A DNA stretch of 64,000 bases from Squalus acanthias (taxonomy: Eukaryota), in contig CM059431.1 in the NCBI GenBank assembly GCA_030390025.1, forward strand, positions 112,346,001 to 112,410,000, given 5' to 3'. The notes beneath the pieces are model-generated. The model saw only the letters and a list, made by a program, of their open reading frames with translations, made no database searches and had not been told where the DNA came from. Both the position numbers and the translations under genes were made by a program. This document shows positions 1-64,000 of this stretch, piece after piece. The first letter of the stretch is position 1, and the number at the start of each line of letters is the position of its first letter.

Positions 1-741
1 CCCCCCCACCCTCGGCCTTGTCACTGGACAGGGAACCCCAACCAAAATGCACCGCCCCTATCCAGATCCAGAAGCACCGGGATTTCCCGGAGGCACTGTT
101 GGTGCAGCCCTTCCCCCGTCAGGGCCTAGCATGGAAGGGAATTAAAGTTCCAGCTGTCGGTGCAGGTCCAACGTAGAGTTTGCCATCTTCTGGCTGCTGA
201 TGGAGGTCCCTATTACTTGTAGACATCTTGGAGTGGTTAGAAATTAAAAACTACAGCAATCCCTCAGGAAAATAAGGCAGGAGGTCAGTCCCTACCCTGC
301 CACATAACTTGCGTCGCTCCATATAGTAGGTGTAGAGGCAGCTGTGCCTCTGCAGGAAAATCCTGGAAGTCCTGAGGGAATGTAAAAGGGGCGCAGACTC
401 ATCAATACCAGTTCCCCCTCCCCTTTTATTTTGATGTGCTTCACGCCTGGGAAAATGAATGTTCCTCAGTAGCAAGGGTCAGGAAAATTGTCCCTACAGT
501 ATATTCCCTTAGCAATGGCTTGTCTTGTTCTCTTCCTTTTTTTCTGTACTGACATAAATATTCAAAATATTAAATGGATGCTATTCATTTTCATCAAAAC
601 ATTGATTGTAGGATTGTTATGTTTCGACGCACAGTGCACTGGAAATGGATCTAATTATCTACAGCATCCTTCTGAGAGGGAACTTGCATTACATAAACAT
701 TCCATGGGTTAGGTTAAGTAACATTTGTAGTCTGTGGGGGT

Positions 742-1148
742 GTCAGCTTTGCTCAGTTCTGAGTCAGAAGATTGCGGGTTCAAGCACCAGTACAGGTTTG
801 AGCGCTTGCGTCAATGCAGCACATAGGGAGTGCCACCTTTATAAATGAGGGATTTAACCAAGGCACTGTATGCCAGCTCAGGTGGATGTAAAAGGTCCCA
901 TGCCACTATTCTAAGAAGAACAGGGAGTTTTCCTGGTATCCTGGCCATTATTCCTTCCTCAACTAACACAAGCAAAAAAAAAATCTGGCTATTGCTTTGC
1001 TGTTTATGGGACCTTGCTGTGTGCAAAATGACTACCATATTTATTGATATAATGATATAATACGAGTGACTGCACTTAAAAAGTAATCCATTGGTTGCGA
1101 GCCACTTTTGGATATTCTGAGGACATGATAAAGTACAAGTTCTTTCTT
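742..1148 (+). mobile_element. Deu-domain SINE, diverged
   Basis: Collinear but degenerate match to 36852-37323. Confidence 0.75.
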
Positions 1149-2238
1149 TACTTTATATCTGCAGCTCAGATTTAAAGAGATGTGGGCACTTAAGAGCAAT
1201 TGGCCATGTGTGAGAGCAAGAAGTCTATAAAAGTTAACAACTGATTTTAAATAGTAGTTTTTGCAAAGGCTGTATGGGAGAGCGAAGGAGACAAAAAATG
1301 TCCAGCAAGAACAAAATGAAGGCAAACCCAACATGGAGGCAGAAATTGAGTCTGTGGGCAAGTGATGGAGTCACGCAAACTCCTGTTTTCTGGACAAGTG
1401 GCCTGCTGCTTGATGTGGGTGCAAGATTGGTTGCCCTGTTCGGCACTCTCCCGGGGGGATGACAGTGCGCCATGCCAAGTAGGAGGTGGTAGCCAATCTC
1501 AGTGGTTGGCATGCTATTTCCATGACCTAGGAATAGGTATAGGAGAAGATAATACACTTTAAGGAATTATGTAGAGTAACAGTAGCATGTATTAGTTAGA
1601 TAGCCCAAGCCTGCATGTCACAAAGCCTTGCCTGTCAAGTTCCACATTTACTGCTTGCACATACCAAGCCTTCACATGATCTTACAACTCTTTCATTGCA
1701 TCTTATGCACACCCATATTTCAGCAGGACACACAATCAAACTGCAGTTTGCAGTTCAAAACCTTGCTATACTTAAAACCTTTGCAGCACAATGTAACTGC
1801 CTGATGCATGGTTACTTAATGATGTCTGAAAGATGGGCACATCTGGTACTACCTCCTTAAGCTCACTAATTAAGTCCTCTGAGATGGGAGTACCTGACTA
1901 GCTAACTTTATTGTATGTGTGTGAGTGAGAGAGACAGAGACAGAGACACACACGCAGGAAGTTGTGTGCTGTCTTGTTCTGGGCCTCTAGCAGTTTGGCT
2001 GGACTGCTCTCCCAGGCTTACAAAGATAGAAAGAGAACAATGGCTCGAAAGAAACACCTTTAAACAGAGCGAGCTTTGCAAGATACTATATATGATATAA
2101 ATTTTGGTTCTGCCCTCGATTTATAGTTCTGCTAGTTACCTAATGAACTGAGGAAACAAAGACATACGCAAAAACAGAAAGATAATTTAAGTACATTCCA
2201 TGAAAAAAATTTGTGGACAGTAATTATTTAGAGATTGT

Positions 2239-2982
2239 GGGCTAAAAATTCGGTGCCTTAGCGCATCCCATTAGCGCCTCCAGGGGGCAATAATGGGGCG
2301 CTAAGGACTTACCGCCCGGGCGCGGCTATGTTACCGCCACCCGCGAAATTCACCTGGCGGTTTGCAGCGCCGGTAACACCTAGCGCCACGCTCTCCTGCG
2401 CCCGGAGATCGTGACGTCATTCAGCTGTGCAGCTCCCTGGTAGCGCCCGGACCCGAAATTCATTTCTACTCCCTGTAGCATCGCCGGGCGATGACACCGA
2501 CAGCTGCAGGAGGCGTTGATCGGGAGGCTGGATGCTTCGGGGGCGAGACTTAAAGGCAAGGTGGCCGAGGTAGGTTTAAAAAAAAAATCTGAAATTGTGT
2601 TTGCGTTTTTTTTTTCTTTTTGTCGCCAGCCATCGATCAGCCCGGCTCTCTGCTGCAGTGCATCGGGCTGGATCACGGTTGTCGTTGGGAACCAGGTAAG
2701 TTTTTTCCTTGCAGAGCCTGCAGCGAAGGCCCTTCCCTTTAAGGGAGGGAAGGAGCCTTCCAACGTGGCAGCGCTGCACGGCCCAGTGTACAGCGCTACT
2801 CACCTAGCGCCCCGCCTGCTGCCCTCCAGGAATGAAGTGGAGCGCTTGATTTAACACTCCACTTCCTTCCTGGAGCGCAAAACCCAAATTTTTTAAAAGT
2901 TGAGAAACATTAGCGCCTGGCACTAATTTTCTCAACTTTTAAAAGTTAGGGCCCAAACGGGGCTATAATGAATTTCTCCCCC
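2239..2982 (-). mobile_element. Non-autonomous Harbinger element related to 50564-54960
   Basis: Ends GGGCTAAAAATT / AATTTCTCCCCC; both subterminal regions align by eye with the autonomous element; no clean TSD. Confidence 0.8.
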
Positions 2983-3781
2983 ATTAATTTTAATTTCAAA
3001 AGTATAATTTTTTGTCAATGGAAAACATGTGCCGTGTATATTCAATAATCTGCACCCTTTCGACAGTGAGAATAGGTCACCAAGTCAAGAAGAGAAGCTG
3101 GACATAGAACTTTATATTCAAATAAGGGGAGCGTGTTAAAAATCAGGTGTAATTATAGACTACTTCAATTTAGCGGTGTAAATTGGGAGGTCTATCCCAG
3201 GAGTAAAAGAAGTGGAAAATGTTTTTGGACATGATACCAGACGGTTACCCATAACAAGTGGTTAGGGGACCCACAGGGAAAGGGTGTTACTAAACCTGGC
3301 ACAATGTAGCAACCAATATAAGGTAGAGGGGGTTACAATCAGAGAGCACTGTTGCACTTTTGAGTCTTTTTTGCCTTTCTTACCGTAGATACTTTGGCTT
3401 CTGAATTTGAGATCAATTGAATAGGTGAGTCTTACCCCCCTATGTTCTCAGTGGCCCGGATATCTCAGTAACTTTCTGGTAGCTAGCCCAGGTTAACAAA
3501 CAAAAAACCTTCCTGTCTATTGTCTTATTTAGTAGGTCTAGTCACTGCCTTCAAAGGAATTTTCTTCCATCTTTGAAAAGCAGCAGAGCATCACAAAGTC
3601 AGACCTCGTTTTAGACTTAAGCAACAAGTGAATCTATGAACAAAAAGAAAGACTTGGATTTATAGAACGTCTTTCACCACCTCCATGTGGGTCCCCTAAC
3701 CACTTGGTATGAGTAACAGTCTGGTATCATGTCCAAAGCGCTTTACAGCCAATGAAGCACTTTTGAAGCGTAGTCACTGTT

Positions 3782-4023
3782 GGGCAACACGGTGGCATAG
3801 TGGTTAGCACTGGTGCCTCACAGCGCCAGAGACCCGGGTTCGAATCTGACCTCGGGTGACTGTCTGTGTGGAGTTTGCACATTCTCCCCGTGTCTGCGTG
3901 GGTTTCCTCCGGGTGCTCCGGTTTCCTCCCACAGTCCAAAAATGTGCGGGTTAGGTTGATTTGGCTATGATAAATCGACGGGCCGAATGGCCTACTCCTG
4001 CTCCTAGATTCTATGTTTCTATG
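3782..4023 (+). mobile_element. HE1-type V-SINE (elasmobranch), internally shortened, nested in a DeuSINE tail
   Basis: tRNA-derived head with box A TGGCATAGTGG and box B GGTTCGAATC; V-domain GTGTGGAGTTTGCAC..GGGTTTCCTCCGGGTGCTCCGGTTTCCTCCCAC; CR1-like tail. Confidence 0.88.
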
Positions 4024-4112
4024 TAATGTAGGAAACAAAAGATGACTAAGCAAATATTGTAACATAATGCATAAATATATTTACAGGCTTTACATTAATT
4101 TTTTTTTAAATT

Positions 4113-4518
4113 CATTCACAGGATGTGGGTATCGCTGGCAAGGCCAGCATTTATTGCCCATCCCTAATTGCCCTCGAGAAGGTGGTGATGAGCTGCCTTA
4201 TACAACTGAATGGCTTGCTAGGCCATTTCAGAGGGCAGTTAAGAGTCAATTACATTGCTGTGGGTCTGGAGTCACATAGGCCAGACCGGGTAAGGAACAG
4301 CAGGTTTCCTTCCCTAAAGGACATTAGTGAACCAGATGGGTTTTTACAACAATCCAGTAGTTACCATTACTGATACTAGCTTTTTATTCCAGATTTATTT
4401 AACTGAATTTAAATTCCCCAGCTGCCATGGTGGGATTTGAACCCTTGTCTCCAGATCATTAGTCCAGACACCCTGGATTGCTAGTTCAGTAACATTGCCA
4501 TTAAGCTATCATACTCCA
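4113..4518 (-). mobile_element. tRNA-derived SINE of a further family (decayed copy ~32980-33093 plus 34293-34460)
   Basis: Minus-strand GGTTCAAATCCCACC box B near 4430-4445; shared GGAGTCA..TAGGCCAGACC and ATTAGTGA.CCAG blocks. Confidence 0.7.
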
Positions 4519-5408
4519 ATAAATCTTGCAGCAGCATCTGATTTCCCATTCTTCAATCAAGCTCTCAGTGACAGTTGTTTTTCATGCCAGGAACTTCCCT
4601 AATATGTGTGGGACCAAGGCACTACGAGTCTAGCGAGTGCTCTTCTGTATTGATTGAAAAATCAAGGATCTTGAAAAAAAATCTCCAAATAGCAGAGAGG
4701 CTAGAAATCTAGTTTAGCATTAGGGGACCTAGCATTAGGGGACCTTACAAAGACCTAACACTAAATTAATGGTAAAAGTTGACTTGCTGTGGCCCATGAT
4801 CCAATAAAGATAGGTGCATGCAACATATGAAAAAAGCAAAACTAAAATCTATTTTATCTTAGCTGAAGCATATTAGAGATTCTACATACATCGTTAAAAT
4901 AAAAACAAAAATAACTGAAAGTGCTCATCTGTGCTATTATTATCATGAAATGAATGACTTTAAGAGAGAAAAGGTCACTCATACAATTGCCTGAGAGTCT
5001 TGTATAATCAATGATACCCCTTGTATTTTGAAGTGGCCCAATAGCCAACCTCTGCACCATGAAAGTAAGTGCAGCATTGAAATGATTTTGATTATTTTTC
5101 ATTTGAAACAGAAGGGTATCCAAACTATATTTAGCACGTTTTAACGACATCTCATTGTGCAGATTTGTTTGATTACGATTGCTTAAATTATGCATGTTTT
5201 CTTTTTCTTTTCACAAAGCATTAATAGTATTGCTCTGAGCATTGAGGCATTGTTGCCTTTGGCTTTCATTTCAGTTCATTTCCATTCCTCTGTTGGGGTA
5301 AATGTGCTGAATAACTTTTTATTGCAGTAATTTGGGAACTGGCTGATCCAGCTGCAGTGGGAAAGTGGCAGAATTGTACAGGACCTGAGCACTGCAGTTT
5401 CACTTCAT

Positions 5409-5845
5409 CAGCTGTGGCTCAGTGTGTAGCACTCTCGCCTCTGAGTCAGAAGGTTGTGGGTTCAAGTCCCACTCCAGGGACTTGAGCACAAAAATCTAGG
5501 CTGACATTCCAGTGCAGTGCTGAGGGAGTGCTGCACTGTCAGAGGTGCCGTCTTGTTAAACTGAGGCCCCGTCTGCTCTCTCAGGTGGACGTAAAAGATC
5601 ACATAGCCACTATTTCGAAGAAGAGCAGGGGAGTTCTCCGCAGTGTCCTGGCCAATATTTATTCCTCAATCAACATAACAAAACAGATTATCTGGTCTTT
5701 ATCACATTGCTGTTTGTGGGACCTTGCTGTGTGCAAATTGGCTGCCACGTTTCCTACATTACAACAGTGACTACACTCCAAAAGTACTTCATTGGTTGTA
5801 AAGTGCTTTGAGACGTCCATTGGTCGTGAAAGGCGCTATATAAAT
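5409..5845 (+). mobile_element. Deu-domain SINE (SacSINE1/AmnSINE-like); tail resumes 6845-6862
   Basis: Head GTGGCTCAGT..GGTTCAAGTCCC; core GGTGGACGTAAAAGATC..CACATTGCTGTTTGTGGGA; tail GGCGCTATATAAAT. Confidence 0.85.
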
Positions 5846-6844
5846 TGTAGGGGGTGGTGTGGTAGGGGTCAGCCTTACCCCTGACCCAGTGAGCGGTTCG
5901 AATCGCTCCCACGCCCCAGGTTCAAAAACTTGGACTTATTTAGGGGTTGTGAATAAAGATGCAGTAGACAACAGGTTCCGATGAAAGAATTTTTGACTTT
6001 TATTAAAAGTAAAAGGTAACAAACTTAAAACACACTTCACACTTAAACAGGTTGGGGAACACACAGTTACAGGCGAGGGAGAATGACAATATACAAAAAC
6101 CCTTATCCCTCCCAAAAATCCCACTATCTAGCTAGGTTTCGGTTTCAGGAGATCAGGGATAATGCTCACCAAACAGGGGTTTTAACCGTGCGAAATCCAG
6201 CCAGGCAAGTTGATGGTGGTCTGGTCATCGAGTGTCTTCCTTTAATATGCTGCTTCTGGACAGAGCTGAGAGGGAGAGCTGTTCCAGCGTTGTCGGCGAG
6301 TCCAAAAGAGAAAGAGTCTTGGGTCAGGCTGCAATTATAGTCCTTTTTGCGCCCAAAACTCCTCACTAAAACTGGTTTTGTGATGAAGTGATTGGTTTCA
6401 GGTGAGGCCTGTTCATTGTCTTGTTAAGTTTTGATGGGCCTTCAACTATGCTAAACCAAATCAAATCCTGGTCAATTGAAAAACCTCGTTACCAGTAACG
6501 GCTTTTTACTGAGTCAAATGGCTTGCGTCCTGTCGATCTGTTGTTTTATTGAAGTTTGCATTGTCCTCATGTTTTGGGTTTCTTGCTGGGCCTAGCATTC
6601 CTATCTTTATGCGTCTCTTTAATGGTTCCTGTGTTTTGGGTGGGGATGCCTTCTCCCAGGGCCTATTGTCCAAATGTTAATGTTTGCTGGGGCTTGAATT
6701 CCCAGACAATGCAATCCTCAAAACTGCTATTTACAGAGGTTGATCCCACGTGCTGTGCATGTCCAGACATGTTCCTTTAAAGTTCCAAAGTCCTTATTTT
6801 TTCCCTTAGATTTTTGGGGATCTGCAAATTTTGGAAACTTTACA
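5846..6844 (-). mobile_element. Solo LTR, family A copy 1
   Basis: TGTA..TACA; 4-bp TSD AAAT; splits a SINE tail (GCTATATAAAT | GCAAGTCTTTC); minus-strand AATAAA near 6000. Confidence 0.88.
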
Positions 6845-7202
6845 AAATGCAAGTCTTTCTTTCATCGAAAACAAACCTAGACACTGGGTGATTTACAATA
6901 TGAAGCAATTTAACCATAACTTCCTAAAAACTGTGTGTGTGTCTTCCTCCCAGTTAAACTTAGGAGAGGAATAACACAAGAACAAAAATACATATAAAGT
7001 GGAAGTTTAAATAATGGACATTGCAATTCTGCACATAAATTGAATGTATGATCTCTATCGAAAGCAATTCATTCATCTTAAAAAGAAATTAAACCCTATT
7101 ATAAATATAGATATGATTCTTGGGCCATGGAAATGTCACTGATAACAACTGCCGTCGTGGGCAATAGGCAAGGTAACAGCAATGGTCTTGGGAATCACCA
7201 GC

Positions 7203-8690
7203 TGTAGGGGGTGGTGGTTTGTCTCAGCTTCACCTCTGACTTCTGAGTGGTTCGAATCGCTCCCACTCCCTTGGTTCTAGACCTTGGACTTATTTGGGGG
7301 TTGTGACAAAAAGTGCAGCAGACAACTGGTTTTGATGCAAGAACTTTGATCTTTATTCAAGAGAGTAAAACACAACACCAACACTCTTAACACTCTAAAA
7401 GTGGGGAACACTTCGGTACAAATGAGGGAAATAACATTAGAAGAATACTACACCCCTCCCAATCCCACTTTACTCGCTAGGTTGGACTCCAGCGGACCAG
7501 GGATGATACTCACCAGAATCCTTGACAGTTGGGCTGGTTCGCGGTTTTGGGGTTTGCTCTATATGTTGGTTGGTGTCTGCCGTACCCCGTACGTGGTAGA
7601 GGACTTCAACTGCGTATCTGGTCAGTCTTCGCGAGTCCGCTGATGCGGTAGGGTGCGTATTGGATTTATCAGGTGAGTACCCACTTTTCTTTGGTTTAGA
7701 AGTAGGGTTTAGAGTCTTTTAGGGAAAATCTTACCCAGGGGTAAGTCAGGAGTAGATTGTAAAGTGGAAACTTTGCGGACCTTCGGTTTTTCTCCGAGTT
7801 GGTCTTCTTTGGTCGCGGTGGCCCAAATATTAGTGGTGATGTTCGGTTGGTTGTTTTCGTGAGGCCCTTGTTGCCGCGAGGTGTCCGATGGTCACTGAGG
7901 CGGTCGTTCTGGTTGCTTCCATGTGTCGGCCTACTTCGTTGAACGGTCTGGCCTTCGAGCTGTCGACCTCCTGGCTGGATATGGAACGTTGAACGGTGGT
8001 GCTGGAGAACTGTGTTGCGGAGAATGCCTCCGTGGATGACTTGTCCTTCTTCCTTCCTCTTCTTCTTTTTCAGGTTGAGAACGGGCCTTCAATTATACTA
8101 ATTGAAGCTTCCTTATCTGCGCGCCAAATTAGATCCCGGTCATTGTTAGATTTTGGCGGGCTCGTTAACGGTAACTTGTTTGCTAATGTGTGAAGTGGTT
8201 TCGGGATGGCTCCATCCTGTCAATTTGCCACTTAATCGTAGTTGATTGTCCCCAAGTTTTGGGTTTCTTGACTGGGCCTGGGATTTCTATAGAGTAGGCC
8301 GAATTGATCTGTCTTATGCATGTTTTTAATGGGCTCTGTAAATTGGGGTGGAGACTGCTTTTCCTCGGGTTTATTGTAAGGTTGTTAATGTCTGATAGGG
8401 GCCGATTTAACTCCCAGCGAGGTCATGCGGTTCCCCAGACAGTTTCCATTAGCTCCAATACCCAAACTGTCTTTGCAGAGGTTGAACCCACCTTCCTTCA
8501 CAGCCTTTTCTCTCTTACAAGCCCAGACATGTCTTTTAAAATACCAAATCTTGGTTTTTGCTCTAAAATGTCCTTCGGTTAGGCCCAATGCATTTCACCA
8601 CCCTGTAAAAGTGAGAAAAGAGTCCAAAGTCTTTTTCCTTAGGGTTTGTCTTCGAGTTTTGGGGGATCTACAAATTTTGAGAATCTTACA
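7203..8690 (-). mobile_element. Solo LTR, family A copy 2
   Basis: TGTA..TACA; 4-bp TSD CAGC; first ~170 bp homologous to copies 1 and 3. Confidence 0.88.
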
Positions 8691-8959
8691 CAGCTGACAT
8701 TGAAGCTTTCTTTCTGATGCTGGTGAATGCAATCCCATTAGAAACATCCATATCCTTAGTATTCCAAATTACAGTCATGGTTCTATCCACAAGAAGAGGA
8801 ATCCTACCGAGCCTAAAATCTACTGATATCAGTGGCTGTTAAGGCAACTTTTCGGATTGTGTGGCACATCTATCAGATGGCCTGGTGGTGTGTGGAGTAA
8901 TCAGAAAACAATAGGCTTGATTTTGCTTCTATGAGGAATGTATAAGATTACTGTAGGTG

Positions 8960-9140
8960 TTACATGGGATCACAGAGTGCTGTATGGTTCAGGGGACTGA
9001 GTACTGAGCCCTGTGGAGCCCCACTGGAAACAGCCTTCCAGTCACAAAAACACCAGTCGACCATTAGCTTTTGCTTCCTGCCACTGAGCCAATTTTGGAT
9101 CCAACTTGCCACTTTCCCTTGGATCACATGGGCTTTTACT
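8960..9140 (-). mobile_element. Old CR1 RT fragment
   Basis: WIQNWLSGRKQ..SGAPQGSVL. Confidence 0.75.
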
Positions 9141-9319
9141 TTTACATTGCCTTCATTGATTTTCAAAAAACTTTTGTGGCTCTCATAAAGAAACTGGAAA
9201 CTATGGGAATGCATGGTCAAATTTTGGATTTTATCTGGGATGTGTATTCCAGCTCCAAGATGGAAGCAATGGTAGATACGTGACTCATTGAGCCTATCTA
9301 TTTCCAAAGAAGAGTGAAG

Positions 9320-9800
9320 CAAAGTTGTCCACCGTTATCCATCCTATTCAAAGTGTTGAGTGACATCATAAGGTATGTTGTTGGAGTGTCTGTTCCGGAG
9401 TCCCTGAAAGTGCCATAGTGCTGCTTTGAATAGATGACATTGTGGTGTTGGCCCATTCGCCTGGGGATTTACTGTACTCCACCTTCAATCTTGAATGATG
9501 GGCAACCAATGGAATATGGAAAGGAGTGCCCCCACATGGTAGATTATGGTTTTGCATGGCTCAAGAAGAGATAGCAAGGTATTGATTGGATGATGAAAAG
9601 GGCATCTGTTCTAACTATTAATTTGTATCAGAACACTGGGGGTCCAAGTAGATGAGAACTTCAGCTCGGACACAGTCCTTCTTTATCTTTCTTGTTCTTC
9701 TTCAATGACTGCAAAGTACCAATGCAGGTTAAACTAGTGACATATAAAACATTTTAGTACAGTTCTATTTCAAAAGGGCTTCCTGTACAAGATGCAGGTC
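9320..9800 (+). pseudogene. Ancient non-LTR retrotransposon RT remnant, not CR1-like
   Basis: Degenerate LSILFKVLSDI..IDDIVVLAHSPGDL and KLVTYKTF resemble RT motifs; many stops. Confidence 0.4.
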
Positions 9801-11576
9801 AAAGCTATGAGGTGGATGTAAAGCAAAAAAGTAAAGTACAGGGAGAGCTTTCCAGCTAACCCTGACCTATAGCTGATTTCCCTAGAGAGGGAGCCAGCTC
9901 ATGGTAGGCACACCTCTTTGCCAAAGCCTCACATGAGAACCTGAATTAAACAATTGGTGATGAGTAAGCCTGGCATGTGGCACTGGATTTGGATGTCTAG
10001 AACATCAAGGTGGCTTGCATGGCGCAAGCAGCCTTGTGTAAGTCCTTCCACCATGCTGAAACCATTGTAGAGTGAAGACACTTGGAAAGACAGCCACTGG
10101 AAGGCATTACCTGGAGCTGGATAAGAGAACACATGTTCATAAATCTAGGGTGCGGTGCTTACCATGATTGAGTTGCAGATAGGCAAACAGCTGGCAATGA
10201 AACTCTGTATCTCTGAAAGATGCGACCATCATGTGATGCGGTATGCTACGTATTGTGGGGATTCTGTGATTCTGTATCCATGATGAGGTCATCAGTACTG
10301 TGGTAATGCACTCACACGTTTTATGGTGCATTCTGGTGCACACTTGGGATTCCCTAAGCTTTCTAGACTTAGGTCATTTGAAATTCGTTCCAAGCAAACC
10401 AAAACTTTACCTGTGTCGATTTCTCATTAGTTTGATTGGGAGACTCTCAAATATGGTCCACTAACAAGGCTCAAACTCACAGTTGTCTAACTAGTGACTT
10501 TGGGGTTCATGTGGCTCCACAATGACATGCATGGTGATAGAAGTTCAGAACCAAGTCAACTCTCTGTCATGGCCTTGGTATTGCAAAGCCTGAACCAGGC
10601 AGGCTAACAGTACTACAGGTCACCTTTGATGATTGACTAGCCTGTGTGGCTCCCTAATGGAACCTGGAGGAGTAAACCTGTGAGTGAGGACAAGATTCTT
10701 CCTATTCAGCATCAGATAACCCTACAAGCCAATGCCCTAACTGCTAAGTGGTTCTAACTGGACAAGCAGTGGAAAGCTTACCAGTGCTCTAGAATTGCAG
10801 GATTTTAGCTGGTTAAAATTCAGCAGTACGCATGTGCAACACTTGGGATTCCCTAAGCTTTCTAGACTTAGGTCATTTGAAATTTGTTCCAAGCAAACCA
10901 AAACTTTACCTGTGTCGATTTCTCATTAGTTTGATTGGGAGACTCTCAAATATGGTAATGGGTTTCCATGCACAGCAGACACTATGCTGACCAGAAAGAC
11001 AAATCAGACCACCGTAAAACTCTTCTGTCTCAAGTTTGCGAGCAATGAACAGTGAAAGTAACAGCCTGCAGTCCCATGCTCCAACTGATTTCATTGGTTG
11101 ATGCCGACAACATCCAATCCCAGTGAAAAAGGAACATGTATCTCGTGAATTGCCAAGAAGCTGATGTGAGGTGAGGGGGATTTTTGTTTCAGGCTCACAA
11201 TGGACGCGATATTGGTGGTCCCACGGTGCCCACCCAAGGCGGGCATCCTAAATGGATCGGGCCTCATTAAAAATTTTCAGAGGAGATGTGGGCTTGGAAA
11301 ATCAGTCAGCTTCCACACGGAGTGAGCCGGCAGGTAGGGCCTGTTGTTGGGGAGGGTGGGGTGGTGGGGGTTACGGGACACGTTTTGTGGGGTGGGGCGC
11401 GGGGGGGGGGGGGGGGGGGGGGGGGGGAAAGGGAAGGGAGAGTCAAGAACAGGCCGGCAGTGAACCTCCTGATCCCACATCAATCTGTTTTTTAAAAAAA
11501 AACTTACCTTTTTTTTTGTAGCGGCCTTCGGTGGTCCCTTTAAGGGCCGCTGGCCCACGGAAACCCCAGAGGAATG

Positions 11577-12900
11577 TGTAGGGGGTGGTGTGTTAGGGTC
11601 AGTCTCACCTCTGACTCAGTGAGCGCTTCGAATCGCTCCCACGCCCCTGGTTCTAGACCTTGGACTTATTTAGGGGTTGTGAACAAAGATGCAGTAGACA
11701 ACAGGTTTTGATGAAAGAACTTTGACTTTTATTCAAGGAAGTAAAACACCACACAAACACTCTTATCACTCTAAAGGTGGGGAACACTTCGGTACAAGCG
11801 AGGGAAATAACATTAGAATACTTCACCCCTCCCAATCCCACTTCACTAGCTAGGTTGGACTCTGGAGAACCAGGGGTAATGCTCACCAAATGAATCCTTG
11901 ACAGTTTAGAGTTAGGGTTTAGAATCTTGAGTAAAAGGTTTCGTAAGGCCCTTGTTGCCGCAAGGTGTCCGATGGTCACCTGAGGCAGTCGCTCTGGTTT
12001 CTTCTTGCGTGTCAGTCTGCTTGTGAAGCTGTTGGCCTTCTTTGTTCAACTTCTTGCTGTAACTCTGCCTCTGTTTAAACTGTCTTCTTCCGAGCTGTGG
12101 AACTGCCTTCTGCCTGCTTGTCCTGAACTCTGTTCAACACAGGCTTTCAATTCTGTTGAACTTGAACTCTTTTCTGGAGAACTTCAACTGTTGTAACTGC
12201 TTGATGGGCCTTCAATTATACTAAATTGAAGTGGCCTTGTCAAAACCAATCAAATTCTGGTCATTGTAAGACCTCGTTAACAGTAACGACTTTACTAAGT
12301 GTCAAATGGCTTACGTCCTGTCGATCTCTTCGGTTGATTACAGGTGATTGGTTTTGTGTTGAAGTGATTTAGGTTTCAGTTGAGGCCTGTTCATTCTATT
12401 GTCTTAGGTTTTTGGCGGGCTTGTTAACCTGTCCCTGTAGATACTGGGCTAATTGGGTTTTGATGGGGTGATGGGTGTACGGAATGTTTTATTGTTTTCA
12501 GGCTTCTAGCATCCTGTTTGGGCCTGGGGATATTCAAAAGGTGTCTTGAATTATTCAATTTTGGATGTGTTCGTGAGGTTTTGGGTGAGGTTCTTCCTCC
12601 TGCCTGGATTGCAGTGCAAACAAATTCCAGACAGCTTGACTGGGGCCCAATATCCAAAAGCTGTCCACTGCCTCGCCACCCCCCCCACCCCCCCCCCCCA
12701 TTTGTTTTTCCCAATAGTCATATCCAAAAGTCATTTTCCTCAGGGGTTTTCTTCCCTGATCTTTAAAAATGTCCAAAACTGAGGTTTTTGCCTCAAATCA
12801 CTTCATTTAGATCCCATCATCCCAAATTCGTATGAAAAATCCCCAAATCACCCCTTTTAGGGTTCTATACGAGTTTCTGGGGAATTTTGCGAAGTTTACA
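11577..12900 (-). mobile_element. Solo LTR, family A copy 3 (no matching TSD)
   Basis: TGTAGGGGGTGG..TTTACA; homologous blocks to copies 1 and 2; flanks AATG / CTTG. Confidence 0.8.
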
Positions 12901-14356
12901 CTTGGTGGGAACAGCCATTTCCGCCAAAGTTCCAGCAAGAAATTGGAAGAACCCCCACTGGAAATTCCAGGTGTACATTTTTGTTTTGAAGTTGTTCCAC
13001 TCCCAAAATATATGCAAGGAGTCAAGAGGAACAGGAAATACGGGTAAGGAAAAATGGTTTAATTTTTATGGAAAAAGGATTAGAACGTACAGCATAGATT
13101 AGAATGAACATCAGAAAAGTTCAAATATAATCAGGGAGGGAGATCAAGGCCAGACGAGCAGATGTGAAACGTTGACAAATATATTGTACTTTTATGTTTA
13201 TTTTTATACTTTAGGATTAATGCCATATTAATAAAGGTACTCCTAACATTTGAAAAGCTTTATTGCCATAATCCCCGAGTTTGTTGCAACTTCACAGTAT
13301 TTTAAGGTGGAAACTATGAAAAAGCGCAGGGACGGTGGTTAAATGGGGTCGGAAGGAGCAGTCAGCAATCGAAGGGTTAATTAGCTGCTTCCAGCAGTCT
13401 AAGAAGGATGACAACATTTAACATTTTGATTCATACTTTTGAATTGAAAGTTCTTTGATGAGATTGACTCTGGTTTCCGTATCCATTGAGAAGGCATTTC
13501 CTGAACTTTTTGGTGGCTGATGTTCCAGGCATTCCATGGGAAATCTCTTCAATATCTTCAGTGATTTCACTTTTGACTTGTCTGCTCCCTATACTGCAAC
13601 ATTTTGAAGAATGCACCACATGGTAAAAATTTGCACTTCTGTGTAAGAAACTTACCCGAGTGTGAAGCACTCCTGCTCCTTCCGACCCCATTTAACCAAC
13701 GTCCTCTCTGGACCCCGCATACCTCCCTGCCCGCCAGCCCCTAATTTCCTATGCTCCCGGCCCGACCCCTGTTCGCCCTCCCCTCTGCAGCCCCAGGCCC
13801 TGATCTGCCACGCTCCCGGCTCCTGCGACGTCAGGCCCGCCCCCAATCCCGACCCACGCCACGTCAAGCCTCCTGATCCCAACCCCCAGCCAACAGGACT
13901 AGAAGCTCCCTGATCCTGACCCCCTCACGACTATAGGCCTCCCGATCCCAACGTCCTCCACTACAGGCCCCCCGACCCTCAGACTGACCCGCAGCCCCGA
14001 CCCCCGAACCCTGACACTGCATTGTCCTATCCCCCCATCCCCGACCCGACCCCTGGACTCAATTGCCCAAGGGCCACTGTGATGCTAGCAGCAGCCCCAT
14101 TTCTCACCATTCCTCTCTAATCTTTGCCGGTGGCTGAAGTGGCATGCCAGCTCTGTTACAATGAGGTCCGATGCCCAATATCAAGGGAAGCTCGGACCAC
14201 AGCATTCTGGCGCAGGGTATAAACCCCACCCCCCATCACCGTGCACCCAAAAATGGACGCTCCCAAATTTCTAGGCATATGTGCTCAGATCTTGCAGTGT
14301 TTCTTGAAGCTACAGCATTCTGACTTATAGGTTAGAGTATGACTAACTAAGGCAAA

Positions 14357-15463
14357 GGCCCCGATATTTACTGGGGCGGGATTGCCGAATGGGGGTAGCA
14401 GTTATAATACGGGTTTCCCCGAACGCTGCGGTGTTTTAACTCCAAGGCGTGCGCTGCAGCAGGGGGCACAGCCCTGGAGCAGGTAAGTTTGGTGCTGCTG
14501 GGGGTGGTCATCACGAGGGAGGGGTGGTTACAGCGTTGTTTGGAGGGTCAGGGTGATCGCAGGGGGTCGGGAGAGATATGGGGCAGATGTGGGGAAGTCG
14601 GGGAGAGATCGGTGGGAGAGTCGGAGAGTGATCGGGCAGAGATGGTGGGGGCCGGGGAGAGATTGGAGGGAGAATCAGAGATCGGAGTGAGAGTTGGGGG
14701 GAATCGGAGTAAGAGATGGGGTGATAGGGGAGAGATCGGAGGGAGAGTCAGAGATCGGAGTGAGAGTTGGGGGGAATCGGAGTGAGAGATGGGGTGATAG
14801 GGGAGAGATCGGAGGGAGAGTCAGAGATCGGAGTGCGAGATGGGATGATAGGGGAGAGATCGGAGGGAGAGTCGGAGATCGGAGTGAGAGATGGGGGGAT
14901 TCGGAGTGAGAGATGGGGTGATAGGGGCGGAGGGAGAGTCGGAGATCTGAGTGAGAGATGGAGAGTTGGGGGGATTCAGAGGGAGAATCGGAGATCACGG
15001 GGGGGGGGCGGGGGTTGGTGACCACGAAGGTGTTGGGGGGTGATCGTGGAGGTGGTTGGGGGGGGATGCGGTTTACAGGTTAACTTGTTGTGAGGGGGTC
15101 TCCGATTGCGGGGGGTGGGTTATGTAGGGACCCTGGATCCAGGAGGTAGGTATAAAGGCAGTTACCTCTTGGATCCTGCAATCCCCGCCTTGCTGTAACT
15201 GCTGGGTTTTACGAATTGTGTAAAACCCGTCCACGTACAGTTAAAAACAAAATGGAGGATGAAAAAGAGGCTTCCAGCCTCATTATAATATTTAAATTGA
15301 TGTCCCGCCTCCTGGGAGCGGGTTGGTTGCCCACCCCCGTCCCGCCTCCGTTAAAATCGGAAGTGGGCGGGTTGGAGGTGGGTTCAGGTCGGAAATCCCA
15401 TTTTTAACAATTTAACTACCCCACGCCCCAACCCACCTGCTTTTTTAGGTTAAAATTCCCCCC
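14357..15463. mobile_element. Probable Harbinger-type non-autonomous element with internal GA-rich minisatellite
   Basis: Weak TIR-like ends (GGCCCCGATATTTA / TAAAATTCCCCCC); GGGCGGG and TTAAAAT subterminal motifs. Confidence 0.5.
14590..15000 (+). repeat. Purine-rich minisatellite built from GGGAGAGATCGGAG-like units
   Basis: Repeated GATCGGAG(G/T)GAGAG blocks; similar short tract at 30557-30665. Confidence 0.85.
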
Positions 15464-15609
15464 AACATTCCAAAAGTGCCTTCCACTGGTCATCTCTACA
15501 AAGTTAAGAATATATTTTTGGACATATAGTCAAGTGGCTTTCAATTATCCTATTATTATTTGATTGACATTGTTGATAACAGCTTCACTTAATAACATAA
15601 GAGCAGGAA

Positions 15610-16685
15610 TAACAACAGAAAACGCTGGAAAAACTCAGCAGGCCAGGTAACATCCGTGGAGAGAGAAACAGAGCTAACGTTTCAGGTCAAAGACCCTTCG
15701 TCAGAACTGAGAAAAAAGCAGGAAATGAAACAGATAAAAAAGCAAGGGGGAGGGGGAATAAAAGAACAAAAGGGGAGGTCTATGATAAGTAGAGACATTA
15801 AGAGATGCTCAAGGCAAGACGAGATGGTAATAGGACAGGTTAAGAAACAAAAGATGGCTCAGAAGTGTGAAGTGTGAAATGCTGGCAGAATGAGAGACAG
15901 CTGCTGTGGGGGAGAGAGAGGAAAAAAAAAAGGGAAAAGGCACAAACCAAAAGGGTGGATAAAATGTATATATGGTGGGGGCCGAGGTTATGATCTGAAA
16001 TTGTTGAACTCGATATTGAGTCCGGAAGGTTGTAAAGTGCCTAATCGGAAGATGAGGTGCTGTTCCTCAAGCTTACGCTGAGCTTCCGTGGAACAATGCG
16101 AGAGGCCGAGATGGTGAGGTCTGAGTGGGCGTGGAGCGGTGAATTAAAATGACAAGCGACCGGAAGCTCGGGGTCACCCTTAGGGACTGAACGGAGGTGT
16201 TCCGCAAAGCAGTCACCCAATCTGTGTTTGGTCTCCCCAATGTAGAGGAGACCACATCGTGAGCAGCGAATACAGTATACTAGATTGCAAGAAGTACAAG
16301 TAAATCACTGTTTCACCTGGAAGGGGTGTTTGGGGCCCTGGAGAGTGGGAAGGGGGGATGTATAAGGGCAGGTGTTGCATCTCCTGCGCTTGCACGGGAA
16401 GGTGCCGGGTGAAGGGGAAGGGGTGCTGGGGGTGATAGAGGAGTGGACTAGGGTGTCTCGGAGGGAGCGGTCCCTACGGAATGCTGAAAGGGAAGGTGAG
16501 GGGAAGATACGTTTGGTGGTGGATCACGTTGGAGGTGGCGGAAATGGCGGAGGATGATCCGTTGAATGTGGAGGCTGGTGGGGTGAAAGGCGAGGACAAG
16601 GGGAACTCGATCGTGGTTCCGGGAGGGAGGGGCCGGGGTGAGAGCAGAAGTGCAGGAGATAGAACGGACACGGTCGAGGGCCTGT
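15610..16685 (-). mobile_element. Penelope-like retroelement 3' part (GIY-YIG endonuclease remnant plus pseudo-LTR)
   Basis: Minus strand FTCTSCNLVYCIRCSRCGLLYIGETKHRLGDCFAEHLRSV; RVPLVLAFHP linker; hammerhead motif in terminal repeat. Confidence 0.9.
15672..15708 (-). ncRNA. Minimal hammerhead ribozyme motif
   Basis: AGTT CTGACGA A GGGTC TTT GACCT GAAAC GTT AGCT. Confidence 0.75.
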
Positions 16686-18049
16686 GTCGACCACGGTACA
16701 GGGGAATAAGAGCAGGAGTCGGCCATTCGGCCCTTCGAGCCTGCTCCGCCATTCAATAAGATCATGGCTGATCTATTACCTCAACTCAAATCCACCTTCC
16801 CGCACTATCCACATATCCCTTGGTTCCCTTATCGATCGCTATCTCGAATATGCCCAATGACTGAGCAATTTCAATCACATTGATTTGAAACTTTCAACAA
16901 ATGATCCTCAAGGAATCTCCAAGGAAGGATCCCCAAGAAAGTTCCCTAAGCTTCAACAATGCAGCTTGACTCAAAATAAAAGAATCATGAATTAATAAAG
17001 GGTAACTTGCACTCATAAGCTACATTTTACAATTGGCACTAGATACTTTACCTGTATATTGGGGCAGTAATATCCCTTGTGTGTGATGCAAGCCGCAGAA
17101 TTATTTATCGGGATCCTGATTTCAATATTTATGCAGCCCACTGCCCCCAGGATACAGGGGAATCTAGCACGGCATAAAAACATTGCTGTGTGACAACCTG
17201 CATCTCTAGTGACTGGCCAAAGCTGTAACTCCTTGTTATTAGTAGAAGTGCATAATTCACCACTTCAGTTCAATTGCACACAGTGAGCTTAGCAATTCCA
17301 TCAAATCCCTTCCTGTGAACTGGAGGGAGCTTGTGACTCAGCATTTGATTTTGCAGCAGTCAACTGTAGCAATCAGGAAGGGCTGTAGCAATCAGGAATG
17401 GAAAGTCAAGAGTGCCACTAAGAATATGGCAGAGGTTGGGTCGGGCATCACAGAACGCTTGTGCAATACTGCTGTTCAGTCAAAATCAAGCAACTGGTTA
17501 GTAGATGCTGTCAACAGGATTTTCTTTTCTCTGCCATAGACCACTTCCCCCTCTGTCTAAGGAAATACTTAACTGACGTCAATCCTAAATCAATCTTCTC
17601 TTGCTGTAATGTATCTTAAAATATCGTTTCAAGATTACTTTCTCTATTTTGTTAATTATCATGTACTTGTATAAGGTCCCTTCTGAAATGTGGCTCATGA
17701 GGCGTTTCTGAGCTCAGGGATTGTGTATCTAACTGGTGCTATTTAATTCTAATTGAGTTGTAACAAATTGCCACACATAGACTTCAATGGGGATAATAAT
17801 ACTTACTTTTTTATTTTATTCCGATCTGTTCCCTGCCACCAATTAGTTTCCTAATTGGCATTTTAGTCAAAGTGCAGTAAAATGCATGGAGAGTTTATAT
17901 GGAGAATATTGTCATTTCAGTTCAGTCCAGGCGGCAGTATATCACTGAGTGTGCAGTAATATTGTCCACCCACAATCTAGGCACTAGTCCTTTGTATCCA
18001 AATACCAATATCTGGTTTTATATTTCATTAAAAAACGAAGTCAAAAGAT

Positions 18050-18697
18050 AAGGTGGTTAAGAAGGCATATGGAATGCTTGCCTTTATTAGCCGTGGCATC
18101 GAATACAAGAGCAGGGGGGGTTATGCTTCAACTGTATAAAACACTAGTTAGGCCTTAGCTAGAGTACTGCGTGCAGTTCTGGTCACCACATTACAGGAAA
18201 GATGTGATTGCACTAGAGAGGGTACAAAGGAGATTTACAAGGATGTTGCCGGGAGTAGAGAATCTTAGCTATGAGGAAAGACTGGATAGGCTGGGTTTGT
18301 TTTCCTTGGAACAGAGGAGGCTGAGGGGAGACCTTATTGAGGTGTATAAAATTATGAGAGGCCTAGATAAAGTGGATAGAAAGGACCTATTTCCCTTAGC
18401 AGAGGGGTCAAAAACCAGGGGGCACAGATTTAAAGTAATTGGTGGAAGGTTTAGAGGGGAAATTTCTTCACCCAGAGGGTGTGGGGGTCTGGAACTCACT
18501 ACCTGAAAGGGTGGTAGAGGCAGAAACCCTAACCACATTTAAAAAGTACTTGGATGTGCACTTGGGATGCTGTAACCTGCAGGGCTATGGACCAAGAGCT
18601 GGGAAGTGGGATTAGGCTGGATAGCTCTTTGTTGGCCGGCACGGACACGATGGGCCAAAATGGCCTCCTTCCGTGCTGTAACTTCCTATGATTCTAT
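18050..18697 (+). mobile_element. CR1 3' fragment
   Basis: QFWSPHYRKD..LERVQRRFTRM; CTATGATTCTA tail. Confidence 0.9.
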
Positions 18698-18935
18698 AAG
18701 CAATAAATTCACTTCGAAGTATTTGCATTCAGATTGGATTGGCTGCCTCACACTGATGTATAGCATTATGTCACTGTTCCAAATGTATCAGAATTTACTC
18801 TGAGGGCATTATCATCATAAGGGCTCTGGAAAATGGGTTCAAAAGGAATGCTTTTGAAAAATGGAAAATGGGAAATACGGTTGTTTGTAATCTGAGTTCA
18901 GCGGAAACAATAGATAAGGAAGTATTAAATACGTT

Positions 18936-19699
18936 GGGCCAGAAATTCGGCTCTCCGGCTTCCCGCGGGTGCAAGCATCGCGCGCGTACTTACCTACCGC
19001 GCCTGCTGTTGTGCTTCGGGCCCATGAGGACTTCGGGTCCTGGGCCTCCTGCAGCTGCCGACGCGCAGTGCTTGTGTATCCCAGGGGCGCAGTTAGTTCG
19101 AAGCGTCCCCTGGGATCACGTGGGCCATGGAGAGCCAATCGGAGCAGGGCATTTTCATTCATAGATTTGACAGGAAGACCTGTCAAATCTATGAATAGAG
19201 ATCGGCCCCAAAACCACACTTAAACTTCAAATATTTTTTTTTTTTAAATCACATTTTTAAAATAACTATAAGTTACATAAATTAACTACTTTAAACAAAA
19301 ATTAAAATTTTTGAAAAAATTAATTATACTTTTTAACGGTGCTAAAATAAACTTACCTTTCTTTAAAGTATGTAATAATGATAAACCTGTTGAAAAAATG
19401 TTTAAATTGTAATTAATTAACCACTTACCTTGTTAAAAACAGGCCTTGGGCCTCCTTTTTAAAAGCGCAGCTTCTCCATACTTACCCTCACGGAGAAACC
19501 TGAAAAAAAAAAACGAAGTTCGCTGCATGCGCGCAGCCTCTCCCGCGCACGCGTTCGACTTCTGAACCCCTCCCTTCAGGGGAACGGAAGTTCCGCTTTC
19601 CCGCGCATGCGCAGTGCATGCGGGAAACCGGCACTTCAGGTGGCCTTACGGGTGAGTACACAACGCGTACTCACCCGACAAGAGCCGAATTTCTGGCCC
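18936..19699. mobile_element. Harbinger-type MITE
   Basis: Perfect 19-bp TIR GGGCCAGAAATTCGGCTCT; 3-bp TSD GTT; GC-rich arms, AT-rich core. Confidence 0.9.
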
Positions 19700-19855
19700 G
19701 TTATGTAATATTCATCAGAGCTGGAGGTTGAAATGCAGGCAACTGAGAGAGGAAGTAGGAATCCAACAGGTCCTACCGTTCCCAGTACTGACGGAGGAAG
19801 TGAATGTGGAACAAGCAAGACCCTAAGTGAACAAACAAGATCAGCTGATATGAAC

Positions 19856-20010
19856 TAAGAAAGAAACATAAGAAATAGGAGCAGGAGTAGGCCATTTGGC
19901 CCCTCGAGCCTGCTCCGCCATTCAATAAGATCACGGCTGATCTTCTACCTCATCTCCACTTTCCTGCACTCTCCCCATATCCCTTGATTCCCTTAATATT
20001 CAAAAATCTC
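19856..20010 (-). mobile_element. Short CR1 3' tail (similar tails at ~16700-16865 and ~50060-50168)
   Basis: CATAAGAAATAGGAGCAGGAGTAGGCCAT..CTCGAGCCTGCTCCGCCATTCAAT. Confidence 0.85.
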
Positions 20011-20757
20011 CTTCAAAAATTAACTCCACAAAGTATGTAGGGATAAAAGTAGAGGGGGGTGCTCACTGGGAAGAATGCAAAAGCCTTCAGACACATGTTA
20101 AAAAGGCGGTGAGAGGGAAAATATTAAGAGGATTTGACAACCTTAAGTGATGCTAACAGAGATGAAATTGAGGATGAACAGAGAACAGTTAAAAGTGACT
20201 TGGTTCAATTATTCTTTGAAAAGACTATTGTTTAGGGGAAACAATTTGTTGCAGTCTGACATGTTGCAACTAATCTCATAATTTTCGGGACCGACTGAAA
20301 AGGATCTGACTTCTAGCCTGCCAAGCGCAGTGTTACATCAAGTTCCCAAAATGAATAAAAAATCTCCATTCCTGCATAGTGTGGCCACTGAGACAGGTCC
20401 TGCTCTGGGTGGCACCAGTCGTGTCATTCTGTCCCACCCGCGTTGCTCGCTCCAACCCCCCCCTCCCGGGACCTACCTTCGGCCCACTGCCAGCGAGGCA
20501 AACAGCCCGACATTCGGCATTTGCAATGCACGAGTCGCATGTGACAGGCATCGGCAGCTCGCGCATAAAATGCCTCTCGGTTGGGGTCGCGTGGGGCCTG
20601 CCTAGCCTCGAGTCTGGGCCTGAAAACAGGGCCAGGATGAATTCCTACCCCAAAGTCTCTGAGTGATGGTTGAACAATTATTCCTCTGGGACCTGGGCTT
20701 GGTCTGTAGCTGGGAGAATTAAATCTTAAAAGATGAATGTTAATTCAGAATTAACGA

Positions 20758-23363
20758 TCAGCGAGAGGAGCGGCCGGAGTTAAAGGTAGGCCCGAAAGCC
20801 CGGAGGGAGCGCGAGCGTCAGGGAACGAGGTAAAAAAAAACGAAAGTGACGTCAGCACAAGGGAAGGAGCTGATTGGTGAGTAGCTGGTGATTTTTTTTT
20901 AAGTCTTGAGATTATTTCTGTTAAGTTAGTTAATAGTCTATTAAATAGAGGCATGGCACCTCAGTCCCGTGGAATGCACATCTTGTGCCATGTGGGAACT
21001 CCAGGGCGCTTCCTGTGTCCTGGACAACCACATGTGCAGGAGGAGTCATCAGCTGGAGGAGCTCGAGCTCCAGGTTTCAGAGCTTGAGCAGCAGCTGGTG
21101 TCACTGTGGTGCATCCGTGAGGCTGAGAGCACATTTCAGGAGGCGGTCACCCCGCTCCTTAAAAGTGTGCAGGCAGAGAGGGAATGGGTGACTGCCAGAC
21201 AGACAAGGAGGACCCTGAGTGTATCTCACTCTCTAACCGGTATTCAGTTCTAAATACTGGTGAGGGCAATGATTCCTCTGGGGAGTACAGTCAGATCCAA
21301 GGCCACAGCACCACAGGTGACTCAGCTGTACAGGGGGTGGAGGAGGAAGATCGGGAAAGCAATAGTGATAGAGGATTCAATAGTTAGGGGAACAAACAGG
21401 CATTTCTGCGGCCACAGACGTGATTCTAGGATGGTGTATTGCCTCCTTGGTGGCAGGGTCAAGGATGTCACTGAGCGGCTGCAGGACACTCTGAGGGTGA
21501 ACAGCCAGAGATCATGATCTATATTGGTATCAACAACATAGGTAGAAAGAGGGATGAGGTCCTGCAAGCAGATTTTAGGGAGCTAGGAAAGAGATTAATA
21601 AGCAGGACCTCAAAGGTAGTAATTGCCGGATTGTTCCCGGTGCCACGAGCTAGTGAGTATAAAAATAGGAGGATAGAGCAGATGAATGCGTGGCTGGACA
21701 GATTGTGCAGGAGGGAGGGCTTTAGATTCCTGCGATATTGGAACCGGTTCTGGGGGAGGTGGGACCTGTACAGGCTGAACGGTTGCACCTCAACAGAGCC
21801 GGGACCAATATCCTCGCCGGCGGGGGTTTGCTAGTGCTGTTGGGGAGGGTTTAAACTAATTTGGCAGGGGGTGGGCACCAGGATGTAGCATTAGAAAGGA
21901 GAAACAAAGTGCACAAAGGATTGGGAGAAACAGATAGCACTAGAGTAAGAAATAATACGGTATTAAGTGGGGTCAGACTAAGAGAGAATACAAGAAGGTC
22001 TAAGATAGGTTTACAGTGCATGTATGTAAACGCACGAAGCGTGGTAAATAAGGTTGGTGAGCTGCAGCCGCAAAAGCCACATGGGAATATGATGTTGTGG
22101 TGATAACAGAGACCTGGCTCAAAAAAAGGCAGGATTGGGTACTAAATATACCTGGATATAAGGTGTTCAGGAAAGAAAGGAAGTGGGGTGGCAGTATTGG
22201 TTAAGGAGAATGTTACAGTGCTGGAGAGAGAGGATGTCCTGGAGCAGTCAAGGACAGAATCTATTTGATTAGAGTTTAGAAACAATAGAGGTGCCATTAC
22301 ACTACTAGGTATATTTTATAGGCCACCAACTAGTGGGAAGGATATAGAGGAGCAAATTTGCAGGGAAATTACAGAGAAGTGCAAGAACTACAGAGTAGTG
22401 ATAATGGGTGACTTCAATTATCCTAATATAGACTGGGATAGAAATAGTGTAAAGGGCAGAGAAGGGGAAGAATTTCTGAAGTGTGTTCAGGAGAACTTTC
22501 TTGATCAGTAGGTTTCTGGCCCAATGAGGAAGGAGGCATTGCTGGATCTGGTTCTGGGGAATGAGATGGGTCAAGTGGAGCAAGTGTCAGGAGAGGAACA
22601 TTTAGGGAACAGTGATCACAGTATCATAAGGTTTAGATTAGCTATGGAAAAGGACAAGGAGCAATTTAGAGTAAAAATACTTAATTGGAGGAAGGCGAAT
22701 TTCAATGGGTTGAGAACAGATCTGGCCTGGGTAAATTGGAATCAAAGATTGGCAGATAAAATTGTAATCGAACAATGGGCTGCCTTTAAAGAGGAGATGG
22801 TTCAGGTACAGTCAAGGTACATTCCCACGAGGGGGAAAGGTAGGGCAACCAAAGCCAGAGCTCCCTGGATGACAAAAGAGATAGAGAGTAAGATGAAGCA
22901 GAAAAAGGGCGCATTTGACAGATGTCAGGTTGAGAATACAAGAGAGAACCAGGCTGAATATAGAAAGTTCAGAGGGGAAGTGAAAAAGGAAATAAAAGGG
23001 GCAAAGAGAAAGTATGAGAATAGATAGAGATAAGTGCATTTAAAATAAAAAAGGGGATATATTAATAAAAAGGGAATCCAAAAGTCTTCTATAAGCATAT
23101 AAATAGTAATTGGGTAGGAAGAGGAGGGGTGGGCCGATTATGGACCAAAAAGGAGACCTAAGCATGGAGGCAGAGGGCACAGCTGAGGTACTAAATGAGT
23201 ACTTTGCATCTGTCTTCACCAAGGAAGAAGATGCCGCCAAAGTCATAGTGAAAGAGGAGACCTACGCATGGAGGCAGAGGGCATGGCTGAGGTACTAAAT
23301 GAGTACTTTGCATCTGTCTTCACCAAGGAAGAAGATGCCGCCAAAGTCATAGTGAAAGAGGAG
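20758..23363 (+). mobile_element. Decayed CR1, 5' part (UTR, ORF1, endonuclease)
   Basis: CTSCAMWE zinc finger, IEDSIVRG esterase remnant, YVNARSVVNK, GNSDHS; many stops and frameshifts. Confidence 0.92.
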
Positions 23364-25127
23364 CCTCCTCCCATCTTTCCTCATCTAAATCTATCAGCAT
23401 AACCCTCTATTCCCTTCTCCCTCATATGCTTGTCTAGCCTCCCCTTAAATGCATCTATAATATTTGCTTCAACCACTCCCTGTGGTAGTGAGTTCCACAT
23501 TCTCACCACTCTTTGGGTAAAGAAGTTTCTTCTGAATTCCCTATTGGATTTCTTGCTGACTATCTTATATTGATGGCCTCCAGTTATGCTCTTCCCCACA
23601 AGTGGAAACATTCTCTCTGTATCCACTCTATCAAAATTTTTCATAATTTTAAAGTCCTCTATTAGGTCACCCCTCAACCTTTTTTCCAAGAGAAAAAAGA
23701 CCCAGCCTGTTCATCCTTCCTGATATGTATACCCTCGCATTTCTGGTATCATCCTTGTAAATCTTCTCTGCACCCTCTCCAGTGCCTCTATATCCTTTTT
23801 ATAATAGGACGACCACAACTGTACACAGTACTCTAAGTGTGGTCTAACCAAGGTTCGATACAGGTTTAACATAACCTCTCTGCTTTTCAACTCTATACCT
23901 TTAGAAATAAACCCAAGTGCTTGGTTTGCTTATTTTTATGGATGGCCTTACTAACCTGTGTCGCAACTTTTAGTGATTTGTGTATTTGTACTCCGAGATT
24001 CCTTTGTTCCTCTACCCCACCTAGACTTGCACCTTCCAAGTGATAAGTGACCTCCCTATTCTTCCTACCAAAATGTAATACCTCACATTTATCGGTGTTG
24101 AACTTTATTTGCCAATTATATGCCCATTCTGCAAGTTTATTAATGTCCTTCTGTAATTTATTGCAGTCCTCCTCACTATAGACTATCCCCCCCAATTTGG
24201 TGTCATCCGCAAATTTAGAAATTGTGTTTTTGATTCCAAAGTCTAAATCGTTAATGTAAATTGTGAACAGCAGTGGTCCCAGCACTGATCCTTGTGGAAC
24301 ACCACTACCCACCTTCTGCCACTGTGAATAGCTACCCTTTACTCCTACTCTCTGCTTTCTGTCCTGAAGCCAGCCAGCAATCCATTCTGCTACTTGTCCC
24401 CTGACTCTGCATTATCTGACTTTGTTCATCAGTCTATTATGGGGTACCTTATTGAAGGCCTTTTGAAAATCCAGATAAATTACATCTACTACATTACCAT
24501 TGTCTACTCTCTCTGTTACCTCTTCAAAAAATTCAATAAGGTTGATTAAGCAAGACTTTCCCTTTTGAAATCCATGCTGACTATTCATTACTATGTTTTT
24601 GGTTTCTAGATGTTCTTCTATTTTCTCCTTTAGTAGGGATTCCATTATTTTTCCTACCACCGATGTTAAGCTGACTGGTCTACAATTCCCTGAACATGTT
24701 CTATCCCCCTTCTTCAATATCGGTATTACGTTAGCTACCTGCCAGTCCTCTGGCACTATACCTTTTTCTAACGAATTATTAAATATGCATAGTAATGCCT
24801 CTGCTATCTCTTCCCTAGATTTTAAAAAAATGCGTGGATGCAATCTATCTGGACCAGTGGTTTTATCCTCTTTGAGTCTGATCAATTTATTTAATATATC
24901 CCCTTTTTTTATTTTAAATGCACTTATCTCATTACTAATCTCATCATCCAATGTCATGTCCACCTGTTCTATCTCCCTGGTAAATACTGAAGCAAAATAA
25001 TTATTTCATATTTCTGCCATCTCTCTATCGTTACCTGTGGTATTATCCTGACTATCCCTTAATGGCCCTATTTCCATCCCAACCTTCCTTTTTTTCTTGA
25101 TGTGCCTATAAAATATTTTACTCTTTT
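23364..25127 (-). mobile_element. 5'-truncated CR1 (RT region)
   Basis: ORFs 24412-24963, 23893-24312 (GVPQGSVLGP, FADD), 23381-23689. Confidence 0.92.
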
Positions 25128-25379
25128 GAGGACATAGACAGGCTGGTGGAATGGGCGGACACGTGGCAGATGAAATTTAATGCAGAAAAGTGCGAAGTGA
25201 AACATTTTGGTAGGAAGAACAAGGAGAGACAATATAAACTAAAGGGTACAATTCTAAAGGGGGTGCAGGAACAGGGAGACCTGGGGGCATATGTGCACAA
25301 ATCGTTGAAGGTGGCAGGGCAGGTTGAGAAAGCAGTTAAAAAGGCATACGGGATCCTGGGCTTCATAAATAGAGGCATA
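25128..25379 (+). mobile_element. CR1 RT fragment, continues at 28957
   Basis: WADTWQMKFNAEKCEV..GILGFINRGI. Confidence 0.88.
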
Positions 25380-28300
25380 GGGTTGAATTTTCTGGGGTGG
25401 TAGTGGGCGCGATCGGTGGTGGGTCGGGTGGGAAAGTTGCTTTTTTTGACCGGGTCAGGAACCCATAGAAACATAGAAATATAGAAGATAGGAGCAGGAG
25501 TAGGCCATTCGGCCCCTCGAGCCTGTTCCGCCATTTAATGAGATCATGGCTGATCATCCAAATTCAGTACCCTGTCCCTGCTTTCTCCCCATATCCCTTG
25601 ATCCCTTTAGCCTTAAGAAATATATCTAACTCCTTCTTGAATATATCTAACTCCTTCTTGAATATATTTAATGAATTGGCCTCAACTGCCTTGTGTGGTA
25701 GAGAATTCCACAGGTTCACCACTCTCTGGGTGAAGAAATTCCTCCTCATCTCAGTCCTAAATGGCTTAGCCCTTATCCTTAGACTGTGACCCTTGGTTCT
25801 GGACTCCCCCGCCATCGGGAACATCCTTCCTGCATCTAGTCTGTCTAGTCCTGTTAGAATTTTATAAGTTTCAATGAGATCCCCTCTCATTCTTCTAAAC
25901 TCTAGCAAATATAAGCCTAATCAACCCAATCTCTCCTCATACGTTATTCCTGCCATCCCAGGTATTAGTCTGGTGAATCTTCGCTGCACTCCCTCCATGG
26001 CAAGAACATCCTTCCTCAGATAAGGTGACCAAAACTGCACACAATACTCAAGGTGTGGTCTCACCAAGGCCCTGTACAACTGCAGCAAGACATCCTTGAT
26101 CCTGTACTCGAATCCTCTCGCTATGAAGGCCAACATAACATTTGCCTTCTTAACCACCTGCTGCACGTGCATGCTTACCTTCAGCGACTGGTGCACAAGG
26201 ACACCCAGGTCTCGTTGCACTTCCCCTTTTCCCAATCTATTGCCGTTCAGATAATAATCTGTCTTCCTGTTTTTGCCACCGAAGTGGATAACCTCGCATT
26301 TATCCACATTATACTGCATTTGCCATGCATCTGCCCAATCACCCAACCTGTCCAAATCATACTGGAGTTTCTCTGCATCCTCCTCACAGCACACACGCCC
26401 ACCCAGCTTTGTGTCGTCTGCAAACTTGGAGATATTACATCTAGTTCCCTCATCTAGATCATTAATATATATTGTGAATAGCTGGGGTCCTAGCACCGAT
26501 CCCTGCGGTACCCAACTAGTCACTGCCTGCCACTCGGAAAAAGACCCATTTATTCCAACTCTTTGCTTCCTGTCTGCCAACCAGTTCTCTATCCAAGACA
26601 GTACCTTACCCCCAATCCCATGTGCTTTAACTTTGCACGCTAATCTCTTATGCGGGACCTTATCGAAAGCCTTCTGAAAGTCCAAATACACCACATCCAC
26701 TGGTTCTCCCTTATCTATTTTACCAGTTGCATCCTCAAAAAGTAGATTAGTCAAGCATGATTTACCTTTTGTAAATCCATGTTGACTTTGTCCGATCCTG
26801 TCACTGTTTTCCAAGTGCTCTACTATTACATCTTTTATAATGGACTCGAGCATTTTCCCCACTACCGATGTCAGACTTACCGGTCTATAATTCCCCATTT
26901 TCTCTCTACCACCTTTTTTAAATAGTGGGGTTACATTAGCTATCCTCCAATCCATGGGAACTGTTCCAGAGTCTATAGAATTTTGGAAGATGACCAGCAA
27001 TGCATCTACTATTTCTAGGGCTACTTCCTTAAGTACCCTAGGATGTAGATTATCAGGCCCTGGGGATTTATCGGCCTTCAATCCCGTCAATTTCCCTAAC
27101 ACCATTTCCCTACAAATACTGATTTCATTCAATTCCTCCCTCTCATTAGACCCTATGTTCCCCGACATCTCTGGAGGTTACTTGTGTCCTCCTTTGTGAA
27201 GACAGAACCAAAGTATGTATTTAATTGGTCTGCCATTTCTTTGTTCCCCATTATAAATTCCCCTGATTCTGACTTCAAGGGACCTACGCTTGACTTCACC
27301 AATCTTTTTCTCTTCACATATCTATAGAAGATTTTACAGTCAGTTTTTATGTTCCCTGCAAGCTTACTCTCATAATTTATTTTCCCCCTCTTAATTAATC
27401 CCTTTGTCCTCCTTTGCTGAATCCTAAACTGCTCCCAATCCTCAGGTTTGCTGCTTTTTCTGGCCAAATTATATGTCCTCTCCTTAGATATTATGCTATC
27501 CCTAATTTCCCTTGTTAGCCACGGTTGAGTCACCTTTTTTGTTTTAATTTTATGCCAAACAGGGATGAACAAATTCTGTAGTTCATCCACGCGATCTTTA
27601 AATGTTTGCCATTGCCTATCCACCGTCAACCCTTTAAGTAACGTTCCCCAATCCATCCTAGCCAACTCGTGCCTCATACCATCATAGTTTCCACTGTCAA
27701 CTCGCTCCCACGCGCCTTTCCCACAGGCGCATCTGTCAGCGTGGAGCCGACCTGACCTGCAGCGGCGGGGGACCCAATTGAAATCATTAGGAGGTACACT
27801 ACAGGCACTTAAGAGCCTTTTTCCCCATACTTTTTAAATTTCCCTGCATGGACACGGGATTCACACAGCTCGGGAACCACGTCTGTTAACCTGAGGTGTG
27901 AGTTCCGTGGCCATTGCTCCAGCTGATTACGTGACAGCATGGAAAACAAACCAAAATAAAAACATGTTGATTACATCAGCTAACAGATTGATGGAGATTC
28001 TGTACTGCTTGAAAAGCGACTGGTAAATGTTAATTTTTCATTGGCCATTCTCGGCTGTTGCTTTCCAACTGAACAGTGAATTGATCTGCACTATAAAAAA
28101 TGACATTTACCAATTAAATACATTTATGTGTTGTTTCTGGTCAGGATTTTCCTCACAGTATACTGTGATTGTCCAGTTACACATTAAATCAAGTCATCGA
28201 CTGTAACAATTTCATTCTCATCACTCATTCCACTGGTTCAATTTGTTTTCAGTCCCTGAATATAACTAATTTAATTTTTCAGTCTGAGACTTTAGGGTGA

Positions 28301-28956
28301 ATTTCTACGGAGGTTCTCTCACTTGTCCATTGTTAACTTCAGCTGAAGAGCTGCAGAAATCCCAGAAACACATTTTAAGCACCACTTACACTGTTTGTCA
28401 GGGTTTCCGCAGCTCTTCCACTGAACTTGCATAAGATTATAAATCCATCCCTTTACAATTACATTTAAAATCTGCTTAATTTTATGTATTACCTATACAT
28501 ACACATCTTTTATTTGTACCAGTTACTGCTACAAAAGTCTATAGATGTGACTAAAGCACCAATAACTTCCCAATTAATGTACTTTTTAAATTATGTTCTT
28601 GATCATATTTGTAGATGGAGTCATATTATTTAATAATTTTATTTAAATATTTCTTTGTCACTCTTTGTAACTTTTATTATATTATTGTACAGTAGAGATT
28701 CAACACCCACTATGTTAGATTAAACTTAAAATTTAATGTGGCTAGGGTCCCTTTAAGCATCCCGGCTTAAAACGCATCATGAATAACGTCACCAGGCCCG
28801 CTCTATCTAATTGGGCCGGGTAACGCGCTGGACAGGCTTAATAGGCCCCATTAAGGCAAGTTCATTTTGTACAGCGGGATGGAGCCAGCAGCGGGGTTGG
28901 GACCCGCCATGGACACCGGCCACGCTAGACCCACCCAGGTAAGGAAAATTCCAGCC
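25380..28956 (+). mobile_element. ~1.3-kb non-autonomous TIR element (copy 1), split by a CR1 at 25466-27690
   Basis: Ends GGGTTGAATTTTC / GGAAAATTCCAGCC; interrupts CR1 ORF2 (..GGCATA | TTAGAGTACAAAAG..), flanks ATA/TTA; second copy at 55366-57281. Confidence 0.85.
25466..27690 (-). mobile_element. 5'-truncated CR1 inserted in the TIR element
   Basis: 415-aa RT ORF 25921-27168 with FADD; (TTTCTATG)n tail at ~25466. Confidence 0.93.
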
Positions 28957-29565
28957 TTAGAGTACAAAAGCAAGCAAATTATGATGAACCTTTATAAAAC
29001 ACTGGTTCGACCTCAACTGGAGTATTATGTACAATTCTGGGCATCACACTTTAGGAAGGATATGAAGGCCTTAGAGAGGGTGCAAAAAAGATTTACAAGA
29101 ATTGTTCCAGGGATGAGGGACTTCAGTTATGTGGATAGACTGGAGAAGCTGGGATTGTTCTCCTTAGAGCTAAGAAGGTTGCGAGGAGATTTGATGGAGG
29201 TGTTCAAAATCATGAGGGTTCTAGACAGAGTAGATAGAGAGAAACTGTTCCCATTGGCGGAAGGGTCGAGAACCAGAGGACACAGATTTAAGGTGATTGG
29301 CAGAAGAACCAAAGACGACATGAGGAAAAACTTTTTCACGCAACGAGTGGTTAGGATCTGGAATGCACTGCCTGAAAGGGAGGTGGAGGCAGTTTCAATT
29401 GTGTCTTTCAAAAGGGAATTAGATAAGTACCTAAATAAAAAAAAATTTGCAGGGCTACGGGGAGAGGGCAGGGGAGTGGGACTAGCTGAAGTGCTCTTGC
29501 AGAGAGCCAGCACAGGCTTGACGGGCCAAATGGCCTCTTCTGTACTGTAACCATTCTATGATTCT
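28957..29565 (+). mobile_element. CR1 3' end
   Basis: EYKSK..LYKTLVRPQLEY..WNALP; ATTCTATGATTCTA tail. Confidence 0.92.
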
Positions 29566-30312
29566 ATTTAGTTTCTGACTCTTATTAGGCAGAATAAAGT
29601 CAGTGTTCTGAAAAGTGAAGATTGAGTAATCAAGGAGAAAATCAATTAATTGAAACAAATTAATCATTTGTTTTAATGGATCTGCGAATTAAGGTAGGCG
29701 TGTGGAGGTTTCTGCTGTTTGGCATTCTGGGCCACCTTTCCTAGAGGTCTGCAAGGTCATTTGAAATGACTCCGACATCGTATCCGTATGCGCAATGTTG
29801 TGGTGGAAGCATTTACACTGGCATCCATTTCTCCTATTTCCCCTTGAGCTTCTTTTCTTGGGGCCTGCGGTGCTCAGGGCTGAAGGGTCCTACACCTTTG
29901 CCCCATGCCGGATCAGCGCCTGCATTATGAGCACCACCATATTGGTGTAGGCGGCTTTGCAGGCCTTAGGTGGTCACCTAAAACAGGCCTTAAGCCCCCT
30001 GTACATGTTAATTATGGTGAAAATCAGAAATTGGTTCACATCAACACTAAACTTGCAGTTTAAATGTAACAAAAATGTGAGATAAATATAGGAATTCAAT
30101 TTTTGATAGTGTTCAAAGTACTGTTATTATTTTCTCTGCTTCCAGTTCATTGTCACATGACACCATTTTAATGCATTATTTGACTGCTTTATTTTCAATA
30201 CTGCAATAATTTTTATGTAATTAACTCTGCAACATTTAAAATGAAATGAAATACTATATTAATAACTTGAATTCAAGAAAACATGTTTCGAATTTTTTTT
30301 TTTCAAGCATCG

Positions 30313-30413
30313 ATTAAAATACAGTTCATTACAAATGCTGCTGAACCTGCTGAGTATTTCCAGCATTTTCTGTTTTTATTTCAGATTTCCAGCATCCGCA
30401 GTATTTTGCTTTT
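30313..30413 (+). mobile_element. Penelope pseudo-LTR 3' fragment
   Basis: CCTGCTGAGTATTTCCAGCATTTTCTG..TTTCAGATTTCCAGCATCCGCAGTATTTTGC matches 61955-62020. Confidence 0.75.
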
Positions 30414-31174
30414 GTCATTAAAAGTACTGTCAATTGTATTTATTTGCATGTTTACACCAAACAAACTTGTTATGCCTGTGTGCCTTATTGGCAATGTGAG
30501 TTTGGAGCACTTGTGCTATTGGTAGTCTGGGCTTGGAGGAGTTACAACCGCTATAAGGGGGAGAGTCGGAGATTGGAGGGAGAGATGGAGGAGATCGGAG
30601 GGAGAGATGGAGGGGGGGGATCGGAGGGAGAGATGGGGGGGGGATCGGAGGGAGAGTCGGAGATCCCCTCTGTGAAGGATAGGCTTCCAAATTCATTTTC
30701 TATTCAAATTTTACATTCAGTGACAGTTTATTAGAGAAATGCATGAAGATGGATATTCTGCATTTAGATTCAATAGACTAAAATTAAGCTATCAGGAACA
30801 AATTTAAGTGATGGATCATTACTGATTACCAATGAAAATTAAAAAATATTAGGCCTATTCATACCTAGTTCTCTATTGATTATTAGTATTGACAAAAATC
30901 CTTACTTGGGAAAAGCATACATATGAGAATAAATGTGAGCGCTTGTGTAAGTAAGAACATGTTCTATTCATATAAAATCATTCTTACAAAGAATGCTGAT
31001 GTTCCATGTTTCATAAGAGCCATCTGATATAAAAGTTGTTACTCAAACTTGAATGATAATAAGAGTCACCATTGTAACTAATAAAAAACTGCTGGGCATG
31101 TGGTAGGTGATCAAAACTATGGTACTGGTTAAATGCCTTGTGCATTAATCCAAGCTGCAAATATTGTGCCAAAC

Positions 31175-31936
31175 ACTACCGCCACGATCTCCTGCGCCGG
31201 CAGATCGTGACGTCAGTCGAGTGCGCAATGCCCCGGTAGCACCCCAGAGCAGATATTGAGTGGCGCCCCCTGCCTTACCGCCTGCCGCTAGCAACGACAG
31301 GTTGAGGGGAGCGTTTTGCAGTCAGGAAGGGACTGGGGGAGCGCTATTTAAAGGCGACCGCTTCCTGCCTTTTATTGTTGGTGACATTTTTGAACCACGC
31401 ATTCTGAGAGAGAGAGAGAGAGAGAGAGACTTCTGGAGAGATTCAACGCTGTGTGAAGGAGTTTTGGGTACTGAGCAGCACTTTGCAGGTTCATTTTGAT
31501 TTGCCCTTCCTTGTATCGATTTAGAAGAGAGACTGTGGGGGCTGCACTCTGAGCTCTTTCCCTGGTTCTCTCCATTGTTCTTTCCAGCAGATTTGATGTA
31601 CAGGTCTCTCCAGGCCGAGATTCAAGGCTGCAATGAGCAGGCTGTGGATGGAAAGCAAGATCAACCCTCCCCTTTAAGAACTGGCCCGTGCCATTGTGTC
31701 TGTGTTCCATTGCTGACTGACATCACATGAGCTTCGCCAGCGCTCTGAGGTAGCGCCTCGCTCCTCGGCCTTTGCACCTTAAGACAGGTGTGAAGCGCCT
31801 GATTTAGCGCTCCACTCACCTCCAGGGGCGATAAAAGTCAAGTTTGCAGTCTGAGGCGATAATTAGCGCCAGGCGCTAATCTTTGCACCCGGCCGATAAT
31901 TGCGCCCCAAATGGGGCGATACTGAATTTCTCCCCC
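31175..31936 (-). mobile_element. Internal-deletion derivative of the Harbinger family, one end lost
   Basis: 31175-31470 matches reverse complement of ~54520-54820 including (GA)n; 31555-31936 matches reverse complement of 50564-50940 including MERTRERA start; ends AATTTCTCCCCC + TAA. Confidence 0.88.
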
Positions 31937-32170
31937 TAAGTAATTTGGAAGTTAGGATTGAAATACTTTTTATAAAATCCCCCTCTTTAACGCAATTGTG
32001 ATTAGGGCGTTAGCCAAGCAAAGTATTATACTAACTTTCTGTTTTTCTTTACAATCAATAGCTTTATCTATCAATTTAATAATTTTGAAATTTCACCAGA
32101 AAAAGATAAAGCAGTTCTATTCCCAGTGGATGGCACTTACTTTTTTGTAATAAGCGATAAAAGATTTTGA

Positions 32171-32907
32171 ATTCAGAATTTCCTGGAACCTTTCGACAGA
32201 ACTACAGCGCAAGAACAGCATAATGCGTTTTTTTAGGAGGAACTTCACGCCTGACTGATTTGGGCCAGTTTCTGCTGAAACGCACAAATTTTCTCTATCA
32301 TTTACGCCGCTTCTGTGATACGTCCGCCGAAATTGTCTGCCACTCAGTTACATGGCTCCGCCCCTATGCAAAAGACCAGCTCATGCGATTTTCCTGCATT
32401 TGTGCCAGTAATCCGTTGGCATAGATTCATGGCCAATCATTTAGCCGCAGCCTGACCAGAGGTCACCAGATAGCGGCACGACTGAGATTTCTGGAGTTTG
32501 ATAGGGATTTTCTTATGCGTTTTTTTAAATATTTTTCTCACTGAGACCTGCACTATACTTAACCAAAGTGCTGTCAGTCTCAGCGCACCTGAAATTTTTT
32601 GGACCCACCCCTCCCCCATACTATCAGAAGGACTAATCAGCTAGAATGGCCTTCCCAATGGGAATACTCCTTTTCTGCATAATAATGGAAGAGGAAAAGG
32701 AGAACCAGGGGCAAGAGGCTCCAAGAGCGATACACCAGGATAGAAGACAGCAGCCCACTCGTATTTGCACTTGTTTTATGCTGGTTTTTCCCTTCCAGCA
32801 TAGGCAAATGAGCTCCGCAGGAAATTTGGGTGTAAGTTCCTGTCAGCAAGTACTGTTGTAAATTTCAACGTAATTTCTGGGTAAATGCAATCCAGGAAAT
32901 TCCAGGT
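32171..32907. mobile_element. Old TIR element (Harbinger-like)
   Basis: Inverted GAATTTCCTGGA (32176) / TCCAGGAAATTC (32891-32902). Confidence 0.55.
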
Positions 32908-33097
32908 CAAAACACTGAGCATTTAACTTCAGGCAGGAGAGTCATAACCTGACTCTCTGGCATCGATATTATTTTGGATTGTCCATCCCTAGTTGCCCTG
33001 ACAGCTGAACTGTTGCTGGGCCACTTCAGAAAGCATGAAGTGTTAGCCATATAGTGTGGGACTGGAGTCATGTGTAGGCCAGACCAGGCGGGTGTAT

Positions 33098-34288
33098 TGT
33101 AAGAATCTCGTCGTGAGATCTTTGATTCCAAATGATTCAACATTGACCCAAATTGGTGGCCGTGGTTAAAGATTTATTCAGCACAAGCAAGGATCAATGC
33201 AATACAGTAAACTCTTTGTTATCCGGCACCTATGGGACCAGGATGGTGCCGGTTGATGAAAAATTCTGGATAACAGAGAGGTATACCTACCAAGGCAATT
33301 TTTAATCACAAACAAAAATAAAAACTACCGACTAACTCGGCCACCGCGGGAGGCTCGGACTCGGCAAAACGAGTGCTGGATGGATTCGGCAAGATTGCCG
33401 GTTATCTATTTTGCCGGTTATTAAAGTATTCCGGATGATTAAGTGCCGTTTAAACAAGAGTTTACTGTAACTGTATCTTAAGCAGCAGTTTACAAGGTAT
33501 AATTAAGAGTTATACTACCCGTTTATGCCTTGGGTAAAAGTCACGGTAAGTGTTATTTGCACCCTCTCTAGCCGTGCCTCCTGGCCCGTTTCACCTCTGA
33601 GTGTTCCCTAGGATTACTTGAATCCTCCTCTGTTAACTTCTACACTTAACCCCCCATCAGGATTTCCTTCTTATACCATTTCTTTCAATTCGAATCCATG
33701 GAGCTTCCCTCGGATCTATCACTCAACTTCCCTTTTCTCCCCTGATAGGTCTCTCTTCTCCCCTGATCTCACGCCGTCCCTCCCCTCTGTGACTTTCCAC
33801 TGAAAAACACCTAATTCAAGAGATGTTATTGTGGCACATGGGCCCCTTCTTATCTGTCTAGTAGAAACTCCCTCATCAGTCTGGTTCCTAAGGTTGCATA
33901 GATTCCAGCCCCAGCTGTGCCTTGCTTTTCTCAAGTTATTAAACTCCAGTCTTTCAAGATCTGTGACTTCATGCCTTTTTACCGTGTTTTGTTCAGCTAA
34001 AGTCTACTCTGATAAAATATCAAGCGGATCAGTGTTTTTCCCATCAGTCTTTTCATTAAGCCGGTTATTTTGCCTTGTAAACTAATTCTAATTATGTGTG
34101 TGTATAAGTGTTAATAGACAAATTAGTAACTGCATACATATATAACAACAACTTGTATTTATACAGCGCCTTTAACGTAGTAAAACGTCCCAAGGCGCTT
34201 CACAGGAGTGTAATAAGACAAAAAAAAGTGTATAAAGAAAATAAGTGTTAATAGACAAATTAATAAGTAAATTGACTATAATCTTACA
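33098..34288 (-). mobile_element. Solo LTR, family B, with nested MITE and L2 tail
   Basis: TGTAAGA..TCTTACA; 4-bp TSD GTAT; interrupts a SINE; minus-strand AATAAA near 33175. Confidence 0.85.
33205..33467. mobile_element. Tc1/mariner (Tigger/pogo-like) MITE nested in a solo LTR
   Basis: 12-bp perfect TIR CAGTAAACTCTT; TA on both sides. Confidence 0.88.
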
Positions 34289-34564
34289 GTATTAGTGACC
34301 CAGTTGAGTTGTGACATAGTGCTTTTTCTGATGCCTGTCTACAAATGACCAGAGTAATTGAATTTAATTCACAAATTTGCCACAATGAGATTTGAACTTC
34401 AGCTCTCTGGGCTGTGAGCCCAACACCGTAACATCCGTAACATCTACACTACCATAACCAAGAGCTTGGGCCATTTATGTTGCACCTTATTTCTTATAAA
34501 AATTAGACCATTTTTTTTTTGGACACAAAGTTTGTTACTTATCAGAGATCTGTTCCCACTCATT

Positions 34565-35824
34565 GGCCGGAATTTTGCCAGCGCTCAGAGTGCGGGTTTG
34601 GAGGCGGGTCCACTGTCAAAATCACAAAGATTGACAGCAGGTCGGTATCCCGCTCTAAACCCGCCTCCTTGTCAGTTTCCCAAGTGTCGGGTCTGCCATC
34701 CCTGAACAGACCCGACACCAAGCGGTGGGTCAGCCAATTTAGATACTTAAGCTTGTTAAAAGGTAGTTAAGCACCATTTTCCCATGTACTTACCATTTTA
34801 TCAGGTTTTTAACGAGGTTCCCAGAGAGCGGGTATCACGTCAGGTAAGTAGGTTGGGTGTTGTGTCAGAATGGAATGATTTACTAACCTGACAGCTGCAA
34901 ATTTTCTATGAAAGCTCCCATTTCATAGGTCTTCACTTTCCAAGATTAGAAGCTGTTGCTTACTGCATTTGGAAGACAGATTGAGCTTTATGCAGGTTGC
35001 AAGTGTTTGGAGCAAACTCCCTATCCAGTGTCACCTCATTGGAACAACCTATCTCACCATTGACAGATTGCTTCTGTCATCTCAACCTCACCTGCCATCT
35101 ATTCCATCAGCATCGGTGCACGTGATGAAATCTCACCTTGGTCCTCAGAATCCCAACACAATCAGCCCCAACACCAGCAGCACCAGGCGCACCAGCAGCA
35201 CCAACATCCACACCAACCTTCTCCGCAATCAACTGATGCTGCACAGGACACAGGGCATCATCACCCGTGCACATTGCTGCCCGGGACGCCAGCGATGGCC
35301 TCACCATGTCCAGATTTACTTCACTTAACACTGTACACCCTGGCTGCTACATGATGCACCAGGTTGGCACCACCCCACACCAGCACCATAAAGCATCCCT
35401 ACAATGTCCAAGCCATTCCTTTCACACTCATCACCATTGGGGAAGGGGGGTAGGAGTGATTAAATGACTAAAGCGATGATGGTGCGAGTCAAAAGGGGGT
35501 GGTAATTGTACAAGTAAAGAAACAAAAGATGGGTCCAGAGGGGGTTTAAATGGCAATGGCAGAACCATTACAGCATCTGCAGTCCGAGAAAATGGGAGCG
35601 ATGGTTATGAGTTGTTGAACTCAATGTTGAGGCCGGAAGGCTGTAAAGTGCCTAATCAAAAGATGAGGTGCTGTTCCTCGAGCTTTCGTTGAGCTTCGTT
35701 GGAACAGTGTAGGAGGTCAAGGGCGGAAAGGTCAGAGTGGGAGTGGGACAGAGAATTAAAATGAATGCTTGGAAAATCATGGGGAGAGCGCGTGTGACTT
35801 TCCGAAAGAGAAAAATTTCGGCCC
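34565..35824. mobile_element. Harbinger-like non-autonomous element carrying a Penelope fragment (~35460-35765)
   Basis: Ends GGCCGGAATTTT / AAAATTTCGGCCC; 35610-35760 matches the Penelope remnant at 15990-16150. Confidence 0.55.
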
Positions 35825-36024
35825 CTACCTCTGCGAAGAGAAATGTCTGTTCAGATCTCTCTACGGCAAAGTCTGGAACAATATTCTAAGCCTCACCCAA
35901 AAGTAATGAAAGCTTCCAACCAACACAAGCAGGAGGAAAACACACCAAAGAGCATAAATGTATACCAGTTAATATTGCTGTACTTCAACCTAGATCAATG
36001 CATGAATAAAGCCTCCCTCTTAGC

Positions 36025-36295
36025 GGGATGGTGGTTTAGAAGCCTATTGTTCTTTATGTAGGACAATAGTTTGAATTCAGTCCAGAGTGAGTCGATAAAA
36101 GTGTTTTTTTCCCTCTGCTGGCTGTAACAAGATGGGGCCTGGGCAGCCCCAACCAGTTCTCAGTGGACAGAATACTGTCCTCAATTTGGTACAAGCTGGC
36201 CCTGGTGAATGACCAGAAATGGGAATCCTGGCTGATTTTTCCCCTTCCTAATCCTGATACACTGAACTCAATCATAGCTCTCCTACTGCTTAGCT
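36025..36295 (+). mobile_element. Ancient SINE, LF-SINE-like 5' region (tentative)
   Basis: CTCTGCTGGCTGTAA..GGGCAGCCCCAACCAGTTCTCAGTGGACAG resembles my recollection of LF-SINE; not verified. Confidence 0.35.
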
Positions 36296-36670
36296 TAAGT
36301 TTAAAGTTTATGGTTTTCCATACAGACTGCATTTGACACATTAGACCCCCTGTGACCCCACCTCATTGTCTTAGTTGTATCTTGCTATGTCTTTGATATA
36401 ATGCCTTCCTGACTGACCTGATTGTTTCTCTGCCGAGGTGTGATAAAAGGCAGTCAGAAAGATTAACTGTAGTCGTCTGACATTGTACGCTACACAGGCA
36501 TTGTTCTCTGTCTATATATGCTTTGCCGATTCGTATTCCTTCACTTCACCTGACGAAGGAGCAGCAGCTCCGAAAGCTTGTGATTTCAAATAAAACTGTT
36601 GGACTATAACCTGGTGTTGTGCGACTTCTCACTTTTGTCCACCCCAGTCCAACACCGGCATCTCCGCATC
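36296..36670 (+). mobile_element. Solo Penelope pseudo-LTR (second family)
   Basis: Flanked by 11-bp duplication ACTGCTTAGCT; hammerhead motif followed by AATAAA. Confidence 0.8.
36546..36583 (+). ncRNA. Minimal hammerhead ribozyme motif
   Basis: TCAC CTGACGA A GGAGC AGCA GCTCC GAAA GCTT GTGA; stems I and II pair perfectly. Confidence 0.82.
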
Positions 36671-36851
36671 ACTGCTTAGCTGGCTGAGATCAGCTAAGCC
36701 AGCATGGATGAGATGGTGATCTATGATGTTGTGGACCACAACACATGTGCTGGTTCATCTTAATATGAGTGTCTTTTGCTTGTGGTATTGAAATGAATTT
36801 ATCTATTTTTTGCCAATATCAGGTAGCTTCACATGATTACTAAATCTATGT

Positions 36852-37323
36852 CAGCCGTGGCTCAGTGGGTAACACCCTCACCTGTGAGTCAGAAGGTTAG
36901 GGGTTCAGGCCCCACCCCAGAGACTTGAGCCCAAAAATCTGGGCTGATGCTCCAGTGCAGTACTGAGGGAGCGCTGCACTGTCGGAGGTGCCATCTTTCG
37001 GGTGAAACGTAAAACCGAGGCCCTGTCTACTCTCTCAATTGGATGTAAAAGATCCCATGGCACTATTTCGAAGAAGAGCAGGGAAGTTATCCCTGGTGTC
37101 CTAGTCAATATTTATCCCTCAACCGACATCACTAAAACAGATTATCTGGTCATTATCACATTGCTGTTTGTGGGAGCTTGCTGTGTGCAAATTGGCTGTC
37201 GCATTTCCTACATTACAACAGTGACTACACTTCAAAAAAAAGTACTTCATTGGCAGTAAAGCGCTTTGGGACGTCCGGTGGTCGTGAAAGGCGCTATATA
37301 TAAATGCAAGTCTTTCTTTCTTT
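36852..37323 (+). mobile_element. Deu-domain SINE, full length
   Basis: Collinear with 5409-5845; ends GCAAGTCTTTCTTTCTTT. Confidence 0.88.
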
Positions 37324-37439
37324 ATCTGTACAGGGAAGTCTGATCAAAATTTAATTATTTAACTTCTATTTAAAAAGTATTTTTAAAAAATCAAATGTGT
37401 TGCACAAACAGAGCAGTTGTCAGGGACGATTGGTTTATG

Positions 37440-37830
37440 CAAAATAAGCAAACTTGGAATGTGGACGCCGTAATTCCCTCATGTCTGAGGCGCTCATGGG
37501 CTGTGCCATTTGGTGACTTATTTTGCAGAAACCACTGGTCTATACATAGTGGTGTGCTGAAAATATTAATCAGAAATATTCCTAGGTCATATTTCGGAAT
37601 GCTAACAACCAAGCGGCTGATTCCTGAAATGTACCTGGAAGGTCCTTGTGGCTTCAACGTTGACGGCACTGGTGAGCTGCATTGCCACTGCTGGTGCACG
37701 ATAGATGGTTGACTGTCCCCGCAGGTCTTGGTGGCGCAGCTGGTAGACCTCAGACACAGCCTCCTTGGTCACCCTGAGTACTCCTCCATCATGCCCAGGT
37801 AGCTGACTCTGTTAGAGTACACTCACTACC
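37440..37830 (-). pseudogene. Decayed Harbinger transposase N-terminal fragment
   Basis: Minus strand reads VYSNRVSYLGMME..LRVTKEAVSEVYQLRHQDLRGQS..VAMQLTSAVNVEATRTFQ, aligning with VYREQLSYIHMSE..LRFSKEVVTELCHLLQPDLQPQ..VAVKVTVALNFYATGSFQ of 53287-54447. Confidence 0.7.
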
Positions 37831-38307
37831 TTGGATGGGACTTGCTACTAGCCGTGCATTTCCTATGGACCCCGTGGTCCGAGATTGTGGCCTAGAAATT
37901 GGGCCGTGACCATTTCTGGGCTCACGGGGAGGCATGGTTTGCACCCCTCCCGCCTGAATGGTGAGGCCCGAGGCTCCCCAACTATTGGGCTTAATTTTCA
38001 ATGTTGCCGGCGAAGCATCAAGAGTCCCCTGGTGAAGAGGACTCCAAGTTTAGGTTGCTGCTAGCATCGCAGCAGCCCTCAGGCAAGTGTCGTCGGGGAT
38101 CAAGGCCTGGGTCAGGGATTTGGGTGGGGGATTGAGGCCTGGGATAGGGATTGGAATGGAGGCATGGGTCCGAGAACGGGGCCTGGGTCAGCGATCGGGA
38201 TGGGGGCATTGGTTGGGTGTCGGGGCCTGGTTCGGGATTCGGGGTCAGTGTCGGGGATCATGGCGGTCAGGTTGGGAGCAGAGGGGAGATCGGATCGGTA
38301 TTTTCAA

Positions 38308-38557
38308 TGCTCCGCCATTGATGGCCGTTCCATTCAGCTGCCTAGCCCTAAGCTCTGGAATTCCCTCCCTAAACCTCTCTACCTCTGTCTCCTCCTTTAA
38401 GACGCTCCTTAAAACCTACTTCTTTGACCAAGCTTTTGCTCACCTGCCCTAATGTCTCCTTATCTGGTTTGGTGTCCATAACGCTTCTGTGAAGCTCCCT
38501 GGGACATTTTACTAAGTTAAAGGCGCTATATAAATGTAAGTTGTTGTTGTTGTTGTT
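38308..38557 (+). mobile_element. L2 3' end
   Basis: CTCTGGAATTCCCTCCCT..TTTAAGACGCTCCTTAAAACCTAC (LWNSLP..FKTLLKTY); GGCGCTATATAAATG..(TTG)n. Confidence 0.85.
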
Positions 38558-40832
38558 GAAATTCAGAGTACATCATTGAGGTGGACAGTCTTAATGGTTT
38601 CAAGAGTTAATTAAATGCATTTCTGGAACGATTTAGGGATATGGTGAGAGGGTGGGTAGCTGGGGTTTACCTATGAAAAAAGGGTAGTCTTGTTGGTCTT
38701 AATGATTCTTCTGTTCATTATAAAGGGCCACAAGATTACAAGTGATCCTTATAGTTTCTATAGAAAAGCATGATTTCATTTGAAACCAGAGGTGACCTCT
38801 AAATGTAGGTCATGTGCAAACTATTTTAAAGTGTTATTTTTAAATCACACTTTACCCATCCATTTAACATTCATTAAACACTCATCCCAAGAGGATTTCT
38901 ACCAGATGTTCCAGCAGCTGTATTCTTGCACTTCTTCCATTACATTGATGGCTAGTGAGGAGCAAGAACATAATTGTTTACAGAGAATCCAGTCCCATTA
39001 CCCACTCTGCACCAACCTACCCTACATATGTTTATGAAAATGGTGATAGTCTTGAATGGCCCTTAAGTATGGTGAAAAGACATGCTGATGTTCATGTTCT
39101 CCATTAAGAGATTGCAGCTGTATCCAGTAATCCTATTAGAAATTGTGTGCGGCCTTTATAGATTAACAAATTGGGTCAGTTCACTCCTAAAATCATTTCA
39201 TTAAGCTTCATTTCATTAACTCTAGTACACCTGCAGAGAATAGGGATTATCATTGATGAAGTGCTGGAGATGTCTCTTGCAGGCTGGAAGACTGCTGCTG
39301 ATATATATGTTGAGAATAAGGGAAAATTAAAGAATTCATAGGCAAGTGTTAGGTGAGATAGTTATATCAAAAATGTAATTACTACTGAATCCTGTTTTCT
39401 TACTTGCAGGTTATCATCCTTCATGAACTGACAGTTTTGATGTTGCTATTACGAACTAAATGTACCAATATGAAAAAACTAGATGAATTTGCTCTTATCA
39501 TTATCCCGAGATTGGAAATTTGCCATTAGTGACATCATGAACCTTGAGCTACCAAGAACATTGAACAGATTTGATTGACAAGCTTATTAGACTGTGCTAT
39601 ATTTTATTAGTATTTCCTAGCACATCTGTTGCTCCACATAGACATTGTCCTAATAAATGCATTAAGTACACAAGCATTCCTTGCTTTCTTTCTTCCTTTG
39701 TTGGTCTATAAATTGAACAGCTGACAGGATGCACATTTATTTTGAGGGAATAGTGTATGAAAGAAAGAACTTGCAATTATATCGCTGTTTATGCACTTTC
39801 TCCAGGCATTCTGCTGAAGTTATAGCAGGAGAACCTCCCCTGGAAATTCCAGGTGAGATACACTGGGGCCAATTTTCTGAATGCATGCCTCTGTTGTGTG
39901 TCAAGCAATCTCCTTTCTCCTCTGGTACACAACGCGTTTCGAGTAAGCACGAGACTTCGTAGTGGAGTATACGGACCAGACTTTATTGATACACAGAAAG
40001 GTGATCGCCCTTTAACTGTATACAGAGAGTGACTTTACTGGTTTCTGTATCTTTTGAGTACACTCTGAGATACTGTTGAAAACCATGAGAATTATACACC
40101 ATATTTTAACCACATCAAAGGAAAATGTCGAAATGAAGTATCTATTTCCCAAATCCCCTGCAAACAGACTATCTATAAAACCAGTTTGCAATTGTTTACC
40201 TCAGAAACATTTCCCCAACACGAGACTTCCTGACGTAACATTTTCGAGCATCTTTGACCAATTGTTATCTGTATCTAATGGATACCTACTTCCCATGTTT
40301 ATTACCTTAAAACTAAACATTAACCATTCATGGGTGATGTCATTACTAACACTTATTCCCTCACACAAGCACTTTACATTTCAGAAAACAAGCAATGCCT
40401 TCTCCTCGGACACTCCCAATGTCATCCTGTTTATATCGGAAAGCCTGACAATGCATTCCTTTTACGACACTTCAATATCATCCTGTTGCTTTAAGATACT
40501 GTTAAACTTTGGACTGCCTAAAATGTGGAGGTTCATCTGCTAGAAGCATTTATTGTGAAATCACAGGTGTTCTCCCATCAGGTGACTCTCTGTGCTGGAA
40601 GCATGCATTCAGGAAATCTGCTCTACTGTGTGTTATGTAATACCTGATATAAATCCCAATTCTTTGTAAAGTTTAGAGAAAATTAGATACAGTATTGTGC
40701 CAAGTCACGATTAGGTAAAGAATTATAAGTCTGCAGAGAAGGGATGATGATAGTCTTACAATATGCTAATACAGTGGAGCCGTAAAACATTTGTCTATTT
40801 CATCATTTTAATTGACAAAAGTTTTTGGTCTT

Positions 40833-41032
40833 AACCAACATCACTAAAAAAACAGATTATCTGGTCATTATCACATTGCTGTTTGTGGGAGCTTGCTGTG
40901 TGCAAAATTGGCTGTCGCGTTTCCTACATTACAACAGTGACTACACTTCAAAAGTGCTTCATTGACTGTAAAGCGCTTTGGGATGTCCTGAGGTTGTGAA
41001 AGGCGCTATATAAATGCAAGTCTTTCTTTTTT
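40833..41032 (+). mobile_element. Deu-domain SINE, 3' half
   Basis: Matches 37120-37323. Confidence 0.85.
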
Positions 41033-41129
41033 CAATCCCACGCCACACACGCAGACCACCACACAGCCACCAGGGTTCAAATATTTTAAATGTGTGCGTA
41101 ATATATATATTTGGTAACGCAACTCCATA

Positions 41130-42450
41130 GCTGGATAAATACAGATTGAATTGTCTAATAGTATATGGTTCTCGATAAAGTGGACAATGATGGTGACTCA
41201 GGGGAGGGTAGCCAGAAGCAATGCCATAGTGAGAGACAGATAAGGTATGTGCGCATGTGGTTTGAGAGTTGGTGTAAGAGGGATGGGTTCAGATTTTTCT
41301 GACATTTGGACTATTTCTGGGAAAGGAGGGATGGGCTTCACCTAAACCAATCTGTATACGAATCTCCTTGCAAAGAGAGTAAATAGAGCAGGAGGGGGTG
41401 GGGGGTTGAATTTAATCTGGTGTGGCGCAGGAGGAGAAATGAAAGGCTTTATTGCGGAAATAATGCTGAATATTGGAACAAGACATGATAGGGAGCACAG
41501 AAAGCACAGAGCAGAGGAATGAATGGTGAAAGGCAACGTAAGTGTAGACAAGATAACAACTAACAAGGAGTTGCAGAGTTGGAATCGGACTGTAAGAGGG
41601 AGAATAGCACTGAAGGACATACTGAGCTGAGGTATAGGGATAAGGGATCCCTCAAAAGTCTATACCTATCAAAATCCAGCAGGGAGCTTATGACATTATG
41701 GGATTCAGAGACTTGGCTTTTCTACAATCTCTTGTGTATTTTGAGCTTTAAAGACTTCCAGTATTTCACCTTCTTACTACTGCTGGTGCTGCAGAAATGT
41801 CCCTGCTGCTGAAAACTGCTGCCCCGTTTCACTCCTGAGCTTCCGCCTCTCTCCTTTAAGGTGCTGCTACAGCTTCATGATGATTGGCTGGATTGGTTAG
41901 ATTTTCCATCCTCTCAATTGGTTAGTTACGTATAGGCAGCGTGATTACCACTGGCAGCTCACCCAGTCAATGTAAATCAGGCCCGATCACGGAAATTGAT
42001 CGGACCTCCCAATTTGCATTCCACCTGACATCAACCCAGCAGATTGCTCTGCAAGGATAACAAGCCTAACCCAGGAAAAGGGGTGGATCTTTATGATAAA
42101 AAGGACTATTGATAAAGGATGCAGACAGATCGGGATTGGATACAGATGAGGTGGAAGTGTTGTGAACAGGGTTAAATGATATCAAAGGGAAGTCTATTTA
42201 TAGACTATCAAGGGAAGAAGAAACATTAGACCTGCAATTTTATACTTAAGTAAGGGAAATAAGTGGGCGATCAAACATAGTTGTCTTGGGAGACTTCAAT
42301 TTACCAGGGATGAGGTGGGAGGATTATTATGCGAGTAACAGGAAAGTAAGCATATTTCTGGATATGATAATGGATTGTTAATGACCCAAATAATTAAAGA
42401 ACCTACAAGAATAGAGGCAACATTAGACCTAGTGCTGTGTAATAACACAC
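41130..42450 (+). mobile_element. Heavily decayed CR1 ORF1/endonuclease remnants, interrupted
   Basis: TGGTGTAAGAGGGATGGGTTCAGATTT (WCKRDGFRF) near 41270; GGAGACTTCAAT (GDFN) near 42290; TTAGACCTAGTG (LDLV) near 42423. Confidence 0.55.
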
Positions 42451-43289
42451 AATTTTCTGTCCATTTAAATGAATGGACAAAAAGTCGGACAGCTTGTGGA
42501 ATGGATGCGAGATAAATGCATCTAATATTCTGATACCTGCTCCTAGCACATACTGATCTGCATTGGGAGCACAAAAACAGAAAATTACCTCTCTTATTCC
42601 GAATGATTCTAGCATTCGTGTATATGCACCCTCTTGTAGATTTGCCTCCAATATATAGGTACCTGGTTTCAATGTATCTCTGAATTACTCTGAAGACGGA
42701 ATCATGTCAGTAGTATAATTATAATTGTGATCCAAACTTTCTAATTGTCACAATTGGGTCTCAACTTCTTGCTGCTTTGTTTTACCATATTAGTACAAAT
42801 GAGCACTTTTAATTGGAAAATAATTGCAAGGAGTTCTTCTAAGATTGCTCATCAGTAATCTAATTAGGTTGAATATCAGACAGGGAACTATGGGGAAATT
42901 ATGTCAGCAGTTTATAGCTTGGACCCATTTTCCTCAGTGCATCATGGGATACAGCAAAAGGTTTCATATGTGCGAAAAATTACATTTATAAAAAAAGAAC
43001 AGGAGACTACTCTGAAATAATTACATTTGGTCTGAATCGGGTCTTTCTGAACCAGCCCAAAATGGGCAAAGTTGCACTGTGTGGTTACATAAGAACATAA
43101 GAACATAAGAAATAGGAGCAGGAGTAGGCCAATCGGTCCCTCGAGCCTGCTCCGCCATTCAATAAGATCATGGCTGATCTGATCCTAACCTCAAATCTAA
43201 AGAACACAGGAAGTAGGAGCAGGACCCGGCCACGCAGCCCCTGGGCCCGCTCCGCCATCCACAGGGCCCTGACCGATCCGAACTCAGCC

Positions 43290-46132
43290 TCATGTCCAAT
43301 TTCCTGCCCGCTCACCGTAACCCCTGATTCCCTTTACCTCTAGGAAACTATCTATTTCTGTTTTAAATTTATTTAATGATGTAGCTTCCACAGCTTCCTG
43401 GGGCAGCAAATTCCACAGACCTACTACCCTCTGAGTGAAGAAGTTTCTCCTCATCTCAGTTTTGAAAGAGCAGCCCCTTATTCTAAGATTATGCCCCCTA
43501 GTTCTAGTTTCACCCATCCTTGGGAACATCCTTACCGCATCTACCCGATCAAGCCCCTTCACAATCTTATATGTTTCAATAAGATCGCCTCTCATTCTTC
43601 TGAACTCCAATGAGTAGAGTCCCAATCTACTCAACCTCTCCTCATATGACCACCCCTCATCCCTGGGATTAACTGAGTGAACCTTCTTTGTACAGCCTCG
43701 AGAGCAAGTATGTCTTTTCTTAAGTATGGACACCAAAACTGTACGCAGTATTCCAGGTGCGGTCTCACCAATACCTTATATAACTGCAGCAATACCTCCC
43801 TGTTTTTATAATCTATCCCCCTAGCAATAAAAGCCAACATTCCATTGGCCTTCTTGATCACCTGCTGCACCTGCATACTAACTTTTTGATTTTCTTGCAC
43901 TAGGACCCCCAGATCCCTTTGTACTGCAGTACTTTCCAGTTTCTCGCCATTAAGATAATAACTTGCTCTCTGATTTTTCCTGCCAAAGTGCATAACCTCA
44001 CATTTTCCAATATTGTATTGCATCTGCCAAATCTCCGCCCACTCACCCAGCCTGTCTATATCCCCTTGTAGGTTTTTTATGTCCTCCTCACTTTCTACTT
44101 TCCCTCCCATCTTTGTATCATCTGCAAACTTTGATATGTTACACTCGGTCCCCTCCTCCAAATCGTTAATATAGATTGTAAAGAGTTGGGGACCCAGCAC
44201 CGACCCCTGCGGAACACCACTGGCTACTGGTTGCCAGTCCGAGAATGAACCATTTATCCCAACTCTCTGCTTCCTGTTAGATAACCAATCCTCCACCCAT
44301 GCCAGAATATTACCCCCAATCCAGTGAATTTTTATCTTGAGCAATAATCTTTCATGTGGCACCTTGTCGAATGCCTTCTGGAAATCTAAATACACTACGT
44401 CCACTGGTTCCCCTTTATCCACCCTGTACGTTATGTCCTCAAAGAACTCAAGCAAATTTGTCAGACATGACTTCCCCTTCATAAAGCCATGCTGACTTTG
44501 TCCTATTAAATTATGTTTATCTAAATGTTCCATTACTGTCTCCTTAATAATAGACTCCAAAATTTTACCCACCACAGATGTTAGGCTAACTGGTCTATAA
44601 TTTCCAGCCTTCTGCCTACTACCCTTTTTAAATAAGGGTGTTACATTAGCAGTTTTCCAATCTGCCGGGACCTTTGCTGAGTCCAGGGAATTTTGGAAAA
44701 TTATTACCAAAGCATCCACAATCCCTACTGCCACTTCCCTCAAGACCCTAGGATGTAAGCCATCAGGTCCAGGGGATTTATCCACCTTGAGTCCCATTAT
44801 TTTACTGAGTACCAATTCCTTAGTGATTTTAATCGTATTTATCTCCTCCCCCCCCCTAGAGCCCCCTGTTTGTCCAGTGTTGGGATATTCTTAGTGTCCT
44901 CTACCGTAAAGACTGAAACAAAATATTTGTTCAGCATTTTTGCCATCTCCATGTTTCCCACCATTAATTTCCCGGTCTCATCCTCTAAGGGACCTACGTT
45001 TGCCTTAGCCACCCTTTTTCTTTTTATATAACTATAGAAACTCTTGCTATCTGTTTTTATATTTTTTGCTAATTTATTTTCATAATCTATCTTCCCTTTC
45101 TTAATCAATCCTTTAGTTACTTTTTGCTGTCTTTTGAAGACTTCCCAATCTTCTATCCTCCCTTGGCTACCTTATATGTCCTTGTTTTTAGTTGGGTACT
45201 ATCCTTAATTTCTTTACTTAGCCATGGATGGCTGTCATTTCTTTTACACCCTTTTTTCCTCAGTGGAATATATTTCTTTTGAAAGTTGTAAAATAACTCC
45301 TTAAATGAACACCACTGCTCATGTACCGTCTTACCCTTTAATCTATTTTCCCAGTCCACTTTAATCAATTCTGCTCTCATACCATCACCTTTATTCAAGC
45401 TCAGTACGCTTGTTTGAGAACCAACCGTCTCACCCTCTAATTGGATATGGAATTCAACCATGTTATGGTCACTCATTCCAAGGGGATCCTTAACTAGGAC
45501 ATTATTAATTAATCCTGACTCATTACACAGGACCAGGTCCAAGGTTGCTTGCCCCCTTGTAGGATCAGTTACATACTGCTCAAGAAATCCATCCCTAATA
45601 CACTCAATAAACTCTTCCTCAAGGCTGCCCTGCCCAATTTGATTTGTCCAGTTAATATGATAGTTAAAATCCCCCATAATTATAGCTGTTCCCTTATTAC
45701 ATGCCCCAACTATTTCCTGATTAATACTTCTTCCAGCAGAGTTGCAACTATTAGGAGGCCTATATACTACTCCCACTAGTGTTTTTTACCCTTATTATTC
45801 CTTATCTCCACCCAAACTGTTTCATTATCCTGATCCTTTGACCCAATATCATTTCTCTGTATTACAGTGATTCCTTCCTTTATTAACATAGCCACCCCAC
45901 CTCCCCTTCCTTCCTGCCTGTCCTTCCTGATTGTTAAATACCCTGGCATATTTAGTTCCCAGTCGTTGTCACCCTGCAGCCATGTTTCTGTAATGGCCAC
46001 AAGATCATACCCATACGTAGTTATTTGTGCCGTTAACTCGTCCATTTTGTTACGAATGCTACGTGCATTCAGATAAAGAACTTTCAAATATGTTTTGTGA
46101 CACTTAGTTCCTGCTTTTTCCTTTTTTAACAC
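43290..46132 (-). pseudogene. CR1 ORF2 (APE endonuclease plus reverse transcriptase) in at least five frame segments
   Basis: YLNARSIRNK, AITETWL, MGDFN, SDHN; NYRPVSLTS, LDFQKAFD, GVPQGSVLGP, FADD. Confidence 0.93.
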
Positions 46133-46215
46133 TTTATCTTTTACTCCATACCTTCTGTCCCTTCCTGACGCGCTTTCCTCTGTCTCCCTGCTCAGGTGCC
46201 CAACCCCCTGCCACT

Positions 46216-47166
46216 TCAGTTTAAACCCTCCCCAACAGCACTAGCAAACACTCCCCCTAGGACAGCGGTCCCGGCCCTGCCCAGGTGCAGACCGTCCGGT
46301 TTGTACTGGTCCCACCTCCCCCAGAACCGGTTCCAATGTCCCAGGAATTTGAATCCCTCCCTCTTGCACCATTCCTCTAGCCACATATTCATTTGAAATA
46401 TCCTTCTATTTCTACTCTGACTAGCACGTCGCACTGGTAGCAATCCTGAGATTACTACCTTTGAGGTCCTATTTTTTAATTTACCTCCTAACTCCCTATA
46501 TTCTGCTTTTAGGACCTCATCCCCTTTTTTACCTATATCGTTGGTGCCTATGTGCACCACGACAGCTGGCTGTTCGCCCTCCCCCTCCAAAATGTTCTGT
46601 AGCCGCTCCGAGACGTCCTTGACCCTTGCACCAGGGAGGCAACACACCATCCTGGAGTCTCGATTGCGGCCGCAGAAACGCCTATCTATTCCCCTTACAA
46701 TTGAGTCCCCTATCACTATAGCTCTTCCACTCTTTTTCCTCCCAGCCTGTGCAGCAGAGCCACCCATGGTGCCAGGAAGTTGGCTGCTGCTGCCTTCCCC
46801 TGATAAGTCATCCCCCCCAACAGTATTCAAAGTGGTATATCTGTTTGAGAGGGGGATGTCCACAGGGGACCCCTGCACTACCTGCCTGCACCTCTTACTC
46901 TGCCTGGTGGTCACCCATTTACTTCCTGCCTGTTCACCCTTTGCCTGCGGTGTGACCAACTCGCTAAACGTGCTATTCACGAGGTTCTCAGCATCGCGAA
47001 TGCTCCAATATGCATCCAATCGCAGCTCCAGCGCCGTAATGTGGTCTGCCAGTAGCTGTAGCTGGATACACTTCCCGCACACATGGTTGTCAAGGACACC
47101 AGAAGGGTCCCTGATTTCCCACATAGCACAGGAGGAGCATACCACGGGGCCGAGCTCTCCTGCCAT
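46216..47166 (-). CDS. CR1 ORF1 (zinc finger/leucine zipper plus SGNH esterase-like domain), 316 aa
   Basis: CSSCAMW..CGKC; VIGDSIVR; CLPGARV; HIGTND; DGLHL. Confidence 0.9.
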   Translation of the reverse strand: MAGELGPVVCSSCAMWEIRDPSGVLDNHVCGKCIQLQLLADHITALELRLDAYWSIRDAENLVNSTFSELVTPQAKGEQAGSKWVTTRQSKRCRQVVQGSPVDIPLSNRYTTLNTVGGDDLSGEGSSSQLPGTMGGSAAQAGRKKSGRAIVIGDSIVRGIDRRFCGRNRDSRMVCCLPGARVKDVSERLQNILEGEGEQPAVVVHIGTNDIGKKGDEVLKAEYRELGGKLKNRTSKVVISGLLPVRRASQSRNRRIFQMNMWLEEWCKREGFKFLGHWNRFWGRWDQYKPDGLHLGRAGTAVLGGVFASAVGEGLN

Positions 47167-47557
47167 GACTTACCCTTTAATTAATTCAAATTAAATTAAA
47201 ACAAATCAATCCCACCAATTGCACTACAGTTAAATGATATACTTAAGGGCCCTGGTTTACCAACAGTCCCCGCTACACCACAGAGAGCTTAGAAACTATA
47301 AACCACAGAGTTTAAGTTTAAAAAGAGAGAAATACTCACCAACCAATCACTTACCTGCTTTCTGGTGACGTCACACTTCGATTACTTTTTACTTCTCTCC
47401 CTCCGAGCTCGGAGATTGGTAAGCCTACCTGGTCTCTGCCGCCTCTTAAACCTCGCCGCCGCCGCCTGGTTCCCCACAGGTCCGCCACCGCTCTGAGGCC
47501 TACCTGGTCTCTACCGCCTGGTTCTATTGCTGTTGGTTATGCCGTACTTTCCTGGAA

Positions 47558-48292
47558 CGTAGGAATATTAGGAACAGGAGGAGGCCATTCAGCCCCTTGA
47601 GCCCACTCTGCCATTCAATTAGATCATGGCTGATCTGCATATTAACTCCATTTACCCGGCTTTACTCCTTCTCACTTAATACCCTTACCTAACAAAAACC
47701 TATCTATCTCAGTCTGAAAGCTTGAATTGTCGCTGCAGCTACAGCCTTTTGGGGGAGAGAGTTCCAGATTTCTACTACCCTTTCTGTAAAAAAAATGCTT
47801 CCTGATTTTGCTCCTGAATGGCCTGGCTCTAATTTTAAGATTATGTCCCCTTATTATTGATTCCTCCACCAAAGGAAATAGTTTCTCCATATCTACCCTG
47901 TATGTAGAGGCAGAAACTCTCACCACATTCAAAAAGAACTTGGATGTACACTTGAAGTGCCGTGGCCTACAAGGCTAGGGACCAAGAGCTGGCAGGTGGG
48001 ATTAGGCTGGATAGCTCTTTGTCGACCGACGCAGACACGATGGGCCAATTGGCCTCCTTCCGTGCTGTAAATTTCTATGATTCTACCCTATTAAATCCTT
48101 TTAATTTTTTTAAGACTTTGAACAGATCACCCCTCAATCTCCTATACTCAAGGGAAATACAAGCCAAGTCTATGCAACCTGTCCTCAGAATTTAACCCTT
48201 TAAGCCCCGATATCATTCTGCTGAACCTGTGCTGCACCCCCTCCAAGGCCAATACATCCTTTCTGAGCTGTGGTGCCCAAAACTGAACGCCA
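47558..48292 (-). mobile_element. CR1 3' fragment containing a second CR1 tail (47900-48081, + strand)
   Basis: CR1 C-terminal peptides; inner insert flanked by TCTACCCT at 47892-47899 and 48082-48089. Confidence 0.85.
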
Positions 48293-48764
48293 CATCGCCC
48301 CACTACTGCCCGCTGTTTCAGAACCTGCTGTCTCTCCGCTGTAAGATATGGACTCAAATGCCTTGATGCTCTTACCTCCAGGCTCAACTGCTCCAGGATC
48401 AGTTTACTGGACACTGTTGCCTCTCCTATTTAGCTCTTTGGCCATACCAGCTTGTTGCCTTCATCTGTAAGATAATGGGACAGAATTTTGTTACATTTGA
48501 ATTGCTTGATATCTACTAACCCGAAACCTCGTTATTACACAAAATGTTTTCCATGCAAAATGAACTTTTAGAGCAAATGTAAAGGAGTCGGTAAAAAGTA
48601 GGAAATTATTTGCGATAAAATAGAAAAAAAATGAGTGTTACATTTAGAAATGATACGTCATTATTTATTCGTACATGTACAAAATTATGCCTAATGAGTA
48701 TTACATTTTGCTGTTTCTGTGTTGTAACTAACAACTTTGTTGTAGCTCAAAACTGTTTAGGCCC

Positions 48765-49308
48765 CAGCTGTATTATTGTGTCCAGTTCTGGGCGCCACAC
48801 TTTAGGAAGGATGTCAAGGCCTTAGAGAGGATGCAGAGGAGATTTTCTGGAATGGTACCTGGGTTGCGGGACTTCAGTTACATGGAGAGACTGGAGAAGC
48901 TGGGGTTGTTCTCCTTAAAGCAGAGAAGGTTAAGGGGACACTTAATAGAGGTGTTCAAAATTATGAAGTTTTGATCGAGTAAATAAGGAGAAACTGTTTC
49001 CACTGGCAGGAGGGTCGGTAACCAACGGTCACAGATTTAAAGTAATTGGCAAAAGAACCAGAGGCAACATGAGGAGAACTTTGTTTACGCCATGAGTTAT
49101 GATCTGGAATGCACTGCCTGAAAGGGCGGTGGAAGCAGAGTCAATAATAACTTTCAAAAGGGAATGGGATAAATACATGAAGGAGAAAAAGTTGCAGGGC
49201 TATGGGGAAGAGCAGGGGAGTGGGACTAATTGGAAAGCTCTTTCAAGGAGCCGGTACAGTCATGATGGGCCAAATGGCCTCCTTCTGTGCTGTATCATTC
49301 TATGATTC
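48765..49308 (+). mobile_element. CR1 3' fragment
   Basis: Homologous to 28990-29565; ATTCTATGATTC tail. Confidence 0.88.
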
Positions 49309-50920
49309 GGGTGATAGTGATGTTGTTTTAGATTGTCAGGTGGAATCCACTGGGTCCGACACCATGACGCATATCAAAATCTAGCAGAGCTTTCACACAG
49401 CACTGAAAGTTAAAAACAAAAAGCAATCAATGTTGTCTCATGTTACATTTTCTTCGTGTTGAAAAATCTATACATGGATTCTACACAGAGAGCAGTTTGG
49501 TTATAATTATTTTCCTTTGTAATGTTTTCGTCGGGTTTGATGACCTGGATTTCAAAATAAAGGTGACATTTATTAATTCATTTCTCACAAGCTCTTCAGT
49601 TGAATCTGTCAATCATGATACGTAACTGGCTTTTGAAATATTTCTCAGAATTGATGCACCGTTATGAGAATCACATTGATGAATACATTATCTCAATGAC
49701 CTATGGATACAATGCAAGGTCTTCATACATTCTAAATGTAACACGAAAGGTCTCCCATGACGCAAAGGAAAATGGATGCAAGCTATAAACCGCTGACATA
49801 CTTTCCCCATAGTTCCCTAACTGATCTCCAACCTAATTAGATCACTGATGAGCAATCTTAGAAGAACTCCTTGCAATTATTCTCCCATTAGACACTAATT
49901 TGGTAAAGCGAAAATAGCGAGAAGTTGAGACCTAACTGTAACAAATAGAAAGATTTGGTCACAATTATAATCATAGGAAAGTCTACATTTTAATATCTAT
50001 TTATAGGAAACTAGCAGTTATTTAAAATGTTGCTACTGCTGCTTATTTTTGGACTCGAAGTGAATCAAGAGATATGGAGATCGTGTGGGAAAGTGGAGAT
50101 GAGGTAAAAGTTCAGCCATGATCTTATTGAAAGCCTACTCCTGCTCCTATTTCTTATGTTCTTATGTTATGGGGACTCCGAAGGAGGTGAAATTCATCTT
50201 GGCCAGTAGCGCAAAACGGGTGATAGCATACCGGCAGCCTGTTTTAAACTCCATTTTCTTTCCTATTGACTTCTATTGTCTTAAATGATTAAACTGCTAG
50301 AACATTATAGCCCACATGTGGCTATTATTTTTTCTGCAGGCAAAACTGGGCTACCTGTGTACACAATATGAAGTGTGGGTTTCCGCTCGTACCTATTAGC
50401 TGCCTTACGCGCTATTAAACGAAAGTGGCCCTGCGCTTCAGTACTTGGACCAATCACATCCCGATACTGACTGGGGATTTTTGAATGAATGGCATCCGTG
50501 TATCAATGTCATTTTAGAAAATGTGAATGGGCTTCTTTGCTGTGATATAAGGAAAAACAGTAAGGGGTAGAAATTAGGTCGCGCCACATTTGGGGCGCAA
50601 ATATCGTCCGCGCGCAAATATTAGCGCCTGGCGCTAATTATCGGCACTGACAGGAAACTTCACTTTTACCGCCCCGGGAGGTGAGTGGAGTGCTAAATTA
50701 GGCGCTGCACACCTCTCTTAAGGCGCAAAGGCCTAGGAGTGAGGCGCTACCTCAGCGCACGAGCGCAGCGCAGCTGCTGCCAGTTAGCGAGGGAACACAG
50801 ACACACTGGCGCCGGACACTTCTTAAAGCGGGGGGGGCCACTTGCTCCCCAGCCACACCCTGCTCATTGCAGCCTTGAATCTCAGCCTGGAGAGACCTGT
50901 AATCCATTTTGCTGCCAAGC

Positions 50921-51157
50921 ATGGAGAGGGTGAGAGAACGCGCTCATCGCTTCACCGAGCGGGCCTTGGATGCTCTGGTTGACGCAGTGGAGCGCAGACG
51001 ATGCATGCTGTTCCCGGAGAGTGGCAGGAGGCCTTTGCCACGCGAGTTCAGAAGAGTGTGGAGGGAGGTGGCTCAGAGCGTCTCCTCCAGGAGCATGGTG
51101 CCCAGGACCCATGTCCAGTGCCGCAAAAAGTTCAACGACCTCACTCGGGTCGTCAGG
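50921..51157 (+). CDS. Harbinger Myb/SANT DNA-binding protein, exon 1 (79 codons)
   Basis: ATG 50921; RERAHRFTERALDALVDAVE..W.EVAQSVS..RT..QCRKKFNDL is a Myb/SANT-like trihelix; ends AGG|GTGAGT, phase 0. Confidence 0.9.
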
Positions 51158-51298
51158 GTGAGTGGCTTTTTCTCAATACCTCTCCATCCCTCCATCTCAA
51201 CCTCACTCTATGGCCAGAGGGTCTTAAAACCCCAATGCACAACACTCATGCAACACCTATGGCCCTTTCATCAAACACACACACACATTCCACACTTT

Positions 51299-51575
51299 GC
51301 ATACAGTAAGGGCTATTCACCTATGGGAGGCACATCAGGCAAGACCATGGCTGCATACAGTAAGGGCTATTCACCTATGGGAGGCACATCAGGCAAGACC
51401 ATGGCTGCATACAGTAAGGGCTATTCACCTATGGGAGGCACATCAGGCAAGACCATGGCTGCATATTGTAAGGGCTATTCACCTATGGGAGGCACATCAG
51501 GCAAGACCATGGCTGCATATTGTAAGGGCTATTCACCTATGGGAGGCACATCAGGCAAGACCATGGCTGTATATT
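51299..51575 (+). repeat. 54-bp tandem repeat, about 5 copies, in intron 1 of the Myb/SANT gene
   Basis: Unit GCATACAGTAAGGGCTATTCACCTATGGGAGGCACATCAGGCAAGACCATGGCT, near-identical copies. Confidence 0.95.
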
Positions 51576-51603
51576 GACTCAGATGCTGTCCTTTTTCTTG
51601 CAG

Positions 51604-51766
51604 GCTAAGCTGGCTCATAATCGGAGACAACAGCAACGGACGGGTGGAGGGCGGCTTCAGCTGCAACCCCTCAGCGATCTGGAGGAGCGCGTCCACAGGA
51701 TTGTGGCAAGCCGGGTGATCGGTCCCGTCGCCACTGGAGACGCCGACCCCGTTGTGGACAGCAATG
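51604..51766 (+). CDS. Harbinger Myb/SANT protein, exon 2
   Basis: Acceptor CTTTTTCTTGCAG|; AKLAHNRRQQQRTGGG..PLSDLEE as expected after the SANT domain; donor G|GTAAGG, phase 1. Confidence 0.85.
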
Positions 51767-51925
51767 GTAAGGTCATCACCTTTTTGTCCTCTGTCCTTCC
51801 ACTTGTCCCTCACAATACCAGCCTTTGACACTTTCAATCCAACTTGCTAACTCGCTGCACTTATTCCTCCCTTACTGCCACCCTGTCCTCACGCTAAAGC
51901 CACTCTTGTACCTCCCTGCTTTCAG

Positions 51926-52992
51926 ATGGTGATTCACCAGCTGAGGAGATGGTCCCTGAAGCTGCCACTGGGAGTGATGCTGCAGCTGAGGAGGAAGAGG
52001 AAGCCGGAGCATCAGTGCCACCCTCTCCCGAGGAAGCCCATGGCCACACTGGGAACACGCCTTCCCCGGAGGGGAGCAGGGGGGAAGGGGCTGATGATGG
52101 TGAAGTTCCAGGACCCAGCGGGCTGCAGCAACGCCATTGGGGGGGGAGGGAAGAACGGGGGAGCAGGGGGGAAGGGGCTGATGATGGTGAAGTTCCAGGA
52201 CCCAGCGGGCTGCAGCAACGCCATGGGGGGGGGAGGGAAGAACGGGAGCCTTCTCCCCAGAGGGAGAGTATGCCAGACACTCCTAATGCAATGGACGCAG
52301 AGGAGGAGCGGCTGATTGCAGAAATGAACAGCCAGGCGGTGGTCATGCACACTGAGCTCATGGGTGCAGTGGGAAGGGTGCCCGAATGCATTGAGGCACT
52401 GGCAAGGAGTGTGGAGCACTTCGCTGTAGCACAGGCGGATGCCACACTAAAGCTTACTGCTGCAATTCAGTCACTGGCTGCCAGGAACCCATCTGAGCCT
52501 GCTCTCATGCAGACTCAGATTGAGGCCACGCGAGCACTGACTGCTGCCATCCTCGATGGTTCGTGCACATGTCCCTGGGGCTGTCACCGCGCCGCAGCAG
52601 GCCAGCAATCTGTTCTCCGGCAAATTGCTCCGGATGCTGAAGTGCTGCCCCGTGGGAGTGCCAGTGTGTCGGGCGAGCAGGGAGTTGCTGTCCTCTCTCA
52701 CGATGACAGCATTCCTGCTGCCAACACTGTCACTTCTCCACTGCACTTGCCACCGCCTGTAGGACAGACTGCTGCCGCCCATGCAGAGTTGGTGCAGTCT
52801 GCAGCCGGGCCCTCCAGGCCCAGAAGTGGTCGAGGCCGTCCTTCAGGGGCATCTGCAGTGTCAGGGTCTGACAAGCAGCAGCCTTCCACCAGCCTTGCTG
52901 CAGCCACTGAGGTCCCATTACGGAGGAGCAGTAGGGTTAGAAGGGGGGAAGTGCGCAAGGGAAGGAGATCACCCTCGAAGGGCAAAAAGTAG
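51926..52992 (+). CDS. Harbinger Myb/SANT protein, exon 3 (acidic, low-complexity and helical C-terminus, basic tail)
   Basis: Acceptor CTGCTTTCAG|AT completes the phase-1 codon and runs in frame into ORF 51949-52992; spliced product ~488 aa; AATAAA near 53170. Confidence 0.8.
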
Positions 52993-53286
52993 GAGGTGTG
53001 CCAAAATGCTGGTCATTTTTTTATTAAAGGCCGAGGTTCATGGCCCAACTTTTGTTTAGTGTTTTGGACATTATCTCCAGGTTGTGAGAACCAGTTATGT
53101 TATTGACTGTTTTTTTGTGTTTATTTCTATGAGTTTGTCATGAGGAATTGACACACACAGAGTTTGTACAATAAATAAGTTTCTGTATTCAAAATATACA
53201 TGGCTGGTGGTTGGAATTATTGGTGCCTTGGCCGGCTTAGGGGTTGCGTGCTGGGTTGATTCGTGTTTGTAGCACTGGCAGGGGCC

Positions 53287-54447
53287 CTAGAAGCGGCTTG
53301 CTATTAGTCGTTGACGGACGGCCCTTGCAGTTTGACCATTGTGGGCCGCCCTCCTGCCTTGGTGCTGCTGCTGATCATCGTCCTCGGCCTGTTCCTCCTC
53401 TTCCTCCTCCTCCTCTTGTGGTGCTGCAAGGCCTGGTGGCATTGGCTGCGTCCTGAGGATTGCCATGTTGTGCAACATGCAGCACACCACTACGAATTTG
53501 GAAACTTGCTCAGGCGAGTACTGCAGGGCTCCTCCGGAATGGTCCAGACAGCGGAATCGTTGTTTGAGCACGCCGATTGTGCGCTCAATAATGTTCCTCG
53601 TTGCTTGTTGGCTTTCCTGGTACCGCAGCTCAGCAGGGGTGTTTGGCGCACGGAGCGGTGTCATCAGCCAGGTGCTCAATGCGTACCCCTTGTCCCCCAG
53701 AAGCCAACCAACTGGCTGATGCGGTGCCTCGAAAATTTCTGCCACAGTACTCTGGCGCAGGATGAAAGCATCGTGGCAGCTGCCCGGATAGTGGGCATTG
53801 ACAGCGAGAATCACCTGTCTGTGGTCACAGACCAACTGCACATTCAAGGAATGGAACCCCTTTCTGTTCCGGAACTCCTCTGCATTCTCTCGCGGAGCAC
53901 GCAAAGCCACATGCGTGCAGTCAATGGCGCCCTGCACCATGGGGAAGCCCGCTACCCTCGCAAAGCCCATAGCACGGTCATGCTGCTTGTCTGGGGTCAT
54001 AGGGAAGGAGATGAAGTCTCGTCTCCTTGTGAAGAGGGCATTGGTGACCTGCCGGATGCAGCGATGCACCGCAAACTGGGAGATATTGGCGAGGTCCCCA
54101 ACAGCAGCTTGGAATGAGCCAGTGGCGTAGAAGTTCAAAGCCACTGTGACCTTCACTGCCACCGACAGAGACGTCCTGGACCTCAGCTGAGGCTGCAGAT
54201 CTGGCTGCAGCAGGTGGCAGAGCTCAGTGACCACCTCCTTGCTGAATCGCAGCCTTCGCAAACACAGCTCCTCAGACATGTGGATGTAGGAGAGCTGTTC
54301 ACGATATACCCTGGGAGGGTAAGCTCTCCTGTACATGCGCCTGATGGCCCTCCTCCGTCTGGCCATCATTGCCACTCTCTGTCTGCGTCTCACTCTCCTC
54401 CGATTGAGCTGGAGCAGGACGACGCCCCCAATCATTGCAGCCCCCAT
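53287..54447 (-). CDS. Harbinger (HARBI1-like) DDE transposase, 386 aa, uninterrupted
   Basis: Motifs GAIDCTHV, RNRKGFHSLNVQLVCD, YPGSCHDA, LLGDKGY, RNIIERTIGVLKQRFRCL, CCMLHN; candidate catalytic D/D/E all present. Confidence 0.95.
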   Translation of the reverse strand: MGAAMIGGVVLLQLNRRRVRRRQRVAMMARRRRAIRRMYRRAYPPRVYREQLSYIHMSEELCLRRLRFSKEVVTELCHLLQPDLQPQLRSRTSLSVAVKVTVALNFYATGSFQAAVGDLANISQFAVHRCIRQVTNALFTRRRDFISFPMTPDKQHDRAMGFARVAGFPMVQGAIDCTHVALRAPRENAEEFRNRKGFHSLNVQLVCDHRQVILAVNAHYPGSCHDAFILRQSTVAEIFEAPHQPVGWLLGDKGYALSTWLMTPLRAPNTPAELRYQESQQATRNIIERTIGVLKQRFRCLDHSGGALQYSPEQVSKFVVVCCMLHNMAILRTQPMPPGLAAPQEEEEEEEEQAEDDDQQQHQGRRAAHNGQTARAVRQRLIASRF

Positions 54448-54642
54448 ATTCTCTTTGCCAGAAAAGTAATGAGGTACAGCAACGAAAGTAGCAGCAAAGT
54501 TAGGATGAACTAGGCAAAACTACCTCACAAAGCGTTGAGTCAATGTAGAAGTCTCTCTCTCTCTCTCTCCGAATCTCTCTCTCTCTCTCAGAACGAGTGG
54601 TGCATAAATGTCGACCACAGAAAAAGACAGGAAGAGGCCCCC

Positions 54643-54650
54643 TTTAAATA
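54643..54650 (-). promoter_or_regulatory. Candidate TATA box of the transposase gene
   Basis: GCGCTATTTAAAGG ~200 bp upstream of the ATG; same motif kept in related elements near 31345 and 56157. Confidence 0.5.
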
Positions 54651-55365
54651 GCGCCCCCCCCCAGCCCCACACCGATTGATAACGTTCCAGTCTTCCGGTC
54701 GTTGGAAGCGCCAGGCGGTAAGGCAGGGGGCGCCACTCAATTTCCGCTCCGGGGCGCCCCAAGGGCGTTGCACCACGGAATGACATCACAATCTGCGCGC
54801 GCAGGTGGTCGCAGCGGTAAGTTTTAGCGCCGCCGCACAATCTCAAGTTAAGTTCTCGAGCGGCGCAAACAGCGCTGCGCCCGGGCGTTAGCGCCTTAAC
54901 GCCCCATTAGCGCCCATTTAAGGCGCTAACGGGAGGCGCAACCAACTGAATTTTTACCCCTAAGTTTGTTACTACATCGGTAAGTACAGGGAATTGAGCT
55001 TCGCGAAATTGCTTAATGCTTTATAGGCGGTGCCTTTGTAATTGACTCCTATGGTACTGGCACACGGTTAGCACTACTTGCCCTATATAGGTGGCTGCCC
55101 GAGATAAGTATGGATGGTATAAGTGGATTCTCTGGGATGGCGACCTGCAGTGCCAAGTTAGGTAGCTCTCCTCCGTCCAACAGGGAGTCAGGTGCTGTGC
55201 CACTCTATTACTTGCCCATAGACTCTGCTTTGTATCTCCACCTTGGGTTTTCTTTCATTCAATTTCTCACCCTCCCCATCAGCTTTCACCAAGGTTGCAA
55301 AATACCCAAAATTGATTTTCAGGCTTGATGAAGGGTGAAATTAATATTGTCCCCACAAACACGTA

Positions 55366-57281
55366 GGCCTGAACTTTGCCTACCTGGGTGGGTCCGGTGC
55401 GGGCGGTGTCCGCGGCGAGTCCCGACCCCACTGCTGGTTCCATCCCACTGTTGAAAATGAACTTGCCTTAATGGGGCCTATTTAGCCCGCACAGCGCGTT
55501 ACCCGGCCCAATTAGATGGAGCGGGTCTGGTGACTTCATTCATGACGTGTTTTCAGTCGGGATCCTTAAAGGGACCCTGGCCACATTACATTTGACGTTT
55601 AATCTAACAAAGTGGGTGTTGAATCTTTACTGTACAATACCATAATAAAAGTTATATATGAGTGACAAAGAAATATATAAATATTATCATTAAGTAATAT
55701 GACTCCATCTATAAATACGATCAAGAACATCTTTTAAAAAGTACATTAATTGGGAAGTTATTGGCGCTAACTTCGCCGGGGCGCTAAATTAGCGTCCCGT
55801 GACGGAAATTAAGTGGTAGCGGCCCAAGAGGGAAGCGGGTCGCTACTGGAAGCGCCCCGCCTCCCTCTTGGGGCGCTGCTAGGGAATATCGCGGCACTAT
55901 GTGCCACGGTATTGCAGGCCTTCCTCCCCTTCTTAAAGGGGAGGGGCCTTGCGCAGTGCGACCCGGGGCCCAGCTGGGCCTCCGGGTATCGGGAGTGCCG
56001 GCAAAAGAGCCCGGCACTCAAGAGAAGTGCCGGGCTCATGGAGCGCAGCCGGCACTCCGCGGGGGGGGGGGGGGGCGGGTAAGGAGGCCGGGGACGGGAG
56101 CGGAGGCAGGTGCTGGCAGGCAGCCAGCAACAAAAATGGCCGCCCCGCACCTCGCCTTTAAATAGCGCTGCCCCGGCCACAGGTAGGCCCCCCTGACCCC
56201 GTCGGACATAGCGTCTGGCGGTAAGTCAGGGGGCGCTACCGAAGATTGCGGCCGGGGCGTGAGCGGGGCGCTGTGCACGGCGATGATGTCATCGCTGGTG
56301 GCGCAGCGCCGCGGGGCGCTACCGGTTACCGCCGCCGCTAACCTCCCGCTGAATTTCGCTAGTTGCTTTGCAACCGAATTTTTCCCCCATCGACTTTTGT
56401 ATCAGTAACTGACAAACCGTGTAAGTGGAGCTTACAATGTGTTTCTGGGATTTCTACAGCTCTTCCGTTGAAGTTAACAATGGATAAATGAGAGAACCTC
56501 CACAGAAATTCACCCCAAAGTCTCAGACTGAAAAATTAAATTAGTCATATTCAGGGACTGAAAGCAAATTGAACCAGTGGAATGAGTGATGAGAATGAAA
56601 TTGTTATGGTTGATGACTTGATTTAATCTGTAACTGGACAATCACAGTATACTGTGAGGAAAACCTGACCAGAAACAACACACAAATTTATTTAAATGGC
56701 ATGTGTCATTTTTTTATAGTGCAGATCAATTCACTGCAATTACTGTTGAGTTGGAAGGCAACAGCTGAGAATGGCCAGTGAAAAATGTATTTCCCTCATC
56801 ATCCAGGGCTGGAGGGGAGCCTTCAGTACTCATATCCCTTGAGGAATTTCTGAATTAACATTTATCAGTAGCCTTTCAAGTAGAACAGAATCTCCATCAA
56901 TCTGTTAGCTGATGTAATCAACATGTTTTTATTTTGGTTTGTTTTCCATGCTGCCAAGTAATCAGCTGGAGCAATGGACACGGAACTCCCGCCTCAGGTT
57001 AACAGACGTGGTTCCTGAGCTGTGTGAATCCCGTGGCCATGCAGGGAAATTTAAAAAGTATGTGAAAAACGGCTCTTAAGTGTCTGCAAACTACCTGATA
57101 ATTATCTCAATTGGGTCCCCCGCCGCTGCCAGTCGGATCAGCTCCACGATGAAAGACGCTCCTGGGAGAAAGGCGGGTGGGAGCGAGATGACAGTGGGTT
57201 CCCGACCCGCTGTCAAAAATAACAATCTTCCCACCCGACCCTCCACCGATCTCCCCCGCTACCACCCAGGAAAATTCGGCC
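55366..57281 (-). mobile_element. Non-autonomous TIR element (copy 2, inverted relative to copy 1)
   Basis: Collinear with reverse complement of 25380-25465 plus 27691-28956; ends GGCCTGAACTTTG / GGAAAATTCGGCC. Confidence 0.85.
55764..56388 (+). mobile_element. Truncated Harbinger-type non-autonomous element nested in 55366-57281
   Basis: GGCGCTA motifs, CCTTTAAATAGCGC, terminal GAATTTTTCCCCC. Confidence 0.7.
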
Positions 57282-57557
57282 ATCGTGTGTACATCCCTTT
57301 AATTTGGAGCTGCTGGCCGGAATCTCTGCTGGCACCTTGCATAAGAACAAAGCTGCTTTGGCATCTGTGTGTAAGTATTCCAAGCAGAAATTCTAGGCAG
57401 ACAGTTCACAGATCCACTTGCACAAGCTGCATCGGTAATGTGCACAGGGACCTCAATTATATTGCATATATCTCGGGAACAGGAAAAGGAACTGTTGCCC
57501 TATCACAGCTTCATAGGAAAAACAAACACATCTGCACATAAAGAAAATTACACTTTT

Positions 57558-58227
57558 GGGGCGATTTTAACTCTGCCCACTTGGCGGAAACTGGGTGGGC
57601 AGGCAGTTAAATTCAACATGGCACTCACCTGCCAATGTCCCACAACAATCCTGCGGGCTACAATTTTAACCCACTCTTCTGAGCAGGCGAGAGGGTAAAC
57701 CGCTGGAAACAGGCCAGATCCTTCGTTAAATGCGCAGATCCGGCCCCAGTGACATGTTTGGGGCCCAGCTGCTATTTTAACTGTGGGCCTGAGCAGGGAA
57801 GGAGTAGTGACTTTCTCGGCAGGTACACCTCGCGAGAAGAGGAGTCTCGCTAGGTAAGTCTTTCTACCTTTTTTTTTTACTTTCCTTGTGGGGCCGAAAG
57901 GAGCTCCCCCCAAGCCCCACAACAAAAGTTTAAGCCACCCCTGCCCCGGGCTTCCCCACCAAACCCTCCCCTCCACCCCCCCCCCCCACCCAATCAACTT
58001 ACCCGAGCACCAGCACTGCTCCTTCACCTCCCAGCGGCAGTCTCCTCCCGTCCAACATTGCTCTCCCGCCCGCCTACTAGCCAGCTGTTGTTGCTACCCG
58101 CCAGTTTCGAGCAGGAAACTGACCAGGGACATGCAGCTGAGACCTGAGAGTTAAAATCTCCCCGGCCTCATGCTGCCTATCCTTGTTCAGAATGGTTTGC
58201 CGCCTGCCCCCGAATTAAAATAGGGGT
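57558..58227. mobile_element. Probable Harbinger-type MITE
   Basis: Starts GGGGCGATTTTAAC, also seen after TAA at 63904; repeated TTTTAAC/GTTAAA motifs; right end degenerate. Confidence 0.5.
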
Positions 58228-58244
58228 TTTTATGTTTGGGGATT

Positions 58245-59463
58245 ACAATAACAACTTACATTTGAACAGCGCTTTTAACGTAGAAAATGTAGAAGCATAA
58301 TCAGATTAAAAAATGGGCGTTGACCATTGCGAGATATTGGGAGGGGTGAATATAAGCTTGGTCAAAGAGGTAAGCTTTAAGGAGGGTCTTAAAGGAGGAG
58401 AGGGAGGTGGAGAGGCAGAGAGGTTTATGAAAGAAATTCCAGAGCGTAGGACCTAGATGGCTAAAGGCACAGCCAAAAAGGGTGGGTCAAAGGGACGGGG
58501 GGGTGGGGGGGTTGCACAAGAGGCCAGAGTCAGAGGAACAAAGATTTTCAGCAGGGTGTAGGGATGAAGGAGGTTACAGAAATAGGGAGGAGCGAGGCTA
58601 TAAAGGGATGTAAACATGAAGATCAGAATTTTACAGTTGAGATGTTGAGGGACCAGGAGCCAATGTAGGCCAACAAGAACCGGGATGATGGGTGAGTGGG
58701 ACCTGGTACAGAACAGGATATGGGCAACAGAATTTGTTCGAGCTGAAGGTTATGGAGGGTGGAAGATGGGAGGTCGGCCAGAAGTGCATTAGAATAGTCA
58801 AGTCTGAAGTTGACAAAAGCATGTATTAGGCTTTCAACAGCAAATGGGCTAAGGCAGAGGTGGAGGTGGCCGATGTTATGGAGGTGAAAGTAGATGGCCT
58901 TTGTGATGGAGAGGATATGGGATACGAAGCTCAGCTCAGGGTCAAATAGAAGGTCGAATTTGCGAACAGTCTGGTTCAACCTGAGTCAGTGGCTGGGAGA
59001 GGGGTTTGAATCAGTGGCATGGATATGAAGATGGCTTTGGTCTTCCCAATGCTTAAGTGGGGGTAATTGTAACTCATCCAAGACTAAAAGTTGGACAAGC
59101 AGTTGGACAACACAAAGGGAGTGGATGGGTCTTGACAGGTGATGGACAGGTAGAGCTGGGGGTTGTCAGTGTACATGTAGAAGCTAACCCTATGTCTTTA
59201 GATGATATTGCAAAGGGGCAGCATGTAGATGAGGAAGAGGAGATAGCCAAGGATAGGCCCTTGGGGTCTATAACAGACATAACAGTGTAGGGGCAGGAAG
59301 AGAAGCCATTGCTGGCGATGCTCTGCCTATGATTGGATACGTTAGAGTGGAACCAAGCAAGGGCAGTCGCACTGAGCTGAACAGTGGAGGGGAGGTGTTG
59401 GAGGAGGAGGATGGTGTTGGTTAATGATGTCAAAAGCTGAAGAGTGGTTGAGAAGGATGAGAA
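58245..59463 (-). mobile_element. L2-clade LINE 3' part
   Basis: FDPELSFVSHI..AIYFHLHNI..LIHAFV..RLDYSNALL; ALAWFHS; (TTG)n-like tail; extra fragment ~60005-60125. Confidence 0.88.
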
Positions 59464-60612
59464 TTACTCAAAATAAAAGATAACATGATTATATTTCAAG
59501 CAAAATAAAAACAATCCTGGGGTCCCAGGCAGCTGCATATACTGAAAATCACTTTACACTTTAAAATTTAAGGTTTAGTCACAGACCATAATTTGCTTGC
59601 TATGCCCAAACACCTAATCAGTCCAAATAATGATTAACTCATAATGAACAAAGCATTGCATTATATTGTCAAGAATCTGAGGTCAAAGACCAAACTCAAC
59701 ATGGCATTCTGATAAGCAAAAATAGTGCTGCTCTTTACAAGTTATTCAAATGGAGAAAATTATTCAAATGGAGAAAAATAGAAAGTCAGTATCATGAGGT
59801 CAACATAAATAGCAAGCAACCTGTGCTTCATTCATATTCTCCACCACATGTTTCAGAACAGATCCTAGGACTCAATAAGAGTAGTAAGTAAATTAAATAT
59901 GTGTTCTCAACTTGTTAACTCACTTCTCCAGATTTCCTGTGTCACTAAATATACAGTATCATGGGATCAAGTTGCACAGAAATCTCTACTTATTCATGGT
60001 TTCCTGTCTGGGTGCCAAGGCATTCAGATGAGGAAGAGGAGGGGGGCCAAGGATAGACTCTTGGTAACTCCAGATGTAACAGTGCAGGGGCAGGAAGAGA
60101 AGCAATTGCTGGCGATGCATGGATATTGCTAACTTAATTTTGGACTGTTGGATTTTGATTAGAAAGCTAGATCTCAAAGGGGGAGGCTGTGGAGGCTTTG
60201 TTTTCCTTTTACAATTATTCCGCAACATGCTTGATGAATCAAAACAGGGACACTGGAGAACAGCAGCATCAGGGAAAGCCACTGAGTGAGACTCTTATCA
60301 TGGAGTCAGTTAACAGTGGCAGCAGTGCATGCATGCATTAACATCAGCATATTTTTTCCTGCACTCTGGGGAGTTGCAGTGACAGATAGGACAGCTTCCT
60401 GGAGCAGAGGAAATTTGAATACACTGAGGTAAATGCAAAGAGGATTATGCAGACAAGCAGACCTCGTCTGCAAGCCAGCAAGTTCTAGCAATGACTCAGT
60501 GATCTCTTCTTAGCAAAGGAAAAGATATCTTCTCAGTAGGGGGCCATCCACCCCCAACATTAACTTTTCTTTCTCCCCCAAGTCAGCACCTATACTGACG
60601 CACATGTATAAT

Positions 60613-61335
60613 GGCCCAAAAATTGTGTACTCTCGCGTATTAGATCCTGAATTGCCGGTTTCCTGCATGCACTGCGCGCATGCGCGGGAAACCGGCACTT
60701 CATGAATTCAAAAGGGGGCGGTTCCTAAGTGAACCGCGTGCGCACTACAGGCTGTGCGCACGCAGTGCACTTCGTTTTTTTTTCAGCTTTGAACGCGCAG
60801 GTAAGTGGTGAAGATTTTACACACAAAGAAAGCAGGTGTAGGACCCCCTTTTAACAAGGTAAGTAATTAATTAAGTGTTATTTTAAATTTTTTTCAACAG
60901 GTTTATCTTTTTTAGAGACTTTAAAGAAAGGTAAGTTTATTTTTATAACTTTTAAAAAGATTTAAATTTTTTGTTTAAAGTGGTTAATTTATTTAACTAT
61001 ACTTATTTTATTAATGTGTTGGCTTTTTTTTTAAATTTAATTGAGGTTTAGCTGTTCTTTTGGGGGTTTGTAGTATTCATAGCTTTGACAGCTCTTGCCG
61101 TCAAAACTATGAATGAAAGATGGTGTGCTGCCATTGGCTCTAACTGAATCACGTGATCCCAGAGCTCGCACGAACTAATTGCGCCTCTGGGTCACGCAAG
61201 CACTGCACGGTTCCAACAGAGAGAGCCTTTGAAACTAAAGTTCGTGTGGGCCTGGAGCAAAAAGGTAGGCGCGGAGTGCGATATCGCGGGGAATCCTTAC
61301 CCCCGCGGGAACCATCCATGTTTAATTTCTGGGCC
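60613..61335. mobile_element. Harbinger-type MITE, diverged relative of 18936-19699 in opposite orientation
   Basis: TIR GGCCCAAAAATT / AATTTCTGGGCC; 3-bp TSD AAT; shares GCGGGAAACCGGCACTTCA and ATCACGTG blocks. Confidence 0.85.
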
Positions 61336-61593
61336 AATATGTTGAAGTTTTTCCTAAGCATGCACTCTCTGTAACACTAGATGGCGATCAAGAGACTTCA
61401 GACACTCACTTCACAGAGCCACGTAGTGGCCAGAGCCTGTAACTGCACTGTGACAACTGACATAACAAAATTGAATCGGAAATGTTGACATAGCATATTT
61501 ACTATGGTAGACATTGAGACAAAAGCATGAACCAAAATTTTGATAGCAGAAAGTAAGGTTTGTGCATAGAAAATACGCTCTATGCAAGATTTT

Positions 61594-61624
<31 letters not shown>

Positions 61625-61705
61625 CATACACACGAGTTGATTTTCTGATTTTGTGTGTTCAATGGGAAGCCTATTGGAAATTTGAGTGCACAATACATGC
61701 GATTT

Positions 61706-62024
61706 TCTGAAATAACAACAGAAAACGCTGGAAAAACTCAGCAGGCCAGGCAGCATCCGTGGAGAGAGAAAGAGAGTTAACGTTTCAGGTCGATGACCTT
61801 TCGTCAGAACTGTGAAGAGCCGGAAATCAAATAGATTTAAGGCCAAATTTTACTCTGGCCTTAAATCTATTTGATTTCCGGCTCTTCACAGTTCTGACGA
61901 AAGGTCATCGACCTGAAACGTTAACTCTCTTTCTCTCTCCACGGATGCTGCCTGGCCTGCTGAGTTTTTCCAGCGTTTTCTGTTGTTATTTCAGATTTCC
62001 AGCATCCGCAGTATTTTGCTATCG
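61706..62024. mobile_element. Inverted Penelope pseudo-LTR pair forming a 140-bp-arm palindrome
   Basis: Arms 61706-61845 and 61856-61995, 10-nt spacer; flanking 17-bp duplication TACATGCGATTTTCTGA. Confidence 0.9.
61890..61926 (+). ncRNA. Minimal hammerhead ribozyme motif (mirror copy 61775-61811, minus)
   Basis: AGTT CTGACGA A AGGTC ATC GACCT GAAAC GTT AACT. Confidence 0.8.
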
Positions 62025-62803
62025 TACATGCGATTTTCTGACGATTTAAATTAATGGTCAGAAAATTATGCACCGCATGTACCCGAATTTTCAGTATCTG
62101 CTCCCAAAGGATGAGACTCCCATTGCGAATACAAATTTGGAAAACTATCTCAATATTCAACATGTATATGAACACATTTTAATATATTTCATATATCTCA
62201 TTTAATTTATTTTATTTAACTTCCATTCCCTTTATTCATAAATCTCTAGCATTATATTAAAATCTTCCACTGTACAATTTCATCTTATTTTCCCATTAAT
62301 TAAATTTATTTGATTTGATATTTCCAATATAGCTTTTCTCCATCACACACGTTATTTTGCATCCATGTCTTCATTTTTAACCAACGTTACATTGTCTCTC
62401 ATCAACACCTAAAATATAATTGCTCAATAATACATTCTCCAGTAATCTATATGATCCTCCTTGCCTTATCAAATAACACATTAGGGATAATTTGCCTACT
62501 TTGTGCAGATGATAAGGTGCCTTCCCTGCTGGCAGTGCATATCGGAAATTCAGGACATACACTGCGCATGAATTATGGACCACATCTGAATGTTGGATAT
62601 GCATGACTGATAGGCTAAACTTCCCGCCATTAGTGCAGTCAGAAAACCACCGCTATTGTGTACAGATATGCACACAATCACACACACGATCATGGAATTT
62701 GAACTTGAAAGTAAGACTTCTCCTCCTGTAATTCTCTGTAACAAAAATACATTTTTACTTATTCAATCGCCGTAAGTCAGTGGTTCTCATAGTATATTAC
62801 AAT

Positions 62804-63435
62804 GGCCCGGATTATCCGGGGCCTATGACCGCTTGCTCGCTGCGTACGTGGTCGTAAGTGGCCCTCGAGTTCCAGGTTTCCACATGCGATGCGCATGCGC
62901 GAAAACCCGATCTTGCGATCTGTCATCCCCAGGAAATGGACATCCGCGGGCAGAGAGTTGGGCTATTTGCCCAGCTACTGCCCAGCGAATGCCCGTGAAA
63001 CTCTTACGCCTGGTAAAAGCAGGCGTAGGGCCTTCTTTTACCAGCCTAAGGGTTTAAATAAATCTTAAAATATTTTTTTACTTATTTAAACATAAAAAAA
63101 ACCTTTAAAATTAGTTTAGGTTATTTTTAGCACCTTTAAAACGTTTAAGTTTATTTTTCAAAAAATTAAATTTTTGTTTTAATTGTTTAATTAAATTATA
63201 TTTTAATTAATTTTGAACATGTAATGATTTATTTATATTTAACTGGTGTGTAATTGTGTTTTTTGGGGAATTCCTATTCCTGCTTATGGGGATTCCGTAC
63301 GTTTTGCGTATGCGTACGCGAGGAGGCCCAGGAGCGCGAGTGTTCGAACCTCCGGGACCATCAGGTAGGTTCGTACTTTTCTTGCGGTTCAGGGGCATTC
63401 ACCTGCGGGAAGCCTCCGACCGCAAATTCAGGCCC
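62804..63435. mobile_element. Harbinger-type MITE
   Basis: Ends GGCCCGGATT / AATTCAGGCCC; flanks AAT/GAT; same GC-arm, AT-core layout. Confidence 0.7.
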
Positions 63436-63504
63436 GATATATATGGGAAGGTCTTCAGTTTAGTATGTAACCATCACAGCCGAATATCACACTTTGTTAC
63501 TGAT

Positions 63505-63795
63505 ACAAAACAGAAGGTTTAAAATCATTGGCAACAGATCTAGAGGGGAGATGAGGAGAAATGTTTTCACTCAGAGTAGTTGGGATCTGGGACACTATAC
63601 CTGGAAAGGTGGTGGAAGCTGATTCCATAAATAATTTTAAAAGAGAGTTGGACAGGTTCTTGAGGATGAGGAACTTACAGGATTATGGACAAAAAGCGGG
63701 GATGTGGGACTAAACACGTCTGCTCTTTCAAAGAGCCAGCACAGGCACGACAGGCTGAATGGCCTCCTTCTGTGCTGTATGTTTCTATGATTCTC
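63505..63795 (+). mobile_element. CR1 3' fragment
   Basis: GAATGGCCTCCTTCTGTGCTGT stem-loop region and TTTCTATGATTC tail. Confidence 0.85.
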
Positions 63796-63903
63796 TGAAA
63801 AGAGAAAAAGAAAGTTAATTATTGACTTGGAGCCTGAAATTTCAGATGAATTTAACGATCTCTAACTGATTTGAGAAATTTGCAAGCAACTCCAATTACC
63901 TAA

Positions 63904-64000
63904 GGGGCGATTTTAACCCTACTCGCTCGGCGAAACCGCACGAATGGGCAGTTAAAATCGCCGGGGGGATTCACCCACCGACACCCGCTCTCTACCCGCG
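63904..64000. mobile_element. Left end of a Harbinger-type MITE running off the window
   Basis: TAA followed by GGGGCGATTTTAAC. Confidence 0.55.

What the first reader, a model, noticed from the sequence alone, without database searches (positions are those of the whole stretch)
50564..54960. Apparently intact two-gene Harbinger transposon, a candidate active element in a shark
Seen: perfect TAA TSD, matching TIRs, a stop-free 386-aa transposase with candidate D/D/E, and a Myb/SANT gene whose three exons splice in frame at canonical GT-AG sites (phases 0 and 1). CpG-rich ends look undecayed while neighbouring LINEs are broken. Known: Harbinger transposition needs both proteins and most vertebrate copies are fossils. 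Inference: this copy is young and possibly mobile.
Basis: partly seen in the sequence, partly recalled or inferred. Interest (0 to 1): 0.75.

Follow-up and report, generated by a model that had tools for sequence, protein, structure and literature searches.

The report
Young, coding-intact shark Harbinger transposon copy
This is a complete cut-and-paste jumping gene of a known two-gene type, from a very abundant family in a shark, with both genes still readable and the insertion apparently missing from two other samples, so it moved recently in evolutionary terms, but nothing here shows that it still moves today.

Summary
The anatomy is real: TAA duplication, 12-bp terminal inverted repeats (11 of 12 match), a 386-aa DDE transposase (D176/D252/E288) and, tail to tail, a three-exon Myb/SANT gene whose spliced product aligns to homologues across both junctions. 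Contigs of two DNA samples pile up on the element thousands of times deeper than on its flanks, so it is a high-copy family, not a domesticated gene. Contigs of a third run differ from it at 25 of 3,961 bases and end in other flanks. In both deep samples a contig at flank depth runs through the left junction without entering the element and stops aligning exactly where an empty site would; the joint row itself was cut from the output, so the empty site is inferred. Against 'active now': no spliced transcript was shown, two conserved residues near the catalytic Glu are changed (N277Q, H280Q), intact frames are expected by chance at this divergence, the CpG argument is weak, and sharks mutate so slowly that 'young' can mean a million generations. 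The scan has noted other Harbinger copies in this genome, three with a broken gene. Verdict: new member of a known kind; about one in three that the family is still mobile.

The parts
50561..50563 (.). left target-site duplication, TAA
50564..50575 (+). left terminal inverted repeat, 12 bp
50576..50863 (.). left subterminal region rich in GGCGC/GCGCC words; candidate binding sites of the Myb-like protein (function inferred)
   Evidence: 21 of 28 GGCGC words lie in the 600 terminal bases, 7 in the 3,797 internal bases
50921..51157 (+). Myb-like gene exon 1 (Myb/SANT domain, aa 1-79)
   Evidence: PF13873 E 1.3e-9; 74 relatives
51158..51603 (+). intron 1 (phase 0), holding about five 54-bp tandem units at 51298-51573
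   Evidence: junction supported by homology; splicing not shown in RNA
51604..51766 (+). Myb-like gene exon 2
   Evidence: 51 of 71 aligned homologues extend to aa 95 or beyond with the spliced product, 4 of 71 with the unspliced read-through
51767..51925 (+). intron 2 (phase 1)
   Evidence: P0124 and P0125 align across it
51926..52992 (+). Myb-like gene exon 3 to the stop; in-frame 87-bp duplication at 52071-52244; basic C-terminus (possible nuclear signal, by eye)
   Evidence: P0124 aligns over aa 11-485, E 2e-69, with a gap of about 30 aa at the duplication
52993..53286 (.). shared 3' region of the two convergent genes; AATAAA at 53170 on plus, two on minus (53020, 53120)
   Evidence: use as poly(A) signals not tested
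53287..54447 (-). intronless transposase, 386 aa; D176, D252, E288; N277Q and H280Q at otherwise conserved positions
54661..54948 (.). right subterminal region rich in GGCGC/GCGCC words, with a 14-bp perfect internal inverted repeat (54886-54931)
54949..54960 (-). right terminal inverted repeat, 12 bp
54961..54963 (.). right target-site duplication, TAA; the six bases on each side of the target match the zebrafish Harbinger3_DR target consensus at 9 of 12
   Evidence: 55 of 63,985 sites in the window score as well
31177..31936 (-). non-coding relative outside the element: 81% to the left end, 75% to the right subterminal region; one intact terminus followed by TAA
   Evidence: loose ends at 50901 in X2 and X17 read like this derivative (compared by eye)

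Best explanation
A full-length, autonomous-type Harbinger (PHIS superfamily) DNA transposon copy from a family that expanded to very high copy number in this shark lineage. This insertion is younger than the common ancestor of the window's haplotype and those of samples X1 and X2, and both genes are still open mainly because little time has passed on a slow clock. Mechanism, inferred from zebrafish Harbinger3_DR and not tested here: the spliced Myb/SANT protein binds the GGCGC-rich subterminal repeats and brings the transposase into the nucleus; the DDE transposase cuts at the 12-bp termini and inserts into a loosely palindromic A-rich / T-rich target, duplicating 3 bp; the same proteins move non-coding derivatives such as the one at 31177-31936 in trans. 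Shown: anatomy, open frames, catalytic triad, multicopy status, near-identity to another run's contigs, target match. Inferred: empty site, copy number, splicing, protein roles. Most likely state today: the tail of a recent burst, moving rarely or no longer.
For: Anatomy. Transposase departs from consensus at 3 of 95 conserved columns (3%) against a median 12.6% for 120 homologues, only 3 of which depart less; model has D176 in a strand and E288 in the long helix. Multicopy: 26,899 (X1) and 41,516 (X2) contigs laid on 5,161 bases; summed depth 1.4e5-1.5e6 in bins inside against 14.5-19.8 for single flank contigs, ratios of 5,500 to 20,000 at the four low points computed (not a copy number, overlapping contigs are summed). 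Other insertion sites: X6 loose ends at 50562, 50564, 54961; 5 X17 contigs loose behind 54960 with 0.55 agreement. Youth: X6 contigs differ at 25 of 3,961 bases, 0 of 515 in 53430-53944; X1 holds 0.89 of 431 sampled words. Empty site: X1 record 1 and X2 record 18 match the left flank with 0 differences, stop aligning at 50560 and carry 96 more letters, at flank depth; 50560 is exactly the leftmost placement of a 50560-to-54961 joint; flanks differ at 1 of 429 (X1) and 4 of 696 plus a 12-bp gap (X2) bases.
Against: The joint row was not displayed (46 joints hidden; the 15 shown have summed depth 38 or more, this one would have about 34), so the 96 letters were not read. The window copy is a minority type in X1/X2 and closer to X6 (organism B), so X1/X2 may be a sister species, not the same species. 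The 8 X17 pieces listed differ at 49 of 1,927 bases (2.5%), so much of the family is older than this copy. Q277 occurs in 0 of 115 homologues. One X17 contig (50870-51327) crosses the first donor unspliced; that run may be DNA.
Confidence: 0.6

Rival explanations
1. The family is still transposing in the germ line and this copy is a working autonomous element. Same anatomy and mechanism as above; differs only in present activity.
For: Both frames open and triad intact; inferred absence from two samples; among the 40 best-supported variant rows only 51630 (synonymous) differs from 99.9% or more of depth in all four runs, so private mutations look few; three other copies noted by the scan in this genome each have a broken gene (unchecked), which makes a doubly open copy the natural source of both proteins.
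Against: With the epaulette shark rate of 7e-10 per base per generation (PMC10587355) even 0.02-0.14% private divergence is 0.3-2 million generations (another species, wide interval), so polymorphism does not mean activity today. Under neutral decay both frames stay open with probability 0.45 at 0.3% and 0.20 at 0.6% divergence (assumed indel rate), so intactness needs no current function. N277Q and H280Q lie on the helix of E288.
Confidence: 0.3
2. The copy looks intact but is functionally dead: its subfamily carries a crippled transposase (N277Q, H280Q) or a damaged Myb protein (87-bp duplication, private R-to-W change at aa 351) and was moved in trans by other copies.
For: N at 277 in 105 of 115 homologues and Q in none; H at 280 in 96 of 117; duplication absent from P0124 and P0125; W351 differs from 96-100% of depth in all four runs.
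Against: The X6 contig is identical across 53430-53944, so both Q residues are shared with at least one other copy, and no variant row at these codons is among the 40 shown (150 hidden): they are probably family-wide in a family that spread widely. The duplication is in frame and in a low-complexity region.
Confidence: 0.07
3. A domesticated, fixed HARBI1/NAIF1-like gene pair.
For: Databases name the nearest proteins 'putative nuclease HARBI1'; several elasmobranch relatives look like cross-species conserved, catalytically altered genes.
Against: Termini and duplication intact; tens of thousands of contigs and other flanks; insertion apparently absent from two near-identical haplotypes; best database relative only 65% identical.
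Confidence: 0.03

Closest known systems
Zebrafish Harbinger3_DR (reconstructed; Sinzelle et al. 2008, not held; known here from passages of PMC9710019, and PMC3016246)
   Same: DDE transposase plus Myb-like protein; subterminal repeated motif; target flanks match its palindromic consensus at 9 of 12 positions
   Different: Central triplet here is TAA, not CWG; this is a natural copy with both frames open, not a reconstruction; activity untested
NuwaI / NuwaII groups of the PHIS superfamily (Han et al. 2015, PMC4482050; passages and section 8)
   Same: About 4.4-4.7 kb, two genes, Myb/SANT partner, termini starting GGG or GG, 12-bp repeat at the short end of their range
   Different: Target here is G|TAA|G: fits TNA and the 3' G of NuwaII but not the 5' C; one-sided flanks in X6 read CAA, CTT and TTT, so the triplet seems loose; no tree against named Nuwa transposases was made
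Harbinger-Snek of sea kraits (PMC8437027; parts 1-2 of 4 read)
   Same: Recent mass expansion of a two-gene Harbinger in a vertebrate, with intact copies (269 in L. colubrina) and non-autonomous derivatives
   Different: There: horizontal transfer inferred and reads over both coding regions shown. Here: nearest proteins are elasmobranch, transfer not tested, expression not shown
Coelacanth, Pleurodeles and teleost Harbingers (passages of PMC5381603, PMC5741667, PMC9179366)
   Same: Recently expanded or expressed two-gene Harbingers in slow-evolving or large vertebrate genomes
   Different: PMC9179366 found none in elephant shark and asked for other cartilaginous fishes to be examined; shark genome papers list the superfamily only at repeat-class level (PMC12498223, PMC8455134)
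HARBI1, NAIF1 and MSANTD1-4 (domesticated; passages of PMC9392472)
   Same: Same protein domains
   Different: Those are fixed host genes of jawed vertebrates; this is a bounded, multicopy insertion

Membership tests
PIF/Harbinger (broad sense, PHIS superfamily) | DDE transposase of the Harbinger/IS5 type with intact triad | tested here: met
   PF13359 E 5e-38, model positions 1-158 of 158; D176, D252, E288 align with D in 98, D in 93 and E in 76 of 120 homologues
PIF/Harbinger (broad sense, PHIS superfamily) | Second gene for a Myb/SANT-like protein | tested here: met
   PF13873 E 1.3e-9; full-length alignment to P0124, E 2e-69
PIF/Harbinger (broad sense, PHIS superfamily) | Short terminal inverted repeats | tested here: met
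   12 bp, 11 of 12
PIF/Harbinger (broad sense, PHIS superfamily) | 3-bp target-site duplication, typically TWA | tested here: met
   TAA on both sides; empty site inferred, joint not displayed
PIF/Harbinger (broad sense, PHIS superfamily) | Interspersed multiple copies with different flanks | tested here: met
   depth contrast and loose ends at both termini in X6 and X17
NuwaII group | Target C|TNA|G | tested here: inconclusive
   G|TAA|G at this site; TAA|G at 31937-31940; one-sided X6 flanks do not fit
NuwaI group | CWG duplication | tested here: not met
   TAA here
Active autonomous element | Spliced Myb-like mRNA and transposase mRNA | tested here: inconclusive
   one run guessed to be RNA, contigs only, no splice joint among the 15 joints shown, 46 hidden
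Active autonomous element | Insertion polymorphism | tested here: inconclusive
   element absent at the left junction in contigs of X1 and X2; empty site inferred; same species or sister species not known
Active autonomous element | Excision and integration by the two proteins; de novo insertions | not testable with these tools
   needs a cell assay or pedigree data
Domesticated HARBI1/NAIF1-type gene | Single fixed copy without termini | tested here: not met

The most novel reading that the evidence does not exclude
This family is transposing in living sharks, and this copy, unaltered, is a working two-protein Harbinger: a natural, non-reconstructed active vertebrate Harbinger, a continuing source of structural variation in genomes with one of the lowest point-mutation rates known, and a ready assay system with a sequence-selective target.
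Probability: 0.3. Interest if true: 0.65.

Novelty: new member of a known kind. Interest (0 to 1): 0.38.

Why it matters
Shark repeat landscapes are described as LINE-dominated, and one survey found no Harbinger in elephant shark and left other cartilaginous fishes open. A high-copy two-gene Harbinger family with an open copy and an apparently unfixed insertion shows a recent DNA-transposon burst in this lineage. If it still moves, it would add insertion variation where point mutation is very slow, and give a natural vertebrate Harbinger for mechanistic work; no solved structure of a close relative was found by sequence or fold. If it does not, it is an ordinary young copy of a known superfamily.

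Tried and rejected
No whole genome is held for this window, so copies could not be counted or aligned directly. No RNA holder was listed on record; four rows are guessed RNA and one of them (X17) was laid: no splice joint displayed, which is not counted for or against expression. Exon 3 alone found no homologue in the word-index search; homology appeared only through full-length relatives. PDB search by profile: 3 matches at E 0.12-0.18, none meaningful. Foldseek against PDB: none at E 0.001 or better; the weak top rows are mostly DDE transposases and integrases; the wider fold search was not run. CpG richness rejected as a dating argument. Summed contig depth rejected as a literal copy number. 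An unspliced single-exon Myb reading was rejected by homology. Look-ups of earlier findings by protein and by DNA gave nothing, so I cannot say whether the other Harbinger copies noted in this genome are the same family. Sinzelle 2008 and Smith 2012 are not held. PMC4255032 does not mention Harbinger in its main text, so it is not a precedent for Harbinger polymorphism. No complex prediction was run: the pair is a textbook one.
Full report
OBSERVATION. The element runs from 50564 to 54960 between two TAA triplets, with 12-bp termini that match at 11 of 12 positions. Among 656,831 position pairs on either side of the genes only this pair meets both tests; 0.023 were expected by chance. The minus strand carries an open 386-aa frame, 54447-53287, that matches Pfam DDE_Tnp_4 over the whole model at E 5e-38. 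The plus strand carries a Myb/SANT gene in three exons; of the four GT-AG combinations near the stated sites only 51157/51604 with 51766/51926 gives an open frame, 488 aa. The two genes converge on a 294-bp spacer. Neighbouring LINE frames are in pieces.

THE PROTEINS. The transposase search gave 377 relatives, 120 listed; the best are elasmobranch proteins, at most 65-66% identical, all automatically named 'putative nuclease HARBI1'. D176, D252 and E288 sit in the conserved columns; 53 of the 109 homologues that cover all three keep the full triad. The window protein departs from consensus at 3 of 95 well-conserved columns, against a median of 12.6% for the homologues. Two of the departures, N277Q and H280Q, lie on the helix that carries E288 in the AlphaFold model (mean pLDDT 80); Q277 occurs in 0 of 115 homologues. 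An X6 contig is identical over this stretch, so they are not private damage, but their effect is unknown. For the Myb gene, 74 relatives of exon 1 were collected; 71 aligned, and 51 of the 71 extend to residue 95 or beyond with the spliced product against 4 of 71 with the unspliced read-through; P0124 aligns over residues 11-485 at E 2e-69. The exon model is therefore supported by homology, not by RNA. Exon 3 holds an in-frame 87-bp duplication and intron 1 a 54-bp array.

COPY NUMBER AND AGE. No genome is held. The run search listed 24 rows, 20 holding the stretch, 16 with half its words or more, under seven organism codes. Four of the 24 were laid on 50200-55360 at 90% likeness. In X1 and X2 (organism A, two samples, two studies) 26,899 and 41,516 contigs were laid; summed depth inside the element is 1.4e5 to 1.5e6 per bin, while single contigs on the flanks have depth 14.5 to 19.8. 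The ratio is 5,500 to 20,000 at the four low points I computed. The tool warns that this is no copy number, since overlapping contigs are summed; I read it as 'probably thousands of copies'. X6 (organism B, a very small run) covers nearly the whole element with 25 differences in 3,961 bases, 0.63%, and its contigs leave the element at 50562, 50564 and 54961 into other flanks; five X17 contigs do the same at 54960. The listed X17 pieces differ by 49 of 1,927 bases (2.5%), and at several sites the window's letter is the minority in X1 and X2 but shared with X6. So the family has older and younger branches, and this copy is on a young one.

THE INSERTION SITE. X1 record 1 (197 letters, depth 19.8) and X2 record 18 (195 letters, depth 14.5) match the left flank with no difference, stop aligning at 50560 and carry 96 more letters. 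A filled allele would run on into the element; a sample with both alleles should break its contig at the junction (inference from how such contigs are built). 50560 is exactly the leftmost placement of a joint to 54961, which is how the tool reports joints. The right flank is present at the same depth from 55033. The joint row was not displayed: 15 are shown, 46 hidden, and this one would fall just under the depth of those shown. So absence of the element at this junction in both samples is what the contigs show (rare variants are dropped from contigs); that the continuation is the clean empty site is inferred. Flanks differ from the window at 1 of 429 (X1) and 4 of 696 bases plus a 12-bp gap (X2), within the diversity reported inside shark species (0.002 in PMC10587355; 0.632% heterozygosity in PMC10468316), but a near-identical sister species is not excluded. 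The six bases on each side of the target match the Harbinger3_DR consensus given in PMC3016246 at 9 of 12; 55 of 63,985 sites in the window do as well. The lead to test the target came from earlier notes.

WHY 'YOUNG' IS NOT 'ACTIVE NOW'. At the epaulette shark rate of 7e-10 per base per generation, 0.02-0.14% private divergence is 0.3-2 million generations and half the distance to X6 about 4.6 million; the rate is from another species and has a tenfold interval. With an assumed indel rate of one per ten substitutions, both frames survive neutral decay with probability 0.77 at 0.1%, 0.45 at 0.3% and 0.20 at 0.6%. Open frames thus argue for youth (the chance is 0.001 at 2.5%), not for function. 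The CpG excess is confined to the ends (0.87 and 1.19 against 0.45 inside) and comes from a repeated word: 21 of 28 GGCGC lie in the terminal 600 bases; three more diverged non-coding relatives in the window have CpG o/e 0.67-0.91. No splice joint was displayed for X17, one of its contigs crosses the first donor unspliced, and the run may be DNA; I count this neither way.

MECHANISM. From PMC9710019 (passages): both proteins are needed; the Myb-like protein of Harbinger3_DR binds a subterminal motif, binds the transposase and is needed for their nuclear co-localisation. By anatomy the same is expected here, with the GGCGC-rich ends as the binding sites (inferred), a DDE cut at the termini and a 3-bp duplication. 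The non-coding relative at 31177-31936 (81% to the left end), whose type also shows as loose ends at 50901 in X2 and X17, is the kind of passenger these proteins would move in trans.

COMPARISON. It meets every tested feature of PIF/Harbinger in the broad sense. Size, GGG start and Myb partner resemble the Nuwa groups of PMC4482050, but the target is G|TAA|G, which fits neither NuwaI nor fully NuwaII. Intact or expressed vertebrate Harbingers are in print for sea kraits, Pleurodeles, coelacanth and teleosts, so the kind is known. In sharks I found only class-level mentions and a report of absence from elephant shark. Searches for a described shark family were (listings only for most hits); none showed one, but Repbase, Dfam, subscription journals and supplementary repeat libraries were not searched and may hold it. 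The scan itself has eight Harbinger-related notes in this genome, describing a very abundant family and three copies with a broken gene (unchecked, and whether it is this family is not known).

PAPERS SEEN. Passages: PMC9179366, PMC9392472, PMC12498223, PMC8455134, PMC10587355, PMC10468316, PMC5381603, PMC5741667, PMC9710019, PMC3016246. Abstract and passages: PMC4255032. Passages and section 8: PMC4482050. Parts 1-2 of 4: PMC8437027. Abstract and outline: PMC13668399. Not seen: Sinzelle 2008, Smith 2012, Kapitonov and Jurka 2004 (known through citing papers). No supplement was read.

VERDICT. A real, young, coding-intact copy of a high-copy shark Harbinger family, with an insertion that is probably not fixed. 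New member of a known kind; interest 0.38. Probability that the family is still mobile with this copy competent: about 0.3.

Noticed in passing
P0004/P0005, P0009/P0012, P0039/P0040, P0021/P0024 (proteins): Pairs of 'HARBI1'-named proteins from different shark and ray genera are 84-89% identical, and 7 of the 8 have lost the catalytic Glu: candidates for several elasmobranch-specific domestications of Harbinger transposases. Synteny and selection not tested.
   Followed up: partly
window 2239-2982, 31177-31936, 55765-56388: Three CpG-rich non-coding elements with Harbinger-like termini, 70-81% like parts of this element's ends where they align (the third matches only over 30 bases); several more short elements with similar terminal words lie in the window.
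   Followed up: partly
window 51298-51573: About five near-identical 54-bp units inside intron 1; X6 contigs break at the array.
   Followed up: no
Related species or horizontal transfer, untested.
   Followed up: no
window 50464-50561: A second contig in each of X1 and X2 matches this part of the left flank at 9 differences in 98 bases, so the target lies in or beside a low-copy older repeat.
   Followed up: no
window 16912-17243 (minus): Decayed fragment of another Harbinger-type transposase, 30-37% identical, E 2e-8.
   Followed up: no
window 61711-61990: Two inverted, near-identical copies of a short interspersed repeat form a long hairpin-like arrangement.
   Followed up: no
P0006: A sawshark gene model joins a Myb/SANT domain to a Harbinger transposase in one 523-aa protein; may be an annotation merge.
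   Followed up: no
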